From the IMG/VR virus record IMGVR_UViG_3300035689_000001: 64,000 nucleotides of DNA; one strand, 5' to 3'. The notes under the pieces were generated by a model, which was not told the origin of the DNA, did not search any database, and saw only the letters and a program-made list of their open reading frames with translations. The position numbers were made by a program, and so were the translations under genes. This DNA comes from an uncultured virus (IMG/VR IMGVR_UViG_3300035689_000001). Taxonomy: Duplodnaviria; Heunggongvirae; Uroviricota; Caudoviricetes. This document shows positions 1 to 64,000 of the stretch, one piece after another (position 1 is the first letter of the stretch; the number at the start of each line of letters is the position of its first letter).

Positions 1-127
1 AAAAGTCTGTGGACATGATGTAAGACGGGAACATGGCTTGTCTGTGTACGCAAACGTGGATGAAGCAGAAACCTAAATCGTGAGGTTTGGGAATCCCCAT
101 CCCTCTATAGGGTGGGGAGGATGTCAA
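1..127 (+). mobile_element. Right end of a non-autonomous IS200/IS605-derived element (continues left of the window)
   Basis: Identical over 127 nt to 62505..62631; ends in the subterminal hairpin CCCCATCCCTCTATAGGGTGGGG followed by AGGATGTCAA (TCAA terminus). Confidence 0.85.
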
Positions 128-166
128 ATAAACTACCCCATCCCTCTACAGGGTGGGGTAGTTTAT
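128..166. repeat. Palindromic IS200/IS605-end-like hairpin (REP/PATE-like)
   Basis: 13-bp arms ATAAACTACCCCA / TGGGGTAGTTTAT; the same hairpin core occurs reverse-complemented at 49421..49455. Confidence 0.7.
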
Positions 167-167
167 A

Positions 168-445
168 AAAGGTCAGACTCGCTTTAACGGCTTTGATGAC
201 AAGATTCTATCCCTCTATGCCAGGGGGATGAGTACCCGTGACATTGCAGATCAACTGCAAGACCTCTACGGGGTTGAGGTGTCGGCTGGGTTGATCTCGA
301 ACGTCACCGAGGCTGTGGAGGAAGAGCGCAAAGCGTGGCAGAATCGAGCGCTGGACTCGCTCTATCCCATCGTCTATTTCGATGCCATTGTGGTCAAAGT
401 TCGACAAGATGGACGGGTTATCAACAAGGCGATTCACCTGGCGCG
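168..445 (+). pseudogene. IS256-family transposase internal fragment
   Basis: Frame reads [26 protein letters not shown]...[36 protein letters not shown], typical of IS256; both ends missing. Confidence 0.85.
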
Positions 446-512
446 TGGGGAAGATACATTGCACTGCCTGTATTTTAGCGCGATCGCTCCTTCTAAGTAT
501 TTTGGAGGAAGA

Positions 513-1973
513 TCAGCGAAATGGGACTGCTGGCCCCCCATTGCCAGACACTGGGGGACGTGGCTGAATCGTGACGAATGGGTCAATTGGTTCGCCGTTG
601 CGGCGGATTTCGAAATGCAGATGATTGCCAAATGAGTGGCCTGTGTTGCCCATTTCCCCTAAATCCTGATTTTGCTCTACCTTTGTTCCTGGCGCGATGC
701 TGTCCGCCACCTTCGACAAGTGAGCGTATCGGGTTTCATCGCCATTGGGGTGTTGAATAAAAACTCGATTGCCGTAGCCGCCTCCACAGTTTACGTCCCC
801 CACTTGGCAATTACGAACCACGTCTTTCACGATGCCATCGGCAGACGCGACAATTCTACGGTTGGAACCTGCCAGATCGATTCCCTTGTGGTTTGACCCG
901 GTCGATGCCCTCCAGCCCATCCGTGAGATGCAGGCATTCCCGACGCAGGGATTGGCGTATTGCGTTGGCTGGGAGGTGACCGTAGGACGCGGCATCGGTG
1001 CAATGCCTTGATCTGGATTATTTAAAAATATCTGTGGCGGAGGAGTATTTGGATCTGGTTTGTATCCGTACAGTTCTGCCTGGATGCCGCCTGGTGATAG
1101 TGGATAGAAAATAATTTCATCGCAGGTATAAGTTCCGTCTAGATCTGTTGCGATGCCTTTTACTTCAAATGTTTTTTGGGCATCTAAATTCAGGATGGAC
1201 GGGTCTGCGTAGACATTTAGTAAACAACGAATTTCGTGAGATCTCAGGTTGTCGAGTGCGTGAAGGCCGAGTGCGTAGGAGAGTGCATCGCCTTGGGATT
1301 GTGGGTTGTGGATGCCCGCAATAGTTCTGGCGGATCCAGATCCAGGGTCAATGCAGCCAAGGCCAGCTCCTTGATTGATCGGCATTGCACCGATTGCGGA
1401 TGGATCAATGCCTCGATCGAATAATTTAAGGCAGCGATCGACGGATGCCGAAAATTTGTCGAACCCGTTAAGTCCGCCATTGACAGCTTGACGCACGCCG
1501 CGCCAATCACCACGTTCTGCCGACCGTTGTGGATTGTTGCCGGTTGCGCCTTTCCAGTACCACATAAAGATTCGGGCAGCGGTGGCTGGCTCCAGCGCCA
1601 TATCTGGGTTAGCGGTGAGGCCCGGTATGTTGAGATCGCGTTCAGCCTTCCGGTAGTTACTTTCCCAAGTAAGTTGCACATAGCCCCTACCGAACCAGGG
1701 CGAATATGGAGCGGTTGTGCCGCCAATTTCACGCACCGGGGCAAAACGTGGCAGTGTTTCTACATGGATTGTTGACATTATTGCGATCAACTGATTTCGG
1801 CTGGTTAGACCAGCCTCTGCCATCGCCCGCAGGATAAAGGGCAGGTTTCGTTCTAGTGTCCTACGTTCTGCATCTGGGAACGCCTGTAGCATCAAATCGA
1901 CAGGCGGATATATTTGGCTCCCGGGAACCGGGATCACGTCTGTTGATCGTTGTGGCGATATAGGGGTATTCAA
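513..1973 (-). CDS. Virion-associated peptidoglycan hydrolase: N-terminal GH19/lysozyme-like domain plus C-terminal M23 peptidase
   Basis: [14 protein letters not shown] (GH19-like motif); HKGID, GGGYGN, YAHL and HLHFEIR (M23 motifs); lies in the baseplate operon. Confidence 0.8.
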
Positions 1974-3175
1974 GTTCGGATTGGGTCAACCACTAAAGTG
2001 GACTGCACCTCTAGGAGATGCCATGGTTTAATATCGAGTTCTGCGATCGCTTGATCTGTGGTGGCGTGCTTTAGAGATATCTCCGGCACTCCGAAAATAC
2101 CATTCTGTTTCTCACACGCGATCGCCACGGTTTGGTCAAAATTTTGATCTCCCCATTTCCCGTGTGGAGGGTTAACGGTTGTTGAGATAGCGGTAGCGAC
2201 AAGGTTGAAAACGTCAGCGTTGGATAGATCTGGGCGTACCCGTGGTCGCAGGACGCCGTCAACTGGGATTACTTCGGCTGGTAACACTCGGATCTGGCGA
2301 TTGCGCAATACACGTTCATCCAGGATTGCATCCACCGCCGAAGTCACCGCTGGGGGATATACCGCGACACTGACGAGACTTCCGAAGTAACCATTGACCC
2401 CAGGGTTTACCCCGACCATTACGTTAACAGCTTCAGCGCCCGCCAGCTTGGCTGCATAGTGATAATCCTGTGCCGCTACGCATCGCAGCCCTGTTTTGAA
2501 ATTTTCACGGGTTCGCATAACTGCCTGGATCAATGTTTCGGGTGGTCGCCCTGGATTGACAACTACCCCATCATTAAAAGCTGTCTCCACGAATGGCAGC
2601 GATCGCGGCAATACTGTAAATTCTCGAATCCGCACACTGGCAAGACTATTGACTTGGTTAAGTCGGCACGGCACCGTAACGAAATGGATACCCTCCTGCT
2701 CCGGTTGCCCGATCGACGCGACTCCTTGAGCTGTTTTGCTGGTGATGCTATAGCAAGACAAATTCGGGTTGAATTGGCTCCGAATCTCCACGTTCAGCGG
2801 AATTGTCATCGGAATATTGGCAGCGATCGCATCCGGGGTACGGCGGAACACAACGTTGATGACTGGGTATTCGGCGGTCGATAGCGTGGTGCCAAGCATC
2901 CTGAGGATCAATATCCACAATCGATCTGGCACATGATTTAATTCCTGTGCCAACACATCTTGATGGAATGCGATCGCAGATGCCAATAGGGCATGGCCTG
3001 TTGTTGGGTCACGCGAGCTGAATGGCGACTCTTGCCCTGTTGGCAATGGCTGGGCAAGTCGATCCATTAATGCAGCGTATTGCTGTGCCACATCAATGTT
3101 GTATAGCGCGGGAGCTTGAATCAGATCAGGCTCTGCGTCCAAAAAAACGCTCAGATCAAAGTGTTGATCATACAT
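1970..3175 (-). CDS. Baseplate J / gp47-like wedge protein
   Basis: LNHVPDRLWILILRMLG, PGRPPETL..AVMR, RCVAAQDY resemble baseplate J motifs; adjacent to gp25-like gene. Confidence 0.75.
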   Translation of the reverse strand: MYDQHFDLSVFLDAEPDLIQAPALYNIDVAQQYAALMDRLAQPLPTGQESPFSSRDPTTGHALLASAIAFHQDVLAQELNHVPDRLWILILRMLGTTLSTAEYPVINVVFRRTPDAIAANIPMTIPLNVEIRSQFNPNLSCYSITSKTAQGVASIGQPEQEGIHFVTVPCRLNQVNSLASVRIREFTVLPRSLPFVETAFNDGVVVNPGRPPETLIQAVMRTRENFKTGLRCVAAQDYHYAAKLAGAEAVNVMVGVNPGVNGYFGSLVSVAVYPPAVTSAVDAILDERVLRNRQIRVLPAEVIPVDGVLRPRVRPDLSNADVFNLVATAISTTVNPPHGKWGDQNFDQTVAIACEKQNGIFGVPEISLKHATTDQAIAELDIKPWHLLEVQSTLVVDPIRT

Positions 3176-3180
3176 TGCAG

Positions 3181-3642
3181 TTACCGACTGAGGCGGAACC
3201 TTTCGCCGTTGATTTGAATTGAGTCCAAAAAATCATCTATCCCTTGACTCCAGATGGCACCTTGATATTGGTAATAGCCAAAGGTAAGGAAATTGGTATC
3301 TGGTTGAGACTTTGGGATAAACCGAATAACGGTAGAAATAGAATTTCGTTCTTCGGCAATTGTATCAACCCGCAGGCTCTGGATGCCTGTTACCCATTTG
3401 GCAATTTCTTGCTCAGCCTGCCATGCCCAGTAATTTGGTGCGTAGCCAGACAATGGTTCAAAAATCTCCAGGGACATCCCCATGTCCGGGTGGAGTGGAT
3501 TTTCGCCACGTCGTAGCAAGCAAATTGTCAGGATATCATGAGTGATTTTTTTGGTTCCGCTCACAATATTCAATCCTGCTACACCTGGATCCCATAAGGT
3601 CCAGGCTTGGCCAACGTAGGGATATAAATTGAGTCCAACCAT
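3181..3642 (-). CDS. GPW/gp25-like baseplate wedge protein
   Basis: ILTICLLRRGENPLHPDMG..IFEP resembles the gp25 T.xGERxxxPxFG motif; size and position fit. Confidence 0.75.
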   Translation of the reverse strand: MVGLNLYPYVGQAWTLWDPGVAGLNIVSGTKKITHDILTICLLRRGENPLHPDMGMSLEIFEPLSGYAPNYWAWQAEQEIAKWVTGIQSLRVDTIAEERNSISTVIRFIPKSQPDTNFLTFGYYQYQGAIWSQGIDDFLDSIQINGERFRLSR

Positions 3643-3674
3643 TTTAGGCTATCAACAGTAAATTCTGAATACCC

Positions 3675-5879
3675 TCAAAAGATAGGGCGAATGTATGGGC
3701 GAACCGTAACTGGCTCAAAATTGTAGTTTTCGATAATAACACCATTTTTGTATAGCGTCCCCACCCGCACCCCTGGGATATTTTCTAAAATCCCGGCAGT
3801 ATAGTTGGCTGGATCGATCAACAGTTCGTTTTGTGGCTGTACAATCACATCTCCCATTGCAATCCGATCAACTCTATCCAAAACCATCGTGTTGTTACTT
3901 AAATTCACAGATTGAATGATCACTTCAGCCCGATCTGCGTATTCCGGTGATACAACAAAAGCGCGGGTCTCTGTAAAAGATAAGACTGATCCCCCTACCT
4001 TTATCGTCCTAGTCGCAGGCGTAACCTCAGTAATTGTCTGTTGCTCAACTGGATCATACGGAAACCGAACCGATACAAATGATGGCCAATCGACATTGCC
4101 ATATGCCAGGTAATGACCCTCCAAAATGCCAGCTACAGAATCCAGCGTAATGTTTACATTGCGGCTATTTGGAATCGTGGCGATCGCCTCAATAGTGCAA
4201 CGGGCGATTACCACTGCACCACTGCCAACAACTCCATTGCCCCATCCACCACCGGGCACCCCCAGCGGCACTGCTGTGGCGAATCCTGAAAAGCCAAGAA
4301 TAGATACTGGTTGCAAATTTATGTAGCCCTGGCCAGACTCAACCGTTACGACCCTGCTGTTGCGATTTACCGACAGGATACCGTAATTTGCGATCGGGCG
4401 ATTCATGCCAGGAATTGTCACGGGGTTTAGCTGGATCAATGGTTGATGAGAAGAGATAAGCGACGGCTGGACTGCTGGATTATTGAATAGGTCAGCGGCC
4501 TCTTGTTGAAGAGTTTCTCCAATCGAAACTTCCCCATCCAACAACATTGAGTCCATCACGACAATGGTTCGAAGGGCACGCACCCCCTCTGATGTTGCAT
4601 TCAGGGCAACATTGCTACTGGAGATGTAGTTTACCAATGAAGTGCGCGCTACCAAGATATTATTAACTGCGATCCGCAATGTGGCAGATTCTTCGGCAAC
4701 CTGCACCCAGATTTTTACATCCTTGGCAGGCAATGGATCCGGCAGTGTTACAATTGCTGTGCCTGCCTGTACAGTCAACTTACTTTGATTGATCGAAAGA
4801 CGGAAATTGCCTGATTCTAGAAGGTTGCCGTCCCCCCGCCACAACTTTAAATCAACAAATACTGCAAATGTTTTGAGACCATTGATTGGACTGTTTCGCC
4901 ACCGCAAAATATCCCCAGATCGGATATTCATTGTATCTCGTTGATAGATCATGGAGGTGCGAAAAGGTAGTGGTTCCACCTGCACTCCACCCCAGTCCAT
5001 AACCGCAGATCGCTCACAATAAACTTCAAGTTCAACAGACTGTAGAGCTGGTCTTTCGATATTTAATCTTGTTGAAACTGTTGCGCCATCAAGGATTAAG
5101 TTTGTTGCCTCTAGGGTCAACGTTACGCTTCCGCCAGTCGCCGACGCTGTATTGTCGGTGATGCTATAGTAGACGGTTTCAGCCATCGCCTCAAACTGCG
5201 CCCGACCACCAACCAGATCCCCAGCTTGAACTGTATAGTTTGGGATCGCTACCGTGACGGTTGTGGTGGTGACAGCACTCACGACGTATCCACCATCATG
5301 GACAACATTCGGTGGCAATGTGGGCTGACGTCCCTGCGTTACAAAACTGGCTTCAAGGAATCGATAACGCCCCGTAAAATTATTTAAAAACGATAGGCTA
5401 ACGGATGGCGATCCCACCACCCCCCCGGTTATCCTCATTACGTCCAACGGGGCAAACTGCCCTGCGACCAGTCGCAGCAGTCCTGACATTGTGTAGGCTT
5501 GACCCGCTGGTAGCTGCATTGAATATCTCAGCACCTGGGTATTCCCTGTCCCTGGTATCCACACGACCCTGTCGGCTAGATAGCTGCCGTCTGGCCCCTT
5601 TGCCTCGTCAGGTTGCACCACGATATTTGAACCCTTGATCCAGAGAGGATTTAACAGGTTCATATTATGAAAAACAAAATTTTGGCCGATTGGTTCCAGG
5701 TGAATCGAGCTATCTTCTGGGTAAAAAGCTGGAGCATAAGCATTGACTGGATACAATTGCACCGATCCATCAATCTCTTGCTCCAATAACATCGACCCGG
5801 ATCGACTAAAATTTACATCCCGCCCTTGCACCAAATCGTAGATGCTACTATCGATCGCAAAAATATCACGCCGTACCAT
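3675..5879 (-). CDS. Putative phage structural protein (beta-rich, possible carbohydrate-binding/LamG-like region)
   Basis: 734-aa ORF rich in V/T/S/N, coupled within the baseplate block. Confidence 0.5.
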   Translation of the reverse strand: MVRRDIFAIDSSIYDLVQGRDVNFSRSGSMLLEQEIDGSVQLYPVNAYAPAFYPEDSSIHLEPIGQNFVFHNMNLLNPLWIKGSNIVVQPDEAKGPDGSYLADRVVWIPGTGNTQVLRYSMQLPAGQAYTMSGLLRLVAGQFAPLDVMRITGGVVGSPSVSLSFLNNFTGRYRFLEASFVTQGRQPTLPPNVVHDGGYVVSAVTTTTVTVAIPNYTVQAGDLVGGRAQFEAMAETVYYSITDNTASATGGSVTLTLEATNLILDGATVSTRLNIERPALQSVELEVYCERSAVMDWGGVQVEPLPFRTSMIYQRDTMNIRSGDILRWRNSPINGLKTFAVFVDLKLWRGDGNLLESGNFRLSINQSKLTVQAGTAIVTLPDPLPAKDVKIWVQVAEESATLRIAVNNILVARTSLVNYISSSNVALNATSEGVRALRTIVVMDSMLLDGEVSIGETLQQEAADLFNNPAVQPSLISSHQPLIQLNPVTIPGMNRPIANYGILSVNRNSRVVTVESGQGYINLQPVSILGFSGFATAVPLGVPGGGWGNGVVGSGAVVIARCTIEAIATIPNSRNVNITLDSVAGILEGHYLAYGNVDWPSFVSVRFPYDPVEQQTITEVTPATRTIKVGGSVLSFTETRAFVVSPEYADRAEVIIQSVNLSNNTMVLDRVDRIAMGDVIVQPQNELLIDPANYTAGILENIPGVRVGTLYKNGVIIENYNFEPVTVRPYIRPIF

Positions 5880-6669
5880 CTACTGCGCCTCCAAGGGTAT
5901 TGCGACGACCCTGCTGTTGAACAACAAATTTGTTCGGCTCAATAATCTGAGCTGCCATCAACAGCACTTCATTTTGCTGCTCTGGCGATAACCCAGACAA
6001 TATTTGCAACATATTTACCTTTGCCTGATCTATCGTAATCCCGTGCCGCAGCTCGACCTCTCGTTGGAGCAACAGGGATCGTTCAGATGTATCCAAGTGC
6101 GCGATCGCATTGGCGACCGTTACGGGTAAGCCGTTTTGTGCGGCCCACACTTCTGCCGCCACCATCCAGGCGGTTGCCTCCAGTGCTGCGGGAGGTGTAA
6201 ATTCTGCCTGGATTTCTTCAAATCCTTTACCAAGCAGATCATCTTGATGTGCCGCAGAGATTCGACTATGTTCCTTTTTACAGATTTCCAGTTCAAATAA
6301 TGCATCGCGGATCAACGGCTCTGACCGCTTTAGATCCAGTTCTAAATCCTCTATCTCTTGCTTCACTCTCTGTGCTCGAGTGGCAATCAATCCGCCTAAC
6401 CATAGAAAGTGGTTTAGCCATTTGATGTGCTGCCTCAGGCTATTTAATTTTGCCTGCGTACCTCGTTGCAGCCGTTGGTTGTGGAGTAGATCAGCCTCTT
6501 TTGCCTGGATTTCAACCTCCGCTTGCCGGAGACCTAAAAACCAGTGAATGCGTTCCATCTGCCCAATAATAAATCGAGTGCCCCAAAGCCCATTGGGGCT
6601 ATAGTGTGCAATTGGCATTGATGCTGTCGCACTAAACTGCATCAGAGATCTACGAAAATCCTGCACCAT
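5866..6669 (-). CDS. Hypothetical coiled-coil protein
   Basis: 267-aa ORF overlapping both neighbours; helical, E/Q/L rich. Confidence 0.55.
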   Translation of the reverse strand: MVQDFRRSLMQFSATASMPIAHYSPNGLWGTRFIIGQMERIHWFLGLRQAEVEIQAKEADLLHNQRLQRGTQAKLNSLRQHIKWLNHFLWLGGLIATRAQRVKQEIEDLELDLKRSEPLIRDALFELEICKKEHSRISAAHQDDLLGKGFEEIQAEFTPPAALEATAWMVAAEVWAAQNGLPVTVANAIAHLDTSERSLLLQREVELRHGITIDQAKVNMLQILSGLSPEQQNEVLLMAAQIIEPNKFVVQQQGRRNTLGGAVDGTA

Positions 6670-7900
6670 AATCCGAAACTGCTCCCATATCTGATTGCTG
6701 CTGTGATAGCTGTGCGGCTATCCTGCGATTTGGCTCCGGGACAATCCCGTAATCTACCCTGTCAATTGTACGGGTTCCAACCGGCTGGGTTGAGTGACCC
6801 CCTAAAGTGTATCCTCCATAGTGATCGCCTGTCCCAACAGCGCAGGTACGAGATTCTGTCAACTTTGCCGCCAGTATTGCAGGTGTCTCGGTTGCGAATG
6901 AAAACTTTGTGATCAGATCGCTATGGTAAACCCCGTTGATGTGGCCAGTATTGTGGCCACCCGTCAAAAATGCTTTTGTTTTATTGCCGAACGCAGCATG
7001 GACAAGGTGAAAATTGCTTTGAGTGATGGTTGTGCCGAGCATTGCTATCAGCTCAGGGATTGTTGGAAAGTAAATCCTCTCAATAGTATTGAGAGGAACA
7101 TCATTTACGCTATTAGCGCCACCACTATATATGTATCCATAGGATGCACTACAAAGACCATTGTGCGGAGAGATCCGTCTGGCCGACAGAAAGTCAGCCA
7201 CGTATGCTACCACTATCGGGGGACCAAACGAAACACGTTGCAGATGACGTGTCGCAACTCGCCAGTTGCCACCACCACCTACAACTAGCCCCTTGCTTCG
7301 ATCCTGTATCCCACCGGTCGCACCGATCCTTGGTTGCACCATGCTGGTGCCAGAACGCGCTGCTGTTTTGGATGCATATCGATACACATCAATGATGACA
7401 CTCCCGTTTACCCCGCTGCAGAACAAGCCTTGCTCCTGGTTCCCAACAGTTGCGGTATACACTTTGTTCTCAGATAATCGCGTCGTTAATGCCTCAATCG
7501 CCTGATTGCTATAGGTCAATTGATCCAGGCGGTCAAAGCCAGACGTTAAATTGTAACCACCTCCAAAAACCCCCACTGTCCCGGTTGTGCTGGGCTGCAC
7601 CATCGGGGCGGTCGGTTGCACCACATTTGTAGGCGGTGTCAGTGGCGGCGGATCAACTGGCGCGGGCGGCGCGGGCGGCGGCACAAATCTACCTACTGAA
7701 AGAATTGGCATCAACCCAGGGACTGCCCACAACCTCAAATTCTGCACCCCAACTGTCTGCTGTCCATTAATCCGCCGCGTATTCGCCTGCTGCCTAGCGG
7801 TGGCGATCGCCTCAGCATTTAGCCGCCTCACCGCATCTGCCAGGTCATCGCGCACCTGCACATCAAAATCATTTGGAAATAGCAGTGGATTAACCATCAC
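6650..7900 (-). CDS. Putative tail fibre / receptor-binding protein with beta-propeller-like repeats
   Basis: Pro-rich linker followed by repeated units (GVFGGG..DQLTY, GLVVGGG, GYIYSGG..IERIYF, AFLTGG..ITKFSF, GYTLGG..IDRVDY). Confidence 0.55.
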   Translation of the reverse strand: MMVNPLLFPNDFDVQVRDDLADAVRRLNAEAIATARQQANTRRINGQQTVGVQNLRLWAVPGLMPILSVGRFVPPPAPPAPVDPPPLTPPTNVVQPTAPMVQPSTTGTVGVFGGGYNLTSGFDRLDQLTYSNQAIEALTTRLSENKVYTATVGNQEQGLFCSGVNGSVIIDVYRYASKTAARSGTSMVQPRIGATGGIQDRSKGLVVGGGGNWRVATRHLQRVSFGPPIVVAYVADFLSARRISPHNGLCSASYGYIYSGGANSVNDVPLNTIERIYFPTIPELIAMLGTTITQSNFHLVHAAFGNKTKAFLTGGHNTGHINGVYHSDLITKFSFATETPAILAAKLTESRTCAVGTGDHYGGYTLGGHSTQPVGTRTIDRVDYGIVPEPNRRIAAQLSQQQSDMGAVSDYGAGFS

Positions 7901-10083
7901 GTTCTAAATAAATCAATTGCAGTACCCTGGTCGCTGTCAGCCACACAATTCTCGCCACCCCTCGTATTTCGCACCATCACCACTATTCGACGATCGCCAT
8001 TCGATTGTTGGGCCACGAACGAAACAACAATCTGAAATTCTGCATTATTCTGTAGGATTGGGCCACGGAAACCGATCATTTGCCCATTTGCCAGTAGCCG
8101 AATCGATAATGATCGAGGTTGTGGATTTTGCGCCGCCTGCGCCGACAAAATTTGTCCAGGCATCGGCAGCGCCAGTCCAGAACCGGAAATTAATGGCAAT
8201 TGCCGCAGCGTAACAGGCCCTGGGTACGGCTCACCCGCTAGTTGCACCGGTGCATTTAGCCGAAAGGCTGGTACTCCACCTGATACGATAGGCAGATGCA
8301 TTGCAATCGGCGATAGCCGAGTTTCTGCATCTCCTTGAAATACAGATCCACCTCCCCCTTGGGTATGGATAAAACATAATGGCCTAGACACGATCGTCGC
8401 GCCATTGATCCATTCCACTTCACTGGTTCCTTGGTAATCAGGAACAAGCATCATGAATTGCCAGACATCTACTGGGGCAGGGGCTTCATATATCAACGCA
8501 TTGAATGTGGTGCTTGGCGTCACCCCGGTAACGATCGGACGATCAATGCGTCCAGGTCGTCCCTGGATAAATGCAAAATTGCCACGCGCATCATCTGGAA
8601 TCACCAGAATGCCTGCACTGCTGGACGTAACGGAAACCTTTTTTAGAATGTAGTGCAATGCGGCTCGCTCAGGCCCAAACACTCCGATATAGGTACCGTT
8701 ACCAGCAGGTTCCGTGTATTCTGTCAAATCATTAGATGCCGCATCCCGCAGGTTGCCAGCCGATAGCTGAATGCTGTTGCGCCACCAATTCAAAACTTGT
8801 CGGAACGGAATTGAGAAGCCGCTGCCCGCCGGGTAAAAAATCCCTGGCGAGCAATAAACCCGTTGCCCCGGCAAAATGCTGCTATTCGCATCACCCTCCC
8901 ACACCAACGCGTTGGGGCTGCCGAGCTGGCGAAACGTGCCACGTTCCGACTGCTCTATTCCGTCTTGCGAATAGATCCGATGATCCAGTCGATTGGCTGA
9001 AAAAAAACTTCCCTGGATCGGGCTATTGAGCGATACCGTGATCAATGCTCGGCCAAAGCCATTATCTGTCGCCGCATCAATCCGGATCGCTGCCCGTTTT
9101 TCGATAATCGCTTGATTGCTAAATGAAACACGTTGCCCATTGGCGATGCAGGCCGTTCCATTCGGAGCTCCTGCGCCCACTCCCGGAAAACTTGAATTTC
9201 CGCCATTCGGGCCGGCACTCAGGTTTTGTACCGCATAGTCAAACCCCTTACCACCACCAGCACTACCTGAAAAAATTTCCCGCATCCTTCTCAGGTGCAA
9301 TGATTCCAGATCCTCATCCCGCCCGGATGGCCCAGTCAACAATAAATTAAACTGTGGATTCAGGCCAGCCTCACCAGTCGGCCCGTGGATATATCCAAAA
9401 TTGTTGTGTCGCTGTGCTCGTCGCACCGCAACCAGTTCCAGAATATTTACACTATCCCGGAAAATTTTGTATCCGTATGCACCCAGGTTTGGATCTCGTC
9501 CATAAACCCGATACTCGCCCAACTGAAACCCAATTCCCGATGTATCGGGAATTGTTAAAACATCAGTAGATGGCAACGCATTTAAAAAATTAGCGACCCC
9601 GATCTCTGTCGCAGACCACACCACTACCCAGAATGCGCGCATCCGCCGCGTATTCTCTTTGGTCGTTGTCGCAATCTCTTCCCCATCCTCGGTATAGTCA
9701 AATGTGTACTGCCCCAATACCGGATCCTGGACTTCCCCAACCTCGCTAACAAACGTAACAATATACAACCGATCTGTGCGCAGCAAACTCTGGCCACTAT
9801 CAGCGATCGCCGGAACCGTTACGCTGGTATCAATCTGCAACACCCCTGGGTAGCCCGGGACGATCGCCTGCCCTCCCGAAATATTTATCTGTCGGGTTCC
9901 GGATATGGAAAAACCAGGATGTTTTAACCACCCTGGTTTTTGGCTTGACGCAGCCAAGCTTCTTGAAATTTTGCTCGCCAGCGAGAGTTCGTCAGCTGTC
10001 GGCACCCTCGGATCGTGCTCCGACATCGGTGCGACAAAAATTACTCCTACATCATTCTCTCGCTGATCTAAAGGACCTGCCAT
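7897..10083 (-). CDS. Putative phage tail/baseplate structural protein
   Basis: 728-aa ORF, first gene of the minus-strand structural operon. Confidence 0.5.
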   Translation of the reverse strand: MAGPLDQRENDVGVIFVAPMSEHDPRVPTADELSLASKISRSLAASSQKPGWLKHPGFSISGTRQINISGGQAIVPGYPGVLQIDTSVTVPAIADSGQSLLRTDRLYIVTFVSEVGEVQDPVLGQYTFDYTEDGEEIATTTKENTRRMRAFWVVVWSATEIGVANFLNALPSTDVLTIPDTSGIGFQLGEYRVYGRDPNLGAYGYKIFRDSVNILELVAVRRAQRHNNFGYIHGPTGEAGLNPQFNLLLTGPSGRDEDLESLHLRRMREIFSGSAGGGKGFDYAVQNLSAGPNGGNSSFPGVGAGAPNGTACIANGQRVSFSNQAIIEKRAAIRIDAATDNGFGRALITVSLNSPIQGSFFSANRLDHRIYSQDGIEQSERGTFRQLGSPNALVWEGDANSSILPGQRVYCSPGIFYPAGSGFSIPFRQVLNWWRNSIQLSAGNLRDAASNDLTEYTEPAGNGTYIGVFGPERAALHYILKKVSVTSSSAGILVIPDDARGNFAFIQGRPGRIDRPIVTGVTPSTTFNALIYEAPAPVDVWQFMMLVPDYQGTSEVEWINGATIVSRPLCFIHTQGGGGSVFQGDAETRLSPIAMHLPIVSGGVPAFRLNAPVQLAGEPYPGPVTLRQLPLISGSGLALPMPGQILSAQAAQNPQPRSLSIRLLANGQMIGFRGPILQNNAEFQIVVSFVAQQSNGDRRIVVMVRNTRGGENCVADSDQGTAIDLFRT

Positions 10084-10180
10084 CTTGGTTCTCTATAGCT
10101 AGGTCCCCGCTAAGAGATACCTTAATTTACCATGTTACCCCATTGCTAGCATCGGTGATCGCCTGTCCGCAGCCCCTATT

Positions 10181-10239
10181 ATCTAAACCTCCGAGATACC
10201 CCGCCGTGTGGACGGACGGGGTATCTCGGAGGTTTAGAT
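10181..10239. repeat. Perfect 23-bp-arm palindrome made of two copies of an IS200/IS605-type end
   Basis: ATCTAAACCTCCGAGATACCCCG-13 nt-CGGGGTATCTCGGAGGTTTAGAT; arm matches the sequence at 62225..62246. Confidence 0.8.
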
Positions 10240-10295
10240 GAATCTGCCCCTCTGTCACTTTGGTTTTATATCCTGATATAAAATTGTCACAAGTG

Positions 10296-10331
10296 AGCTA
10301 GAAGCGCAACCCCAGCTAGAAGCGCAACCCC
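10296..10331 (+). repeat. Tandem 18-bp direct repeat in the divergent promoter region
   Basis: AGCTAGAAGCGCAACCCC twice; flanked by two TTTTATAT-N3-GATATAAAA palindromic boxes near 10264 and 10353. Confidence 0.75.
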
Positions 10332-10456
10332 AGATCGCCCGATTCTCGAAAATTTTATATTTTGATATAAAACCATTGGGGTTTCTATTGCCCCCACAAA
10401 AGACCTAAAATGTCCCCAAAGGGATAGGCTTTAGCGAGCACTCCAGGCGCGGTGGA

Positions 10457-13400
10457 GTGCTCGTTTTGGCTGAATCAGAGCGTTACGGCTTATTTGCATC
10501 CTTCCGGTTTGATGCCGGAACCCAGGATTTTGCCGCGATGAACCGGGTGGTTGCCGGGTTGCGCGGTATTGAGGAGGCTGCCCGGACAACTGAGCAATCA
10601 CTTCAATCAGCCCGGTTGGGGCAGGAGGTGCGGCGGCAGATGCGTTCTGCTGCGGGATCTACCGCGACGCTGGAGAGACCTCTCAAAACCCTGCGGCAGG
10701 AATTTAGGGCACTTCGGGCAGAGTCTCGGAATATTGATTTTGGGGAGTTGGGGGACACCCGGCAGTTTAAGGCCGCGACCCAACAGGTGCATCAATACGT
10801 GGATGCGCTGGAATCTTTGGGTAACCAGATTGAGCACAACACATCGTTGGAGCGTGAGTTTGCCGCTGTAGTGAAGCGCCAGCAGCGGATCGCTCAAGAG
10901 CGAATCGATATGGCGGAGCAACAGCGGAAAGCAGCTGTTGCTGCCCAACGGCTCGCGGGTGCCCAGGCGGTTCAGCAGATCGGGCAAGCAGTGGCGGCTC
11001 CCTTGGGGGCAATGGGGCGCGACAGTATCAAGATCCTGTCGGACTTCAATGATCAGATGGCTCAGGTTAAGGCCGTGAGCGACATGACCGCCCGAGAACT
11101 CGAAACCGTTCGGAACCGGGCGAAAGAGTTGGGGGCCAGCACGCGGTTCAGTGCATCGGAGGCAGCATCAGGGTTTGTGCTGCTGGCGCAGGCCGGATAT
11201 GAAGTAGAAGATCAGCTGCGGGCGATCGACGGCACCCTCAACCTGGCGTCTGCCGGAAATCTGGATCTTGCGCGAGCCACTGAAATTACAGTCAGCACGC
11301 TGGGGCAGTTCCAACTGGAAGCAGATAAAGCCTCCCACGCGGCCAACGTCCTGGCGATGGCGGCGGCGATGGGGCAGCTCGACGTTTCTGATATTGGGGA
11401 ATCCCTGAAGTACGCCGGTGTCAGTGCGAAGCGGGCGGGGTTATCGCTGGAGCAGACCGCCTCCATGCTGGCGCTGCTGTCCGAGGGTGGCCTCAAGGGT
11501 GAGATGGCCGGATCGGCGCTGGGGCAAATGTTGGATGGACTGGTCGCGCCTGCCAGCACTGGCGCGGCTGCCCTGGCGAACTTGGGGGTCCAGACCACCG
11601 ATGCAACCGGAAAGTTGCTGCCCTACGAAAAGATTCTTGGCAGAACCATCGAAGCGCTGTCCAAAGTGTCGGACGAATCGGAACGGGCATCAATCCAAAA
11701 CAAAATCTTTGGGGTCGTGGGCGGGAGAGCCGCTGGAATCCTGACGCCGCGCTACGAAAGAATTGCCAAGGCGACAGCCGAGATCGGGAAGTCTGCTGAC
11801 GCGGGGGTCGGAGCCGCGATCAAACAGTCCCGCATCATGGAAGACACCCTTGGGGGGTCATTCCGCAACTTCAGTTCCGCAATGGAAGGGCTGAAGATCT
11901 CCCTGGTGGAACCGCTGGAGCCGATCATCAGGGCGATCATCGATACGGGTTCCGCTGTCGCAAGTTTCTTTGCGGGTCTGCCAGGGCCAATCCGGGGGGT
12001 CATCAGTGTCGGGATGGGGCTGACGTTTGTTCTGGCTGGCCTGTCGGCGGCGATCGCCACCGTTGGGATTGCGGCGTTCGGGATGCAGCAGGCGGCTGCC
12101 ACGTCTTCGGTGGGGTTGCTGGCCCTCAGGAGTAGCGCGATTCCCCTGACGGGATTTTTCCAGACCGCAATGGGGGCATTTTCCGCGAGTGGATTGGCTG
12201 GTCTGCGGCGGTTCGCTGCGGATCTGACTTTATTGCCTGGTCCACTCGGCCAGGTGATGGTCCTGATCCGAGGTGTCGGGATGGCGATCGCGACGACTCC
12301 GTTCGGAATGGCGATCGCCGGGTTTGCTGCCCTGCTGGCGCTGGCGGAAGTCCTGACCCCAGGGTTTGACCTGTTGGGCACAACCATAACGTTGCTGGTC
12401 GCGCCATTCCGTATCCTCGGGGGTCTGGCGAGTGGGGTTCTCCAGGGATTTGGTGCCGCCATCGACGAAATTTCCGGCCAGAGGCTCAGTCCAGTTGCCC
12501 AGGAATTTGCTGAATTTGCCAAAGGATTGATCGATCAAATCGATTCCCTGGAGATGTCGGCTAATTCGCTGGGGCAATCCATCGGGAAAGCGATCGCCAA
12601 GGGCCTTGCTCCGCTGTTCACCGTTCAGGCCGCGATATCCAGAGCGATTTTCTCGATTTGGCGCGGTACCATCACGGCGATTACCCATGCGTTTGATCCA
12701 TTGCTGCGGTTTGCTCGATGGGTCGGGAATATGCTGGTCAGCTCTCTGGCCGAAAACTCCCCTGGCCCTACCGCGCAGATCCGGCAGCGTTGGGACGAGA
12801 CGGTGCAGCATGTCCAGGATGTCATGGGGCAACTGGTTGGGACAGCGCAACAGGTTGGTCAAGCGGTGTGGCAGGCATTCAGTTGGGTTGCCGAGGGTGT
12901 TGCACGTCTGTTTCGGGAAGTCTTTGGCCACTTGCTGGTCAGTCGATTGGTCAAGCAAACAGATGTCTTGGGGGTCCGGATCCATAACCGGGTCTTTGGG
13001 CTTTTGAACGATATCCTGACGCTCCCGGTGGAGCTAGGTAGTCCGGCGACCATGTTTTTTGACGGCCTATTGGCTCGCCTGACCGTCGTGGAAGAGGTAT
13101 TGGTGGCGATCGCTCCGGCTATGCGGATTGCCCTGACCGGGATAATTCCCGTAACGCTTCAGTCGCAGATCGTTGATCTAAACAACTCGCTCCTTAACTA
13201 CATCCGAAGCCTTGGGGGAGTCGAAGGGGTTGTCATGCGTTCAGTTGGGTCGTTTGATCTACTCCTGAAGGTTGCGTCGTTTTTGTTCAAGGCGATGGCG
13301 CGATACCCCGGCCTAATGGCTGGGTTGCGCCAGGGCTTGACGGTGCTCGGCAGATTTGCTGGTTTGGCGGGACTGATTTTATCGCTTGCCGATTCCTTAA

Positions 13401-16400
13401 GGACGCTCTCGTTTTTGGCCCAAGGACTCCAGCGTGTCCTTGCGAACATGGGGGTTCCGTCCGGATGGCTCGATCCGGTGATCACGGGGCTAAACCAGAC
13501 TATCCAGGCGGTCCAGAATGCCCGACAGGCATTCGTTGGATTTGCCCGCAGTATTCTGTATGGCGATTGGGGTTCTGCGGCGCAACAGTTCAGTTCCGCC
13601 TGGACTGATTCGATTGCGCTGGTTCAGCGGATGCTTGGCAGCCCGCTCCTGGCGGATCTACAAGTGTTCTCACCAGGGTCGATGAAATCGGTTCTGGACG
13701 ATCAAAAAACTTGGATAAATTCGCTTCAGGCGGATGTGTCGCTGGCGATCGCGAATCCAATCGTGTTGTTGGCGGCGGGCATCAAGGCCGGGAAGTCACT
13801 GGGGAAAGCGATCACCACTGGTTTGGTCAAGCAGATCGATGGGGTGGCCAAGAAATTTGTTTCTGACTTCTCCACTAAGTTAAATGCAACGTCTGGGGCA
13901 GCGCTGTCAGTTGCCCTCCTGAGTCTGTTTTTCGCTCCGGCAGGCATCCCCCGGTTGATTGCGGGGTTTGCACCGGCTCTAGTGGTTGCCCTGACGAACA
14001 GCGGTGTGCTGCAGAAAGTTCAGGCATGGATAGTTAAAGGGTTCGGCGGTCTGCTGGAGAGGGTAGATCAGGCTTTCGGGCGACAGGAATGGCTCCATCG
14101 ATTGGGAGAAGCGTTCGGCCTGCTTGATGTAATCGCCAAGGGCACCGGTACCGTGATCGATACCCTGGCGAAGAGTATGTCGGTGCGGTTGGGAGCGGCG
14201 ATCGCGATTGTGTCGCCAACCGTACAGTCATTGATCAATAGCCTCAAGGAGATCTATCAAATCGGTGGCGTCCCGGCAGTCCTGCAGAACCTCCAGGTGA
14301 TTACTCGGCCCTTGGCGCTGGCGCTTCAGCAAATTGCCTCATCGATCCAGCAGATGGGGACTGCCCTGGCTGGCCTTGCGGCTACATCTCCGCTGTTCCG
14401 GCAATTAATGGCAAGCGTCGGGACAGCAGCTAATCTCCTGATGCGGATCCCGCTGGTAGAGCAGCTTGGGGCATTTGCTGTATCGATGGGGTTAGGTAGG
14501 CGATTGATGGGGATGGGGCAGTCTGCTGTTTCGACCGCGCAGCAAGGCGGCAAGGTTGCGATTAATGGAATGCAACAGGTGATCCAGTTGATGCTCTGGA
14601 TCGGGCAGGGGGTCTATCAAATCGCGGAACCTGGGGGTACCTCCCTCAAGAAAGTGCCGAGTTTGCTGAGCCGCATCCTGGGGGTTGCGTCCAAGATCCT
14701 GAATCCTCTCCCGGCACTGGTGGGGTTAAGCGGAAAAGCAACCGATGCAGGTGGGATTCCACGGATCACCCCGGTCGATATTTTGTCCCAGTTCCTGCCG
14801 GAATTTCTGATTCCCGCGACCGAAAAGGCGATCGCCGGGACAAAAGTCAGGAAGATTCTGGCAGCTCGACAACCGGGGTTTGAGGAATTTGATCCATTCA
14901 AGCAACGGGAACTGGTTGGACGGTACGTTGAGCGATTATCGAATCCGCTGGGGCTGATCAATACCCCGCTGTTTGGTCCGGTCGTGATGGCCAGCATCGA
15001 GCTGGTCGGCGGTAGCCTATTGGGCCTGATCGCTACCATCGGGTTGGCAGCGGGTGCCCTCTATGTCTTTAAGCCAGAATTAGCCAAACCGCTGGCCGGA
15101 TTTTTCCAGGTCCTAGCCAAGGGGGTCGTCGGGTTAGCCTTTGTCCTGGTGCAGTTGGGCCATTCAAGCCGGGATGCTGCTGATTCGATCGATGTCCTGG
15201 GGCTAAAGCTGAAGGCTCCAGGGTGGGCGATCGCCACCAGCAAGGCCCTGAATGCCATGATTCGGGCTGTCGGGGCCGTCGCGGTTGCGTTTACCCAGGT
15301 GGTTGATTTTGCCTTGGGGATTGTCCCGACCCTCATCCGCTCCACTCTGTTGCTGGTCCCGATTGCCTTCATCGGGATAACGAAGCTCATGCTCCAGGCG
15401 ATCCAGGGGGTACTGCGCCGCGTCCGCGACGATACCAAGCGCCTGGGTGACGCGATTGTCGCGGGGGTACGGCAGGGTGATTGGTCGCAGCTCGGCAGCA
15501 TCCTGAAGGAAGCGTTCATGAATGCCCTGAACGTGACGCTAATCCCGATCGCCCGGTTAGTTAAGTACATCGCGTGGGATTTGATCATCTCGCCAATCGC
15601 TTCTGCTGTTTGGTGGGGCCTCACGACTGTCGGGAATGCGATCGGCAGCGTGCTGCTCCACCCAATTCGCACCATCAATTTCCTGGTGAACGCCATCAAA
15701 GCTATCGGGGTCGCGGTTGCGTCGATCCGGCTGGTGGGCTTGCTCCAGGCATTCACGAGGGTCAGCACCGTCGTTTATGAGTTCGAGTCAGCGGTTGGCA
15801 CCACCGGGGTAGCGATCGCCGCCATCGCTACAGTTGCTTCGGTTGCACTTGACCCCATCATTGCCCTGGTGATGGGGGCGGTGGTGGCGATCGGGGTGTT
15901 GGTCCAGAGTTACCGCGACAACTTCAGTGTGCTGACTGCGGTGATCAACGGCCTCCAGTGGGCGATTAGTTCCCTGCAGGAACGCATGGCGACCCTAGTC
16001 CAGGTCTTCGCCACCCCGATCAAGCCGCTTGATTGGTTGTTCAGCCCCATTGCCAACTTCCTGTCGGGTGCAGGTGATAAGTTTGTCCAGTGGTTCCCAA
16101 CCATCCTGGCGGCATTCGTTGGGTTGCAGGTGGCTCGTAAGGGTCTGGTTGGTGGATTCGTATCGGCATTCTCGATCATCGCGAAAGCTATCCTGTCGGT
16201 TGTCTCGGCTATCTCGCAGGCGATCACCGGGATGATCCGGCTGGGTGGAAAAACTCGGGAGTTCAGCCAGACTCTTGAGGGTGAGGTGATGATTGAGCAA
16301 GCCCGCAGGGTAGGGCGTCGGGCAGGGCAGCGGTTTGGTCTGTTCCAAAGTAACGAACCCCAGGCAATCCAGGCGGAGCGAGATCAGCAGTTTTTGGAGA

Positions 16401-19400
16401 AATCGGCGATCGTCCGGTTCAGAAAATCGGTCCAGCAGACTTTGAAAAAAACGGGTGGCTCCCTTGAGTCAATTTCGGAAGAGGTGCTCCAGCAACTCGC
16501 GGCAAAATCCCGCCTCGACACATCTGGCGTCCCAGGGGTTGTGCCGCTGCGGGAACTGGCGGCACGGGATAGCGGCCAGTTGGAAGAGATCCGAGACCTC
16601 TATCAGCAAAACATCGACAACCTCAAGACCGCCGACATGCGTGCCCAGACCGTTACGCTTGTGTCGGACAAGGTTGAGGCGTCGAACGTGGTGTCGATCA
16701 CCCGTGGGACCACCCGAAAGCTTTCAACTCCAGAGGATGTCTCGTCGCTGCGGTTTGGCGCAGCAGAACTCCGGGCATTGGCGAATATGCCGGGTGGTGA
16801 GAGGCTCCGGTCGGGAGCAGGGCTATCACAGGAAGCCAGCAGGTTAGAAACAACCCTTGGGGAGGCAGCCAAGCGGCTCGAAGATATCCCTCTCTCGGTA
16901 CTGAAGAATCTGGCACAGGCCGTTGGGGTCTACCAACCTCGAACCAGCCGCGACGAAGATTACCGCTTCCTCAATACCTACAAGGATCAACTCGATAAAC
17001 AGGGATTGCCAGGTGTCCAGAAGCAACTCCTGATGCTCCAGATCCTGGCCAGGACTGACCAGATCCCAACCCCACAGGAGCTTACCAAAGGGATCGTGAG
17101 CGCGGAGGAGGCCCTGAAGGCAATCCACGGGGCACTGGAGCACCTGTACCGTGCCGCCAATGTCAAAGGCGAGGGTCAGGCGGATGCATTCAACCAGATG
17201 GCGATCGATACCTTGAGGGGGCAACTTCCGTTCCTAACGAACCAGGATGTCGCCAACGTTATCTCGCTCCTGGACAAAAACCCGAATCCAGACCGCATCA
17301 TGATGGCGTTGCAGCAGGTCCTGGACACTCAGGTTGATCTGTTCCTGCAGGACAGCCCAATCTTCACGCCGGTGCAAGAAGCAGCCCAGAAGATGGAACA
17401 GGTGATCCAAACGACCGCCACCGAGGCGATCGCCCAGATGCCGAAGGGTGGGCTGTGGGCAGGGTTAGGTAAGCGATTGAAGGTCGCGGTCCATGATTTT
17501 ATGGATAGCGACAGGGTTAGATCCTTTATCGAAAACCGGCAGGAGCAGAAACAGCAACGGCAAATCGCCGCCATGACGGAACAGCGGCGCATGAGGGTTG
17601 CGGCAATCCAGCGAAATTCTGGGGCATCGAACCAGCTGGACTTCCTCCGGCGCATCGGGGCGATTCAAGACCCCACCACCCAGATACTGGAGCAACGGCA
17701 ACGACCAGTCCCGTCAGCGCCATCGTCTCTACCGCCTGCTCCGCCACCACCGCGCGAGTACCCGATGCTGCCGGATCCGTGGGAAGAAACCGAAGCTGAG
17801 CGCTTCTTCAAGGGCCTCGCGAGATTCACGCGATCGCTTCGACGGCAGATTCCTGAGGTTTCGGAGCAAACGGTTGAATTCTTCCGAACCATCAACCGCG
17901 ACGGCGAGCGATCGCTGGAGCGGGTCAATGTTGTGCCGCTGTACCGCAGGATGTTAATGGGGGCGGCAGGGGGCGCGCGTCAGGCTCTGAACCAGGCCGC
18001 AACCCTCTTCGATCGGCGTGCTGGCATTAAGCCCCCGGAGATTTTGCAAAAGCCATCAGGAGAAAGCCCCCGTATCGCTGGATTATTGCCTGCTGCCCGT
18101 GAACCTGTAGCGCCAAGTCAACCTGGTGGCAATATTCAAAATCCTTTCAAGGAAATTGAGCGCGGCATTTGGATGTTTGGAACATTTTACTCTACCGACA
18201 AGATTAAGTCGGCATGGAAGCGTACCAGTGATGTGATTCAGAACGGTATCTGGCCCCGATTGGTAAATTCCGCCAAGCAAGTCGGGCGAAAAATCCTGTC
18301 GTATATCGCCGAGAACTCACCCGGTCCCACGGCGCAAATCCGGCAGCGCTATCACGAAACTGCCGATTCAGTTGTGGCGGATATGCACCACATGGAAGCT
18401 GCTGCTGCCCGGACTGGTCAGAAGATTAAGCACTCGCTGGTCGGTGGAGTCGGTAGGGCCGGGGTTGCTATTTTCGGGGCGCTAAGCGCTACCGGGTTCG
18501 CCACCCAATCGATCGCATCTTCACTCTCGACCCTGGGGATCCTGGACGAATCGACGAGTGATGCGCTGTTCAAATTCACAGAGCTATTCTCTATCGTGGG
18601 GGCAGTCGGGAGTCTGGCGGCTCCATTGTTCGGGGCGGTAGCGGCGACGTTAGGGGCACTTATCCCGATCATCACGACCGTCGGGGGGGCGATCGCAACG
18701 TTCCTGATTGGACCCATTGGGTTGGCGAGTGGCGCGATAATCGGATCCCTCCTGCTGATCAATGAAGCAACGAAGCGGCTGTTCGGCATCGACTTCATCG
18801 CACCTGTCGTCGGTCGTGTCATGATGATGGCGAACGCCATCAGACAACCGCTCGATTGGGCCGCCAACTGGATTGAAGCTCGCTGGCAACAGTTCCGCGA
18901 TCGCTTTGCCCCGATCCTCGCCCCCATTGTTGAGCCAGCCCTGGAGGTAGCGCAACAGCTGATCAATGCCCTGAACCACAACCCGACCGAGGTAATCCCG
19001 CTGGCATGGGAGGAAGCGGTTCAGCGGATTATTGGATGGATTTCGCAACTACCGGGAATCGGCGAGTGGGCCGCGAAACAGCTCAACAAGGTGATGCAAC
19101 CTGGAGGAGTCTTGTCTCGCTGGGGCGCAACGGTGAAGCGCTGGTTCAGCGACCTGAAACAATCTCCCGATGGTGCCGTGATTGCCCCGACCAAGAAAGA
19201 ACTTCCTCCGCTCCCGCCCCCCCCGAAGGTGACAGCAGCGGAACAATGGGGCGACATGATGACGGCGCTACAGCGCAGTGGTGATCCATCTCAGGTCTTG
19301 ACCCCTGGGTTGGATCAGGCAACTTACGGGTTCCAGTTCTTGCTGAAATCGGCACGACAGTTCGGTGAAGAATCCGGTGCTGCATTGAAGCGGCTCGACT

Positions 19401-21832
19401 TTGGGGCGCTCACCGGATCAGCCAAAGCGTTTGGCGATCGCTTCCTCATGGCCGCCAGCATCGTGGGTCAGGGCTTCGGCAGCATGACAATGGGGGCGTT
19501 GGCGTTTGGGGTAACTTCCCTCCTGAGCCTCGGCCCCGTAATCCTGACGCTGGGGGGCATCGGGTTGGCGGCCCTGGCGGTCGCGACCAACTTCCTGGGG
19601 TTACGCACCATTGTGGTGGGGGCAATTCGGGCGATCGTCGGGATTGTCCAGATCCTTGCCACAACCCTGAAGGGGGTGGTTCAGATCACTGCGGGTCTCA
19701 CGAGAGTGCTGGCGGGTGCCCTCGCGATGCTGGGGGGCAACTTCGAGATGATCCATCACGGGATTGCCCAGGTGATCCAGGGGGTCAACACGATTTCGTT
19801 CGGGTTGGGTCAGGGTTTGCGAAATCTCATCGGGGGAGCCGTCCAGATGCTCCGGGGTGCATTCCAGGGATTGGGGCAGGTGGCACGCTTTACCCTGGGG
19901 GCAATCCAGCGGTCTGGAGCGTTGATCGCAACGACATTCCGGCAGATCATTCAGTTGACCAAAGGGGTTGGCAATGCTCTCCTGAATGCCCTGACGCAGC
20001 CCCAGAAAGCTTGGAACCGATTTGTAGGGACACTCCAGCAAGCCAAAAATGTCATCAGCAGGATCGCACAGTCCCCCCGGATTGCTGCCGATACTGTTGG
20101 GCTGGGGGCCAAAGGTAAGGCCCCCAGAATCCCGGAGAGCTACCAGATGGCTGAGTTCGATGATCGGCTCCGCAGTATCCCGTTTGTGGGGAATTATCTG
20201 GCGAATCAACAGGCCAACAACCCCGAACGTTTCAATGCACTGTCGGATGCGTTCGCCGGACTGACCGGGGTTTTGTCGGCACTATCCCCGGCGCTCGCGG
20301 CCCCATTGATGCTGTTCAGCGGATTGCTCGATAGCGTCGTGATGCTGGCGACCTCAATCCCGATCCTTAAACCGATGATCCTTGGGTTTGCCGCCACCCT
20401 CAAGGGTATGGGGACTGCCGCCGGGTTCGCCGCCACCATGAACACGGCCCTGACGACTGCTCAAACTTTCTTGACGGGTGCCCTGACGATCGGGATGGGG
20501 GCCGCTAAAGCCTTCTGGGCTGCTATCAGCGGCCCACTCCTCCCGGTTGTCGTGGCGATCGGCCTGATTGTCGCGGGAGTCTGGGCGTTACTCCAGGCGT
20601 TCAATGTATTCGGCAGGATCGGCCAGCTCATCGGCGGAATCGTCCAGTCATTCCGGGAAGCTTGGGGCATTATTGACCGGGCATTCCGAGACGCGTTTGG
20701 CGGCATTATGATCGCGCTTAATCAACTCGGTGATGCGATCGCGTCACCGTTTGAACCGCTGCTCCAGCTATTTGGCGCATCGGGCGGCGCTGGCCTCGCG
20801 GGCCTAATCAGCGGGACATTCCGGATAGCCCTTAACCCGATCCTCCTGGTAGCCCAAGGGATTGGGTTGGTGGTGCGGCTAATCGGTGCCGTTGTCGCCG
20901 GTGTGATCCAGGCGGGCGCATACATCACCCGGAAGCTGTTGTCACCGGTGGCGATCGCGCTCGAATGGATTATCGGTGCATTCCGGGACACCTTCGGGTT
21001 CATTGGGGAAACCCTCATGGAGGTAGGGAACTCCCTGGCGGAACCATTCGAACCGCTCCTCAATATGTTTGGAACCAGCGGCGCGGGCGGGCTGGTGGAT
21101 CTGCTGGGCCGTGGAATTTCGATGCTCCTATCCCCCCTGGAGATCCTGGGGTTTGCGGTCTCGATGGTGGTGCGGCTCTTTGGAGTCGTCCTGGTGGGGG
21201 CAATCCGGCTGGTCGGGACAGTCCTGAAGCCAATCATCTCCGTTATCCTGACGCCATTCCGGGTGATCGCAACCGTAATCCAGGGGGTTGTATGGCTGCT
21301 CCAGCAGATCCCAGCCCTCATGAGCGTGATTGCGAACGGCCTCTTGAGTGTTGTGCCCGAACCACTCCGCTGGTTGGTTGAATCCGCTCAAAAGATCACA
21401 GGGAATGGTCCCGCCGCTACGGGACCGACACCCCAGCGGTTTAGCACAGGTGGTCTCGTCACCGGGCCGTCCGGTGGCGACGTTATCCCCGCGCTCCTAT
21501 CAAACCGGGAATTCGTCGTTAACCAGAACGCAACCCGCCAGAACCTCGGGTTCCTTGAGGCGATTAATGCAGGGGTCCCGGCAGAGAAAGCCCTGGGCCT
21601 CATGCAGATCGCACCTCCCCCAATTGTCCGGCCTTCCGCCCAGGCGATCGCAGCCCCCGCCGATGCAACTCAACCCATTAGCGTTCAGGTCAACCTGACG
21701 TTCACGGGCAACATCATGGTGTCGGGCAACTCCGGGGAGGAAGTCGCATCTGAAATGATGCAACATCTCGAACCAAAGCTACAGATCGCCATCAGGGAAG
21801 CACTCCGCGATATGGTTGAACGGATGCGCTGA
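10457..21832 (+). CDS. Giant phage tail tape-measure protein (TP901-type core)
   Basis: DFNDQMAQVKAVS...AKELGASTRFSASEAASGFVLLAQAG...LNLASAG...IGESLKYAG...GLKGEMAGSAL core; long Ala/Gly/Leu amphipathic body; C-terminal FSTGGLVTGPSGGDVIPALLSNREFVVN motif. Confidence 0.92.
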   Translation: MLVLAESERYGLFASFRFDAGTQDFAAMNRVVAGLRGIEEAARTTEQSLQSARLGQEVRRQMRSAAGSTATLERPLKTLRQEFRALRAESRNIDFGELGDTRQFKAATQQVHQYVDALESLGNQIEHNTSLEREFAAVVKRQQRIAQERIDMAEQQRKAAVAAQRLAGAQAVQQIGQAVAAPLGAMGRDSIKILSDFNDQMAQVKAVSDMTARELETVRNRAKELGASTRFSASEAASGFVLLAQAGYEVEDQLRAIDGTLNLASAGNLDLARATEITVSTLGQFQLEADKASHAANVLAMAAAMGQLDVSDIGESLKYAGVSAKRAGLSLEQTASMLALLSEGGLKGEMAGSALGQMLDGLVAPASTGAAALANLGVQTTDATGKLLPYEKILGRTIEALSKVSDESERASIQNKIFGVVGGRAAGILTPRYERIAKATAEIGKSADAGVGAAIKQSRIMEDTLGGSFRNFSSAMEGLKISLVEPLEPIIRAIIDTGSAVASFFAGLPGPIRGVISVGMGLTFVLAGLSAAIATVGIAAFGMQQAAATSSVGLLALRSSAIPLTGFFQTAMGAFSASGLAGLRRFAADLTLLPGPLGQVMVLIRGVGMAIATTPFGMAIAGFAALLALAEVLTPGFDLLGTTITLLVAPFRILGGLASGVLQGFGAAIDEISGQRLSPVAQEFAEFAKGLIDQIDSLEMSANSLGQSIGKAIAKGLAPLFTVQAAISRAIFSIWRGTITAITHAFDPLLRFARWVGNMLVSSLAENSPGPTAQIRQRWDETVQHVQDVMGQLVGTAQQVGQAVWQAFSWVAEGVARLFREVFGHLLVSRLVKQTDVLGVRIHNRVFGLLNDILTLPVELGSPATMFFDGLLARLTVVEEVLVAIAPAMRIALTGIIPVTLQSQIVDLNNSLLNYIRSLGGVEGVVMRSVGSFDLLLKVASFLFKAMARYPGLMAGLRQGLTVLGRFAGLAGLILSLADSLRTLSFLAQGLQRVLANMGVPSGWLDPVITGLNQTIQAVQNARQAFVGFARSILYGDWGSAAQQFSSAWTDSIALVQRMLGSPLLADLQVFSPGSMKSVLDDQKTWINSLQADVSLAIANPIVLLAAGIKAGKSLGKAITTGLVKQIDGVAKKFVSDFSTKLNATSGAALSVALLSLFFAPAGIPRLIAGFAPALVVALTNSGVLQKVQAWIVKGFGGLLERVDQAFGRQEWLHRLGEAFGLLDVIAKGTGTVIDTLAKSMSVRLGAAIAIVSPTVQSLINSLKEIYQIGGVPAVLQNLQVITRPLALALQQIASSIQQMGTALAGLAATSPLFRQLMASVGTAANLLMRIPLVEQLGAFAVSMGLGRRLMGMGQSAVSTAQQGGKVAINGMQQVIQLMLWIGQGVYQIAEPGGTSLKKVPSLLSRILGVASKILNPLPALVGLSGKATDAGGIPRITPVDILSQFLPEFLIPATEKAIAGTKVRKILAARQPGFEEFDPFKQRELVGRYVERLSNPLGLINTPLFGPVVMASIELVGGSLLGLIATIGLAAGALYVFKPELAKPLAGFFQVLAKGVVGLAFVLVQLGHSSRDAADSIDVLGLKLKAPGWAIATSKALNAMIRAVGAVAVAFTQVVDFALGIVPTLIRSTLLLVPIAFIGITKLMLQAIQGVLRRVRDDTKRLGDAIVAGVRQGDWSQLGSILKEAFMNALNVTLIPIARLVKYIAWDLIISPIASAVWWGLTTVGNAIGSVLLHPIRTINFLVNAIKAIGVAVASIRLVGLLQAFTRVSTVVYEFESAVGTTGVAIAAIATVASVALDPIIALVMGAVVAIGVLVQSYRDNFSVLTAVINGLQWAISSLQERMATLVQVFATPIKPLDWLFSPIANFLSGAGDKFVQWFPTILAAFVGLQVARKGLVGGFVSAFSIIAKAILSVVSAISQAITGMIRLGGKTREFSQTLEGEVMIEQARRVGRRAGQRFGLFQSNEPQAIQAERDQQFLEKSAIVRFRKSVQQTLKKTGGSLESISEEVLQQLAAKSRLDTSGVPGVVPLRELAARDSGQLEEIRDLYQQNIDNLKTADMRAQTVTLVSDKVEASNVVSITRGTTRKLSTPEDVSSLRFGAAELRALANMPGGERLRSGAGLSQEASRLETTLGEAAKRLEDIPLSVLKNLAQAVGVYQPRTSRDEDYRFLNTYKDQLDKQGLPGVQKQLLMLQILARTDQIPTPQELTKGIVSAEEALKAIHGALEHLYRAANVKGEGQADAFNQMAIDTLRGQLPFLTNQDVANVISLLDKNPNPDRIMMALQQVLDTQVDLFLQDSPIFTPVQEAAQKMEQVIQTTATEAIAQMPKGGLWAGLGKRLKVAVHDFMDSDRVRSFIENRQEQKQQRQIAAMTEQRRMRVAAIQRNSGASNQLDFLRRIGAIQDPTTQILEQRQRPVPSAPSSLPPAPPPPREYPMLPDPWEETEAERFFKGLARFTRSLRRQIPEVSEQTVEFFRTINRDGERSLERVNVVPLYRRMLMGAAGGARQALNQAATLFDRRAGIKPPEILQKPSGESPRIAGLLPAAREPVAPSQPGGNIQNPFKEIERGIWMFGTFYSTDKIKSAWKRTSDVIQNGIWPRLVNSAKQVGRKILSYIAENSPGPTAQIRQRYHETADSVVADMHHMEAAAARTGQKIKHSLVGGVGRAGVAIFGALSATGFATQSIASSLSTLGILDESTSDALFKFTELFSIVGAVGSLAAPLFGAVAATLGALIPIITTVGGAIATFLIGPIGLASGAIIGSLLLINEATKRLFGIDFIAPVVGRVMMMANAIRQPLDWAANWIEARWQQFRDRFAPILAPIVEPALEVAQQLINALNHNPTEVIPLAWEEAVQRIIGWISQLPGIGEWAAKQLNKVMQPGGVLSRWGATVKRWFSDLKQSPDGAVIAPTKKELPPLPPPPKVTAAEQWGDMMTALQRSGDPSQVLTPGLDQATYGFQFLLKSARQFGEESGAALKRLDFGALTGSAKAFGDRFLMAASIVGQGFGSMTMGALAFGVTSLLSLGPVILTLGGIGLAALAVATNFLGLRTIVVGAIRAIVGIVQILATTLKGVVQITAGLTRVLAGALAMLGGNFEMIHHGIAQVIQGVNTISFGLGQGLRNLIGGAVQMLRGAFQGLGQVARFTLGAIQRSGALIATTFRQIIQLTKGVGNALLNALTQPQKAWNRFVGTLQQAKNVISRIAQSPRIAADTVGLGAKGKAPRIPESYQMAEFDDRLRSIPFVGNYLANQQANNPERFNALSDAFAGLTGVLSALSPALAAPLMLFSGLLDSVVMLATSIPILKPMILGFAATLKGMGTAAGFAATMNTALTTAQTFLTGALTIGMGAAKAFWAAISGPLLPVVVAIGLIVAGVWALLQAFNVFGRIGQLIGGIVQSFREAWGIIDRAFRDAFGGIMIALNQLGDAIASPFEPLLQLFGASGGAGLAGLISGTFRIALNPILLVAQGIGLVVRLIGAVVAGVIQAGAYITRKLLSPVAIALEWIIGAFRDTFGFIGETLMEVGNSLAEPFEPLLNMFGTSGAGGLVDLLGRGISMLLSPLEILGFAVSMVVRLFGVVLVGAIRLVGTVLKPIISVILTPFRVIATVIQGVVWLLQQIPALMSVIANGLLSVVPEPLRWLVESAQKITGNGPAATGPTPQRFSTGGLVTGPSGGDVIPALLSNREFVVNQNATRQNLGFLEAINAGVPAEKALGLMQIAPPPIVRPSAQAIAAPADATQPISVQVNLTFTGNIMVSGNSGEEVASEMMQHLEPKLQIAIREALRDMVERMR

Positions 21833-22304
21833 CATCCTCCCCACGGCTAGAAGCCGGGGGGTTCCTGAACTGCCGTTGCCCTTTCGAGTTGCCCCTACTG
21901 AGGTCTTACACGCCATGTCCGATCCGAGCTTACTAGAATATCCCTTGACATCTAGGTGCCCACTTCTGGATCGCTTTCCAGGCATCAATTCCCGTGTGCC
22001 CCACGGTACTCAAAGTTCTGTTTGGTTTTCGCAGTCGTTTGATCTGCTTAGCTGTTTAGAGCGTGTTCGCTACCGCTTTGCTGTTCTATTTTCCAGGCAG
22101 TCGTGTGGCACTGTTCCAGCCATATTTGTCGGGCACGTCCTGGCGGCATTTCAACCTGAAGCAACGCAATCTTAGCAGTTTTGGGTTGACCCCGACAAAT
22201 AGTTGTCCGTTTCGGCTAATCGCTCCAACGGACTTGAGAGGGGATGCTAAATCCCCATGTCTGAAGCCAGGGGCATTGCATCCCCTCTCAATCTCTCCCC
22301 TTCG
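21829..22304 (-). mobile_element. Non-autonomous IS200/IS605-derived element (476 bp, no transposase)
   Basis: Minus strand: TTAC target at 22305..22308, left-end hairpin CCCCTGGCTTCAGACATGGGG, tnpB-3'-like remnant ACCGTGGGGCACACGGGA, right-end hairpin ending GGGGAGGATGTCAG. Confidence 0.8.
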
Positions 22305-22339
22305 GTAAGCCCTATAGACGCGATCGCATCCTGATGCTA

Positions 22340-22391
22340 AATAGTGATTACACCCCAGAATCCACAATGCTTCTGGGGTGTAATCACTATT
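22340..22391. repeat. Perfect 21-bp inverted repeat with 10-nt loop
   Basis: AATAGTGATTACACCCCAGAA / TTCTGGGGTGTAATCACTATT. Confidence 0.85.
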
Positions 22392-22437
22392 ATTAATTGA
22401 CGGCAATATATTGGTTTAATATAATTATATTAAGGCT

Positions 22438-22472
22438 TTGACACTCCCCACCGCATAGGCGGATGGGGATTC
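22438..22472 (-). mobile_element. Isolated IS200/IS605-type right end
   Basis: Minus strand GAATCCCCATCCGCCTATGCGGTGGGGAGTGTCAA; hairpin nearly identical to that near 62243. Confidence 0.65.
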
Positions 22473-22500
22473 TTTAATCTACGAACCGACTTGCATGGGT

Positions 22501-22565
22501 GCAAGTAATCAAGGTTTCAAACCAGCCAGAGCATTCCTGGCTGGTTTGAAACCTTGATTACTTGC
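22501..22565. repeat. Perfect 29-bp inverted repeat with 7-nt loop
   Basis: GCAAGTAATCAAGGTTTCAAACCAGCCAG / CTGGCTGGTTTGAAACCTTGATTACTTGC. Confidence 0.9.
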
Positions 22566-22730
22566 GTCCAGAGCCGCGATGATCGGGCGGCTGATGGTTG
22601 CGAGTGCCAGAAGCCTGAGTGCGGCGTGGCCCGCCCTCGACGGGGGGATCTTCGCTCTGGTTGCGAACAATGGGAGTCGGATCGGCGACGGGTGGAAGGT
22701 CAACGGGTTGAACAAAAAAGAAAAATGGCA

Positions 22731-22961
22731 TTAGAAGGGTGCTCCATGTAACTGCATCATTCGGCGGCTGTACGCCTCCTTTGCGATCTCGTGGAACCCT
22801 TCCTCAACATCCCGCTCCAGGCTCAACGGAAGGCTTAGTTTGGCGCAAACACGCCCATAAGCTACCGCGTCACCCCTGCAATTGATTTTTTCAGACTCGT
22901 TCAACGGTGTATCCGCCAAGCGTTCACGGTATTTTTTTGAGTGGGTAAGTTGCATAATCAA
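22731..22961 (-). CDS. Small hypothetical protein
   Basis: 76-aa ORF co-oriented with the upstream small genes. Confidence 0.5.
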   Translation of the reverse strand: MIMQLTHSKKYRERLADTPLNESEKINCRGDAVAYGRVCAKLSLPLSLERDVEEGFHEIAKEAYSRRMMQLHGAPF

Positions 22962-23071
22962 TGTGGACTCTTAGAAGGGTTCCAATCACCCCCACTGCGA
23001 CGGCCTCGGAAACTGGCGCAGTGGGGGTTTTGGTTTGCGGTTAACCTCCACCGCAAGGGGCGATCGGAGTG

Positions 23072-23278
23072 CTACGAGAAATCAGACAGATCGGCCACCA
23101 GCCCCAAGGATTGCGCCGCCTCAATCAACCCCTCTTGAGAAGCAACCAGTACCGACACACCAGAATCCTTGATCGCCTGAGCCGCGATCGTCACATCCTC
23201 GAAATCAGCACCCGCAGACGGAAGATTCAGCGCTTCCGCGATCGTGCCGTCTTGAGTCCAAATGGTCGTAATAGCCAC
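23072..23278 (-). CDS. Small acidic hypothetical protein
   Basis: 68 aa, GAGGA RBS upstream, many D/E and almost no basic residues. Confidence 0.65.
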   Translation of the reverse strand: MAITTIWTQDGTIAEALNLPSAGADFEDVTIAAQAIKDSGVSVLVASQEGLIEAAQSLGLVADLSDFS

Positions 23279-23330
23279 AACTTTTCCTCGCTCGATTTAC
23301 CTTGGTTTGGGGCCGCCCCGTGCGCACCGA

Positions 23331-23483
23331 TTACTCGGCGTCAAACTCGGCCAGAACCTCGTCGAGGACTTCCAGCGCCGCCAGGTAGCGGGCGCTGAAT
23401 TCCTCGCGCTCCTCGTCGGTTTGGTACTGAGCACCAATCGACTCGGCGGAAGCAAACAGAGCGGACAGGGTGGAATCGGACAT
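23331..23483 (-). CDS. Small acidic hypothetical protein (50 aa, not in ORF track)
   Basis: MSDSTLSALFASAESIGAQYQTDEEREEFSARYLAALEVLDEVLAEFDAE, with GGAGGT RBS. Confidence 0.65.
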   Translation of the reverse strand: MSDSTLSALFASAESIGAQYQTDEEREEFSARYLAALEVLDEVLAEFDAE

Positions 23484-23627
23484 GGGGTGAACCTCCAAAA
23501 AAACAACTCAACAAAACGTCCTTTCGGACTGGGATGAGTTATCTCAACAGACGGGCCTTTGTCCTCAGTCCCGGAACCCACTCCGGCGGGGAGCCTTTTT
23601 AAGGGGAGGCGCACCCCGCATGAATCT

Positions 23628-23656
23628 AAATTAACTTATTACGTTAAACCCGTCAA
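23628..23656 (-). promoter_or_regulatory. Putative sigma70 promoter for the small-gene operon
   Basis: Minus strand TTGACG-17 nt-TAATTT; GTTAAAC/TTAACTT boxes overlap it. Confidence 0.5.
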
Positions 23657-23742
23657 GAGAAAAGTTAAACTTGACTCGAAGCACTGAAAACATTAGTATA
23701 GACCTGTGGCACTCTACACAAGACAATCAAGGAGGTAATTCA

Positions 23743-23988
23743 GTGGTTCAAGCAGTCGTGGAAGTAATTCGCACAATCAAGGTATCTGCGCCCGAACTGG
23801 GCAAGCGCATTCGAGAGGCAAGAAAAGCCGACGGGCGATCGGTCACCCAAATTGCTGCTGCTGCTGGGATGTCCGTCCAGAATTGGTATCGAATTGAGGA
23901 CGAAAAGCAGGCATTACCAGAAGATACGCTCAGGCTAATTGAGAAGGTGTTGAGCGTTGATTTTGGCGTGAGTTTTCCGGGCCAATAA
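23743..23988 (+). CDS. XRE-family helix-turn-helix regulator
   Basis: LGKRIREARKADGRSVTQIAAAAGMSVQNWYRIE; GTG start with GGAGGT RBS. Confidence 0.88.
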   Translation: MVQAVVEVIRTIKVSAPELGKRIREARKADGRSVTQIAAAAGMSVQNWYRIEDEKQALPEDTLRLIEKVLSVDFGVSFPGQ

Positions 23989-24216
23989 AAAACGATCGCC
24001 CCCTCTCAAGACAACCACAGAACCTTGCTGCACCAGTTTCTCGAACGCCACCCGATCGCCCGCACTAACCATCTGCACTGCCTTATCTAATGCAGCCTCA
24101 GAGGTAGCGGCGATCGCCCCTTCCACCGTGAAATACTGCCCCGTTGGCAGCTCACTCTCAGGACGCGCTTCTACCTTCGGCTTTTGCTTCGGCCCCATTA
24201 TTCCGATCTCGGTCAA
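23935..24216 (-). CDS. Hypothetical protein directly downstream of the CRISPR array (start may be ATG at 24198)
   Basis: 93-aa ORF, no recognisable motif. Confidence 0.45.
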   Translation of the reverse strand: MTEIGIMGPKQKPKVEARPESELPTGQYFTVEGAIAATSEAALDKAVQMVSAGDRVAFEKLVQQGSVVVLRGGDRFLLARKTHAKINAQHLLN

Positions 24217-24257
24217 CTCTGCTCAGCCGTGTAGTGAGCGTGCCGAGCTGTTCGGGC

Positions 24258-24408
24258 GACTCACCCCTATGTGCGTGGGGAAGGCTGATGTAGCGCACTA
24301 CTTCGATGGTGGAAGCGTAGACTCACCCCTATGTGCGTGGGGAAGGCTAGTGAGATCATCTCACTTACCTCAGTCAAAGCGACTCACCCCTATGTGCGTG
24401 GGGAAGGC
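24258..24408 (-). CRISPR. Orphan CRISPR mini-array: 3 repeats, 2 spacers
   Basis: Identical 28-nt repeats at 24258, 24320 and 24381 (minus strand GCCTTCCCCACGCACATAGGGGTGAGTC, CCCC/GGGG stem); unique 34- and 33-nt spacers; period 62/61; orientation inferred from likeness to I-E repeats. Confidence 0.9.
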
Positions 24409-24567
24409 ACATTGCCCTGCCAGCATCAAAGCCTGATTGCCCCTACCTAAGTCTCGAAACCTGGGAACTATAAGGCAACAGGATAGCGATCGCTCCCGAA
24501 TCTACACTATTGTAAAGAAAATAGCCAAGACCCCAGCGGGTTACAGAACACGAGAGAGCTGGGGCCA

Positions 24568-25419
24568 ATGGCTCGCACCCAAAGATTAAACCAACTGCAG
24601 GAAAACTTCTGCAACGAATACCTGGAAGACTTTGACGATCTGGAAGCAGTCCGTCGAGCAGGGTATCGATACAACAGCGATGCGGATCTAAACCGGATTG
24701 CGGGGGGGTTGCTAAGGAATCCTACGGTTCAGCAGCGGATTGCTGAATTACAACTTGAGCGAGCGCCCCTGACCGAGATGCAGAAGCGGGCCGCTCGCTA
24801 CTTTGTTGTGGGGGGGTGTACCCAGACAGAAGCGTGCCGCAAGGCTGGGTATAAGGGCAATGATGCGACCCTTTGGGTTACGGCTTCGCGCCTCTTCAGT
24901 CGCCCAATGTTCAAACGGTATCTGGTGCGGCTCAACCGGATGTTGATTGAACGCTACATGGTCGATCACGACTGGGTATTTGAGCGGGCGAAGGAATGGA
25001 TTGATTCCAGCAATGTCCAGATCACTGACGTGGCGGTGTTTCGGAATGGTCGAATCGACAGCATCAAGGATCTGTCGAAGTTGCCGCCCCACGTCGTCCG
25101 GGGCATCAAAAAGATTCGCCAAACCGAAACAACCATCGGGGAAGATGGCACCCGGATCGAATACGAGATTGAGATGCGCGGCCCCGAACGCGCCGCCTTG
25201 GCGCTGATCGCCCGCCACATTGGGTTTGGAAACGACTACAACGCTGCCCTCAATACACTTCACCGCTACGGCTACGAGGTGAAGGAACTGCCAGACGGCA
25301 CCCTTGAGGGACGCCCATTTGATGCACCGCTGCCAGACAACGATCCATCCGAGGGATTCGATTTTGATGGCCTTGAGGTGCTCCCGCTGGTTGAGCTGGA
25401 TCAGGAGTCTGATGCCTGA
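24568..25419 (+). CDS. terS: Terminase small subunit (two N-terminal HTH-like units)
   Basis: QENFCNEYLED...AVRRAGY...LLRNPTVQQRIAEL and a second TEACRKAGYKG..ASRL unit; coupled to terL. Confidence 0.85.
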   Translation: MARTQRLNQLQENFCNEYLEDFDDLEAVRRAGYRYNSDADLNRIAGGLLRNPTVQQRIAELQLERAPLTEMQKRAARYFVVGGCTQTEACRKAGYKGNDATLWVTASRLFSRPMFKRYLVRLNRMLIERYMVDHDWVFERAKEWIDSSNVQITDVAVFRNGRIDSIKDLSKLPPHVVRGIKKIRQTETTIGEDGTRIEYEIEMRGPERAALALIARHIGFGNDYNAALNTLHRYGYEVKELPDGTLEGRPFDAPLPDNDPSEGFDFDGLEVLPLVELDQESDA

Positions 25420-27464
25420 TGTACGCGCTCGATAGCGATCACCAACGCCGCTACCCCAGGAAGACCCGCCAGACCCGACGACGGCAGCAGGAAATCACCG
25501 CCCAGGAGCGCCGCCTTGATTTCTCGGCCCAACAGGCACTGGAACGGCAGAGCGGAATAGATCTCTGGTATCGCCTCGGAGGCGATATGTTTCTCCAGTG
25601 GGCCAAGAGCCATTACCGCCGCAGCAACGGCGAGCCACTCCACTGGATTGAACCAACCCAGGAAGAGTTTTACCTCGTGATGGGGAACCCCTGGATTGAA
25701 TTCCTGGTGGTCGAGAAGCCCTCGCAGGTTGGATTCACCGAGTCCCTCATCGCGATGCTGGGGTTCATCCTGGCGGAAGTTAAGATTCCGTGCGGCCAGG
25801 GCTTCGAGGCAGAACGCAAGCTCCGGGAACTGGTGCCCAGGATTCAGTCCACATTCGATTTCATTGATCGGATCCAGGCAGTCCGGCGATCGCGCCGTGC
25901 CGCAACGGGTCGGAAGGATGTGGATCACAAGGAACGGAAAATGACGGTCGGGGGCGTGGAGTGTACGTTCTGGTACGCCAGCACCACCACCAAAAACAAG
26001 CAGGAACGACAAGCATCCAGTACGCTGTCGAGCTTCCCGGCCTGGTACCAGGGGGCAGACGAAATCGAACTGTACCCAGAGGGCGTCATTGATGTCGCCA
26101 AAAAACGGATGGCCGCGAGCACGCTCCAAACAAAACCCTTCAGGGTTGGGAGTACTCCCGGCCACGAGGGCGGTATCGTCGATTCACTGGTCCGCAGTTC
26201 ACTCTACTTTTTCCAGTGGCGTGTCAGGTGTCCGGCCTGCGGGGAATCACAATTTCTGGATGGATTCGGCAACCTGCTGCAACCTGTCGCGCAGGAGCTG
26301 GATGACGGCACCGTTGAGGAACGGTATGTGGATGTGACGGGCCGCCCTCTGAAATGGTTCTGCTACGACGACAGCACCCGGCGACTCAGCATCGATACTT
26401 CTTACATTGGATGCCAGCACTGCGGAGCCGAACTACCCGAAGCGGCGATCGAATCCATCCCGCAGGGTGGAACTGGCGAATTCGTTTGCGTCAACACTGG
26501 TGCAAAACTCCGGGATGTGTGCCGCGACCTGACACTCCGGCAGGAACCGCTCCATGATTCGGTGGCGTTGCGGCTCCCCCGGCTCGCATCCAAACTGTTC
26601 AATCCTGCCGAAACAATCCGGGATCTGATGACCTCCCGGAACACTGCTGACGCGATCCAACAGGGCCTGGGCCGAGCCATCACGATCGGGGTCGGGAAAA
26701 TCTCGCTGCCGCGCCTCCAGCGATCCAGCGGGTTGGCGTTGCCAGACTGGTGTCAGAGCCGCGCTCCAGATCTGGTTGTCCTGGGGGGTGACCAGGGCAG
26801 TGCATTCAACTATGCGGTTCGAACCGAATGGTATCTCCCGCCAGATGAGCCAGATCCAGAAGTCCGCTGGCTCGGTGCCCATGTGGTTCTGAGTTGGTGG
26901 GGCCATGTCTACGGGTTCGACGGGGTAGAGGATGAGATCGCCCGCCACGGCATTGATCTGGTGGGATTCGACGGTGAGCCGGAGAAACAGTTGGCTGCTG
27001 CATTCGCCCGGAAGCATCCCGCCCAGGCATTCTGGTACCAGAAGCCTGTGACTGATAAGGGTACGACCTGCTACCGATCCGGCGATCGCAAAGGCGCGAC
27101 ATTCCTGTTCGATCAGGTGCAGCTCAAGGGCGAAACATTCCGCCGCACTGAACGGAATATCCAGGATGAGCAAGTCCCGATCTATGCGCTCCACCGCACC
27201 TTCGGGTTAGATGCGGTGCGCGATCGCATCTACCGGGGGCAGCTCCACATGCCGGAAGGGATGCAGTACGACCCGCGCGATGAAGAAAACCTGTTCCTCC
27301 ACCTGTTGGCGAGCGAACGCCGTACCGATGGAATCTGGAGCCAGACCCCTGGTATCCCGGATCACTACCACCATGCCTTGTGCTTCGCCGAGATGGCGGT
27401 TCTGGCTGCATTCTACGAACCCAGGCCCAAACGGTTGGCGTTCGGCTCTTTCAAGCGAGGTTGA
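25419..27464 (+). CDS. terL: Terminase large subunit, lambda GpA-like
   Basis: VVEKPSQVGFTE Walker A variant, GADEIELYP Walker B, GSTP coupling motif, CPACG and CQHCG zinc ribbon, VLGGDQG and DHYHHA nuclease motifs. Confidence 0.85.
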   Translation: MYALDSDHQRRYPRKTRQTRRRQQEITAQERRLDFSAQQALERQSGIDLWYRLGGDMFLQWAKSHYRRSNGEPLHWIEPTQEEFYLVMGNPWIEFLVVEKPSQVGFTESLIAMLGFILAEVKIPCGQGFEAERKLRELVPRIQSTFDFIDRIQAVRRSRRAATGRKDVDHKERKMTVGGVECTFWYASTTTKNKQERQASSTLSSFPAWYQGADEIELYPEGVIDVAKKRMAASTLQTKPFRVGSTPGHEGGIVDSLVRSSLYFFQWRVRCPACGESQFLDGFGNLLQPVAQELDDGTVEERYVDVTGRPLKWFCYDDSTRRLSIDTSYIGCQHCGAELPEAAIESIPQGGTGEFVCVNTGAKLRDVCRDLTLRQEPLHDSVALRLPRLASKLFNPAETIRDLMTSRNTADAIQQGLGRAITIGVGKISLPRLQRSSGLALPDWCQSRAPDLVVLGGDQGSAFNYAVRTEWYLPPDEPDPEVRWLGAHVVLSWWGHVYGFDGVEDEIARHGIDLVGFDGEPEKQLAAAFARKHPAQAFWYQKPVTDKGTTCYRSGDRKGATFLFDQVQLKGETFRRTERNIQDEQVPIYALHRTFGLDAVRDRIYRGQLHMPEGMQYDPRDEENLFLHLLASERRTDGIWSQTPGIPDHYHHALCFAEMAVLAAFYEPRPKRLAFGSFKRG

Positions 27465-28198
27465 TGATGCAGATGATCCAATGGGCAGGGGAATCGATTC
27501 ATTGGGGAACCCCACCCCGGAGCGATCGCCCCAAATTCCTGTTCCCGCTGGTGGAAGAATCCGTCCTGGAGGTTGCGTTTTCGGATTCACCGCTCCGGAA
27601 ACTCCCGAAGGCCGCCGCGATCGCCTGCACGAGCCGGTTGGCCCAGCGGGCATTGATCGAGCTGCACTGCCCCGAACTAAATCCCTGGTGGGAGCCGTGG
27701 CGGTTCCGCGCCGCTGTCGTGAAGGCTCCAGCCAGTACCCAGAATGAAGGGGTCCGGTTCTTTACCCAGCGGATCGAAATGGTGGATCTGCTGGAACGTT
27801 ATGCCCCAGGGTTTGCCCATGCTGGCGTAGTGGAACAGTTCCTCAATGGCGATGCTTACGAGATCGACGGCGTTGTATTCGGCCCCGACCATTTCTATTT
27901 TTTCAATGCCCTGCGGCAGACCTGGGCAGGTGATGCGATCGCCCACTATGGCGGGGTGGATGATCACGGCATCACGACCCAGCTCCGGCGCGTCGCTCAA
28001 CAGGTCGTCCAAGCAGTAGGGTTACGCGATTGCCCATTCTGCTGTGAGTTCCGATTGATCGGTAACCTCTGGAAACTCGTGGAAGTGCAGGCTCGCATCG
28101 GCGAAGATCGTCGGGAGTACCGGGAACTGCTGTGCAGGGGAGATGCGATCGCCGTGGCGGAACGGTGGTCGCATGAGTATCTGGAATCTGCGCTGTAG
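27464..28198 (+). CDS. ATP-grasp domain protein
   Basis: VVKAPASTQNEGV, VVEQFLNG..YEIDG, CEFR...LVEVQARIG; ATG overlaps the terL stop. Confidence 0.75.
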   Translation: MMQMIQWAGESIHWGTPPRSDRPKFLFPLVEESVLEVAFSDSPLRKLPKAAAIACTSRLAQRALIELHCPELNPWWEPWRFRAAVVKAPASTQNEGVRFFTQRIEMVDLLERYAPGFAHAGVVEQFLNGDAYEIDGVVFGPDHFYFFNALRQTWAGDAIAHYGGVDDHGITTQLRRVAQQVVQAVGLRDCPFCCEFRLIGNLWKLVEVQARIGEDRREYRELLCRGDAIAVAERWSHEYLESAL

Positions 28199-28316
28199 GG
28201 AGCGATCGCCCACATCAGTTACGAAAGTCAGGCCAAATGTGCGGTATGGTTACGGGGCTTAGGCCCCCGCGAAAAAATCGCCTGCACTTGGCTCAAGCAC
28301 AGGCAGGATAAGGGGT

Positions 28317-29153
28317 TTACGGTCGCGAAGGGATGCGATCGCTATGTGATTTCGAGAGAAGTGGTGATTGACCAAGGCATCGATATGCCTCCACCTCTTG
28401 CTCGGCTTCATTCATCGCCCGATCCCGGATCTCCTCTGGTGAAACCACCAGAACTTTCCCTCGGTATCTTCCGAGATCCTGGAGCAGCCAGAAAACGCTC
28501 CAACACTTTCGGATGACGATGGTCTTGCCGTCCACCTGTTCCAGCTCGTCGCCCTCATGGGGTGTGTAGCGGAATCCAGGCTGGATCTGAAGCTGAACTG
28601 GGATTGAGTCCAGTCCATGAACCCGCCATTCCCCAGTAGAGCGGGAAACTGCCGTGATGTGATCGAGCCGGATGGTTCGGTTGTGCCGCAGAGCCTCTGG
28701 CTCACCTGAGTCGATCTCCCCTTCTATCCATACCCGAAGCTGCGGACGGCCACCCGAAGGCGTCCAGAAATCTCCGTAGTGGCAGTTGTAAACATTGCCG
28801 CTGGCGCTGGTGACGGCAAACGACGATCGCTCCTGAATGAGCTTGTAGAGATCGCTCACTACGTCCCTGGCTACCACTTTCGACCAGAAAGTGGAATCTA
28901 CCCCGGTTGAGAGGCGAATCCACTCAGATAGCTGACTTGCCGCCTGAAGGTTGTTCAGGCTCAACAAGCACGTCACCCCCTCCAATAAGGCACTTGTCTG
29001 CTCTGCGGTTGGGGCAAACGTATTGATTTCGCCATTAGCGATCATCTGGCAGAACTTACTTGGATCCAGTCCGTATGACTGGGCGATCGCAGCAAATCGC
29101 TGAAACTGATCCTCCCCGTCGGCAAAGCTGATTTGTTTTCCAATCCGCGCCAT
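28317..29153 (-). CDS. WYL-domain transcriptional regulator (cyanobacterial Sll7009-like)
   Basis: N-terminal RHH-like segment; LRVW...EALRHNRTIRLDHI WYL core; FWLLQDLGRY..KVLVVSPEEIRDR WCX tail. Confidence 0.8.
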   Translation of the reverse strand: MARIGKQISFADGEDQFQRFAAIAQSYGLDPSKFCQMIANGEINTFAPTAEQTSALLEGVTCLLSLNNLQAASQLSEWIRLSTGVDSTFWSKVVARDVVSDLYKLIQERSSFAVTSASGNVYNCHYGDFWTPSGGRPQLRVWIEGEIDSGEPEALRHNRTIRLDHITAVSRSTGEWRVHGLDSIPVQLQIQPGFRYTPHEGDELEQVDGKTIVIRKCWSVFWLLQDLGRYRGKVLVVSPEEIRDRAMNEAEQEVEAYRCLGQSPLLSKSHSDRIPSRP

Positions 29154-29195
29154 ATCCTTCCCTTTGCTCCTGTGTCTACAACTGTAAAACTTGTG

Positions 29196-29224
29196 TTGAC
29201 AAAAAGCAAGTCATTCCCTACAGT
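29196..29224 (+). promoter_or_regulatory. Sigma70 promoter divergent from the WYL gene, inside an imperfect inverted repeat
   Basis: TTGACA-17 nt-TACAGT; TGTGT..ACTGTA upstream mirrors TACAGT..ACACA. Confidence 0.7.
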
Positions 29225-29264
29225 AAACACAGAAGCTAATTTTGTGGTCACAGAGGGAACCGAA

Positions 29265-29933
29265 ATGACACCGAGGGAGCAGCTCAAGCGCGAAATCATT
29301 GAATACCTGATGGAGTCTGGAGCGATTAATCGGGCCAACCCTGACAAGGTAAAGATTGCTAAGGCTCTCAAGGTGATCAAGGATGCGGCTCACGAGTGGC
29401 TTGCCCCCGATGAGGTAAGGAAAAGTCCTCGTGAGTTTCCTGCTGAGTGGATCAACTACCTCGGTTGGCTCAAGTTGAATCAGGTTGAGCTGGGCGATCG
29501 CTTCTACTTCTGCATCGCAAACTCTTTTGCTCCCCGCCACTATCAGACGGTGGTGGGTTTTGTGCTGAGGCTAGAGGTGATTATTGATGCCGAGATTGAT
29601 GCGGTTATCGGACAACAAGATAAAGCTGAGTCGGCGCTGGAACATCAGCGCTCGGCGATTTTTAGGGATGACTACGAGTACGCCGACGTACCCGGTGAAG
29701 TAATCGTTTATTTAGACAGGATCGAGGTCCAAGCGTTTGGATTCCGCGAGGGATTCAAAGAGCTGTTGCCCGCAGGTGGCAAATATCAAGGGAAGGGGAC
29801 GGGCTGCTGGTGCTATCCCCGAAATGAAAAGTTTGAAGCAGTTTTCTGTCAGGCCAGAAACGGTCTGTATCACGGAATGCCTGTGCTCTACGCCGATGGC
29901 GTTGAAAACCCTTATGGTATCGTCGCCGCTTAG
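29265..29933 (+). CDS. Hypothetical protein
   Basis: ATG at 29265 with GAGGG RBS just downstream of the promoter. Confidence 0.65.
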   Translation: MTPREQLKREIIEYLMESGAINRANPDKVKIAKALKVIKDAAHEWLAPDEVRKSPREFPAEWINYLGWLKLNQVELGDRFYFCIANSFAPRHYQTVVGFVLRLEVIIDAEIDAVIGQQDKAESALEHQRSAIFRDDYEYADVPGEVIVYLDRIEVQAFGFREGFKELLPAGGKYQGKGTGCWCYPRNEKFEAVFCQARNGLYHGMPVLYADGVENPYGIVAA

Positions 29934-29945
29934 GAGATCATCACT

Positions 29946-30311
29946 ATGACAAGGATGGAATTGGCAGCGGCGATCGCCGCTGCTGTGGACTGCGCAGCAA
30001 ATGTCTGGCAGTCCTCTGATGGCAAGATAGTTCGGGTTTACCTGTCCCACCGGGGGAAGAAATACGGGTTCGTCACCGTTGCCCTGAGTGGCATCGAATT
30101 TGCGCTGACCAGCTATGCCAATAACGCCTACGGATCTGCCATTCGTACCACCGCAAATGGCGTGACTATCGACGAACCGGAGCAGATTGCTCCAAGCGTT
30201 CGACGATTGACCGCCTCAGAGGCGGATTCGATCGCCCGCCAACCTAGAACGATTCACAATTCCGATGATGGTGAGTGGCATTTTGGTGCCGCCGATGAAG
30301 AAAGTTTTTAG
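29946..30311 (+). CDS. Hypothetical protein
   Basis: 121 aa, AGGAG RBS; NVWQSSDGKIVRVYL resembles the W..G...RVY motif in the next gene. Confidence 0.65.
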   Translation: MTRMELAAAIAAAVDCAANVWQSSDGKIVRVYLSHRGKKYGFVTVALSGIEFALTSYANNAYGSAIRTTANGVTIDEPEQIAPSVRRLTASEADSIARQPRTIHNSDDGEWHFGAADEESF

Positions 30312-30323
30312 CAGGAGTAGCTC

Positions 30324-30983
30324 ATGTCAGGAATTGATTTTTCAGGATTGTCAGATGAGCAGCTTCTACAACTGCTGACGGAAGCGATGGCCGAGGCGAT
30401 GAACCGGGGTGAGGTAGTGCGCCTAGCAGCGCAAGATGCCGTGCTTTCTACAGAGGAGAAGCTCCAAATTCAGCAGCGAGTGGCCGCTCAATACGCAGAG
30501 CGAAAGCTGCAGGAGGAGCGGCAGAGGGTAGAGCGTGAGGCCGAAGAAAAGCACAAGGCCAAAGAACTCAAGCAGCAAGCCGAGAAGACCGAAACACTCT
30601 GGTCAGCTCGTGCTGCGATCGTTGCCGCCATCCGTCAATGGGGCTACGACGGGGATTTTGAGATAAATATTTGGTCCAGCGGAGCAGATCGACGGGTTTA
30701 CTTCCAGAAGACTGTATCCAGCGGTCGCCGTGGCTTTACAGCGGAGTGGAAATTCTGCCTGTATGTAACGGGCAATAATTACCAGGCTCCCGGTGCATTT
30801 ATCGGTGAAGGTGCCAATTGCTGGTTTGACGACAAGCAGGAATTGCTCCAAGCGTTTCTGCTTGAAGTCGCAAACGCATGGAAGGGCGACATGAAGATGT
30901 CTTCCGATACGGGAACCGCAGAGCCATCTGAGAAGTGGCTGAAGAAATACCTGGCAGTCCTCAATGGAGGAGTCTCAAAATGA
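30324..30983 (+). CDS. Hypothetical coiled-coil protein
   Basis: 219 aa, AGGAG RBS; INIWSSGADRRVYF motif. Confidence 0.65.
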   Translation: MSGIDFSGLSDEQLLQLLTEAMAEAMNRGEVVRLAAQDAVLSTEEKLQIQQRVAAQYAERKLQEERQRVEREAEEKHKAKELKQQAEKTETLWSARAAIVAAIRQWGYDGDFEINIWSSGADRRVYFQKTVSSGRRGFTAEWKFCLYVTGNNYQAPGAFIGEGANCWFDDKQELLQAFLLEVANAWKGDMKMSSDTGTAEPSEKWLKKYLAVLNGGVSK

Positions 30984-31573
30984 ATCTCACCAATCCCTTC
31001 GCCTCTGTTATAGCCCAAGCCGCTCAGCAGGAAGGGGACACAGAAACCCTGAAGCAATATGCCCAGCGGCTAAATCCGAAGAAGGCTTCTGGTTCCCTCC
31101 TCCTTCTCGACATTTCCGGCTCCATGTCGGAAACGATTGAGAACGGCATTCGCAAAATCGATATCCTGCGGCAGGCACTGAACCGTCCCCTGCACCCAGG
31201 GGAGCAGGCGATCGCATTCAATAGCGCCTGGTACCCACTCCTGAGCCTCCAGGCGATTCCTGAACCCAGCGGCAGTACCGCACTGCACTACGCTATACAG
31301 GAGGTCGCCACAACCTACAAGCCGGCTACTACCCTGGTGGTCTGCGACGGTAGACCGGATTCTCCAGAGCAGGCGCTGGAGGCGATCAGAAAACTGAGCG
31401 GCGTGATCAATACGCTCTACATCGGGCCGGATAATGATCAGGCGGCCATCGACTTTATGCGGAAATTGGCACGGGCGGGATGCGGTCGCGCTCACTGTTG
31501 CGATCTGCGACGGAATGCCGCGCCACAACTCAGTAGTGCGATCGCTGGCTTACTTCCTCCGAGCCAAGCGTAG
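30980..31573 (+). CDS. von Willebrand factor A (VWA) domain protein
   Basis: LLLLDISGSMS MIDAS motif, PSGSTAL, LVVCDGRPD; ATGA overlap with the previous gene. Confidence 0.88.
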   Translation: MNLTNPFASVIAQAAQQEGDTETLKQYAQRLNPKKASGSLLLLDISGSMSETIENGIRKIDILRQALNRPLHPGEQAIAFNSAWYPLLSLQAIPEPSGSTALHYAIQEVATTYKPATTLVVCDGRPDSPEQALEAIRKLSGVINTLYIGPDNDQAAIDFMRKLARAGCGRAHCCDLRRNAAPQLSSAIAGLLPPSQA

Positions 31574-31604
31574 GCGAGAAAAGGGGTTTACGCGCACCGC
31601 GCCA

Positions 31605-32144
31605 TCAATATGGAATTTCCGTCTCTTCCCAGTCGCCGCATTCATCACCAGCGGGACCGTAAGGGTGCATCCCGCAGACCAACAGGATGTCGTTGTGGGT
31701 ATGGCCATGATGGTGTTTGCATCCAAGGCATATCGGGTTGGTGGCAGCAACTGGTTTATCCACCATGAAGGTCGTGATCGTCCAGTTGTCTTCCTGTTCC
31801 TTAACGGCAGATCCTGCCCTTGGGATTACCCGGAGGGTGACTTGATCCAGGTGCTTCCTTTCCCCAAGTTTGTACCCTTCGACCTGGCCCCAGATTGTGC
31901 GATCGCCATCCCGCAATATCCTGCCTGGTTGGATGCTCCAGTTTTGACCCTGGTGAAATCTGATCCGAATGAGCATTGCTCCCGACATCGCATTGACTTC
32001 ATGCCAATCCAGTACAAAGTTTGCTGACCACAGAACCGGGCCATCCCGATCGAACTCCATAATCAATCCAGGGGACCAATTCGTGTAACTGTAGGGTCCT
32101 GTCGGGCCTTGCAAATTTATTGAGGCAAATCTCCAGCATTGCAT
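31605..32144 (-). CDS. Hypothetical protein with C-terminal Cys/His motif (DUF6464-like)
   Basis: CLGCKHHHG....LLVCGMHPYGP..DECGDWE. Confidence 0.6.
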   Translation of the reverse strand: MQCWRFASINLQGPTGPYSYTNWSPGLIMEFDRDGPVLWSANFVLDWHEVNAMSGAMLIRIRFHQGQNWSIQPGRILRDGDRTIWGQVEGYKLGERKHLDQVTLRVIPRAGSAVKEQEDNWTITTFMVDKPVAATNPICLGCKHHHGHTHNDILLVCGMHPYGPAGDECGDWEETEIPY

Positions 32145-32366
32145 AAGGGCGATCGCTCATGTGCCAATTCAGTTTAGTTGACGAATCGGCACAATTAACC
32201 AATCTCGATTTGTCAACTAATAAAAAAGCCACCCCCGTAGGAGCGGCGAACGGTGTTCCCAGTTGATCTGCCCGCTGGGGCTTTCCCAAAGGATGCCCAG
32301 TGAATGAAGGGGCGATCAATCAGGTCGTGAAATCTGTGGCGGGACGATGGAATTTCCCAGAATTTA

Positions 32367-33251
32367 TTAAAGGCGACGAGCGATCGCCGCTTCATGAACC
32401 GATTCAGGGGTAGAGCTTGCCACGTTCGAGATTCGCAACAGCTCGTTTACCATCGCGATCGCCTCAGTTTTGGTTACCCGAGGCGACAGTTTCAACCCAT
32501 CCCGGAGATACCACTCCTTTGGAGAGAGAAGCGATAGGCCAGCATCAGTGACCCGATCGCGCCATCCATCCTCTGGTAGCACTTCGTCAATACCGTGTCC
32601 CTCGTACAACAGCTTACTGGAATCAGGCATCCAGTCCCTCATTGTTTCGGAATTATAGCGCAGGCCCTTGATGCAAACCTCCTGATACCCCAACTCACAC
32701 AGTCGTGGCAGAAACGACAAATCTGAAACACCGGAGATGTAGGGATGGCACATAGGTAGGCATCTTACGCTGAACTCCTGTGCCAACTCCAGAGTGCGGA
32801 GATGCACTCGACTAGGAACACGCTCGACTGGCGGTTTGTTGCCAGTGATGGTGACAACCAGGAACAGGTTTGGGATTTGAGCCAGTTCCTGCATCAGATC
32901 TCGGTTGATGCTCCACTTGGTCACGACTGTCAGTAATTTGGCCTCTAAGTGAGTACTGTGAACCCATTCCCAAAAGAACGGGAGTAACTGTGGCATCATG
33001 CCATCTGTTACGGCGGTCCAACCAGCAAAGTCGCCTCGAAACAAACGCCAGGGAGTTGCTTTGAAACGCTGTTGAGTCTCCTGATCTTCCGTAATCCAGG
33101 GCGGTACATTCATGAAGGTGCAAGCTTTGTTGATGCCCAACAGGCCGCGTGACCAGGCAGCGGTACGGTTGGCGTCCAGTTCGGTGACGTGGCAGTACCG
33201 ACAGGCAACCGGACAGGCGGGCTTGCCTACTTCAAACCGAAATTCGCCCAT
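32367..33251 (-). CDS. Radical SAM protein (spore-photoproduct-lyase-like clan)
   Basis: N-terminal CPVACRYC (CxxxCxYC); VVTKW, VVTITG, HPYISGVSD. Confidence 0.85.
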   Translation of the reverse strand: MGEFRFEVGKPACPVACRYCHVTELDANRTAAWSRGLLGINKACTFMNVPPWITEDQETQQRFKATPWRLFRGDFAGWTAVTDGMMPQLLPFFWEWVHSTHLEAKLLTVVTKWSINRDLMQELAQIPNLFLVVTITGNKPPVERVPSRVHLRTLELAQEFSVRCLPMCHPYISGVSDLSFLPRLCELGYQEVCIKGLRYNSETMRDWMPDSSKLLYEGHGIDEVLPEDGWRDRVTDAGLSLLSPKEWYLRDGLKLSPRVTKTEAIAMVNELLRISNVASSTPESVHEAAIARRL

Positions 33252-33804
33252 GCCGTGCCAGCTCCTTCAGTATTGCTAAGGTTACATCCTGCTGGGGTTG
33301 TTCTGCGTCAACCTCAACAAGGTGATTCAATTCCTGCCAGTTCGCCCTGTAGCCAATGTTCTGCAATAGCTCAGGCAGTCGCGATCGCTCCATTTCCATC
33401 CGGGACTTCCATTTCTCCAGGGAGTCGCCTGCGCGATCGCGGTCTACGACACGGCGCTGACTCTCTTGCTCTGAAATCTTCAGATGCACAAAAAAATTGA
33501 GAAAGCCGTCCCATGAAATGGAGTCTTTCTGAATTCGATCACGGGGGAAGCCATCCACGATGCATCCCCCTTGCTTGGGGACAGAATCGTAAAATAGCGC
33601 GATTGCTACGTCCGGTGACAAAGGCTCCCAGTTGGATCTTTTATGTACTTCACGAATGCAATCTGCCAGTTGCCCCTCTCCATTTTTGGCAAGTTCACGG
33701 GCGCGATCGCCCAGACTTATGTGGGGAACATTCAGTATCTTGCTGAGTGCTTCCCCTTGAGTCCCCTTGCCTGCGCCAGGTAATCCCAGTAAAAAGATTC
33801 TCAT
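33232..33804 (-). CDS. adk: Adenylate/nucleoside monophosphate kinase
   Basis: IFLLGLPGAGKGTQ P-loop, VPHISLGD..R, IVDGFPR. Confidence 0.9.
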   Translation of the reverse strand: MRIFLLGLPGAGKGTQGEALSKILNVPHISLGDRARELAKNGEGQLADCIREVHKRSNWEPLSPDVAIALFYDSVPKQGGCIVDGFPRDRIQKDSISWDGFLNFFVHLKISEQESQRRVVDRDRAGDSLEKWKSRMEMERSRLPELLQNIGYRANWQELNHLVEVDAEQPQQDVTLAILKELARHGRISV

Positions 33805-34040
33805 GATTGAGCCAACCTAACGTTGCTGTACTGTGGGTCTCCGGTTACTTCCAGCCATAACCAGTCTGGTAGAACCGGAATGTCCGCCAGCTTAATTTCA
33901 GCGATCACCAGTCCATCGTGATTACCCTCAAACTTATCGACAGTCCACAGTTGATCGCCTACTTTGATCTCGTGCCGGACTTTGCTGAGTCGATACATTG
34001 CTGTCTGTTGAAGGTCGATCGCATCGGCAATCGGAATCTC

Positions 34041-35480
34041 TTGACTTCTCCCCCGCATGAATGACGGGGGATTCCCAAGTGATGCTACGCAACGGGCTGA
34101 AGCCGCGTTGCTTCGCTTTTCCCTTGAGCTGTCACCCACAACTTAATGCGGGTGGGGGCAGTCAAAGACCCCCTACCAACTCCGCTCAGACTAAATCCAA
34201 GCATCGTCGCTACTTTACGCAGAATGTTGGCAGCGCCATTACAATCCGCGTTGATATACCAATTCTGAGCAGTCCTGAACAACCCCCGCTTCGTTCGCTT
34301 CCCAGATGACTTCCAGCTATCAGGTTTTTCACCGAATGTCGGCAAAAAGTCATCATCCACAAACGACGCTTGAGAGGTATACGACTCCTCAGTTTCAACA
34401 AACTCTATCCCATGCTGCTCTGCTAACTGAGCAATGCGCTCTTTCAGCTTTGCAGTTGGGATCTGCACAAACTTCTGATTGGTCTTCTTGCCCAGGTTGG
34501 AGCCGTCCTTTTGCCGCTGGTTCCAGCCAAATACAATTCGTCCAATCCGGTTTTTGATGCAATGGTCAACGACAATCCGCGCTGCCTTGTTCACCGCGTC
34601 GCGCATCTGACGATTGCGTTTCTCGGTGAGTTGAGCAAGTCGTTTCGACCAAAAGTCCTGTGACTTGCCCTCTTTCAGCGAGGCAATCTGTTTGTTGTGC
34701 CAGCGGTTCAGCGATTTGAGGTGCAGTCCATCCACAATGAAGCTGGTTCCCACATTGCTGACGCAGGTGAGCCAATTATTCAGTCCCGAATCAATCCCCA
34801 GCACCCGCATCGGGTCTACATCAACTTGGACGGGTTTCAGGCGATAGACAAACTCAGTGTAGAAACACCCGTTGCGCGGCAGAATCCGTAGTTCTTTAAT
34901 GTCCTCAAATTTGAGGTTAGAGGGCATTGGAACGGTGAACGAATCAATCTGGAACCACGTCTTCACCAACTGCCCCAGCGGAACCCGGATCATCCCATCA
35001 ATCAGTTTCAGCGCTTGTTTGGGATAGCTGACTACTGCCAACCCTCCCTTCTTCCGGTAGTCGGGCAATTTGGGCTTCTCTGCCAACTCTCCGTCCCGCC
35101 ACAGCTTTGACAATGCTCGATACGACTTGAATGACTCGTAGACTGAGCGAAGAACTTGTTGTGCAGCTTGGGAATAGAGAACTTGGAAGTGCTTACTGGA
35201 TTTGTACTCAGCATCCAGGGTGAATTTGCCAATCCACCGCCCGGTCTTGAAATGCAGTTGACGGGCATAGTAGATGCCCTGATTAGTCAGCTTGTTCGCC
35301 TCAGAGCAGATAAACTCCACCACCGCCCTGAGTTCGTTGTTGGGGTTAAGTAAAACTTGCTGGCATCCAAACATAAGACAATTGTACCAACTATTTCATC
35401 TCACTGGGGGCTAAAGCCCCTTGAGTTGACTGTATCCCCTCGCTGAAGCGGAGGGGCTTTAGTCTGCCCACATCGCCTCA
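34041..35480 (-). mobile_element. IS200/IS605-family tnpB-only (IS1341-like) element
   Basis: Minus strand: TTAC target at 35481..35484, left-end hairpin, right-end hairpin ending AGAAGTCAA; no target-site duplication. Confidence 0.9.
34085..35374 (-). CDS. tnpB: RNA-guided endonuclease TnpB
   Basis: LGIDSGLNN (RuvC I), IVFGWN...EESYTS (shifted RuvC II), INADCNGAANI (RuvC III). Confidence 0.92.
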   Translation of the reverse strand: MFGCQQVLLNPNNELRAVVEFICSEANKLTNQGIYYARQLHFKTGRWIGKFTLDAEYKSSKHFQVLYSQAAQQVLRSVYESFKSYRALSKLWRDGELAEKPKLPDYRKKGGLAVVSYPKQALKLIDGMIRVPLGQLVKTWFQIDSFTVPMPSNLKFEDIKELRILPRNGCFYTEFVYRLKPVQVDVDPMRVLGIDSGLNNWLTCVSNVGTSFIVDGLHLKSLNRWHNKQIASLKEGKSQDFWSKRLAQLTEKRNRQMRDAVNKAARIVVDHCIKNRIGRIVFGWNQRQKDGSNLGKKTNQKFVQIPTAKLKERIAQLAEQHGIEFVETEESYTSQASFVDDDFLPTFGEKPDSWKSSGKRTKRGLFRTAQNWYINADCNGAANILRKVATMLGFSLSGVGRGSLTAPTRIKLWVTAQGKSEATRLQPVA

Positions 35481-35682
35481 GTAATCAAAGACCTGGCGAA
35501 CGCCATTAACCCGATTACTAAGCACCGAAAGATACCCAATCTCTGGAGTCAGGGAACTAACGCGAACCCGGATTTCGGGTTCGATCGATAGGTACGCCTG
35601 AGTGATATTTCTAGTTCGCTCCGGGATAGCAAAAAGCAACCAGTAATCGCTCTTGACTAAAAACTTTCGCTCAATATCCTGT

Positions 35683-36906
35683 TTAGGCATTGATGTGCTC
35701 CAGTTGCAAAATGCGACTCGGGCTCATCCCGACAGTTACTTGAAACTCTGGCGGCAATACATCCTCAAACATTGAAAGGAAGCAGTAGGAGCATTTCAGG
35801 CACTTTTTGGCGGGAATGTACTCACTCCACACCATCCAAGAGTTCACGCCGTACAACACTCCTTCGCCATTGCCATCAGGCATTGAAAAGCGGGGATGGA
35901 GCCGCACGTTGCTATTTTCACCAGGGGGAATTGTGGGATCTGTTGCCAGCATTCCACCTGTCAGGAAGCGCGCTAACGACATCTCGCCCCAGGACGGAAC
36001 ACTGCCGTCCCATGCCCGAACGTTAATGTAGGGTGCTCCCATGTCGGGAGTCTTGGGGCAGTTGGTGCAACATAGGGTGCATTGCGATCGCACCTCCACG
36101 CCGCACCGCTGATACCGTTCCGAGGCGGTATGCACTTCAACCTGAAAGCCGAGATAGCGAAGCAATTCTACACTATCGGCGACCGGCTGGATGAACTGAG
36201 CGGCACCTGCACAGGAGTCTTTCAGGGAACAGCGATCGCACCCAACGAATTTAGGCGCAACGTAGTACGGGTTGAGGCTGCGGGGCTTGCCTGACAATGC
36301 CGCTACTGCACATTGGGTTCGAGTCCAGTAGGGAATACCCAGATCTTCCGCAAGTTGCACCATTTGCTCTGCTGTTATCTGCGGCGTCAACTTTAGGGTT
36401 CGCATCCAGTTTTGTGCATCTGGAGCGGGAATATTTTGCAACCCCGCATCGTTAACGACGCGATTGTCACCACGGAATCCAGAAGAAATGATCGCATGGC
36501 AACCGGCGTTCACCGAGCGTTCAAACATTTCCCGAATTAGCTCAGGAGAATCGTTGACTGTGTGGATAATGGGGCGGATGTAAGCAATCGCTTTTGCGCC
36601 AGCCTCACGCGCAACCGCTAGTGTGCGGTTGCGTGATTCGGTTGGGGCTGGCTCCATTTCCTTCGGCAGATGGGAGATAGAGGCAAATACAAAGAGATTG
36701 AGGTTTGTAGACCAATACTGGAGGCGATCGCGCCACCATGGGGAAGACAGGTCTCCCTTCGTGATGAGCGCAACGGCTCCAGTGTGTCCGTCATCTACCA
36801 AAGCATTAAGCTTCTGCTCGGTCGATTGCCTGAGAATTGACGGGTCGGCCAGGTTGTTGATACTGACGGGTAAATCCCGCAGCAATTGGAGCCACCGATC
36901 TTTCAT
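35683..36906 (-). CDS. Radical-SAM-barrel-like protein lacking the N-terminal CxxxCxxC, with Cys-rich C-terminal half
   Basis: LITKG, FASISHL..EMEP, YIRPIIHTVND parallel motifs in the 32367 protein; Cys clusters CDRC..SC, CTLCCTNC, CLKCSYC. Confidence 0.6.
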   Translation of the reverse strand: MKDRWLQLLRDLPVSINNLADPSILRQSTEQKLNALVDDGHTGAVALITKGDLSSPWWRDRLQYWSTNLNLFVFASISHLPKEMEPAPTESRNRTLAVAREAGAKAIAYIRPIIHTVNDSPELIREMFERSVNAGCHAIISSGFRGDNRVVNDAGLQNIPAPDAQNWMRTLKLTPQITAEQMVQLAEDLGIPYWTRTQCAVAALSGKPRSLNPYYVAPKFVGCDRCSLKDSCAGAAQFIQPVADSVELLRYLGFQVEVHTASERYQRCGVEVRSQCTLCCTNCPKTPDMGAPYINVRAWDGSVPSWGEMSLARFLTGGMLATDPTIPPGENSNVRLHPRFSMPDGNGEGVLYGVNSWMVWSEYIPAKKCLKCSYCFLSMFEDVLPPEFQVTVGMSPSRILQLEHINA

Positions 36907-36908
36907 GG

Positions 36909-37370
36909 TCAATGTACCTTCTTTTTGGGATATACCAAGCAATGGGGATGGTCGAACGCGAGAAACGGGTTATGTAAACTTTCAACCAAAAGCCCGTTTT
37001 GCCCCGATCGAAATGTGTGTAGAACCCCTCTCGGCATCCAGACGCGATCGCCTGGATGCAGCGGATGTATCTGAAGGATGTTACCTGAGAAAAATTCAAA
37101 AGTGCCGCCCCCCTGAATCACGGTGATGCGACGATCTGATTGGGGGTGGCAGTGGTGAGCGTTATCCTCACTGGAGTCTGCGGGGAACTTCACTATCAAG
37201 ACACCCAGGTGTCCTGATACACCCTGGATGATCTGTGCCCGCATGTAAGTTTCGTAGGGAGTCCAGGGAGTCTGCTGAGAAATTCCCACGCTGGCGGATT
37301 GGTTGTGCTCCAAGAATCTGCCGTCACGCCAGCGATCGCGACATTCCTGCCGAAATTTCAATCTATCCAT
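36909..37370 (-). CDS. Cupin-domain protein
   Basis: AHHCHPQSDRRITVIQGGG and LHPGDRVWMPRGVLHTF cupin motifs 1 and 2. Confidence 0.85.
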   Translation of the reverse strand: MDRLKFRQECRDRWRDGRFLEHNQSASVGISQQTPWTPYETYMRAQIIQGVSGHLGVLIVKFPADSSEDNAHHCHPQSDRRITVIQGGGTFEFFSGNILQIHPLHPGDRVWMPRGVLHTFRSGQNGLLVESLHNPFLAFDHPHCLVYPKKKVH

Positions 37371-37668
37371 CCAGTTCAAGCCTAAAACTAAAGTATTCGG
37401 AGCTGTCTTCAATGCCAGGAGGTAGACTGCACACCAACCAGTCGCCTCCTTCGAGGTAGAGGGTGCCGTTTTTGATAGCCTCCTGCACCATGCTCAGAGG
37501 GAACAGACACGCATTCTCCAGTTGCGCCTTGTTACCCTGCACCTGCCCTCCTGGAGAAAGCTGGTGGACAGTGGCTACCCCGGTGTAGTTTGGGAAGCGA
37601 TTAGCTATGCAGGCCACTACAGCGGTCTGATCACCAACAGCCTGGATTTCAGCAGGAGAGATTTTCAT
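37363..37668 (-). CDS. Hypothetical protein
   Basis: 101 aa, overlaps both neighbours. Confidence 0.6.
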   Translation of the reverse strand: MKISPAEIQAVGDQTAVVACIANRFPNYTGVATVHQLSPGGQVQGNKAQLENACLFPLSMVQEAIKNGTLYLEGGDWLVCSLPPGIEDSSEYFSFRLELDG

Positions 37669-37835
37669 ACGTCTTTCAGTTGCTTATTGAGGGTGTATGC
37701 AGTACCGAAGCCCAGGGCGGCTCCCATGATTCCGCCTGCCAATTTGTTTCCAGTAGATTCACCAAAGGCAAAACCCGCTACAGTGGCGGCGATCGCTACC
37801 ACAGCACACAAGCCAAGCAGGACATTTTTGTTCAT
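37665..37835 (-). CDS. Small two-helix Gly-rich membrane protein (56 aa, not in ORF track)
   Basis: MNKNVLLGLCAVVAIAATVAGFAFGESTGNKLAGGIMGAALGFGTAYTLNKQLKDV; ATGA overlap with the next gene. Confidence 0.65.
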   Translation of the reverse strand: MNKNVLLGLCAVVAIAATVAGFAFGESTGNKLAGGIMGAALGFGTAYTLNKQLKDV

Positions 37836-37907
37836 GAGTGAGCGCTTTTGTGTTGCTGACGATCGCGCACTCGCCAGTATTGAGTAGCCTCTGCGCGGAG
37901 GTCCAGG

Positions 37908-38246
37908 CTATTTGATTACCTGACCCAATTCATATGCACTGGAATGCGTGATGCAAACAACGTAGCTGCCTCCATCGATCTTTGGGTCAAAGCAGGCAAC
38001 AGCGGGAACAAGGTGCGCGAAAGCGTGTGCGATCGTCATAGCCACTGGCAGGGACGCTGCTCCGTTGACCCGAAGTACATCCAGGCCCACTGCGATAACT
38101 TCATCCACCACGACCTTGCACCCTGCCGCCGCATCGACCACCTTCTCGTCATTGTCGGAAGGCGTACCAAAAGAGATGTTCAGAATCGAGCCGTCAAAGG
38201 AGACGTTGTAAGTACCGGCCACGTGTTTTGTTTCTCCGTTGTTCAC
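37908..38246 (-). CDS. csx3: Csx3/Crn3-family cyclic-oligoadenylate ring nuclease homolog
   Basis: LRVNGAASLPVAMTIAHAFAHLVPAVACFDPKI...YVVCITHSSAYELGQVI matches the cyanobacterial Csx3 pattern. Confidence 0.8.
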   Translation of the reverse strand: MNNGETKHVAGTYNVSFDGSILNISFGTPSDNDEKVVDAAAGCKVVVDEVIAVGLDVLRVNGAASLPVAMTIAHAFAHLVPAVACFDPKIDGGSYVVCITHSSAYELGQVIK

Positions 38247-38406
38247 GATGTTTTCAATTTAGCTCAGTTATGGCTTGATTGCAAGGATCAAGCCATAGAA
38301 AAAGGCTATGGGAAAAATCTTATGTAAGACAAATTCTTATAGCTTGGTTGTGGAAATGTAGCTGCGTTAGGGCTAATCTTTAGTTTTAGGCGAGTTTAGA
38401 AGAGGC

Positions 38407-38856
38407 ATGATCCAGTTCAATGTATTGGAAGGGCAGGAGTTTACCTGGCTCTTTGTTGAAGCTCGCAGAGGAAAGCCTGATCGGGCTGATCTGCTACGGC
38501 TAGACTTGCCTCAGGTAACGGGCAGCAAGGGGTTAGTGATTTCCTCTGGCAAGCTCCCAGCCTGGGCAGGAGTGGGAACCGCCATAAGCCATTATCGAAA
38601 TCGAACACCATGGCAGGCGATTTACGATCCCGTTGAGAAAGGGGCGATTGTCATTTTTTCGATCTCGGATAATCCATTGATTGGCGACATTCTGTCACTG
38701 AAGTTGCCATGTCTGGCTTGTGCTGAAAAAGGTATAGAAACTCTTTTGAAGGCGGGTGCAATGTACCCTTACTGCCAAAAGAACGGCCACCAGAATCATG
38801 CTCCAGAGAGGCAGAGTTACACCCCGAAAAACTCTCCGTTGAGTAAAGATGGATGA
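38407..38856 (+). CDS. csx3: Second, divergent Csx3-like protein with C-terminal Cys/His extension
   Basis: LDLPQV...KGLVISSGKLPAWA....SHY...PWQAIYDP...GAIVIFS....LIGDIL parallels the Csx3 GVVISGRGPIW/YDPR pattern; tail CLAC..YPYC...GH. Confidence 0.7.
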   Translation: MIQFNVLEGQEFTWLFVEARRGKPDRADLLRLDLPQVTGSKGLVISSGKLPAWAGVGTAISHYRNRTPWQAIYDPVEKGAIVIFSISDNPLIGDILSLKLPCLACAEKGIETLLKAGAMYPYCQKNGHQNHAPERQSYTPKNSPLSKDG

Positions 38857-39191
38857 CACGGCAAGCCTTTACGCCACCAGAACCAACCAACGGGTTTGCC
38901 GTGGCATCAATCCAGATGGGTCCCCCTGCTGCAAGGTGCTGGCTCCCTAGGCGAAGGGAGACTATTGTGTGCGGCACCGACACCAGGATCCGGCCAGGAA
39001 GCAGCGGGTGAAAGAATCTCGCTAAACCGCCATAACCCTGAAGCATTTTTGCAGAGTTGGCCTGCAAAAATGCAATCAAACACTTTGCAGGAATAGGTTG
39101 CAGAACATGACTGAAACGAAAATGAGAGCCAGGTACGGTGGGAACTGCCGTATCTGTGGACAGCGATTCCCAGAAGGAACCGACATCTTCT

Positions 39192-39905
39192 TTAAAAAAT
39201 TGCCAGGATGGAGTCCCGCAGTTGGGCGAGCCGTCCCTTCAGGGCGATGTCGTTTGGATCGTTATCAGACAGGCTCGCCGTTAACTCCTCATATTTCTGG
39301 CGGATTTCATTGGCTGAAGCTTTCTGTGGGTCAAGCCCGAAGATCTGCCAGATGCGGCCATACAGGAAGATGTTCAGGCCGTTGATGCAACCCCAACCAG
39401 TCTGTTTTTCTTCACCCGGAATGATCCCAAGCTTGTTACGGTATGCCTGTTCAGTGAAGAGGCTTGGGGACAAGGTTCTGTAAGGGGAATGTTTTAGGAA
39501 TGCTTTCCAGAGGTCTTTGTTAAACTCAGGGGTGCCAGGAGTACCATTGGCGAACCTGGTGCTGATTTCATCCCTTAATTGAGAGTACTGTTGACCTCTG
39601 GTTGCTTTTTTAAGCGTGATCGACGATAGCTCCAGGGTATTGGCTCTCAATAGTGCCGCCAGGGTCACGATCTTCCATGGGTTATTTTTAGGGAAAGTTG
39701 CATCAAAGGTCTCAATCAGCCCCGCGTGCTGAATCCTTTTCGTGATAATCAGACATCTTTTTTCCCAGCGCAGTTCTGGGTAGTCGCTTCCGTTCAGATG
39801 CTTTCTCCAGAAGCCTGCCTGCTCCAACTTGTCCCAAGCTTCTGTGTTGGCCGTGATGAGGCTCTCGTACCCCTCATCCCCGAAGCAGCGAATACTAATG
39901 GTCAT
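39192..39905 (-). CDS. Hypothetical protein, tandem paralog 2
   Basis: Shares long motifs with 39916..40680 (GFWRKH.NG.DYP, LF.EQAYR...GIIPGEE..TGWG.INGLNIFLY..IWQIFG, EIRQKYEELTA). Confidence 0.8.
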   Translation of the reverse strand: MTISIRCFGDEGYESLITANTEAWDKLEQAGFWRKHLNGSDYPELRWEKRCLIITKRIQHAGLIETFDATFPKNNPWKIVTLAALLRANTLELSSITLKKATRGQQYSQLRDEISTRFANGTPGTPEFNKDLWKAFLKHSPYRTLSPSLFTEQAYRNKLGIIPGEEKQTGWGCINGLNIFLYGRIWQIFGLDPQKASANEIRQKYEELTASLSDNDPNDIALKGRLAQLRDSILAIF

Positions 39906-39915
39906 GGTGCTACTC

Positions 39916-40680
39916 CTAGTTGTCGCTGGTTGTGTTTGCTGCTTCCAGGAGTTCGTCCATCTCGCTGAAGATTGCGATCGCCGAGTCCCGAAGTTGTGTG
40001 AGGCGTCCCTTCAGGGCGATATCGGCTGGGTTGTTGTCGCCCAGACCCGCTGTCAGCTCTTCGTATTTCTGGCGGATTTCTTCGTCAGCGTTGATCGTGG
40101 GTTCGGTGCCAAAGATCTGCCAGATTTGGTCATACAGGAAGATGTTCAGGCCATTGATGTGGCCCCAACCAGTCCGGTTTTCTTCGCCCGGAATGATCCC
40201 GATATTGGCTCGGTATGCCTGCTCAATGAAAAGCGTCTCAATTAGTTCCCTGTAGGGTGCGTTCTCTTGGAATGCGATCCAGTTCTTCTTGGTGAATCCA
40301 GACTCGCCAGGGAGTCCGCCAGCGATCGAATTCATCAGCTCTCCCTGCAGTTGCGAGAACTGTTCCCAGTCGGTAGTCCTTTCGAGCTTCATCGTAATGA
40401 GGGCAATGCTGTCCGATTCCAACAGTCTCGCGAGAGTCGTGATTTTCCAGTAGTCATTCTGGGGGAATGCTGCATCGAAGGTTTCGATCAGCCCTTCGTG
40501 CTGGATCTTTTTAGTGATGAGGAGATCCCCAAACCCCCATGTGTACCCTGGGTAATCGTCGCCGTTGAAATGCTTTCTCCAGAATCCCTGATCGTACAGG
40601 CGAGTCAACTGCTCTGCGCCGATCCGGATCATCCCGGTATGGCTTCCTTCAGAGAAGCATGAAAAATCAAGTGTTGCCAT
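39916..40680 (-). CDS. Hypothetical protein, tandem paralog 1
   Basis: See paralog 2; AT-rich promoter-like region at 40681..40790. Confidence 0.8.
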   Translation of the reverse strand: MATLDFSCFSEGSHTGMIRIGAEQLTRLYDQGFWRKHFNGDDYPGYTWGFGDLLITKKIQHEGLIETFDAAFPQNDYWKITTLARLLESDSIALITMKLERTTDWEQFSQLQGELMNSIAGGLPGESGFTKKNWIAFQENAPYRELIETLFIEQAYRANIGIIPGEENRTGWGHINGLNIFLYDQIWQIFGTEPTINADEEIRQKYEELTAGLGDNNPADIALKGRLTQLRDSAIAIFSEMDELLEAANTTSDN

Positions 40681-40866
40681 GACAAATCAATGATAAATAT
40701 ATATTATTTCTCTATTGTAAATAATATACACAGTAACGTCAATGCTTCTATATATTGAGCGTCATTTTATTGATAAATAATCTACATCGTGTGGCGATCG
40801 CGATCCCTGCATAGCACAAGCTCCCAGCCTTTCGGCAGGGGGGATTCTCTGCCGGGTGCTGGAGTT

Positions 40867-41307
40867 TTATGGGGCAATGGATTCTGCCATTTGGCGTAGT
40901 ACTTCTACTGGGGTTCCGGTGCTGGACAGCTGCTCAATCTCGTACTCGGTTGGGCGATCGCCATCCCGCAGAGCCTGTAATCGTTTTATCTGGATCTTGG
41001 CGGCCCCGGCTAATTCATCCCAGTGCTGAATCACCAGCTCCGAGATTGAGGCTGGGGGCTGGAATACGGTTCCACTTGCCCTATGGCGGCATTCCTTAAA
41101 GATCTGAATACCCACTTCTAGTTCGTTCTGAACTCGAAGGAGCCTCATAAATTCTGCGTCCCACATCGCAATGGCTCTCTCGTAACCACTGCCCTCGGAG
41201 CGATCGCCTGAAATCCAATTCGAGATGGTAGAGCGAGGTACCCCCAAGAGGGTAGCGAGTTGCTGATGAGTAGCGCCCCAACGTTCACAGAATTCCCTGG
41301 CTTTCAC
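40867..41307 (-). CDS. XRE-like HTH protein
   Basis: THQQLATLLGVPRSTISNWISG. Confidence 0.75.
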   Translation of the reverse strand: MKAREFCERWGATHQQLATLLGVPRSTISNWISGDRSEGSGYERAIAMWDAEFMRLLRVQNELEVGIQIFKECRHRASGTVFQPPASISELVIQHWDELAGAAKIQIKRLQALRDGDRPTEYEIEQLSSTGTPVEVLRQMAESIAP

Positions 41308-41678
41308 GATTTCGCCCCAGTCACCCCAAAATTATCGGCTATTAACTGCGATCCGTCACGAAACCCAGGAAATTCGTTAATTTTTCGGACCTCATCAGAC
41401 ATGGAATTTTTTTCAACATATTGAATGTAAAACCCCAGGATTCAGCCAGCGCAACGTTCCTGACGCTCTCCTGACTTATCCCGTTATGGAAAACCGATAC
41501 GAAAGAATGGAGGTTTCAGTGCCCCTCAACAACTTAAGACTGATAAAAATGGCCTCAAATGCCGATTCTTTCGTTGACTTTTGACTTATGGTGTTAAGTC
41601 TTGAGCGTTTTTGGTTGTTCGGATCGAACAACTTAGATTAATATTCGGGAAAGAGTCGTGTGTTGAAGTTTAGGTTCG

Positions 41679-42140
41679 GTGTTCGGTATGGCTAAATCAG
41701 CGTTGCGTCTTGAATACGACAGAATCCGATATGGCAACAGCGGCCAAGTAATTGGCGATCGCCAATGGGATCGTATCTGCGACATCCTGGCGATCGTTGA
41801 TGACGAGGCAGGCGATGCCATCCTGAGTCACTGGGATGACGTTCAGAACTATGCCCGTCTCCGCAAGATGTGCCCACGCGCAACCATCGGGTTGGCACAG
41901 GTGCGTCAACTGGCGGCTCTCCTGAGGTTGTTGGGCAACCACGAGGCGGACACTGATGAACTCATGCGAGCAATCCAGATGGTCTTTCAGCGGGTTCCGC
42001 ACGAACAAACGATACGGCGCTGGATGCAGAACGCTGGCCTGAAGTATGGCCGCCGGAAAAAATACAGCCCGCAAGAAATGCAAATCATGGTTCCGATCCT
42101 GGTCGGGCGCAGGACTCACTACCAGGAACAGTTCGCCTAA
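41679..42140 (+). CDS. Hypothetical, possibly DNA-binding protein
   Basis: PHEQTIRRWMQNAGLKY HTH-like C-terminus; first gene of a plus-strand block. Confidence 0.55.
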   Translation: MFGMAKSALRLEYDRIRYGNSGQVIGDRQWDRICDILAIVDDEAGDAILSHWDDVQNYARLRKMCPRATIGLAQVRQLAALLRLLGNHEADTDELMRAIQMVFQRVPHEQTIRRWMQNAGLKYGRRKKYSPQEMQIMVPILVGRRTHYQEQFA

Positions 42141-42158
42141 TTTACAGGGGTAAAAATA

Positions 42159-42731
42159 ATGTCAAGAAGACAAACGGGTTTCGCCAAGCTGGTTACAATG
42201 TTGCGGGCCAACGGGATGACGGTCAATGAAGACGGTCTAAAAGAGTTGCTCAAAATGTCGGGCATCGATCCTGAGGAACTTCAGGATGCTCAGATCCCTG
42301 GTCTGGTCAATCAACTGTTAGAGCAATTGGCCAACAGTCAAACCGGAGCATTGGTTGCCGCTCCCGTGTCGTCTCCAGTGACTGGCAACCGTGGACAGAA
42401 GAACTTAACGGTCCCGACTATGCCGGTCGATGCCCAGGCCGCAAACCAACAGGGTTCTACTGCCGGGATGGGGGCGATCGCCCAACAGGTGGAACGGTCC
42501 CGCCAGATGACAGGCCAGATCCTTCAGGGATTGGATGCAGAGGCGATCGCCCAGGCTCAGCTCCTATACGAGCGCACTCAATCGCTTCCTCACGATGTTT
42601 TGAACCTGGTGGGGTTGGCGTATAGCCAGGGAGGTGCCGCTGACGACGGCCACTTTCAAACAGGAATTGGTGCAATCTTTGCGCACTCTCAAGACCATCC
42701 AGGTCTTGATGCAACCCCAACGGTGGCATAG
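42159..42731 (+). CDS. Hypothetical protein
   Basis: 190 aa with RBS. Confidence 0.6.
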   Translation: MSRRQTGFAKLVTMLRANGMTVNEDGLKELLKMSGIDPEELQDAQIPGLVNQLLEQLANSQTGALVAAPVSSPVTGNRGQKNLTVPTMPVDAQAANQQGSTAGMGAIAQQVERSRQMTGQILQGLDAEAIAQAQLLYERTQSLPHDVLNLVGLAYSQGGAADDGHFQTGIGAIFAHSQDHPGLDATPTVA

Positions 42732-42778
42732 TGCTGCCCTTACGGCGATCGCGGCTCTGATGGGCCTGACCTTGATCT

Positions 42779-43648
42779 TTGGAGTTATCGGATATGCAGC
42801 TACCAATCAGCCCCAAACCCCAACCCCAAGCACCTCCTCAGGAAGAACCAACTGATCAGTCAGTGGCGACTCCCGTGGATCAGGTGCAACCGATGGGACA
42901 AGAGGAAATTCCTGCGATCGCGATCGCATGGGAATCTAATCCAGTCCCGGCGAGCCAGATCGTCAGGATGGCGGCACCGTACCAGGAGGGGGTGATTGGT
43001 GGTTCAGGGGGGTATCCGGGGGGCTACGGTCTAGCGACTGCGCCCCCCACCCAGGTTGGGGTCTTCTACGATCCAGCGACCAATAACTATGTTTCGACTC
43101 CGCCAGAACGTTTTCCTCGCGAGTTGCTCGGCATAGTCAAAATCTTCCTGGTAGGTTGCTTCGGGTTGGCTGGGGTCTGGATGTTTTTGAAGGTTCTGGA
43201 ATCAAGCCCCAACGCAATGATGGGAGCGATCACCAAATCTGCGATCGAAACACCCCGGACCATCAATCTCAGCGTTGAGTGCAGCGGCTTCTTGACCCAA
43301 TGCCCGCCAATCCCAAGCGACATCCTGACAAAGGCTGTTTCCCCAACGACCACTACGGTCCAGAACACGCCGACCGGGGTATCGGTCCAGACAGCCGTTT
43401 CTCAGCCTGCCGCCGCCGCTCCCCCGGCAATGCCCCAAGTGCAACAGTTCGTCCAGGTGCAACCTGGCACTCAACTGATGAACCAAAACGGGGATGTTGT
43501 CCGGCCCATCGGGACAAATGAATCCATTGGTCTGACGGGACTCGGGGGCGCAAACGACAAAGGGGTGCAATTCCAGGAGGTGGTGGTTCAGTCTCCCGAT
43601 GGGAGCAGTGCTCATGGCTGGATTCAGGACGGTCAAATCATTAGATAG
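42779..43648 (+). CDS. Pro/Gln-rich single-pass membrane protein with possible SH3-like C-terminus
   Basis: TM segment LLGIVKIFLVGCFGLAGVWMFL; C-terminal QEVVVQ....AHGWI. Confidence 0.55.
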   Translation: MELSDMQLPISPKPQPQAPPQEEPTDQSVATPVDQVQPMGQEEIPAIAIAWESNPVPASQIVRMAAPYQEGVIGGSGGYPGGYGLATAPPTQVGVFYDPATNNYVSTPPERFPRELLGIVKIFLVGCFGLAGVWMFLKVLESSPNAMMGAITKSAIETPRTINLSVECSGFLTQCPPIPSDILTKAVSPTTTTVQNTPTGVSVQTAVSQPAAAAPPAMPQVQQFVQVQPGTQLMNQNGDVVRPIGTNESIGLTGLGGANDKGVQFQEVVVQSPDGSSAHGWIQDGQIIR

Positions 43649-44142
43649 GTACCAAGCCAACAAGTCCGATTGACGATGTACTGAACGGTGGACATGCTGT
43701 CCTGATCCACGGGGAGACCCGCAGCGGCAAGACAACTCTTTTGCTCCAGGCAGTTGCCCGGTTTCAGTCCCTTCATCCCGACGCCATTATTTTCCTGTTG
43801 GCTTGCGATGCCAACCTTTCGGCGCACGGATTGAGTGAGTCGCAAACCTTTACCCATGAGTCGGACCCATCAAAGTTTGGCGAAAATCTGAGCCGCGTCA
43901 TGGAGATCGCTAATGGTCGCGAGTGGGGTGGGGTGAAAACTCCGCCCGTGCTCCTGGCCTACGATTTTGACGCAGGCAACCAGCAGTTAGTTCACAACCC
44001 AGAAGCGTTTTCGAGCCTTCTGCTCCGGGGGCGTGACGTTGGTGTCACGACCTGGATGACGGCACAGGTCGATAGCACTCATGCGACTCGAACCTCTCCG
44101 TCAATTCGAAACGGCATGACCAAGATTCATCTATCTCGGTAA
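43645..44142 (+). CDS. Short P-loop ATPase-like protein; start codon non-canonical or gene degenerate
   Basis: Open frame upstream of the listed 43741 start encodes VLIHGETRSGKTTLL (Walker A); LLLRGRDVGV..WMTAQ is FtsK-like; only ATA/ATT/CTG starts precede Walker A. Confidence 0.55.
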   Translation: MGTKPTSPIDDVLNGGHAVLIHGETRSGKTTLLLQAVARFQSLHPDAIIFLLACDANLSAHGLSESQTFTHESDPSKFGENLSRVMEIANGREWGGVKTPPVLLAYDFDAGNQQLVHNPEAFSSLLLRGRDVGVTTWMTAQVDSTHATRTSPSIRNGMTKIHLSR

Positions 44143-44194
44143 CGGTCCAGTTCAGGGTGCGATCGCCACATTCATTGTTTTTAGCAGGAGCGTC

Positions 44195-44662
44195 ATGCTA
44201 AACCGAGTCGTTAATGCTGTCGTAAGTGCAGCAACAGGAAAAGACCTAGTTCAACCCAAAGGTGTCGCCGGGACAGCCCCCGCGATTCCGCTAGGGATTT
44301 CTGGCTCCATCCCGTTTAACCGGGATGGGGCGAACCAGGTCAGCCACTTTGCAAACCTGCCGACTAGCGTTGGGCGTCAAACCGCTATCGACGCTACCAA
44401 GGACGCAGCCAAAGCCAAGATGGCCCTGATGCACTACAAACAGTATGCGAAGGCACAGGGCCAACAAATGCAGCTTGCGACGCAATTGCACAACGTTCGG
44501 GCGCAACATGCAATGCGGGCGATGCAGGTATCCCAACAGGTTGAGCAGACCGATCTTCGATTTGGCGAAGCGCTTTACCAGCACGGCTTTAACCGTGATG
44601 TGAATCGCGCAACCGTTAGCGGTTGGGAAGCCGCGTACCAGCAAGCAGAGACTATTTGGTGA
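44195..44662 (+). CDS. Hypothetical Ala/Gln-rich protein
   Basis: 155 aa, AGGAG RBS. Confidence 0.65.
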   Translation: MLNRVVNAVVSAATGKDLVQPKGVAGTAPAIPLGISGSIPFNRDGANQVSHFANLPTSVGRQTAIDATKDAAKAKMALMHYKQYAKAQGQQMQLATQLHNVRAQHAMRAMQVSQQVEQTDLRFGEALYQHGFNRDVNRATVSGWEAAYQQAETIW

Positions 44663-44958
44663 TCATCATGACGCTTTACTTAGTTGGCTGGGGGGCTATT
44701 GGATTCACTATTGTGACGCTGTTGGCGCACCTAACGGTGGCGTATCCACCCTTTCGGTTAGGCGGGATTTTTCTGCTGGGCCTAACGGTCGTGGCGATCG
44801 CCATCCTGACGTTCAACCGTATCGGTATCCAAAAGGCACAGCTCCGGGATAAGTTCCGGGGCTTCGATGCCGTAGCGGCCAATGCCCCTCTGTTTCCATT
44901 CATCTTTGGCCTGGTGGCGGCGATCGCCATCGGGTTTTGGACAGGGATTCGTCCGTAA
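44659..44958 (+). CDS. Small three-TM membrane protein
   Basis: Three hydrophobic segments; GTGA overlap with the previous stop. Confidence 0.6.
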   Translation: MIIMTLYLVGWGAIGFTIVTLLAHLTVAYPPFRLGGIFLLGLTVVAIAILTFNRIGIQKAQLRDKFRGFDAVAANAPLFPFIFGLVAAIAIGFWTGIRP

Positions 44959-45040
44959 TCATCAAACAAAAAACACTTCGCCCTGAAAAGGTTTGCGGAT
45001 TGGAAATTTATGAAAGCGATCGCATCTGATCGCCACCGAC

Positions 45041-46882
45041 ATGACACAGCAACTCCAGCCACGCCCATCTATTAGTCCGCTGTTCGAGGCAGAGTACCAA
45101 ACGGTTAAGCCTGCCGTGACAGCGGATCGGTTGTTCATGGGGATAACCGGAGCGTTGTTTTGCTTCGGTCTATGTTTTCCGATCTTCTTTCCGGCGTCCC
45201 CCAAGCTGATGAGAACTCTTTCGATTGTCACCGCTTTGGTGGCAGCCGGAGGTTTCACCGCCACGGCGCGGCCATCTGAGGAGAAAGAGCAGTTTCAGGA
45301 GAAGATCCGCAAAGCGCGGGCCGCAATGCTGGACAACCAGATGAAGTCAGAGGTTGCGTTCAACCTGGCGCAACAGAAGGCCCAGACTCAACAGCGGCTC
45401 CTCTACTGGGTGATGCAGCAACCGCCAGAACAGAGAGTGTACTGGCTACAGCACTATGGGTTGATGGGTCTGGTGCCACCGCCTCCACCTCCTGCCCAGA
45501 CGGTGGATGTGGAGGCGACATCTGTTGGTGGCCAGACGGTCGCAATGCCCCAGCATTTGTCGCAACAGGTTGGGGTGCAACAGGCGATCGCCCAGCAGCA
45601 GCAACTTGATACTTCCTGGTTCGATAAATTCAGGAAGCGGTCAGGAATCATCTGCGGGGAAAGCAAGGACGGGAAATCATACCTGCTACAGTACGACCTG
45701 GGTTGCTTCATCATGGAGAACCAGGATAATCCTTGCGAGATATTTGTTGGTGACCCGGACTATGGTTCGTCTCACGACGACGGAGAACCAAACAATTGGC
45801 TGGGCCTGGAGGCTGGTAAACAGATCTACTACAAGCCGGGTGACATCATCAAGACGGTTCGGCACGTCAACAAGATCGTCAACAGTCGAGTTGACGCAAC
45901 TGCTGATGCGATGGCGAAGGGCAAGGAAGCAGAGATTGACAAGTATCCTGTCCTCTTGATAATTGACGAGCTGCCCGCTGTCGTCAGCATCCTCCAGAAA
46001 GATGAACGTGATGAATTCGTAGAAATCATCTGCAATATCCTTCGGCGTGGCCTGAAGCAGAACGTGCGGTTCCGGCTCGGCACCCAGACCCTTGCGGTCC
46101 AGCGCACGAAGCTGGGTCAAGACATCCTGCAGCAAACCGAAATCGTAATGCTATGGCGTGCTGCCCAGGTCGAGGAGAATTACCGAAACCTGGGGATGCG
46201 GGATGGACTGGCAAAGCAGGCGGCGGATGCTGTCGCCCAATTGCCCCGCAAGCTAGGGGAGTCATTCGTCTGTGTTGCGTATCTCGAAAAGAAACCGCAG
46301 ATTCGTGGCATCCCGACGATCAAGCCAATCCAGCTGGTGAACCAACCTCAGCAGGATCCCTACGAAACCTGGGACGAACAATATCAGGATAAGTTTGGTG
46401 GACAACCAGAGGCGGACTTGAAGGCGCAACAACCTGCCGATGCCCCACCTGAGGAACCTGCTAAGCCAGTAGACCCGATGGTCCTCATGACCGAATGGCT
46501 CAATGGCCTGACGGTGTTCCCATCTGATGAAGCGATCGCCCAACAGTGGAAGGGCATCACGGGTCAGGACTTGACGACGGAAGCGATCGGGGTGTTGCGC
46601 TCCCTCATGGCGAAGGCTTCCCCTCGGGACAAGAAGGGTTTCAGCCATTTCTATACCCTCTACATCAAGTCGGGGCAATGGCGGGCAGTTCGGCAGCAAG
46701 TGCTGGAACGCGACAAGTGTTGCCAGACTTGCAGCACTAAAGATCGGCTGGAAGTGCATCATCGTCCAGAGGCTTACCACACCTTGGGGAACGAATCTTT
46801 GTCAGACCTCATAACCCTATGTCATGGGTGCCATGAGGCCATCACGAAAAAAATCCGTAGCGACCGAAGGAGGGCAGCTTAA
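45041..46882 (+). CDS. Membrane-anchored FtsK/TraB-like ATPase fused to a C-terminal HNH nuclease domain
   Basis: Two N-terminal TMs; ICGESKDGKS Walker A; LLIIDELP Walker B; ILRRG...LGTQ; W..VRQQVLERDKCCQTC....LEVHH...N..L.DLITLCHGCH. Confidence 0.8.
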   Translation: MTQQLQPRPSISPLFEAEYQTVKPAVTADRLFMGITGALFCFGLCFPIFFPASPKLMRTLSIVTALVAAGGFTATARPSEEKEQFQEKIRKARAAMLDNQMKSEVAFNLAQQKAQTQQRLLYWVMQQPPEQRVYWLQHYGLMGLVPPPPPPAQTVDVEATSVGGQTVAMPQHLSQQVGVQQAIAQQQQLDTSWFDKFRKRSGIICGESKDGKSYLLQYDLGCFIMENQDNPCEIFVGDPDYGSSHDDGEPNNWLGLEAGKQIYYKPGDIIKTVRHVNKIVNSRVDATADAMAKGKEAEIDKYPVLLIIDELPAVVSILQKDERDEFVEIICNILRRGLKQNVRFRLGTQTLAVQRTKLGQDILQQTEIVMLWRAAQVEENYRNLGMRDGLAKQAADAVAQLPRKLGESFVCVAYLEKKPQIRGIPTIKPIQLVNQPQQDPYETWDEQYQDKFGGQPEADLKAQQPADAPPEEPAKPVDPMVLMTEWLNGLTVFPSDEAIAQQWKGITGQDLTTEAIGVLRSLMAKASPRDKKGFSHFYTLYIKSGQWRAVRQQVLERDKCCQTCSTKDRLEVHHRPEAYHTLGNESLSDLITLCHGCHEAITKKIRSDRRRAA

Positions 46883-47217
46883 TGTATTCAGGTTTCGATC
46901 AGTTGTTTGATGAAGCAGCGGCAGCATTTGGTGACGCGATCGCCACTCAAGACGCATACGCAGCCCTCCAGTTGCAGGATGCAGCGGTAGATTATGCGAT
47001 CTTCCAGTCTGATCAACAGGTGCAGTACGCAGAGCGCAGGGTGGCGAACCAGAAGTTTGTCCTGGCTGACCAGATCGCCGCCCAGGAGGTGCAGGACTTA
47101 GGCGATGAAATCATTGGCTATGCCCAGAACTACAACCTGCCAGAGGTCGCGGAACGGGTGTATCAGTTCCGACAGGACATCCGGGCAGCAGAAATTGAAG
47201 GATTCACGGGGGCATAA
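46882..47217 (+). CDS. Hypothetical acidic helical protein
   Basis: 111 aa, TAATG coupling to the ATPase-HNH gene. Confidence 0.65.
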   Translation: MYSGFDQLFDEAAAAFGDAIATQDAYAALQLQDAAVDYAIFQSDQQVQYAERRVANQKFVLADQIAAQEVQDLGDEIIGYAQNYNLPEVAERVYQFRQDIRAAEIEGFTGA

Positions 47218-47220
47218 AAT

Positions 47221-48033
47221 ATGCAACGGCAGAGACCCAGGGATAATAGACGCTTTCGGCGGTTGACCATCGCGATCACCAGCTTTTTTCTATTGGGGTT
47301 GGGGATTGCGATCGCCCCGATGGCTTTCTCGCAACAGTCGAGCGTCATCACGCCAGGGCCTGTGCGGATCGGTGGCGGCATTACCCCGATGGTGCGGATC
47401 GGGAGTGCTCAGACGATCACCCCGAATCAGCCGATTGCTCCAGCTTCTGGTGTTGCGAATGTACCGCAGGCGATCGCCTCACCATCCCCGGCCCCTGTCG
47501 CCACACCTGCCAGCGGCATCATCGACAAGGTGAATTACTACACCGTCAAGGGCGATTCAGCCGACGCACTGGCGAACCAGATGAAGCGACTGGGATATCA
47601 AGAGCCGGGGGCTGATCCAGCCCAGGACAGGTTTTATGGTGGCACCCGCTATCGCCCTGACTACACCCTCGTGACAGTCCAGCAAGGCGGCAACTGTACC
47701 GCTGCTGCCTCCACCCTGACGACCACCATCACCAAGACGTTGCCCCAGTGGCCGGACGCTGAATCAGCATCCCCCATCCTGGCGTCTCAGTGGAAAACTT
47801 TCATGGAAGCATTGGTGCGCCATGAGGAACATCACCGACAACTGGGGATTCAGGCGCACCATGAAATTCGCCAGATCCTTGATACTGCTGTGGCACCAGA
47901 TTGTAATGCTGTCACAGCCCTAGTGCAGCAACAGGTGAGCGACGTAATGCGACGCCATCAGCAGTTGAATCAAGAGATTGATGACAGGACGCAGCACGGC
48001 ATCCTGGAAGGTGCCGTATTCCCACCCGCATAA
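47221..48033 (+). CDS. Secreted zincin-like protein (DUF922-like)
   Basis: Signal/TM segment; YYTVKG, TLPQW, W..F...LVRHEEHH, D..TQHG. Confidence 0.75.
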   Translation: MQRQRPRDNRRFRRLTIAITSFFLLGLGIAIAPMAFSQQSSVITPGPVRIGGGITPMVRIGSAQTITPNQPIAPASGVANVPQAIASPSPAPVATPASGIIDKVNYYTVKGDSADALANQMKRLGYQEPGADPAQDRFYGGTRYRPDYTLVTVQQGGNCTAAASTLTTTITKTLPQWPDAESASPILASQWKTFMEALVRHEEHHRQLGIQAHHEIRQILDTAVAPDCNAVTALVQQQVSDVMRRHQQLNQEIDDRTQHGILEGAVFPPA

Positions 48034-48050
48034 GGAGGCGAGGAGTCGCT

Positions 48051-48272
48051 ATGCCGGATCTGATCGGAATCGGAATAGTTTTGTTGTTTCTGGGGCTACT
48101 GGCTTGGGTGCTGGTGCCGAAAGGGAGCATCAAAAGCAAGGACAAGGCAAATGCGCTTGACCGCTACTTGATAGATGACATCCTTGATAAAGAGGCCGGG
48201 AAGATTCGGAAGTTGTCCCCCGGTGGACGAGCGGAACTAATCAGCAGGATCAACAAGGTTGAAGCCAAATGA
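48051..48272 (+). CDS. Small membrane protein
   Basis: N-terminal TM, AGGAG RBS. Confidence 0.6.
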   Translation: MPDLIGIGIVLLFLGLLAWVLVPKGSIKSKDKANALDRYLIDDILDKEAGKIRKLSPGGRAELISRINKVEAK

Positions 48273-48721
48273 TGCAAACAATATCGCAAAACAAATACAC
48301 TTCACGAAATCGCAACAACAAATTTGCTTGCTTCATTGAACTTCTCTATTCCTCTAATCCCCACGGTTACCACTGGCAGGTATGGTCTTGCGTTAACGAC
48401 GAACCAGGGGAGATCGTCCGACAGTCTGATGATCTCGACGAGGATGAGGCCAGTTCTGCCCGCTGGGCAGAATCTAACGCGGAACAATACCTAGGTCAGT
48501 TGCAGATTGATGACCCTGGCCAGATTGCTCGCTGGTGGGGCGATCGCCCATCAACCGATGTCATTATCCCAAGGGAAACCTTGGAGGCAATGCCGGGGGA
48601 ATGGCAGGGGCGGTTTATTGAACTGATGCAGGAGCTGGAGCACGAACCAGCTACCGAAGACATCCAGCCCAAATATTTTCAGGTATCGGGCGGCGAAATC
48701 ATGCGGTTCATCAAGCAGTAG
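48269..48721 (+). CDS. Hypothetical protein
   Basis: 150 aa, ATGA coupling; VIIPRETLEAMPGEWQGRFIELMQEL looks like a conserved phage motif. Confidence 0.55.
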   Translation: MMQTISQNKYTSRNRNNKFACFIELLYSSNPHGYHWQVWSCVNDEPGEIVRQSDDLDEDEASSARWAESNAEQYLGQLQIDDPGQIARWWGDRPSTDVIIPRETLEAMPGEWQGRFIELMQELEHEPATEDIQPKYFQVSGGEIMRFIKQ

Positions 48722-48799
48722 GGTGAGAGCTACCGCTACATCAGCCTGTCGCGGCCCCATCAGGATTGGAGATTCCGCGAGCGCATTTTTGAAGAAAAG

Positions 48800-49105
48800 A
48801 TGCAACCGCTAGATGAATCAGCCGTCGCAGAAGTCGTTGAGGGCGCGAAGCAGACGATCGCCGGGATAGCGAACGCAAAACGGTATCTAAAAGGCGCGTA
48901 TGAATTCCTTGAGCAGATGTCCCGCGATGAATTGATCATCGCGCTCGCCAATGAACTTTTTGACAGCACGACGTATGCCCACAGCTTGTCACTGGTTTAT
49001 GACCAGATAACTTGCAGCAGGATCTCAAAGCCAAACACTCACCCCAGCACCGCCCTGTCCGTCATGGAAGAGTTCTGGAGCCTGAAAGAAGATGATGACG
49101 AGTAA
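48800..49105 (+). CDS. Hypothetical protein
   Basis: 101 aa, co-oriented. Confidence 0.5.
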   Translation: MQPLDESAVAEVVEGAKQTIAGIANAKRYLKGAYEFLEQMSRDELIIALANELFDSTTYAHSLSLVYDQITCSRISKPNTHPSTALSVMEEFWSLKEDDDE

Positions 49106-49421
49106 AGGGGGGCGGAGGGGGCGATCGCCCTACAGCGTTAAGGTGCTGATCAGAAAGCGGCTCTGGTATGAAGATTTCGCATTCCAGGTATTTGGGTGCT
49201 TTGGCCTTTGGGCATGGTGCTGTAGCCGGATGGCAAAACGTTGCTCGGAGAACACCCCCGGATGGGTAATCCTTTCGTTGGTACCGCTGTCGCTTCTTAT
49301 GGGAGCCTGGTGCGTCATATTTGGGGCTTTGATCTTTCTGATCGCTGCTGTATGTGATGCTGTTGCGTGGAGTTGGCGATCGCTCCGGCCACCCACAAGA
49401 ATCGATTCTGAAGATTGGTAA
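49092..49421 (+). CDS. Hypothetical membrane protein
   Basis: 109 aa with hydrophobic segments. Confidence 0.45.
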   Translation: MMTSKGGRRGRSPYSVKVLIRKRLWYEDFAFQVFGCFGLWAWCCSRMAKRCSENTPGWVILSLVPLSLLMGAWCVIFGALIFLIAAVCDAVAWSWRSLRPPTRIDSEDW

Positions 49422-49455
49422 TGAACTACCCCACCCTGTAGAGGGATGGGGGAAT
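49421..49455 (-). mobile_element. Isolated IS200/IS605-type end
   Basis: Minus strand AATTCCCCCATCCCTCTACAGGGTGGGGTAGTTCAT; same hairpin as 128..166. Confidence 0.6.
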
Positions 49456-49895
49456 TCCGCTATTCCGTTAAGCCTTGGTGTAGGCTGACGGGACAGAAGC
49501 GCTTAGCCATTCTGCCGCCTTGAGGCTGCTGATATGCCCGTAGCGCATACCATTACCCCTGTTACTCCCAACATGGGCAAAGCGCGACTGTTGTAAATAG
49601 CGATCGGCCACAGCAGAAAGTGGATTGTCCATCCAAATGACAAAACAATAAGGTTTAGTTGTTGCACCCCGGTGGCGGTGGGGGTGGTGGGGTAGTTACA
49701 CTTCGCCATGAATGTAATTCTTTCCAATGGGGAAATCAAATAGGGATGCCGCAACCGGATGACGGAGGTTGTCCTTTATCGTTTTTACTACCTCTGCCAA
49801 AACTTCAGACTGTTTGAGGCGATCGCCCGATATCCTAATCATATCCCACTCAAATCGCCAGGGCACAACGTGCTATTGAGATTCGTATTCTTTGG

Positions 49896-49938
49896 CTGAC
49901 ATCCTCCCCACGGCTTCTAGCCGTGGGGAGGATGTCAG
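49896..49938. repeat. Perfect palindrome of two IS605-type right ends
   Basis: CTGACATCCTCCCCACGGC-TTCTA-GCCGTGGGGAGGATGTCAG; arm identical to 21829..21847. Confidence 0.85.
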
Positions 49939-50279
49939 TCCGATTGCATCTGATCCAGCTCTTTATCAACGGGTGGCTCAGTTCCGATTTGGGCAAAGCT
50001 GGGGCATGTCCCAAAACTTCCCCGCAGGCTTCGTAACACGTCCATTGGGTTCGTCAGGTAAATCTGGTCGAGCGATCGCCAGATTGGTTCCTGCTGCCCC
50101 TCTCGCAAGTCCTCCAGGCGATAGATCAGCCTCCCGAAGGTCTCCCGGCAATCACCTGTCCAACCCAGCAAGAGGGTCGCGGGTTTTTGTGGGTTTGAGA
50201 AGTCCCAGATGTAAACCCCCTGGGCGATCGCGGGGAGTTGATCGCTGTCCGCAATGCTGATCGGTCTATTTCCATCCAT
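49935..50279 (-). CDS. Hypothetical protein (stop codon lies within the palindrome)
   Basis: 114 aa, overlaps the upstream gene. Confidence 0.5.
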   Translation of the reverse strand: MDGNRPISIADSDQLPAIAQGVYIWDFSNPQKPATLLLGWTGDCRETFGRLIYRLEDLREGQQEPIWRSLDQIYLTNPMDVLRSLRGSFGTCPSFAQIGTEPPVDKELDQMQSD

Positions 50280-51090
50280 CCTTGACCAAGCCTCTCAACT
50301 TAAGGGTTGCGCCGTCATCCAACATCTCGAAGACCTGCCAGTCGCCGTACGAATCGAGGAATCCGTCGTCTGGGTCGTGCCACACGAGTCGCTTGAACTC
50401 GCGCGCTGCTTCCCGCAGATCCCCAGCCGAAACAATCCTGCTGGTTGCCTCGACGGAAGGGTGAAACATCAGGAATTCACCCAGCGGATTTTCCTCCCAC
50501 AGGCCAACCCACCGATCCATCTCAGACTCCGGGATGCACAGGTGATTCCCGGAACGGTATCGATTGTATTGCCAGTCGTTGGCGATCGCCTTGGGAGGAA
50601 TCGCAACTTTGCGGATACGGCCTCGCTTCCGTGCTGGCTTATAGGGGAGGAGTTGGACGGTCGTCGTCCCGAAGCCATCGTAGTCAACCGGGGCATCCGT
50701 GATGTAGATTGCGGCGTCTGCTGGATACCCCATCTCTAGCCCCAATCTGAGGAGTTCTGGAGCTGGGTGAAACTCGGCATCCGGTAGGTACGAGAGATCC
50801 CGCATCGCGTTGGTGATCGCCCGCATGGCAATCAATGCATGATTGCAGGCTTCTTTCCAGTGCAGATATTCCCCGCTTTCTTTGTCACTCGCTTTCGCCA
50901 TGGGCAGGCCCCGCAGGTACTTGTTTGTCCAGACAAGGATTCCTACCGCCCCTTCCAGCTTCTCGTCAATCTTTTGCTTGATCGTCATACTCAACCTGTT
51001 TGAGACTTCTCGAAATCTCGATCGCCAGCACTCGAAGTCGCTCTGGTCAAAGCCCATTGAGTTCTGTTTCGAGGATCTGGGTCGTATCAT
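50266..51090 (-). CDS. Hypothetical protein
   Basis: 274-aa ORF divergent from the RHH gene. Confidence 0.6.
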   Translation of the reverse strand: MIRPRSSKQNSMGFDQSDFECWRSRFREVSNRLSMTIKQKIDEKLEGAVGILVWTNKYLRGLPMAKASDKESGEYLHWKEACNHALIAMRAITNAMRDLSYLPDAEFHPAPELLRLGLEMGYPADAAIYITDAPVDYDGFGTTTVQLLPYKPARKRGRIRKVAIPPKAIANDWQYNRYRSGNHLCIPESEMDRWVGLWEENPLGEFLMFHPSVEATSRIVSAGDLREAAREFKRLVWHDPDDGFLDSYGDWQVFEMLDDGATLKLRGLVKDGWK

Positions 51091-51124
51091 CGCTGGACCG
51101 ATTCTTCAAAACCTCCAAGCGATC

Positions 51125-51169
51125 AAGTGATATCACTATACATCATTCTGTTGTATAGTGATATCACTT
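51125..51169. promoter_or_regulatory. Operator-like nested palindrome upstream of the RHH gene
   Basis: 18-bp arms AAGTGATATCACTATACA / TGTATAGTGATATCACTT, each containing the palindrome AGTGATATCACT. Confidence 0.8.
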
Positions 51170-51191
51170 AAAGAAAAAAAAGGATTGTTGC

Positions 51192-51431
51192 GTGGCGAAA
51201 GGTAGGCGCTTTACCTTCACGGTTGAGCCTGATCTCTACGAGCCGTTAAAGGATCAGGCTCGTAGAGAGCGAAGGTCTGTAGGTTCGTTGATCAATTGGC
51301 TAATTGCTCAGTATCTAGAGCAGCAACAGGGAGTAAATGCTGAATCGACAATTCAGCATGGGGGCGATCGTAAATCTGTCCAGAGGGGTGATAAAGTTCA
51401 ACGACCCCACCCTGAAGAGGGTGGGGATTGA
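51192..51431 (+). CDS. CopG/Arc-like ribbon-helix-helix regulator; last 11 codons derive from the IsrB element
   Basis: RRFTFTVEPDLYEPLKDQARRERRSVGSLINWLIAQYL. Confidence 0.8.
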   Translation: MAKGRRFTFTVEPDLYEPLKDQARRERRSVGSLINWLIAQYLEQQQGVNAESTIQHGGDRKSVQRGDKVQRPHPEEGGD

Positions 51432-51617
51432 CCAGACCAATCCGGTCAACGTAAGCGTTGAATAGCCCGTTGAGACTCAATCTGGTACAGACTTCCACTT
51501 GCTTCCCTAGAGTGGATTCCCTCTAAGTCTGATTGGTGCAGACGCTGGGTAATGCCAGGACATCTTGATTGAGTTGGGCGAAGGGACTTAAACAAAGCAG
51601 TTTGGGTTATACCAGCA
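51396..51617 (+). ncRNA. Omega-RNA (HEARO-like) scaffold of IsrB
   Basis: About 220 nt between the element end and isrB, with GAATAGCC, CAGACTTCC..CTTCCCTAG and TGGGCGAAGGGAC segments typical of these RNAs. Confidence 0.75.
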
Positions 51618-52772
51618 ATGCGAATTCCGGTCGTAGACCAAAACCATCAACCGTTAATGCCAACTACTCCCGCCAGGGCGAGGAAATGGCTTGCGTCTGG
51701 CAAGGCAGTAAAACGCTGGTCGGATTGCGGCCAATTTTATGTCCAGCTCACCGTCGAGCCATCAGGTCGCGCAGTACAGCCTGTCGTGGTCGGCATCGAC
51801 CCCGGCAAGAAGTATTCCGGCATCGGAGTACAGTCTGCCAAGTTCACGCTTTACACCGCCCATCTAATACTGCCATTCCAGACTGTCAAAGACAGGATGG
51901 AGCAGCGTCGAATGATGCGCCGAGGCCGCAGGGGAAGACGGATTAACCGCAAGGTGCCGTATTCTCTTCGTGCCCATCGGCAAAAGCGATTTGATAATCG
52001 CAGGGGTAGTAAGCTGCCACCCAGTATTCGAGCCAATCGCCAGCTTGAACTACGAATCGTCGCGGAACTCTGCAAGATTTATCCAGTTACAGAAATTCGC
52101 TACGAATACGTTCGAGCTGACGTGGATCTGACCTCTGGGCGCAGCAAAGCGCGTTCCGGTAAAGGCTTTAGCCCCGTGATGGTGGGACAGATCTGGATGC
52201 TGTCTCAGCTTGAGCGGCTTGCCCCAACAGCCAAAGTGGAGGGCTATACCACTGCCGCAATCCGCAATCACCTGGGCTTAGTGAAGAACAGGGCTGACAA
52301 GTCAAAAGTTGAGTTCAATACTCATGCGGTTGATGGCGTTGCCCTGGCTTGCTCGTATTTTGTGGAATATCGACAATTTCACAAAATAGGGTGCGACGGG
52401 GCGGACTGGGCGGGAAGTGTTGTTATCACTTCTTCCCCGTTTTTTGTGGTGCGTCGTCCTCCCGTCTCTCGTAGACAGCTACACCTGATGGTTCCGGCAA
52501 AGGGGGGAGTGCGTCGCAAATATGGCGGCACTACGACCCGACACGGATTCCGCAAGGGCGATCTGGTTAAAGCAGAGATGGGCAGCAGATCTCATGTTGG
52601 CTGGGTGAGTGGTGACACACAGAGGCAGGTAAGTGTTTCGGATTACAACTGGAAACGATTAGGGCAGTTTGCGGCATCCAAAGTGTCGCTGATTGCTCGT
52701 TCGACTGGGCTGGTGGTTTCGGGGGTGTCGAACCCCGCTCAACCGCCACTCCTATCCCTCCCCGGCCTGTAG
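51618..52772 (+). CDS. isrB: IsrB (PLMP/RRXRR RuvC nickase without HNH)
   Basis: PLMPTTPARARK, GIDPG (RuvC I), RRMMRRGRR bridge helix, YEYV (RuvC II), THAVDG (RuvC III); no HNH insertion; 384 aa. Confidence 0.85.
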   Translation: MRIPVVDQNHQPLMPTTPARARKWLASGKAVKRWSDCGQFYVQLTVEPSGRAVQPVVVGIDPGKKYSGIGVQSAKFTLYTAHLILPFQTVKDRMEQRRMMRRGRRGRRINRKVPYSLRAHRQKRFDNRRGSKLPPSIRANRQLELRIVAELCKIYPVTEIRYEYVRADVDLTSGRSKARSGKGFSPVMVGQIWMLSQLERLAPTAKVEGYTTAAIRNHLGLVKNRADKSKVEFNTHAVDGVALACSYFVEYRQFHKIGCDGADWAGSVVITSSPFFVVRRPPVSRRQLHLMVPAKGGVRRKYGGTTTRHGFRKGDLVKAEMGSRSHVGWVSGDTQRQVSVSDYNWKRLGQFAASKVSLIARSTGLVVSGVSNPAQPPLLSLPGL

Positions 52773-52801
52773 AGGCGCGGGGTTTCTCGGAGGATTTTTC
52801 G

Positions 52802-53854
52802 ATGATTGATCCAAAATCCCTTGATATTGCGTCACTTCCGGTTTTGCCAATGGACGCGAAAACCAACCTCCCAAAGGAGTCCGGCATTTACTTTGCACTG
52901 AACAGTGAAGGTAGAGTTCTGTATGTTGGACAAACCGTAAACTTGAAAAAGCGATGGGTGAATCACCATAGGTACGTTGCGTTAAACAAGATTGGTGGGG
53001 TCAGCATCGCTTACTTATTTGCGGCTCCTGAGTTACTTTCTTCACTTGAAGAGGCGTTGATTGAATTCTTCAAACCTCCTTTTAATGGGAATTCAAACAA
53101 AGGGCAGCAAGGCTCTCTTGGAGGATCTAAGGCATATTTTGGAAAATCAGTCACTCCGATCGAGATCGACCGGGAGATAAAAGTAATGGCCGAACTGGTG
53201 GCCTATCTGCATGGTCATCGGCATGGCGATCGCGGCAGTTTGCCAAAGTTTGTTCGGCCAGTCCTGACTGGTGAGTATCTTGTGGTGCCGAACCGGGTAA
53301 TCGGTTGGGCGGAACTTGTGCCCCAGATCCAGGAGATACTACTGTCGTACCGTGACAGGGAGAAGAGCCGTCAACCCTTCAGCCTGCGGTATCGCCACTC
53401 GCATGGCAGCATGGAAGACTTCTCGGTCCTGTATGGAGAAGTCACGGTTCACGAAGCGCGATTCTATCTGGATGCGTGGGTGGCGGAACCAGGTGGCCCT
53501 GATGTTCCGGCGCTGCAACACAACCGTTGTTTTCGGCTGGATCGCATCCAGCAGGTTAACGGCCCAGTCTCAGGTGAATGGCGCGATCGCCTCGACAGCA
53601 TTCAGGTTGTGTTTGAGCTGTCGGGTGGGTTGGCGCGAGGGGGCTACGAAAAGCGCCCTGAGGATTTGTCGATTGAACACCTGGGGACGCCGCAGGATCC
53701 ATGCTTGCGGGTAACCAGGGAGGTCTCCAATACGTTCTGGTTTATCCGGGAGATGCTCTCGTATGGTCAAAATTACCAGGTGATCGCGCCTGTAGAGGTA
53801 CTGGAACGGGTACGGAATGAAGTGACTGTGATGTTCAAGAAACATTCAGGTTAG
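52802..53854 (+). CDS. GIY-YIG nuclease-like domain fused to a WYL regulator
   Basis: SGIYF...VLYVGQTVNLKKRW..HH...E..LI..FKPPFN; then YLDAW...LQHNRCFRLDRI and FWFIREMLSYG...VIAP. Confidence 0.85.
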   Translation: MIDPKSLDIASLPVLPMDAKTNLPKESGIYFALNSEGRVLYVGQTVNLKKRWVNHHRYVALNKIGGVSIAYLFAAPELLSSLEEALIEFFKPPFNGNSNKGQQGSLGGSKAYFGKSVTPIEIDREIKVMAELVAYLHGHRHGDRGSLPKFVRPVLTGEYLVVPNRVIGWAELVPQIQEILLSYRDREKSRQPFSLRYRHSHGSMEDFSVLYGEVTVHEARFYLDAWVAEPGGPDVPALQHNRCFRLDRIQQVNGPVSGEWRDRLDSIQVVFELSGGLARGGYEKRPEDLSIEHLGTPQDPCLRVTREVSNTFWFIREMLSYGQNYQVIAPVEVLERVRNEVTVMFKKHSG

Positions 53855-53859
53855 CGGTT

Positions 53860-55152
53860 ATGGAGATCTGGAGTCTAGAAAATATGAAATATGTGATCGC
53901 CCACGCCAATTGCTTCGACGGTTCCGCCGCTGCTTATGCGGCGTGGCGGAAGTTTGAGGATAACGCTACATATTTGTACTGCCAGTACGGCGACGATATG
54001 CCGGAACTGCCGGACGGGGCCGAGGTGTGGTTCCTGGACTTTTTCCAGATCCGCTGGATCGACGCCCTGTTGGCGCAAGGTTGCGATATCCATGTGTTGG
54101 ATCATCACGAATCAGCGGTGGTCGATACATTGCACTGGATAGGTAACCGCATCCTCAGGGGTGGCTCAATGGAATACGGGTGGGCAAACCTGCGGGATGA
54201 CAAAGTATTTGACCTGCGGGGATCAGGTGCGCTGTTTGGCAATATGGAATCTGATCAAATTGAGGATTGGATCGACTTGACAGCATTCACCGCATTGTTC
54301 TTCAAAGCAGAGCGGCTCGATATCAAATTCAGCCTCTCGCACTCTGGTGCCGAGATGGCCTGGATGAATTTCTTTGGAGCGAGCCGCCAGCCTGATTTAA
54401 TCAGCTACGTGGGCGATCGCGATCGCTGGGTCTGGCAGCTCCCCAATAGCGAGGCCGTTAGTGAGGGGCTGTGGGATAGCCTTAAGCGATTCCGAACCGA
54501 CCGACAAGCGATACAGGGCAGCATCTCGCGATTTACCGAGGTAGCGCTGGATGATGTGCTGGATCCTCAGGCAGACGCGATCGCCGAATTCCAGTTTCTG
54601 AACCATCTGGCACACAACCCTGACTACTGCAAAAACATGGTGGCGATCGGCCTACCACTCGTAACGGCTCGGCAGGCAGTAGTGCAACAACTTTGTCAGG
54701 ACGTTCGATTCTGCACCATCCTGGGGTACAAAGTCCCGACTGTCCGGGCAAACTGCTACCACTCCTGGGTAGGTCACTACCTGTTGGATCGGTACCCCGC
54801 TGCACCGTTCGCTGCGGTGGTGCGGGATCAAGGTGCTGGGGTGATGGGGATTGAGTTGCGGAGCCGTCCAGGATTCCGGGTGAACCGCATCGCGCGGCAG
54901 CTCGGTGGTGGTGGCCACCCAACGGCAGCAGGTTTTCGACTGCAACAGGTCAGGAAGCTAAAGATTGGCGATCGCTTCTGCGCGGCGGTCGAGATGAATC
55001 TGGGGGACGGGATTCCCATCCAGATCAACATCGATCCAGACTTCGGATACCGTTGGCAGATCCAGCCAGATGCGTCGGTTCAACGGATTGATCGGCCCGC
55101 AGACGTTATACATAGTTGCGGCAGAGCCTGGGTCATTAAGGAGGAGTCATGA
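53860..55152 (+). CDS. DHH/DHHA1 phosphoesterase (phage-type)
   Basis: IAHANCFDG, FLDF, VLDHHES, SGA, VGDRD.W.W, ELRS, GGGGHPTAAGF. Confidence 0.88.
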   Translation: MEIWSLENMKYVIAHANCFDGSAAAYAAWRKFEDNATYLYCQYGDDMPELPDGAEVWFLDFFQIRWIDALLAQGCDIHVLDHHESAVVDTLHWIGNRILRGGSMEYGWANLRDDKVFDLRGSGALFGNMESDQIEDWIDLTAFTALFFKAERLDIKFSLSHSGAEMAWMNFFGASRQPDLISYVGDRDRWVWQLPNSEAVSEGLWDSLKRFRTDRQAIQGSISRFTEVALDDVLDPQADAIAEFQFLNHLAHNPDYCKNMVAIGLPLVTARQAVVQQLCQDVRFCTILGYKVPTVRANCYHSWVGHYLLDRYPAAPFAAVVRDQGAGVMGIELRSRPGFRVNRIARQLGGGGHPTAAGFRLQQVRKLKIGDRFCAAVEMNLGDGIPIQINIDPDFGYRWQIQPDASVQRIDRPADVIHSCGRAWVIKEES

Positions 55153-55502
55153 CCATCAATTACCCTCCTGCACTTTTCCTGCAACTGGGAACGTGGCACC
55201 CCTCGGTGCGATTCCAGTTGGAAGGTTGGCAACGTGGGATCATCACATGGGATGAAGCTCTGGAGAATTGCGTCAGAACACTCTCGATCGAGTGTAAGGC
55301 CCATATCCTTGCACTCGAATTAGATTTAGATCCTCTCCCTCGCATTCAAGAGGTTCCCGCTGAAGAGCGGTTTGATGAGCGGAGACGGCTGGAACGCCAG
55401 TCTGAACTCATTAGAGCTGTCGTCCAGTTGATTATTATCCACCAGGATTTAGTTGGTCTGCGATCGCCCGTAATCAAAACCACCCCTCTGGAGTCATCAT
55501 GA
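55149..55502 (+). CDS. Hypothetical protein
   Basis: 117 aa, ATGA coupling. Confidence 0.6.
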   Translation: MTINYPPALFLQLGTWHPSVRFQLEGWQRGIITWDEALENCVRTLSIECKAHILALELDLDPLPRIQEVPAEERFDERRRLERQSELIRAVVQLIIIHQDLVGLRSPVIKTTPLESS

Positions 55503-56395
55503 CTGAAGCTGTAATTGCATCTAAATTCAAGGTCAACTTTATCGACCTGATTCGCCCGCGAGCCCCCTACGGATACGATCTGGAGAAGGCGATCGCTGTT
55601 TACCAGTGGATGGTCAAGACGGCTCAGAACCCAAAGTATGGTCCAGATGATGGATGGAGGGGAAGCTATGCGGTCGCGCTACTCAATCGAAATGTAGGGG
55701 CGCGTCGAGTGTGCGAAGTTGATCCTTTCAGTCGCAATTGGGAGGAAGAGCTGTGGGGAGCCTTCCGTTATGCACTTCTGGATGACTGCACTTCTGGCCA
55801 GGTGGAGCAGTGGCGGGTAGATCATGGAATTTCGATTAACCAGAGTCGTGTCATTTCAGCGCCCTATTACGCAGGGAAGTTGCCGATGATTGATTGGGGA
55901 AGCCCCGGTCGGTACAGCGGCCTGAAAGGGATGATCAATCGTCTTTTTACGCTGGAGGGGCGGCGACTCAAAGACTCCCATAACAGCAGTCACCTGCAAG
56001 CCAGAACCATTGTTCGGGTGCTGTGGCAAACCATGCCACAGCATTCCTTGATACTGAAGTATGGTTACGGGGATGAGTGGTCGTCCTCCTGGGAGATCTC
56101 GATTCGATCTCAAGAGGGTGAGCTGCTTCCTGATTGGCTGTACCGGGCGTGGCATGAGGCGAACGCCCTGGTGACTGAAGAGGATCGGGAGCCAGCGCCA
56201 CCGAAACGCTACGCATGGAAACGGTTGAGCGACGGGTATATCGCACGCGAGTTGGTTTCGGCGTCCAAAGAAGCGCTTTTCGAGCGCTCAGGATTTGATG
56301 CCTTGGAGGTCGATAAACCCATCAAAGGGTTCATTGCGGTCGAGATCGATGATCGCTTTCAAGAAATTCCAGCCCCCACAGGACAACCATCATGA
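55499..56395 (+). CDS. Hypothetical protein
   Basis: 298 aa, ATGA coupling. Confidence 0.65.
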   Translation: MTEAVIASKFKVNFIDLIRPRAPYGYDLEKAIAVYQWMVKTAQNPKYGPDDGWRGSYAVALLNRNVGARRVCEVDPFSRNWEEELWGAFRYALLDDCTSGQVEQWRVDHGISINQSRVISAPYYAGKLPMIDWGSPGRYSGLKGMINRLFTLEGRRLKDSHNSSHLQARTIVRVLWQTMPQHSLILKYGYGDEWSSSWEISIRSQEGELLPDWLYRAWHEANALVTEEDREPAPPKRYAWKRLSDGYIARELVSASKEALFERSGFDALEVDKPIKGFIAVEIDDRFQEIPAPTGQPS

Positions 56396-57126
56396 TCACG
56401 ACGGAGCTGACGACCGAGCAATCAGCGATCCAGACCGCGATCGCCACTGTGTACCCAGACGTAGAAATCCGATGGGATCCCCTGGAGTGGGATACAGAAT
56501 GGTTGATCAATCTCAGCGGCTATGCTGATTTGAAGAAGGGGACGGAGCACCCCAGCCTAATCCTGCCGTTCACGTACCTCGTGGACCATGTTGGCCGCAG
56601 ACATTCCATACAGGTCAACTGCTCGCTGGTCACGGTGGAAGCTGGGGGCTTGGGAGCCGTACAGGATTGCTTCCTGCTGGAATCCTTCCGGCTGACCAGC
56701 ACTGGTCGCAAATACAAACGGCAGTCCGATGTGTTCGGCAAGATTAAGGGGCGATCGCGGTTTCCTCTCGACAGCTATTTCATCTATACTCTGCCGGGTG
56801 GTTCCGACAAATTCCCCAATTTCGATGCGGTGAGGCGTTGGCGTTGGCGACTCCGCCAGGGAGAAACAATTGCCCTCATTCACGGGGACTGGGCATTCAT
56901 CCCGAAGGAGAACCCGAAGGGCACTTCAGTCGGCACATCCATCGACCTCGGAGGAGCCGATATCACCAGTGACAAGATCCTACGGAAGGGCGATCGCCTG
57001 TTTGTCCTGAATCCCGTTTCATATAACGACGACTTGGATATGGCAGAACTGACGGGCTGGTACGAAGTTCGGCTCGGTCGTCGATGGGCAAATGATTGGG
57101 AATCCGAAGAAAAAATATCGGTCTAA
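56392..57126 (+). CDS. Hypothetical protein
   Basis: 244 aa, ATGA coupling; RQGE...HGDWAFIP and GWYEVRLGRRW motifs. Confidence 0.65.
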   Translation: MITTELTTEQSAIQTAIATVYPDVEIRWDPLEWDTEWLINLSGYADLKKGTEHPSLILPFTYLVDHVGRRHSIQVNCSLVTVEAGGLGAVQDCFLLESFRLTSTGRKYKRQSDVFGKIKGRSRFPLDSYFIYTLPGGSDKFPNFDAVRRWRWRLRQGETIALIHGDWAFIPKENPKGTSVGTSIDLGGADITSDKILRKGDRLFVLNPVSYNDDLDMAELTGWYEVRLGRRWANDWESEEKISV

Positions 57127-57132
57127 ACACAC

Positions 57133-57756
57133 ATGACTAAACTAAATCGCTACTACGGCATCAATGGTGCCGATAACCCAGCCGTCGGGGTAATGGCGGC
57201 AATCACCTGGGCGATCGCCTGTGCGCGTGATAAGGGGCGATCGCAACTCCAAGGGATGAACAAATGGGATCGCCTCACGAGCTGCATCATCAACGCAGCA
57301 TCTGCGGCTATGACGGTAGATGACTATGTTGGGAAATTCTGCCAGTTGGTTGCAGCAGCATCACTGCCGCCCCGGATGCTGAGCCGAATTGTCGCGGGCG
57401 ATGGCACCAAACCAATCATTCTGTACTGGGTGCCGCTCGACGGGGAAGACCCTAACGCTATTGCGAACCAGGCCGTGGAACCGCTGGATCTGCCCCAAAC
57501 GCTCCAGCGGTTCCACGGTGGCGATGTTGGCGTGATGCAGGACCAACACTATGCCCGACTGGCATACGGAAACTATCGCCTGTTAGTGCATGATGCCTGC
57601 TGCCGAATGCCCTGTGATGAATACCGCCTGCTGGACTACTGCCGAGATGACAGCGCTTACATCATCACGACGCTGTGCCAACTCAAAGATGAGGAGTTCC
57701 GGGCACAGGGCGTCAAGTTGGAGGATGAAGCGATCGACGTGGAGGTGACAACTTGA
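57133..57756 (+). CDS. Putative Cas11-like small subunit of the type IV module
   Basis: Helical 207-aa protein upstream of csf2; KWDRLTSCIINAASAAMTVDDYVGKFCQL loosely resembles type IV small subunits; mainly positional. Confidence 0.45.
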   Translation: MTKLNRYYGINGADNPAVGVMAAITWAIACARDKGRSQLQGMNKWDRLTSCIINAASAAMTVDDYVGKFCQLVAAASLPPRMLSRIVAGDGTKPIILYWVPLDGEDPNAIANQAVEPLDLPQTLQRFHGGDVGVMQDQHYARLAYGNYRLLVHDACCRMPCDEYRLLDYCRDDSAYIITTLCQLKDEEFRAQGVKLEDEAIDVEVTT

Positions 57757-57932
57757 TAACGGTCAAAATTATCAACGCGATCGCAGATAAACATTCTGCT
57801 GCTGTGTTCCAAGAATTAGTTCAACAGGGATGTTCCGTTGATGATGCCCTGACTGACCTGGCGGATGAAATAAAGGAAGCGATCGCCACAGTTTTGGAAG
57901 AATATTTCCTGGAGGAATTTGATGAAGATTGA
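57753..57932 (+). CDS. Very acidic 59-aa protein (not in ORF track)
   Basis: TTG start overlapping the previous stop, GGAGGT RBS; 15 D/E versus 3 K. Confidence 0.6.
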   Translation: MITVKIINAIADKHSAAVFQELVQQGCSVDDALTDLADEIKEAIATVLEEYFLEEFDED

Positions 57933-59148
57933 AGAATACAACATTTACGATCGCCAAAACCTGACGTTTTGGGTGCGCCTCACCCTGAATGCTCCCCTGA
58001 GCCACATCAAGAATGTGGTGGGGAACACGTCACTGTTCAATACCCAGCATGTTTTGGATCTGGAGGGCCGTCGCGTACCCTGTCCGTTTTTCAGCGCCAA
58101 TGCGTTTCGCGGTTGGGTACTGCGCCGTATCGGCAATATGGCGACCCTGGACGCGATCGCATCCGGAGACTGGGCAGGTGAGTTGCCGCCCGATGCTCAC
58201 CACGCTGTGTTCTCTGGTGGTTCCCTGGGGAAGGGGGCCAGCATGGTGAATGCAATGGGGATGTATGACTACGTGGCACGGCTCTACCCGCCGTTGCGGT
58301 TGCTCGGCACCGCGAAACCAGGGGGACTCTTTGGCGAGAAGGGTTCCATGATGATGGAAGGGCTGCTCAACATCGGGAACTTCTGGTTAGTTTGCTATGA
58401 ATCAGCGCTGTACTGCCCACCCGCATTTCTGCCTGGTGAAGTGGTGGAGGCGATCGCCAACCTCAAAGAATCAGAGCAGCATTTACAGGAGTTACGCTGC
58501 CTGAACGGCTCCCCCATGCAGGATGTTTTAGCGTGTGGGACAGCGGAGCAGAAACAGCAGTATCGAGAGGCAGCAGAAGCCCATCAGCGACTACTGCGGC
58601 AGTACTGTCCGCTGATCCGTGAGGCACTGAAACCTTACGGACAATACTTGACGGATCATCAAACTACCCGGCGCGATTCCCACCATGATGCGACCCTGCG
58701 GCCCTACCTGCGGGAAGGATCCACTGGCCTACTGGAGGGCGATACGAAACGGAAGGTTGCTAAAGCTGAGCCAGAAAGCAACCAGATGATCGTGACGGAT
58801 CAGCTAATCGCTACCGGCTCGCAATTCTGCTCCAGATGGGATACCCGCACCCCAGGGATTACCGATGTTGAGGAAGGCTTCCTGGTGTTTGCCCTGGAGG
58901 AATGGGCAAAGAACCCGATGCTGGGGGGCAAAGCGTCTCGCGGGAATGGTGGCTATCCAGACATTGAAATCTGGTACGCCGTCAATGGTGAACCGCAGGG
59001 GCGGTACCTGGAACTGGTGAGCGGCACCCAGCGGTTTAGCGATCGGGCACAAAAGGCTCGCGATCGCTGGGCAGAATACTGCACTGCCTACAGATCATAT
59101 CTTTCGGAAAATCGTGATGCGATCGCAGGGTTTATCGGGGGTTCATAA
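57922..59148 (+). CDS. csf2: Type IV CRISPR backbone subunit Csf2 (Cas7 family)
   Basis: LTLNAPLSH, PFFSANAFRG.VLRR, VFSGGSL, YPPLRLLG, TRRD, NQMI...LIATG, LGGKASRGNG RAMP motifs; GGAGG RBS before ATG 57922. Confidence 0.85.
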   Translation: MKIEEYNIYDRQNLTFWVRLTLNAPLSHIKNVVGNTSLFNTQHVLDLEGRRVPCPFFSANAFRGWVLRRIGNMATLDAIASGDWAGELPPDAHHAVFSGGSLGKGASMVNAMGMYDYVARLYPPLRLLGTAKPGGLFGEKGSMMMEGLLNIGNFWLVCYESALYCPPAFLPGEVVEAIANLKESEQHLQELRCLNGSPMQDVLACGTAEQKQQYREAAEAHQRLLRQYCPLIREALKPYGQYLTDHQTTRRDSHHDATLRPYLREGSTGLLEGDTKRKVAKAEPESNQMIVTDQLIATGSQFCSRWDTRTPGITDVEEGFLVFALEEWAKNPMLGGKASRGNGGYPDIEIWYAVNGEPQGRYLELVSGTQRFSDRAQKARDRWAEYCTAYRSYLSENRDAIAGFIGGS

Positions 59149-60050
59149 TGCTGTTGCGCGAGATTCAACGGTTTGTCGAGAATGAACATGAGTATGCAAA
59201 GCTGTTGGCTCACATCCGCCAGGAGTTTCCCTACAAGATGCCGAAAACTCATGTCCGGTGGGAACTGCTGAGCGCGATCGCCACTATGATGACGGGGGTA
59301 GATGCGCAGGCAGCCCCCGATGCCGGAACCTATCTGCATTGCCGCCTTTGGCAACAGTGGGTACGGCAAAGATCGCCGCTCTACTGCATCAGCACGGATC
59401 TGCTGCGGCAGTTCGAGCTGACCGATACAGACAACCTGCCGGGGTTGGTGCCGAGCGATTGGGTACCGCCCCTGAATCTGTTTCTGCTGTGCTTCCCCAA
59501 TAACGCGGTTGTATCGCCCATTGGGCAGCCCATTCACTACATGCTGGTGGCTTTGATGCACCCCGAAATTCCAGGCGTAATCGGGAGTGAGCATCCGCGC
59601 CAGATATCGATCGCTCTGACGGATTACGGGGAATGCGTCTGGGTGTCTGGATCAGGGTTGGGGGAAGGGAAACTGTTGCATGAACGCAATAAACTTGGTT
59701 CCCACCCGACTGACAAACGAGAAGAGGCTTGGCTGGAGCAGATGATATCGATCGGGCTTCAGTGCAGCATGGCGATTTCATACCTGCCGGAACTAATCGA
59801 TTCCTCTGAATCCTCTAGTGAATCACCTCAGCGCCCAGGCGGGCGGCAACCATCCAATCGACCCAGGATTCTCACCCCCCGCTGGATTGGGCGCGACTTC
59901 CGGCGATCGCCTTCCACTAATTTGACCGGAACCCATGCCAGCCCCACGACTCATTGGCGTCGTGGCCACTGGCGGCAACAGCCATACGGGGAGGGCCGCA
60001 GTGAACGCCGCCTCGCATGGATAAAACCTACTTTGGTTGGATCGTCATGA
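59148..60050 (+). CDS. Unknown protein inserted between csf2 and csf3
   Basis: 300 aa, coupled on both sides; C-terminal HASPTTHWRRGHWRQQPYG...WIKPTLVG motif of a type seen in phage proteins. Confidence 0.7.
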   Translation: MLLREIQRFVENEHEYAKLLAHIRQEFPYKMPKTHVRWELLSAIATMMTGVDAQAAPDAGTYLHCRLWQQWVRQRSPLYCISTDLLRQFELTDTDNLPGLVPSDWVPPLNLFLLCFPNNAVVSPIGQPIHYMLVALMHPEIPGVIGSEHPRQISIALTDYGECVWVSGSGLGEGKLLHERNKLGSHPTDKREEAWLEQMISIGLQCSMAISYLPELIDSSESSSESPQRPGGRQPSNRPRILTPRWIGRDFRRSPSTNLTGTHASPTTHWRRGHWRQQPYGEGRSERRLAWIKPTLVGSS

Positions 60051-60799
60051 CTTATGTCCCACTCCGAATAACAGCCCAGATGGGCCAGCAACTCAGTGCC
60101 TACGATGACTGGTCACCCGCGATGGATTCCTTGCTGGAACGTCTCTGGTTTGTCCAGCAAGGCTACGCAGAACCCGACCCGCATCCTGATGAACTGCTCC
60201 ACGCCCCCATTCCACTCCAGATGGCGATCGCCCACCCAGGCGGCATCGTCACACCGATCACTACGCCCTCCAGTGAGCCAATGTTGCACCGTGAATTGCC
60301 AGCAGACTGGCTATGGTGCAGTTCCTCCCCCTGCTATTTCGTTAACTTCGAGGGACTCTACAGCGTGCGGAAGCGCCACGACCCGCATGTCACCAACCAC
60401 ATTGCGGATCGATCCTTTCGGTGGAGCAGCAGTGAAGGTCAACTGAAAGACTATGATCTACAGCTGCCGTTCCGCGACATCCGAAACTGCATCGTGTGGT
60501 TCGCTGTGGGGGATCGCACCGCCGTGGAGGCACTGCTCAAAACCTGCACCCATATCGGCAAAAAGTCCAGCATTGGGTACGGCCTCGTGACGAATTGGGC
60601 TGTTGAAGAAGTAACGTTTGACTACTCCACCTGGGGGCCGGATGGTGAGCTAATGCGACCACTCCCGACTCGACTGATGCCACAACGCCCGATTAACTTT
60701 GCGATCCGGCGATGGGGTTGGCGACCCTGCGGCAGGATCGCCCAGTACCAGGAAGTGTGCGCGATGCCTGCCCTGAATGTGCGGCGGTGGGAGGCATAA
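60047..60799 (+). CDS. csf3: Type IV CRISPR subunit Csf3 (Cas5 family)
   Basis: PLRITAQM...DSLL, WCSSS, WFAVGD...V..LL...HIGKKSSIGYGLVTNWAVEE, LMRPLP. Confidence 0.82.
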   Translation: MTYVPLRITAQMGQQLSAYDDWSPAMDSLLERLWFVQQGYAEPDPHPDELLHAPIPLQMAIAHPGGIVTPITTPSSEPMLHRELPADWLWCSSSPCYFVNFEGLYSVRKRHDPHVTNHIADRSFRWSSSEGQLKDYDLQLPFRDIRNCIVWFAVGDRTAVEALLKTCTHIGKKSSIGYGLVTNWAVEEVTFDYSTWGPDGELMRPLPTRLMPQRPINFAIRRWGWRPCGRIAQYQEVCAMPALNVRRWEA

Positions 60800-61569
60800 T
60801 GCTTTGCTACCTGTGCGGGCGTGAATCCGCTACCCACCTGGCACCCCTGAAAGATTCGTTTACGGCTCATTCGGCAGCGCGATCGCCCCGCAGCCAGGAA
60901 GGAGTGGCGGTTAAAAGCAAAACCGAAACCCATTACCACCTGTGCGATCGCTGCCATAGCCTGATCCTGGGGGATATGGCCCGCTGCTGGTACTGGAACC
61001 CCAATGCCGATAGCAAGCGGCAGCAGGGACAAAAGGGGGAATGGAGTCTGTTCTGGACGCGGGGAACAAGCTGGCTCATCAGCGAAACAGAACAGTTCCC
61101 CCGGATTGGCAACCCAATCGAGGTGACCCCAATCGACAGCAAAACTGGGAAACCCAAAACCCCCATGACGCTGCGGCAGATCTTCGACCTTCCGACCTAC
61201 CAGCAGGTTCGTGAGTGGCTCCTGAATCCACCGAGGCCACCGTTCAGGATCGTGATCGCTGAGTCTGGTAAAAAGCACATCGACTTCCTGTCGCAGGTGG
61301 CATACTGCCGCGATCGCTTCCCGGTCCAGTTTGAACTCGACACCCTCCAGGTAGATCGCGACGAGTTCACCTGGCTCCTCAATGCTTTTGAATCCCTGAT
61401 GGTTGCCGGGTTTAGCAAAACCGAAATCTTCACCGGGCAATATCGGAGCGATCGCCTCGCCAAGTCACTTCAGCAATATCACCAGAGCGACCCCGTGGTA
61501 AGTCCCTACCGGGGAACACGACTGCTGGGGCTTGTTCGATATGTTGCGCAAACAAAGGATTCAGTATGA
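60799..61569 (+). CDS. csf1: Type IV CRISPR large-subunit-like Csf1 (Cas8-like)
   Basis: CYLCG and LCDRC zinc finger, SFT, WLLNPPRPPF.IVIAESGKKH; TAATG coupling. Confidence 0.8.
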   Translation: MLCYLCGRESATHLAPLKDSFTAHSAARSPRSQEGVAVKSKTETHYHLCDRCHSLILGDMARCWYWNPNADSKRQQGQKGEWSLFWTRGTSWLISETEQFPRIGNPIEVTPIDSKTGKPKTPMTLRQIFDLPTYQQVREWLLNPPRPPFRIVIAESGKKHIDFLSQVAYCRDRFPVQFELDTLQVDRDEFTWLLNAFESLMVAGFSKTEIFTGQYRSDRLAKSLQQYHQSDPVVSPYRGTRLLGLVRYVAQTKDSV

Positions 61570-61733
61570 CCAAGACCCAACCTACTCCAAAACGCCCGTG
61601 CGATCGCCCCGACTGCCAGCAAGCCAACCACTGTCTTGCACCTGCACCGGAACAATGCCCTGCTCACCCCGGTGCCCCAACCTACCCGACCGCTACCCCA
61701 AAACACCTGAGAACCCCAACCATCCCCCTATGA
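61566..61733 (+). CDS. Small Pro/Cys-rich protein (55 aa, not in ORF track)
   Basis: ATGA overlaps at both ends; CDRPDC...HC...C..H. Confidence 0.45.
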   Translation: MTKTQPTPKRPCDRPDCQQANHCLAPAPEQCPAHPGAPTYPTATPKHLRTPTIPL

Positions 61734-62230
61734 GTAATCTCACTCCCTATGAGGGCGATCGCCCTCTTGTCCCGATCTCACTCCCCAACCACCCCTTATC
61801 TCTACCGCAGATTTCACTTTTTCCAAATCCCCAGAACTATCCCCCGATCCTCCTGCCCACAGTCACGCCTCCTCCTCTACCGCTGCCCCCGGAACCCCAG
61901 TGGGCTGAACTGACCTGGACCGTAATGGGTGATCGCATCCCTGCTGACCACTGCTACCGTCTCTACAGTGCCTTGGTGGAACGCATCCCAGCCCTCAAGG
62001 AAATGAACTGGCAACTCAGCACCATCACGGGGATACCGGATCGCCAGGGCTGGGTAAAGCTGGGGCGGCGATCGCGCCTGATGATCCGGTGTTCGCTCGA
62101 CCAGGTGCCAGCGTTCAGCACTCTGGACGGCACTATCCTGCGGGTTGGTCAAACCCTATTGCAGCTCGGCACCCTGGAGGGCAACAACCTGACCGCGTGC
62201 GAGACCCTGGAGAGCCGACTCGTCATCTAA
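61730..62230 (+). pseudogene. cas6: Cas6 (Cmx6/MYXAN-like) N-terminal half, truncated by an IS-derived element
   Basis: ELTWTVMGDRIPADHCYRLYSAL...ITGIP...RSRLMIR...LDG..LRVG...LESRLVI then a stop supplied by the element; Gly-rich C-terminal loop absent. Confidence 0.8.
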
Positions 62231-62631
62231 ACCTCCGAGATACCCCATCCGCCTACGCGGTGGGGAGGGATAGGAGCGGCAATTGAGGGGTTCGATACCC
62301 CGATATTGCCAAGTACAGGCGTACCAAAGTAAAATGAGAAACATGAGATGCCCAAAACCAAAGCGTCTCGAAGCACCTTGACAACCAGGGTTAGGGGGTT
62401 CTTGCCAGGAATGCTTGGCAAGGTAAAAACTCTGAGCACCAAGTAACTGAGATTCTTCTCTCCGTACCGTGGGACACACGGGATCGGGACTCTGAAATGG
62501 GTCAAAAAGTCTGTGGACATGATGTAAGACGGGAACATGGCTTGTCTGTGTACGCAAACGTGGATGAAGCAGAAACCTAAATCGTGAGGTTTGGGAATCC
62601 CCATCCCTCTATAGGGTGGGGAGGATGTCAA
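62227..62631 (+). mobile_element. Non-autonomous IS200/IS605-derived element (405 bp)
   Basis: Preceded by TCAT; 5' hairpin CCCCATCCGCCTACGCGGTGGGG; ACCGTGGGACACACGGGA tnpB-3'-like remnant; TCAA end; 3' part repeated at 1..127. Confidence 0.85.
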
Positions 62632-62827
62632 TCTGGGTCTATGACCCTACCCAGCTTTCGATAACCCCCGGCCTGACGATCGCCGAATTGGTACATCTGA
62701 TTCGCAACACCAACAACAACATTACATCGTTGCGGTTGAGCGGCAAGAAGGAGCAAACGATGGTGCTGGCGATCGTGCGGGGTGATGAGGCCCAGAAGCT
62801 GGAACAGTTCATGCAGGAGTTGGAGGG

Positions 62828-63304
62828 GTGAGTACCCTGCTACTGGCCTTTAGGTTTGCCCCGCTGGTGATGGCGATCGTAGCGATCGTCTGGCTTGAGT
62901 TTATGTACCGTCGGTTCAAGATAAAGCTTTGGTACAGGCTCACGGGGCGGTTGAATTATCCAGTCTGGAGCACGATGGTGCTCCAACAGATCGATGGCCT
63001 CGGCTGGTTGATGTGGGTGCGGTTAGGGTACTGCTGCATCCTGGGGTTTGTCGCGATCAAGCTGTGCAACGACATCTTGTTTGTCGAAACAGTGAGACAG
63101 GACTTCCTGGAACTGCGGCGAGAAATGGTTTTGATGCAGGATCAGGCAAGGGAGATTCAGGAGCGTCGTAATGCCCTGGCAGAAAGCGGCTGTCTATTGG
63201 GACTACACTGCATCGCAATGGGCGGTGACGGCAGAGATTGCGACAACTTTGATCACTGCAACGGGATGCAATCCCTTACGGATAATTTCGAACAACAAAC
63301 CTAA
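62828..63304 (+). CDS. Hypothetical membrane protein with Cys-rich C-terminus
   Basis: 158 aa, two TM segments, GGAGG RBS. Confidence 0.55.
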   Translation: MSTLLLAFRFAPLVMAIVAIVWLEFMYRRFKIKLWYRLTGRLNYPVWSTMVLQQIDGLGWLMWVRLGYCCILGFVAIKLCNDILFVETVRQDFLELRREMVLMQDQAREIQERRNALAESGCLLGLHCIAMGGDGRDCDNFDHCNGMQSLTDNFEQQT

Positions 63305-63581
63305 CAAAATAGTCCATGTTTAATAACAGAAAATGTCTATTAAATGTCTATTATTTGTTGACATTTAATATTAGGAATTGTTAAAATATATATATAGAAA
63401 AACATTTTATAAGTCATGTTTACTTTCCTCGCTTTCATCGCTCTTCTCCTGATTTTCTCTGACAGCAATCGGATCGACCTCATCAATATCTTCAACGCGG
63501 CTGCACTTGCCTTTGCCCTTACCTACATTGCTCAGGCTGCGTTTTAGTCCAGCGATTATTAACTGGACTTTTGACTAAATC

Positions 63582-63686
63582 GCGCCGATTTTTTCTGAAA
63601 CACTGGCGCTGCCAGTGTTTCAGAAAAAATCGGCGCTAAAATTAGATATGCCGCGAAACGCTCTTGCAGAGAGCGTTTCGCGGCAT
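63582..63686. repeat. Two adjacent perfect hairpins (26-bp and 17-bp stems)
   Basis: GCGCCGATTTTTTCTGAAACACTGGC-GCT-reverse complement (63582..63636); ATGCCGCGAAACGCTCT-TGCAG-reverse complement (63648..63686). Confidence 0.85.
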
Positions 63687-64000
63687 TGCAGAAAAGATAG
63701 TCAAAACTCCAGTTATTAATCAACTTATTTTAGCTTCTATTAAAATGACTCTTCTGCAACTGGCTCTATTTATCCTGATTCAATCGGCGATCGCTACATT
63801 CCTGATGATCATTTTTGGTTATCTACAGCCTGAAGAAATTAACCCATTCATTATTCTCGGAATCTTCCTCGCTGCCTTTAGTCTTGCTCATTAACGAGGC
63901 CCCGGATGTTCAGCACAATCATTATCTACCCCTATTCCTGGACCTGGGCTTTTGACGCCGCCGCCTACGCCATTCTGGCCGCAACTGCCCTGAAGCTCGC

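Follow-up and report, generated by a model that had tools for sequence, protein, structure and literature searches.

We found that an accessory operon of a temperate cyanophage-like or phage-like element of a cyanobacterium, the host being probably filamentous, is built around a pair of radical SAM proteins, one of them a canonical 294-aa enzyme and the other its own Cys-rich paralogue. On our reading, the genes form a coupled phage accessory operon whose paired radical SAM core would modify a nucleotide, and we regard this reading, taken whole, as evenly balanced between right and wrong. The window, by which we mean the entire 64,000-nucleotide stretch of DNA that was analyzed, contains the following features.

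38407..38856, plus strand: csx3b, Csx3 family, 149 aa, divergent, with a Cys/His-rich C-terminal tail (PF09620, 1.7e-10)
37908..38246, minus strand: csx3a, Csx3 family (Csx3-AAA type), 112 aa, heads the operon
37665..37835, minus strand: 56-aa hydrophobic peptide resembling a glycine zipper, does not travel with the cassette
37363..37668, minus strand: 101-aa protein, family unknown, does not travel with the cassette
36909..37370, minus strand: cupin, 153 aa from an ATG start (a TTG ORF extends to 37412), directly upstream of the Cys-rich partner
35683..36906, minus strand: Cys-rich radical SAM paralogue, 407 aa, partial-barrel core, without the N-terminal CX3CX2C, C-terminal CxxCxYC
35481..35690, minus strand: CYTH 5' fragment, 70 codons, with an N-terminal DIERK motif
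34041..35480, minus strand: IS200/IS605-type TnpB-only insertion element, 1,440 bp, interrupting CYTH after TTAC
34085-35374, minus strand: TnpB, 429 aa, ninth ORF (NF040570 guided_TnpB, 1.1e-50, 173 bits against 100; PF01385, 3.3e-17)
33801..34040, minus strand: CYTH 3' fragment, 79 codons plus stop (NeuTTM match; PHROG 6660, 1.7e-6)
33232..33804, minus strand: adenylate-kinase-family NMP kinase, 190 aa (PF00406, 5.7e-14)
32367..33251, minus strand: canonical radical SAM enzyme, 294 aa, CX3CX2C at C13/C17/C20, distantly SPL/COG1533-like
32228..32247, minus strand: terminator-like hairpin and T-run, about 120 nt 3' of the last gene

An earlier note on this DNA had described eight same-strand genes, the last seven overlapping or abutting, and its observation is partly confirmed. 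All eight listed ORFs are present on the minus strand between 32367 and 38246, except that the CYTH gene is in two fragments around a ninth ORF, TnpB; the ORFs other than CYTH are intact and conserved at the family level. In gene order from csx3a, the intergenic spacings are 72, -4, -8, +2, -8, -4, and -20 nt. A 72-nt gap therefore sets csx3a off, and because the spacings after it run from -20 to +2 nt, the last seven genes do overlap or abut; they are translationally coupled. Terminator-like sites in the region number 7 against 7.3 in shuffled sequence, that is, no excess, so that the hairpin at 32228..32247 is suggestive of an operon terminator by its position alone. We count csx3b with these genes, although it lies outside 32367-38246; its divergent position is the same in related loci L011-L014 and L018. 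The operon sits between packaging genes and an Xre-like repressor (40867-41307), and the element also encodes a type IV CRISPR-Cas system.

Neither radical SAM protein and neither CYTH fragment matches a Pfam model at E ≤ 0.1, and these genes are recognized instead by motif, fold, and a weak NeuTTM match. The 294-aa enzyme has 167 homologues at E ≤ 1e-3, with CX3CX2C invariant in the 18 family sequences aligned. Its AF2 model (pLDDT 82.7) returned radical SAM enzymes in the top rows of a VIA-align search (PFL-AE, Z 10.9; SkfB, 10.0; LIAS and LipA, 9.9), and the closest named Atlas cluster is 'SPL family radical SAM'. For the partner, whose start we set at M13 of the listed ORF, where homologues begin, an alignment of 23 sequences (A2) contains 11 invariant Cys and no N-terminal motif. 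Profile comparison with hhalign aligns it to the family of the 294-aa enzyme (residues 44-156 against 106-209, probability 96%, E 4.7e-9) and marks it as a paralogue of that enzyme, and radical SAM enzymes fill VIA-align ranks 1-25 for its model (pLDDT 88.6; top Z 11.7). These fold matches are generic: the sulfur-inserting enzymes LipA, LIAS, and BioB lie within 1-2 Z of unrelated radical SAM enzymes. By feature search and distant homologues, the nearest named relatives are SPL/COG1533 'SplB-like' proteins (PA0069, Rv2578c), and the arrangement recalls the NCBIfam 'radical SAM mobile pair' A/B, in which two radical SAM proteins likewise travel together. However, the 294-aa enzyme reaches none of these models, the partner reaches only 0.022 to Rv2578c, and, unlike the mobile pair, one cassette member has lost the canonical motif.

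The two core genes were adjacent in all of the first 17 loci and in 28 of 31 dereplicated groups of related loci, to which all partner counts below refer; the three exceptions are contigs of under 1.8 kb. Given that 52 fetched loci contain the same core, chance does not account for the gene order. Sequence comparison places the conserved core in the radical SAM enzyme and its paralogue, which is narrower than the gene set listed in the earlier note: the pair, the kinase, the cupin, and Csx3 are found together again in CPR bacteria and uncultivated phages, whereas in none of the 52 loci did we find CYTH, the 56-aa membrane peptide, or the 101-aa protein. The peptide (Kyte-Doolittle 15-residue means up to 2.3 at the N-terminus) has sub-threshold Pfam hits only, and tblastn finds no counterpart of it either in the first 17 loci or in the full 52; the 101-aa protein has no match in Pfam, NCBIfam, PHROG, or PADLOC, and no relative in viral_contigs or the 52 loci. 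In a sample of 401 genomes of the phylum to which genome G001 belongs, the cassette was present in 4, G001 among them; it is also in 8 IMG/VR viral contigs, and the nearest Atlas clusters are 56-86% viral, a sporadic and mobile distribution. No match was obtained among PLSDB plasmids, nor by tblastn of either radical SAM protein against 50,697 GenBank phages, and literature searches returned no description of the cassette, which is uncharacterized.

The Csx3 genes raise the question of how much of the locus serves a single function. The earlier Csx3 call was borne out for csx3a, which passes PF09620 (2.8e-6; 27.5 bits, cut-off 21) and matches PADLOC Csx3-AAA over residues 12-112 (1.2e-13), with no sequence match to solved Csx3 structures; its homologues adjoin the cassette in L006, L007, L009, L014/L018, and L027. 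In contrast, csx3b matches A. fulgidus AfCsx3 (3wzg; 1.9e-7, residues 3-97) and keeps H57 and D69, with N in place of H60 and I in place of H80; PMC7371418 describes these two His of the A. fulgidus protein as essential or important. Both window proteins pass the Pfam Cas_csx3 cut-off, which links them to the Crn3/Csx3 ring nuclease AF1864 of A. fulgidus; they differ from it in being phage-borne and, for csx3a, in being of Csx3-AAA type. From these sequences, oligoadenylate nuclease activity is possible for csx3a, and csx3b more likely only binds. The rewiring of adenine second messengers proposed in the earlier note has Csx3 as its sole basis, and one of the two copies, csx3b, lacks the two His just named. 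Alternatively, Csx3 could act on its own against type III CRISPR, as a ring nuclease or a sponge, with the function of the radical SAM cassette unrelated to oligoadenylate signaling. Consistent with this, viral ring nucleases are a known anti-CRISPR strategy in the excerpted literature, csx3a stands apart by its 72-nt gap, 24 of the 31 groups carry the cassette without any Csx3, and the 4 cassette-positive genomes include none of the 12 of 401 (3%) with PF09620. Still, Csx3 or Csx3-AAA lies within 6 kb of the cassette in 7 of 31 groups, in upstream, downstream, and divergent placements, which is far commoner than that genome frequency predicts. No type III locus was identified among the window ORFs scanned, the CRISPR genes of the window being type IV. 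We consider a wholly separate Csx3 function possible but doubtful and treat the Csx3 genes as a recurrent add-on to the cassette.

Of the recurrent partners, the kinase bears on the substrate. In agreement with the earlier call, it passes PF00406 (52.9 against 26.8 bits), and it scores below the cut-offs of the NCBIfam adk models. In all 11 cassette kinases compared, the P-loop G/K, DGxPR, Q92, and four Arg do not vary, nor do the catalytic residues and the Gln of DGFPRxxxQ, a Gln that reads adenine in E. coli Adk. In 11 of 31 groups the kinase adjoins the core, and P0061 and P0068 are kinase-radical SAM fusions, which favor a nucleotide substrate. Such coupling or fusion to an NMP kinase is shared with viperin and pVip (CMPK2, pVip-kinase fusions), as is the sporadic, conflict-type distribution, here 4 of 401 genomes. 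The cassette could therefore be a defense system borne on a prophage or island, in which the pair converts a kinase-made nucleotide to an antiviral (for example, chain-terminating) analogue and Csx3 or Csx3-AAA is a sensor or regulator linked to cyclic oligoadenylate. The kinase does match the PADLOC viperin-kinase fusion model weakly (1.2e-4), and the proximity of CRISPR-associated Csx3, the position beside the repressor, and the type IV system would all suit such a role. However, the 294-aa enzyme matches no PADLOC model, pVip included, and viperin ranks only tenth by fold (Z 8.9), level with many others. In addition, viperin chemistry requires neither a desulfurase nor a multi-cluster partner, the obligate second Fe-S subunit and the desulfurase have no counterpart in viperin systems, and the cassette also occurs in lytic-looking viral contigs beside portal and head genes (L011/L012). 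We think a viperin-like defense unlikely.

A SufS-like cysteine desulfurase, which the earlier note did not mention and which is absent from the window, is present in most relatives. It lies adjacent in 20 of 31 groups and forms one polypeptide with the Cys-rich partner in P0132 and P0134. Its PLP-Lys (SxHK) and RxGxxC cysteine are kept in 11 of 11 sequences, and of all components it is the most informative about chemistry. Like LipA/LIAS, BioB, and MiaB, the cassette combines a radical SAM cluster with auxiliary clusters, possible sulfur donors needing resupply, and LipA/LIAS are among the best fold matches of both proteins. It differs from these enzymes in placing the auxiliary clusters on a separate paralogous subunit, in lacking sequence-level membership, and in a context (kinase, Csx3, phages) that points to nucleotides and not to lipoyl or biotin cofactors. 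LipS1/LipS2 is an archaeal two-protein sulfur-inserting radical SAM system. Since neither the window nor the other cupin-type loci encode SufS, sulfur transfer is not obligatory in cis. The cupin itself scores just under the Cupin_2 cut-off (1.1e-5; 25.5 against 27.2 bits), so that the family call falls short by profile and is supported by structure (TM 0.63-0.69 to Cupin_2/AraC_binding clusters in Atlas rows). In 6 of 31 groups, all of them lacking SufS, a homologue with 46-52% identity occupies this position.

The SPL-family ancestry would also fit action on DNA as opposed to free nucleotides. An SPL-like enzyme could, like M6 gp53, flip out and alter a base within DNA or RNA; the kinase would act like 5-hmdU DNA kinase in activating a polymer-bound group, and the desulfurase would lead to a sulfur mark functionally like Dnd/Ssp; the desulfurase of relatives matches PADLOC SspA (1.8e-38) and DndA (5.7e-37), and a sporadic distribution across cells and phages is typical of DNA-modification systems. 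The closest precedent is gp51-gp54 of Pseudomonas phage M6, where, according to an excerpt of PMC8989533, an SPL-like radical SAM enzyme (gp53) that acts on DNA adjoins a PLP enzyme and a P-loop kinase in making hypermodified thymidine. The cassette resembles it in these three components, the PLP enzyme being that of its relatives, but differs from the system so described in several respects. Its kinase truly belongs to the adenylate-kinase family, with the NMP-site signature intact, and is not of 5-HMUDK type; the PLP enzyme, instead of a decarboxylase, is a desulfurase of SufS type; it has the extra Cys-rich paralogue; and it has no detectable sequence match to any GenBank phage. No aGPT-Pplase, dUMP hydroxymethylase, DndC/D/E-like, or restriction partner was seen among the neighbors scanned. 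Post-replicative action is quite unlikely in our judgment.

The CYTH call draws on the DIERK motif and on a phmmer match of the 3' fragment to NeuTTM (2fbl/3typ; residues 81-150 of 153, E 0.012); the 5' fragment alone matched no family. The fragments are contiguous in a relative's lake-water contig (run X6), where the joint 34039->35482 skips 1,442 nt with two letters between. Because this uninterrupted allele exists in a relative of about 92% identity (40 differences in 538 aligned bases), CYTH is a genuine operon member in this lineage, knocked out in this copy by the insertion, which places a stop codon directly after codon 70. The element is single-copy in the window, with further copies at other flanks in X4, X5, and X6. 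The insertion may be polar on the kinase and radical SAM genes, leaving the operon non-functional here. At the extreme, this copy would be a decayed remnant from which nothing is made, and the sole longer relative found for the CYTH 3' part is a chimeric ORF. However, all other ORFs are intact and conserved at the family level, and TnpB is co-directional with the operon, so that read-through is possible. Further, the insertion looks recent because the same interrupted allele is full-length in X2 and X4 and the empty site survives in the 92% relative. We therefore hold decay to be very unlikely. Finally, metallocluster or cofactor maturation like that by split NifB and NifS, with no nucleotide pathway, is highly improbable: NifB is the top Foldseek match of the 294-aa enzyme (6.2e-4) and second by fold for the partner (Z 11.6), and a desulfurase with a scaffold-like multi-cluster protein would fit, but the Z-scores are level with many other radical SAM enzymes, the kinase fusion is left unexplained, and no target metalloenzyme recurs nearby.

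We return to a paired core acting on a nucleotide, with which the interpretation in the earlier note, a modified-nucleotide pathway, is partly supported. The M6 cluster is one precedent for it, and the weak match of the kinase to the viperin-kinase fusion model is another. On the other side, the trio adjoins housekeeping genes in four CPR groups (YebC in L002, L004, and its group; RuvC in L002), and in a cell a soluble metabolite would be more in keeping with that location than DNA modification across the genome. Phage pre-replicative base replacement, as by the T4 dCTPase, dCMP hydroxymethylase, and dNMP kinase or by S-2L MazZ/PurZ/DatZ, runs from an NTP hydrolase through a base-modifying enzyme to an NMP kinase. 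The cassette has a similar series (CYTH, or the MazG fusion carried by distant relative P0211, for the hydrolase), although its modifying enzymes are radical SAM proteins, its modified base is hypothetical, and its CYTH is lineage-specific and broken here. We envisage a core of four parts: the 294-aa SAM-cleaving enzyme, its 407-aa paralogue, the NMP kinase, and the cupin. The 294-aa enzyme would make the 5'-deoxyadenosyl radical and take hydrogen from its nucleotide substrate, for which an adenine (deoxy)nucleoside monophosphate is the likeliest candidate. The paralogue, which has lost the SAM-cluster loop and has invariant Cys enough for two or three auxiliary Fe-S clusters, would give sulfur or electrons from them, the clusters being recharged in most relatives by the dedicated desulfurase and, in the window, by a host desulfurase, unless the cupin has some replacement role. 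The kinase would then re-phosphorylate the altered NMP for entry into the NTP/dNTP pool, and in this lineage the CYTH triphosphatase would feed or clear triphosphates, like the NTPases of phage base-replacement pathways. We infer, as the best reading, a radical, probably sulfur-inserting, modification of an adenine nucleotide, whose product would be used either to modify phage DNA or in conflicts between elements.

The earlier note had described eight same-strand genes as an unfamiliar nucleotide-chemistry operon. The minus strand of 32367-38246 does encode all eight named ORFs, the CYTH gene in two pieces, and the arrangement is real and beyond chance:

37908-38246, minus: csx3a, a Csx3-family gene
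37665-37835, minus: 56-aa hydrophobic peptide
37363-37668, minus: 101-aa ORF
36909-37370, minus: cupin, counted from its ATG
35683-36906, minus: Cys-rich protein (the 407-aa partner); homologues start at M13 of the listed TTG ORF
35481-35690 and 33801-34040, minus: CYTH gene, 5' and 3' pieces, between the Cys-rich and adenylate-kinase-like genes
33232-33804, minus: adenylate-kinase-like gene
32367-33251, minus: CX3CX2C radical SAM gene (the 294-aa enzyme)

From csx3a onward the genes are spaced by 72, -4, -8, +2, -8, -4, and -20 nt, so that the last seven overlap or abut as first described, as expected of translational coupling within one operon. About 120 nt past the last gene is a terminator-like hairpin with a T-run; a promoter and terminator scan of the operon region gave counts no higher than in shuffled sequence, and an Rfam search of 31800-39200 returned no match at E<=0.1.

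The window is phage-like, with an M23 lysin, a tape-measure protein, and small and large terminase subunits, and it also encodes an Xre/CI-like repressor, HNH endonucleases, and type IV CRISPR-Cas genes; its terminase region has no blastn match in GenBank phages. The tape-measure ORF (10457-21832) is unusually long, a single reading frame of 3,791 aa with a PhageMin_Tail domain at residues 220-419. Between the repressor and csx3b, the divergent second Csx3-family gene (38407-38856, plus), lie tandem proteins of 237 and 254 aa (39192-39905 and 39916-40680, minus) whose translations are alike over long stretches; they match no family and have no homologues in the related loci, where L011-L014 carry a different tandem 214-aa pair in this position. 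The type IV effector genes (57133-62230) comprise Cas11-like, Csf2/Cas7, an unassigned 300-aa ORF, Csf3/Cas5, Csf1/Cas8-like, and Cas6. Two 26-nt palindromic repeat-like copies follow (62243-62268 and 62599-62624), with no obvious CRISPR array between these genes and the window end. Two WYL/WCX-domain proteins are encoded (28317-29153, minus; 52802-53854, plus), the second with a fused GIY-YIG nuclease domain and followed by a DHH/DHHA1 phosphoesterase (53860-55152; PHROG 4771, 1.7e-58). A fragment of a Mutator-family transposase lies at 228-635 (PF00872, model residues 115-188 only).

The conserved core of the operon is a pair of radical SAM proteins, one catalytic and one lacking the catalytic motif. 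The 294-aa enzyme has 167 homologues at E<=1e-3, 48-75% identical among the 120 listed, with the cyanobacterial homologues P0002-P0007 at 73-75%, and C13, C17, and C20 of its CX3CX2C motif are invariant in 18/18 aligned family members. This motif and a partial (beta/alpha)6 TIM barrel place it in the radical SAM superfamily. AlphaFold2 models of both proteins are confident (pLDDT 82.7 for the enzyme, 88.6 for the partner), and the top 31 VIA-align rows for the enzyme are all radical SAM enzymes, the best being PFL-AE (Z 10.9, rmsd 3.4 over 193 residues). The window protein has no PF04055 match at E<=0.1; precomputed PF04055 matches exist for ~10 of the 120 listed homologues.

The partner has no N-terminal CX3CX2C and no cysteine before residue 199. 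Where relatives have the cysteine motif, the alignment of its family (23 sequences) shows an invariant PVSINN.YGDP stretch; the ~60 N-terminal residues bearing the SAM-cluster loop are missing, and its alignment to the family of the 294-aa enzyme starts ~60 residues past that family's CX3CX2C. The two proteins are paralogous: hhalign aligns residues 44-156 of the partner to 106-209 of the enzyme (probability 96%, E 4.7e-9). VIA-align ranks 1-25 for the partner model are all radical SAM enzymes (best Z 11.7, residues 11-197), so the partner has both the radical-SAM barrel fold and the homology. Eleven of its cysteines are invariant (C199, C223, C226, C232, C268, C276, C280, C283, C369, C372, and C375) and a twelfth is kept at 90%; the eleven would suffice for two or three clusters. 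Of these, the final three make up CxxCxYC, like the canonical motif minus one residue, and this C-terminal motif could substitute for the N-terminal one; a circular permutation of the family alignment that moved CxxCxYC to the front scored 73.2 in hhalign versus 73.3, with the range unchanged.

Neither model singles out a subfamily, as both match PFL-AE, NifB, LIAS/LipA, SkfB, SPL, BioB, and viperin at Z 9-12 and none stands out. Distant phmmer matches of the partner carry PF04055, and its farther relatives belong to the canonical PA0069/Rv2578c (COG1533, "SplB-like") radical SAM proteins. In the Atlas, three unnamed and mostly viral clusters come first for the 294-aa enzyme, and the closest one with a name is "SPL family radical SAM." The likeness to the SPL/COG1533 group is distant: the enzyme matches none of its NCBIfam models, the partner reaches 13.8 bits against the Rv2578c cut-off of 430, and E values of 1e-5 to 1e-13, still well below cut-offs, are seen only for distant relatives. 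Searching solved-structure sequences gave nothing meaningful for either protein, Foldseek gave generic TIM-barrel or radical SAM matches in the PDB, and there was no match among BFVD viral models at E<=0.001. A complex prediction of the two proteins with alignments scored 0.00; run without controls, it is evidence neither way.

We fetched related loci from species-representative genomes (9, mostly CPR/Patescibacteria MAGs), IMG/VR (8), and metagenomes (35). Dereplication at 90% radical-SAM identity left 31 groups, in which we counted neighbors within 6 kb.

Neighbors of the 294-aa enzyme family in 31 dereplicated groups
Cys-rich protein, directly adjacent: 28/31 (in the other 3 the contig is under 1.8 kb)
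SufS-like class-V PLP enzyme: 20/31 (L008 and L023 are examples of such loci)
Adenylate-kinase-like gene: 11/31
150-aa cupin: 6/31
Second small cupin-like ORF, located between the partner and kinase genes: 6/31
csx3a-type gene: 5/31
Csx3-associated P-loop protein: 5/31
csx3b: 2/31

The neighborhood is thus conserved at its radical SAM pair, and the proposal of a nucleotide-chemistry operon is partly right, for a conserved module that probably serves nucleotide chemistry. It had reached too wide in counting in the CYTH gene, the 56-aa peptide, and the 101-aa ORF, which are lineage-specific (found in 0/52 loci; the 101-aa ORF has no relatives in viral_contigs), and it had missed both the desulfurase link and the split of CYTH by an insertion sequence. 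In L004 and in L015/L017/L029, tblastn finds the Cys-rich gene, but not as a single table-11 ORF, which may reflect an alternative genetic code or frameshifts. Several IMG/VR contigs encode, immediately downstream of the cassette, a phage portal protein with a fused inorganic-pyrophosphatase-like domain (1,277 aa; L011:10985-14818).

Both gene neighborhood and protein fusions tie the pair to a cysteine desulfurase and an adenylate-kinase-family kinase. In P0132 (784 aa) and P0134 (845 aa) the SufS-like enzyme is fused to the Cys-rich partner, and in P0061 and P0068 (~487 aa) the kinase is fused to the radical SAM enzyme. The SufS-like proteins look like working desulfurases, as the PLP lysine (SxHK) and RxGxxC cysteine are kept in 11/11. 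The kinase belongs to the adenylate kinase family by its PF00406 score (52.9 bits, cut-off 26.8), P-loop, and catalytic arginines; G7, G12, K13, D84-G85, P87-R88, Q92, R118, R122, R135, and R142 are invariant in 11/11. Among these are the P-loop, four arginines, and the Gln four residues past the DGxPR Arg; in E. coli Adk, it is this Gln that reads the adenine of AMP. The window kinase falls below the level of housekeeping Adk equivalogs (best NCBIfam adk 63 bits against cut-offs of 168-187), and its family has an invariant segment of its own, W-x-P-L. A distant relative, P0211, is a MazG-radical SAM fusion.

Desulfurase and cupin are mutually exclusive: SufS occurs in 0/6 cupin groups and the 150-aa cupin in 0/20 SufS groups, which suggests that the cupin takes the desulfurase's slot in the phage-type version. 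The window is of the cupin type and encodes no desulfurase. The cupin itself scores 25.5 bits against a Cupin_2 cut-off of 27.2, and its Atlas model has TM 0.63-0.69 to Cupin_2 clusters, with no specific subfamily found.

Both Csx3-family genes exceed the PF09620 gathering score of 21 (csx3a 27.5 bits, csx3b 41.1 bits); for the NCBIfam equivalog TIGR02579 the score stays at 18.8 versus a cut-off of 55.4. A Csx3/Crn3 study calls H57, H60, D69, R71, and H80 catalytic and "absolutely conserved" and reports A. fulgidus Csx3 H60A as inactive and H80A as strongly impaired (PMC7371418). Aligned to that protein (E 1.9e-7), csx3b keeps H57 and D69, carries N in place of H60 and I in place of H80, and places R71 beside a one-residue gap; because of the two replaced histidines, binding is a more likely role for csx3b than nuclease activity. 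csx3a is of the Csx3-AAA type (PADLOC 1.2e-13) and did not align directly to any solved Csx3. Going by spacing, its H79, D88, K90, and H102 could be the counterparts of H60, D69, R71, and H80, but MAFFT places them elsewhere, which leaves the alignment ambiguous. The function of Csx3-AAA appears unstudied, the term being scarce in the literature searched. In CPR-type loci, Csx3 and a 189-aa P-loop protein (GPPRSGKS ... DIGG) recur beside the cassette (L007:6699-7827, L027, L043, L006:11113-12817, and L003:13109-14341), either encoded separately or joined in a single AAA-Csx3 fusion.

The Csx3 genes could act apart from the cassette, as an independent anti-CRISPR. In line with this, Csx3 is absent from 24/31 groups, and 0/4 cassette-positive sampled genomes are among the 12 with PF09620. 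Against it, a Csx3-family gene lies within 6 kb in 7/31 groups, in several arrangements and counting the fusion of L003, whereas PF09620 occurs in only 12/401 genomes sampled from the phylum of L002, a CPR-type locus; the association is far above chance. We regard an independent anti-CRISPR as a minority possibility, if a serious one.

The cassette itself is scarce. Its radical SAM gene is in 4/401 genomes sampled from the same phylum, the center genome counted; tblastn with the 294-aa enzyme found no match in 50,697 GenBank phage records or 72,556 PLSDB plasmids, and with the partner none in GenBank phages. On this occurrence, the cassette is a sporadic, mobile accessory module. The trio adjoins YebC in L002, in L004, and in the group of L004, and RuvC in L002; a housekeeping role in CPR bacteria is nevertheless rejected on the count of 4/401 sampled genomes.

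Two outcomes are already known where a radical SAM enzyme is coupled to a nucleotide kinase: the antiviral nucleotides of viperins and hypermodified bases in phage DNA. A viperin-like defense system would share the coupling to an NMP kinase, adjacent here in 11/31 groups and fused in two proteins; neither radical-SAM protein has any PADLOC match at E<=0.01, to the pVip models included, and we consider this reading unlikely.

The cassette might instead modify DNA or RNA directly in the polymer. The closest published analogue that we found is the thymidine-hypermodification cluster of phage M6 (PMC8989533), whose SPL-like radical SAM enzyme acts on DNA together with a PLP enzyme and a P-loop kinase. 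For Dnd/Ssp phosphorothioation, the desulfurase of the relatives matches the SspA and DndA models, but the window has no desulfurase, and no further component was present among the window proteins scanned. Set beside a kinase of the adenylate kinase family, modification in the polymer seems doubtful to us. A full-text literature search found no paper on this gene set.

The CYTH gene bears on whether this copy of the operon functions at all. Its reading frame is not intact: it halts directly after codon 70 (...FDY) and picks up 1,440 bp later (EIP...). Between the pieces is an element (34041-35480) inserted after the tetranucleotide TTAC, with hairpin-rich ends and a 429-aa TnpB above curated cut-offs (NF040570 173.1 bits versus 100; PF01385 63.2 versus 30.5; PF07282 27.9 versus 26.3); no TnpA of an IS200/IS605-type element is present. 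We compared the operon region with contigs of four lake-water metagenomes. The interrupted allele is found at full length in two of the four, and a contig of run X6 joins 34039 to 35482, an empty site with CYTH uninterrupted, at ~92% identity to the window (40 differences in 538 aligned bases). In run X5 only the element is seen, and element copies with differing flanks occur in X4, X5, and X6. The TnpB element is thus a mobile unit in its own right, and its site is empty elsewhere; its insertion looks recent, and CYTH is a real operon member in this lineage. X6 has no cover at >=90% likeness over 36679-38246 and so is silent on cupin and csx3a. Among the sequencing runs listed as carriers of the region, none is recorded as RNA, which is evidence neither for nor against expression.

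The CYTH assignment is of modest strength. The 5' fragment starts DIERKFLV, which resembles the ExExK signature; the 3' fragment aligns to residues 81-150 of 153 of the Nitrosomonas triphosphatase NeuTTM (2fbl, E 0.012); neither matches a Pfam model. The 3' fragment has no relatives in viral_contigs; the sole longer relative found, P0239 (87% identity), is a chimeric 186-aa ORF that begins with an ABC-ATPase fragment, which suggests another rearrangement at the CYTH gene in a related genome. A broken gene is what a non-functional remnant would show. With the other ORFs intact and the insertion seemingly recent, we hold it improbable that the operon here is such a remnant. Cofactor or metallocluster maturation, for which NifB is among the structural matches and against which the kinase fusions can be set, is very improbable.

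Our preferred reading is of nucleotide chemistry. The pair would make a radical, probably sulfur-inserting, change to an adenine (deoxy)nucleoside monophosphate, with the clusters of the partner as the sulfur or electron source, and the kinase would send the modified product back into the nucleotide pool. NTPases act in the base-replacement pathways of phages T4 and S-2L, and CYTH may likewise work on triphosphates. The fullest form of this reading, a self-contained pathway for a new sulfur-bearing adenine (deoxy)nucleotide, is rather unlikely to hold in every part, and we offer its parts jointly at that strength: a SAM-radical subunit and a trans-acting, sacrificial multi-cluster subunit, recharged by SufS, might thiolate (d)AMP; the adenylate-kinase-like enzyme might feed the pool, and a triphosphatase (CYTH here, MazG in a distant relative) bias it; carrier phages might replace or decorate adenine in their DNA; and the molecule might serve CPR bacteria in conflicts, as a metabolite that Csx3-type proteins sense or clear.

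The chemistry of the cassette, sulfur insertion and substrate included, is our inference and is directly testable. The natural CYTH knockout and the uninterrupted allele in a relative offer a ready comparison, and the recurrent link to the cassette gives a handle on Csx3 and Csx3-AAA outside type III CRISPR. The architecture, in which a catalytic subunit is paired with a motif-less multi-cluster paralogue and most relatives add their own dedicated cysteine desulfurase, is absent from the literature searched and is common to uncultivated phages and ultra-small CPR bacteria. If sulfur is inserted into a nucleotide, the cassette would represent new nucleobase or nucleotide chemistry and a new two-subunit form of a sulfur-donating radical SAM enzyme, and its product could be a new molecule with an anti-restriction or antiviral role.

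Follow-up and report, generated by a model that had tools for sequence, protein, structure and literature searches.

What kind of type IV CRISPR-Cas system is carried by a phage whose csf operon departs from the textbook subtypes, and what could it do for this phage? Subtype IV-A lacks cas11 and is characterised by a DinG helicase, by Csf5/Cas6 and by an array next to its genes. Subtype IV-B has cas11 and a cysH-like gene and contains no DinG/RecD helicase, adaptation genes, Cas6 or adjacent array, while in subtype IV-C the place of Csf1 is taken by a large subunit that is Cas10-like and has an HD domain. In the window, i.e. the whole 64-kb stretch of DNA analysed here, the sequence-only reading had noticed an operon that fits neither IV-A nor IV-B and had suggested an undescribed variant. 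The departure from both textbook forms was confirmed; the undescribed variant was not, as Csf2 nests in a Cas6-bearing IV-B lineage.

PADLOC models recognised cas11, csf2, csf3, csf1 and a piece of Cas6 at 57133–62230 (Table 1), and all five cas homologies claimed before are genuine (E 2.9e-6 to 1.2e-34). NCBIfam type IV models matched the operon genes as well, every score being below the curated cut-off. The window is phage-like, as had been stated, with a tape measure protein, small and large terminase and endolysin, and HIP1 sites are distributed across the operon in the same way as in the remainder of the window. The carrier is a lake cyanophage and the window is cyanobacterium-adapted. 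The operon is part of a long co-directional gene chain that also contains nucleases and a DHH phosphoesterase. Its genes are coupled, with start codons overlapping the preceding stop codons, which agrees with the coupling described earlier. The likelier start codons of csf2, csf3 and csf1 are those at 57922, 60047 and 60799; the ATG of csf3 overlaps the stop of the upstream 300-aa gene and the ATG of csf1 overlaps the csf3 stop. The genes upstream of cas11 are coupled to it, and tblastn found no counterpart of them at any related locus. The three orphans among them had atlas scores below 0.85 and a single relative was found.

Table 1. Features of the csf operon, its flanks and the mini-array in the window.
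Feature	Position	Strand	Evidence
Mini-array, 3 repeats, 2 spacers, type I-E-like repeat	24256..24408		Repeat search
DHH/DHHA1 phosphoesterase (430 aa) and three orphans (117, 298, 244 aa)	53860..57126	+	Pfam, PHROGs
cas11, type IV small subunit, 207 aa	57133..57756	+	PADLOC typeIV_Cas11 E 2.9e-6, 3.5e-6
Acidic ORF, 59 aa, 15 D+E, 3 K+R, pI 4.05	57753..57932	+	Sequence, charge
csf2 (Cas7 backbone), ~408 aa	57922..59148	+	PADLOC 1.2e-34 (ORF 57919-59148)
Predicted AcrVA2/FinQ-family gene, 300 aa	59148..60050	+	PF26125, profile, fold
csf3 (Cas5), ~250 aa	60047..60799	+	PADLOC Csf3_0_IV 1.7e-30; ORF opens at 60017
csf1, small zinc-finger large subunit, ~256 aa	60799..61569	+	PADLOC Csf1_0_IV 5e-20; ORF opens at 60712
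C-rich spacer, 330-nt, proline-rich reading in cas6 frame	61570..61897	+	Sequence
cas6 remnant, Cmx6-type, N-terminal half	61898..62230	+	Pfam PF09559 1.3e-22, positions 2-109/191
Multi-copy repeat element	62223..62632		Contig depth, motif copies

In 11 related loci, tblastn matched cas11 to its counterpart located upstream of csf2; the Cas11 sequence profile matched no solved structure. The predicted model of Csf2 (pLDDT 80.4) has a Cas7 fold, and type IV Csf2 chains were its top fold matches (E 1.4e-12), by which the expected RAMP fold is borne out for this protein. Csf3 shares 27–32% identity with its counterparts in the relatives. Three extra genes had been described as interleaved with the cas genes; two ORFs (57753–57932 and 59148–60050) and the C-rich spacer were found instead. 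The smaller ORF overlaps cas11 (TTGA) and csf2, and its TTG start is preceded by a GGAGG site. It had no family match, and the small ORFs that occupy the same slot in relatives are unrelated and bear no resemblance to it. In the spacer, no canonical start codon adjoins the Cas6 homology, and signals of CysH, cupin and Coq4-like proteins were absent in every frame.

Csf2 phylogeny with HMM typing and the search for intact relatives, both named earlier as checks, were carried out. Single-protein scans of viral and genome contigs and one alignment search yielded no close Csf2 relatives, and neither Csf2 nor the operon DNA had a match in the phage collection. In a quick tree of 53 rows, which included one canonical IV-B reference and left out references of IV-A, IV-C, IV-D and IV-E, the Csf2 of the window was placed within a clade of 17 rows (SH-aLRT 100). 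This clade includes all five loci with CysH and Cas6 in their context, and each of the five encodes Cas11, Csf2, Csf3, Csf1, a CysH-like protein of the PAPS-reductase family and a full Cas6. Phage hallmark genes were present at four of five metagenomic related loci tested. The three closest relatives of Csf2 (39–51% identity) form a subclade without visible gene context.

The Csf2 profile matched the IV-B structure 7jhy best among the solved structures (6.9e-19 vs 3.8e-12 for the best IV-A chain), whereas the fold ranking placed IV-A chains above the IV-B chain (1.4e-12 vs 1e-5); the assignment to IV-B is based on gene content together with the sequence profiles. An identical set of four PADLOC Csf2 models was matched by the window, by all 46 sampled relatives and by the canonical IV-B locus of Rhodococcus, and no IV-A-specific PADLOC model reached 1e-25 for any of them. 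The wording 'CAS-IV-A' in descriptions of PADLOC models was rejected as a sign of subtype, as the canonical IV-B locus matches these models at 1e-99. With regard to gene content, cas11 is present as in IV-B, and helicase, Cas1 and Cas2 were unmatched in the scanned ORFs. Cas1, Cas2, DinG, RecD and CysH had no match in 66 further ORFs of at least 60 aa, and Pfam scans of 59 ORFs gave no match to them either. Within the 64-kb window the claimed lack of dinG, cysH, recD, cas1/2 and an adjacent array was thus upheld. An Rfam search of the whole window and of the mini-array gave nothing. The gene content is not that of subtype IV-A, as DinG and an adjacent array are absent and cas11 is present, nor that of IV-C, as the large subunit is a Csf1 of ~256 aa with zinc-finger cysteines.

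Since its Csf2 lies in a clade with Cas11, a CysH-like protein and full Cas6, the locus is, judged by its sequence, a variant of subtype IV-B in the rare Cas6-bearing form and no new subtype. IV-B with Cas6 is an exception on record, with 'only 12 instances' given in the accessible part of PMC7038947, and cyanobacteria are not named in that part of its supplement. Canonical IV-B systems (Mycobacterium sp. JS623, PDB 7JHY; Rhodococcus opacus pLP414) have Cas11, Csf2, Csf3 and a small zinc-finger Csf1 in common with the window, match the same PADLOC models, provide with 7jhy the best profile match and lack a helicase, nuclease, adaptation genes and an adjacent array as well. They differ in that the window has no cysH-like gene but a Cas6 remnant, an AcrVA2-family gene, as predicted, inside the operon and a cyanophage as carrier. 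Moreover, a helical insertion at approx. residues 173–243 makes the Csf2 of the window ~125 aa longer. The window shares its Csf2 clade with IV-B loci that bear Cas6, on lake phage contigs and on plasmid pGMOR1 of Gloeobacter morelensis (NZ_CP063846). Their Csf2 is 32–36% identical, Cas11, Csf3, Csf1 and a Cmx6-type Cas6 are recognisable, and an adjacent array is missing there, too. Unlike the window, they contain a full Cas6 of 191–263 aa, a cysH-like gene and often a cupin or Coq4-like partner; an AcrVA2-like gene occurs in none of them.

Searches of the window for a cysH-like gene with Pfam, PADLOC, tblastn and a six-frame model were all negative. The loss of this gene is deduced from the sister subclade, because the gene context of the closest subclade is not visible. 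The Cas6 endoribonuclease of the Cmx6 type (PF09559) has two RRM-like domains and, at its C-terminus, a glycine-rich loop. The type had been named correctly before, whereas the gene is not complete and comprises the N-terminal half only. In PADLOC (1.5e-24), residues 124–232 of the ORF 61532–62230 corresponded to profile positions 3–111 of 197, and with a Cas6 model built from five relatives the window matched positions 5–113 of 194. The ADH motif is kept, while the second domain and the glycine-rich loop are gone; the alignment stops at 'SRLVI', where the five relatives read on. A model search detected the C-terminal half in no frame of the window. A weak tblastn match to it beside the mini-array (E 0.051) was unsupported by the model search and was rejected.

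The cas6 gene is truncated at the edge of a multi-copy repeat element, which provides its stop codon. The edges of this element carry the hairpin motif CCCCATCC...GGTGGGGAGG with copies at 62243–62268 and 62599–62624. In two sequencing runs, the summed contig depth per bin was 74–176 compared to ~20 in the flanks, and positions 1–127 of the window are 100% identical to 62505–62631. The assembly crosses the repeat at 62223–62632, and the sequence that truly lies 3' of cas6 in the phage can be stated with less certainty than the truncation. A misjoined contig, with the rest of cas6 and perhaps cysH lying beyond the element, is nevertheless very unlikely. It would be in line with the end of the operon-covering contig piece at 62252, with a separate 57-kb contig beginning at 62603 and with a repeat that occurs in many contexts and has loose ends at both edges in the contigs. 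However, the cas6 frame reaches the element and its stop within the unique contig piece in both sequencing runs examined, and cas6 is interrupted either way because this stop falls inside that piece. The depths of the flanks agree (20.1 and 18.1 in one run), and no C-terminal half of Cas6 is present in the window. Beyond the 64 kb, the phage could possess a cysH-like gene, another cas6 or an array, because a 145,483-bp contig, which carries a protein identical to the AcrVA2-like protein of the window, and the 57-kb contig, which extends beyond the window end, reach further.

The main rival of our preferred explanation arises from these losses: a module from a CysH- and Cas6-bearing ancestor may be decaying and its remaining genes may be roleless. 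The undetectable cysH and halved cas6 are consistent with this, as are the repeat elements and the MITE that border the operon and the unrelated gene within it. Of the columns invariant among the relatives, Cas11 and Csf3 also retain just 16 of 31 and 31 of 50, respectively, i.e. about half to three fifths. We consider such a relic rather unlikely, as all four core ORFs stay open over their full length, their starts and stops overlap, Csf2 retains all 14 invariant columns of its alignment, and Csf1 retains 47 of 58 positions at which five relatives are identical, including the zinc-finger cysteines in CYLC and CDRC. In addition, zero differing letters were listed for 55000–62252 in two lake runs from 2020 and 2024, both of which are possibly sources of this DNA.

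The 300-aa gene lies between csf2 and csf3 and overlaps both (TAATG and ATGA, respectively). The scanned Pfam copy reported no family for its product, while precomputed PF26125 assignments were found on 32 of 32 homologues and the atlas score to AcrVA2-like clusters was 0.98. A profile of 61 sequences matched AcrVA2 (7ci1) alone with E 1.6e-6, spanning the motif H269-x-R271-x-x-H274, whose H269, R271 and H274 are invariant in all 61. Two AcrVA2 chains (prob 0.97) were the sole PDB matches of the protein model (pLDDT 83.7) at E<=0.001; this likeness in fold is significant yet loose (TM 0.26–0.31). These data assign the gene, at the level of prediction, to the AcrVA2/FinQ family (PF26125). According to the accessible parts of the literature, AcrVA2 (Moraxella bovoculi prophages, 7CI1) and FinQ (E. 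coli plasmids) share the C-terminal HxRxxH, its residues were shown to be essential (Marino et al.; bioRxiv 10.1101/2022.11.29.518452), and members of the family are mostly located on mobile elements as is the 300-aa gene. Identity to AcrVA2 is 11–13% over the fold alignment, and the N-terminal part is divergent.

The 300-aa gene does not resemble the genes in the same slot of relatives. AcrVA2-like genes were found at none of 13 Csf2 loci, csf genes were found within 8 kb at none of 80 viral loci with AcrVA2-like genes, and no other member of the family was found inside a cas operon. An AcrVA2-type gene in a Csf operon is therefore a single case. By analogy with AcrVA2, whose family is marked by a lowered mRNA level of a specific target and by anti-Cas12a activity, the protein most likely acts independently and would silence a chosen gene post-transcriptionally. 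There is a slim chance that it is a working partner of the CysH-less Csf complex, in which the filament would select a transcript, possibly with guides of type I-E supplied by the mini-array, for destruction by the AcrVA2-like protein.

The mini-array itself is genuine and consists of three identical 28-nt repeats at 24258, 24320 and 24381 (0 expected by chance) with periods of 62 and 61 nt. It aligns with type I-E arrays of Klebsiella and Enterobacter plasmids, and 23 of 28 bases are identical to the Klebsiella I-E repeat by manual count. Type I-E arrays such as those of Klebsiella pneumoniae share the 28–29-nt repeat and 32–33-nt spacers, but the mini-array has only three repeats, and cas1, cas2 and cas6e are absent from the window. 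Viral mini-arrays that borrow host systems are its kindred. Its spacers had no targets in the window, in phage and plasmid collections or, by exact match only, in IMG/VR; its repeat had no exact match in IMG/VR and none in the Gloeobacter plasmid. No promoter was found adjoining the array. One terminator-like hairpin was located nearby on the minus strand (24018–23992), a number no higher than chance, and repeat folding on both strands gave z-scores of ~0. The existence of this distant array, asserted before, was hence corroborated, while its membership in the operon was not. A tie between both is unsupported, because the repeat is I-E-like, the distance is 33 kb and none of seven related loci examined has an array within ~10 kb.

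The array bears on a further alternative, in which an undescribed, self-sufficient variant of type IV would obtain its guides from the mini-array and silence competitors. Type IV-A3 is reported to use type I-E adaptation machinery in the part of PMC11656645 available to us. Similarly, virus-borne IV-B together with a mini-array without identified target, as here, is described for the Bathyarchaeia 'Fuxiviridae' viruses in the available part of PMC10848311; these viruses have CysH and carry the mini-array within the locus, whereas in the window the array is far off and CysH is not detectable. Nor is it assured that the host provides the array with an I-E partner, because type I-E appears rare in freshwater unicellular cyanobacteria, with one I-E Cas1 in a 28-strain tree in the accessible part of PMC4428289. 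Nonetheless, a self-sufficient variant seems quite improbable: the sole Cas6 is truncated and of Cmx6 type rather than Cas6e, the array adjoins the terminase gene far from the operon, related loci lack nearby arrays, the spacers are without any target found and the gene content of the lineage is that of IV-B.

Altogether, the operon is probably a remodelled member of a small, mostly phage-borne IV-B lineage, whose intact core would build an RNA-bound Csf filament for phage conflicts. By its plan, the lineage combines cas11, csf2, csf3 and csf1 with a cysH-like gene and a complete cas6 of the Cmx6 type. In the window, the four core genes would still form a filament of Csf2 and Cas11 with Csf3 and Csf1 as caps, which would bind RNA without a nuclease, helicase or crRNA-processing enzyme of its own. 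The phage might deploy it against its host or rival mobile elements. Candidates for the bound RNA would be host RNAs or crRNAs, or else transcripts from the I-E-like mini-array after cleavage by an enzyme of the host. As hypotheses for IV-B, competitor silencing and sponging of host crRNAs are already published, as far as the accessible part of PMC8175902 goes.

If the partner reading of the AcrVA2-family protein were true, it would add a new type IV-B accessory and would be the first link of a cas effector with AcrVA2-style gene silencing. No earlier case of an AcrVA2-family gene coupled into a cas operon was found in the literature searched. As one case, it adds to the signs that slots around csf2 in phage IV-B operons gather conflict genes. 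In reviews, the CysH-like partner, which is almost always present, is regarded as the key to IV-B function. The phage represents a natural IV-B copy with intact core, no detectable CysH and no working Cas6, and it would therefore allow a direct test of the core complex alone.

Four core type IV effector genes, cas11, csf2, csf3 and csf1, are intact and coupled in the operon. They were recovered by PADLOC, and the type IV models of NCBIfam matched too, all under their curated cut-offs. The junctions indicate probable starts at 57922 for csf2, 60047 for csf3 and 60799 for csf1; with these, the overlaps along the chain are TTGA, TAATG, ATGA and TAATG. Four-base overlaps between successive ORFs continue upstream as far as a DHH phosphoesterase gene at 53860. 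Among the five cas genes named in the sequence-only reading, cas6 held as a match but not as a whole gene, being an N-terminal half. Two ORFs, not the three extra genes claimed, are interleaved, namely an acidic one of 59 aa (pI 4.05) and one of 300 aa. The reported lack of dinG, cysH, recD and cas1/2 was borne out, as neither the 66 further ORFs of the window nor the Pfam scans yielded Cas1, Cas2, DinG, RecD or CysH.

Positions in the window of the genes and elements discussed
Feature	Position	Strand	Remark
endolysin	513-1973	-	
tape measure protein	10457-21832	+	3791 aa; phage hallmark
mini-array repeats	24258, 24320, 24381		28 nt, identical, three copies
small terminase	24568		
large terminase	25419		
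second WYL match	28317-29153	-	weaker
TnpB, IS605-type	34085-35374	-	OrfB_IS605 and Cas12f-like TNB domain
Csx3-family protein	38407-38856	+	Pfam PF09620 1.7e-10; PADLOC Csx3
GIY-YIG/WYL/WCX fusion	52802-53854	+	Pfam 1.3e-5, 2.8e-6; PADLOC WYL 3.8e-11
cas11 (ORF)	57133-57756	+	PADLOC E 2.9e-6
59-aa ORF	57753-57932	+	
csf2 (ORF)	57919-59148	+	PADLOC E 1.2e-34
300-aa ORF	59148-60050	+	
csf3 (ORF)	60017-60799	+	PADLOC E 1.7e-30
csf1 (ORF)	60712-61569	+	PADLOC E 5e-20
cas6 (partial, ORF)	61532-62230	+	PADLOC E 1.5e-24
repeat element	62223-62632		
MITE-like element	63554-63721		168 bp; 24-nt inverted ends, inner palindromes
hairpin repeats	95-231, 10181-10241, 22438-22472, 49429-49458, 52722-52805, 62243-62268, 62599-62624		

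Csf2 is a rare protein: of 1.84 billion cluster representatives searched exhaustively, 237 matched at E<=0.001, and 17 did so at E<=1e-30. Related loci came from a metagenome contig scan (12) and a plasmid collection (pGMOR1 of Gloeobacter morelensis). Flanks sufficed to judge gene content in five of these 13 (L001, L002, L004, L005 and L006), the other eight being too short. In all five, Cas11, Csf2, Csf3 and Csf1 were accompanied by a CysH-like gene of the PAPS-reductase family and by a Cmx6-type Cas6 of full length, and the neighbours included a cupin or a Coq4-like gene. Phage hallmark genes were found near four of five metagenomic loci tested. L002, one of the five loci with sufficient flanks, is a phage contig with two PAPS-reductase-family genes, a phage-type one of 395 aa at 6125-7312 (phrog_12882, 6e-150) and a CysH-like one of 239 aa at 12087-12806, which belongs to the type IV locus and is followed by a Coq4-like gene; its type IV locus is interrupted by a TnpB (16782-18008).

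The sequence-only reading had proposed an undescribed type IV variant, to be checked by Csf2 phylogeny and HMM typing. A quickly built tree, with 53 rows (the window's protein, seven from the related loci and 45 hand-picked from 150 listed representatives) and without IV-A, IV-C, IV-D or IV-E references, placed the window's Csf2 in a 17-row clade (SH-aLRT 100) holding all five CysH- and Cas6-bearing loci. Inside this clade it groups with its three closest relatives in a 4-row subclade (SH-aLRT 99), apart from the five loci whose gene context could be judged. The same four PADLOC Csf2 models matched the window, 46 of 46 sampled relatives and the canonical IV-B locus of Rhodococcus opacus (cysH, csf1, cas11, csf2, csf3). 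Against solved structures, the Csf2 profile matched the IV-B Csf2 of Mycobacterium sp. JS623 best (7jhy, 6.9e-19), followed by a chain named Cas7c (1.9e-18), with the best IV-A chain at 3.8e-12. The fold search counts against IV-B, with IV-A chains ranking highest (1.4e-12) and 7jhy scoring 1e-5. On account of gene content and sequence profiles, the evidence points to IV-B in a Cas6-bearing form, a rare exception of "only 12 instances" in PMC7038947, which also places IV-B on prophages. The operon is real; it is probably a remodelled form of IV-B and not a new subtype, since the gene content of the five judged loci of its Csf2 clade is that of IV-B. Csf2 proteins of this clade are ~125 aa longer than that of canonical Rhodococcus IV-B (281 aa). 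The extra part (residues ~173-243) forms long helices in the predicted model, and Cas11 models did not match it.

The remodelling concerns cysH, cas6 and the 300-aa gene. No CysH-like sequence was found in the window by tblastn with the proteins of five relatives or by a model built from them and run over all six frames. The Cas6 similarity spans positions 5-113 of a 194-position model and stops at 'SRLVI', where five relatives go on into a second domain and a glycine-rich loop; cas6 is half a gene. No canonical start codon adjoins the similarity, and the ORF begins 366 nt upstream of it, in C-rich DNA whose translation is rich in proline. The break point is the edge of a repeat element, inside which the stop codon (62228-62230) lies. 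Summed contig depth over this element was 74-176 per bin in the lake metagenome runs X1 and X3, against ~20 in the flanks. Both of its edges are ends of contigs from other contexts, and the operon's own contig piece ends at 62252. A hairpin motif bounds the element, the final 127 nt of which are repeated without change at 1-127. The hairpin repeat family (CCCCATCC...GGTGGGG) is scattered over intergenic gaps of the window; these repeats are also where contig pieces from the sequencing runs break, and some of them bound the cas6-truncating element. The summed contig depth of the MITE-like element reached 517 in one run with flanks of ~15-20, which makes it a very abundant sequence of the lake community.

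The 300-aa gene is a member of the AcrVA2/FinQ family. PF26125 was precomputed on 32 of 32 homologues, while the Pfam copy scanned gave no family for the protein itself; a protein atlas assigned it to AcrVA2-like clusters (0.98). Another AcrVA2-like protein has 79% identity to the 300-aa one. A 19-sequence profile reached AcrVA2 at E 0.76 only, and one of 61 sequences gave AcrVA2 (7ci1) as sole match at E 1.6e-6, across the C-terminal motif. For the predicted structure (pLDDT 83.7), AcrVA2 chains were the sole PDB matches at E<=0.001, with a TM of only 0.26-0.31. H269, R271 and H274 align with AcrVA2 H286, R288 and H291, which Marino et al. (bioRxiv 10.1101/2022.11.29.518452) showed to be required for triggering Cas12a mRNA loss; according to the same source, family members occur widely on mobile elements, in most cases without Cas12a. 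The association with a csf operon is a single case: no csf genes lay within 8 kb of AcrVA2-like genes at 80 viral loci examined (of 268 found), and none of 13 Csf2 loci had an AcrVA2-like gene. The cas11-csf2 and csf2-csf3 junctions of the relatives vary, holding Cas6, a 187-aa orphan or assorted small ORFs.

The claimed distant mini-array was confirmed, with three identical repeats, two spacers of 32-33 nt and the small terminase gene just downstream. The region aligns with type I-E arrays carried by plasmids of Klebsiella and Enterobacter; the Klebsiella array adjoins cas2e and cas1e, and 23 of 28 bases of its repeat are identical. By analogy to Klebsiella, transcription of the mini-array would be from the minus strand; neither folding nor a promoter scan decided between the strands. 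No spacer targets were found in the window, in phage and plasmid collections or, by exact matching, in IMG/VR, and none of seven related loci had a CRISPR array within ~10 kb. The mini-array could serve a type I-E system of the host, as viral mini-arrays usually do according to PMC11656645. Type I-E is apparently rare in freshwater unicellular cyanobacteria, as a tree of 28 strains holds just one I-E Cas1 (PMC4428289). The mini-array could also feed guides to the Csf complex. Archaeal viruses are known to carry IV-B together with a mini-array (PMC10848311).

The window is phage-like, with tape measure, terminases and endolysin. The length of the tape measure gene implies that the tail is very long; between this gene and the terminase region downstream of it lie 2.4 kb of small ORFs and the mini-array. 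The octamer GCGATCGC, the cyanobacterial HIP1 motif, occurs 115 times against 1.6 expected, with no copy between 62076 and 63786. A protein identical to the 300-aa product is encoded on five contigs, the longest of 145,483 bp, and a 57-kb contig extends beyond the window end; the window is therefore less than half of the element. Csx3 proteins are ring nucleases, and by analogy that of the phage may counter type III CRISPR signalling. An RRXRR/HNH gene precedes the unusual fusion of a GIY-YIG nuclease N-terminus to WYL and WCX, and a TnpB lies inside the phage.

The complete operon was found in four lake-water metagenome runs from 2020 and 2024, all four possibly sources of the window DNA. PMC7937560 and PMC8175902, on the IV-B structure and in review, provide the basis for a Csf2-Cas11 filament, which would assemble on RNA. 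No processing enzyme, nuclease or helicase for the Csf complex was found in the window. The operon might be a relic; a still working RNA-binding complex used in phage conflicts appears more likely, because the frames are intact, conserved residues are kept and runs four years apart, both possibly sources of the window DNA, list no differences. With the AcrVA2-family gene in the same chain, this is the first case found of such a gene within a cas operon, and the phage offers a natural type IV core without detectable CysH.
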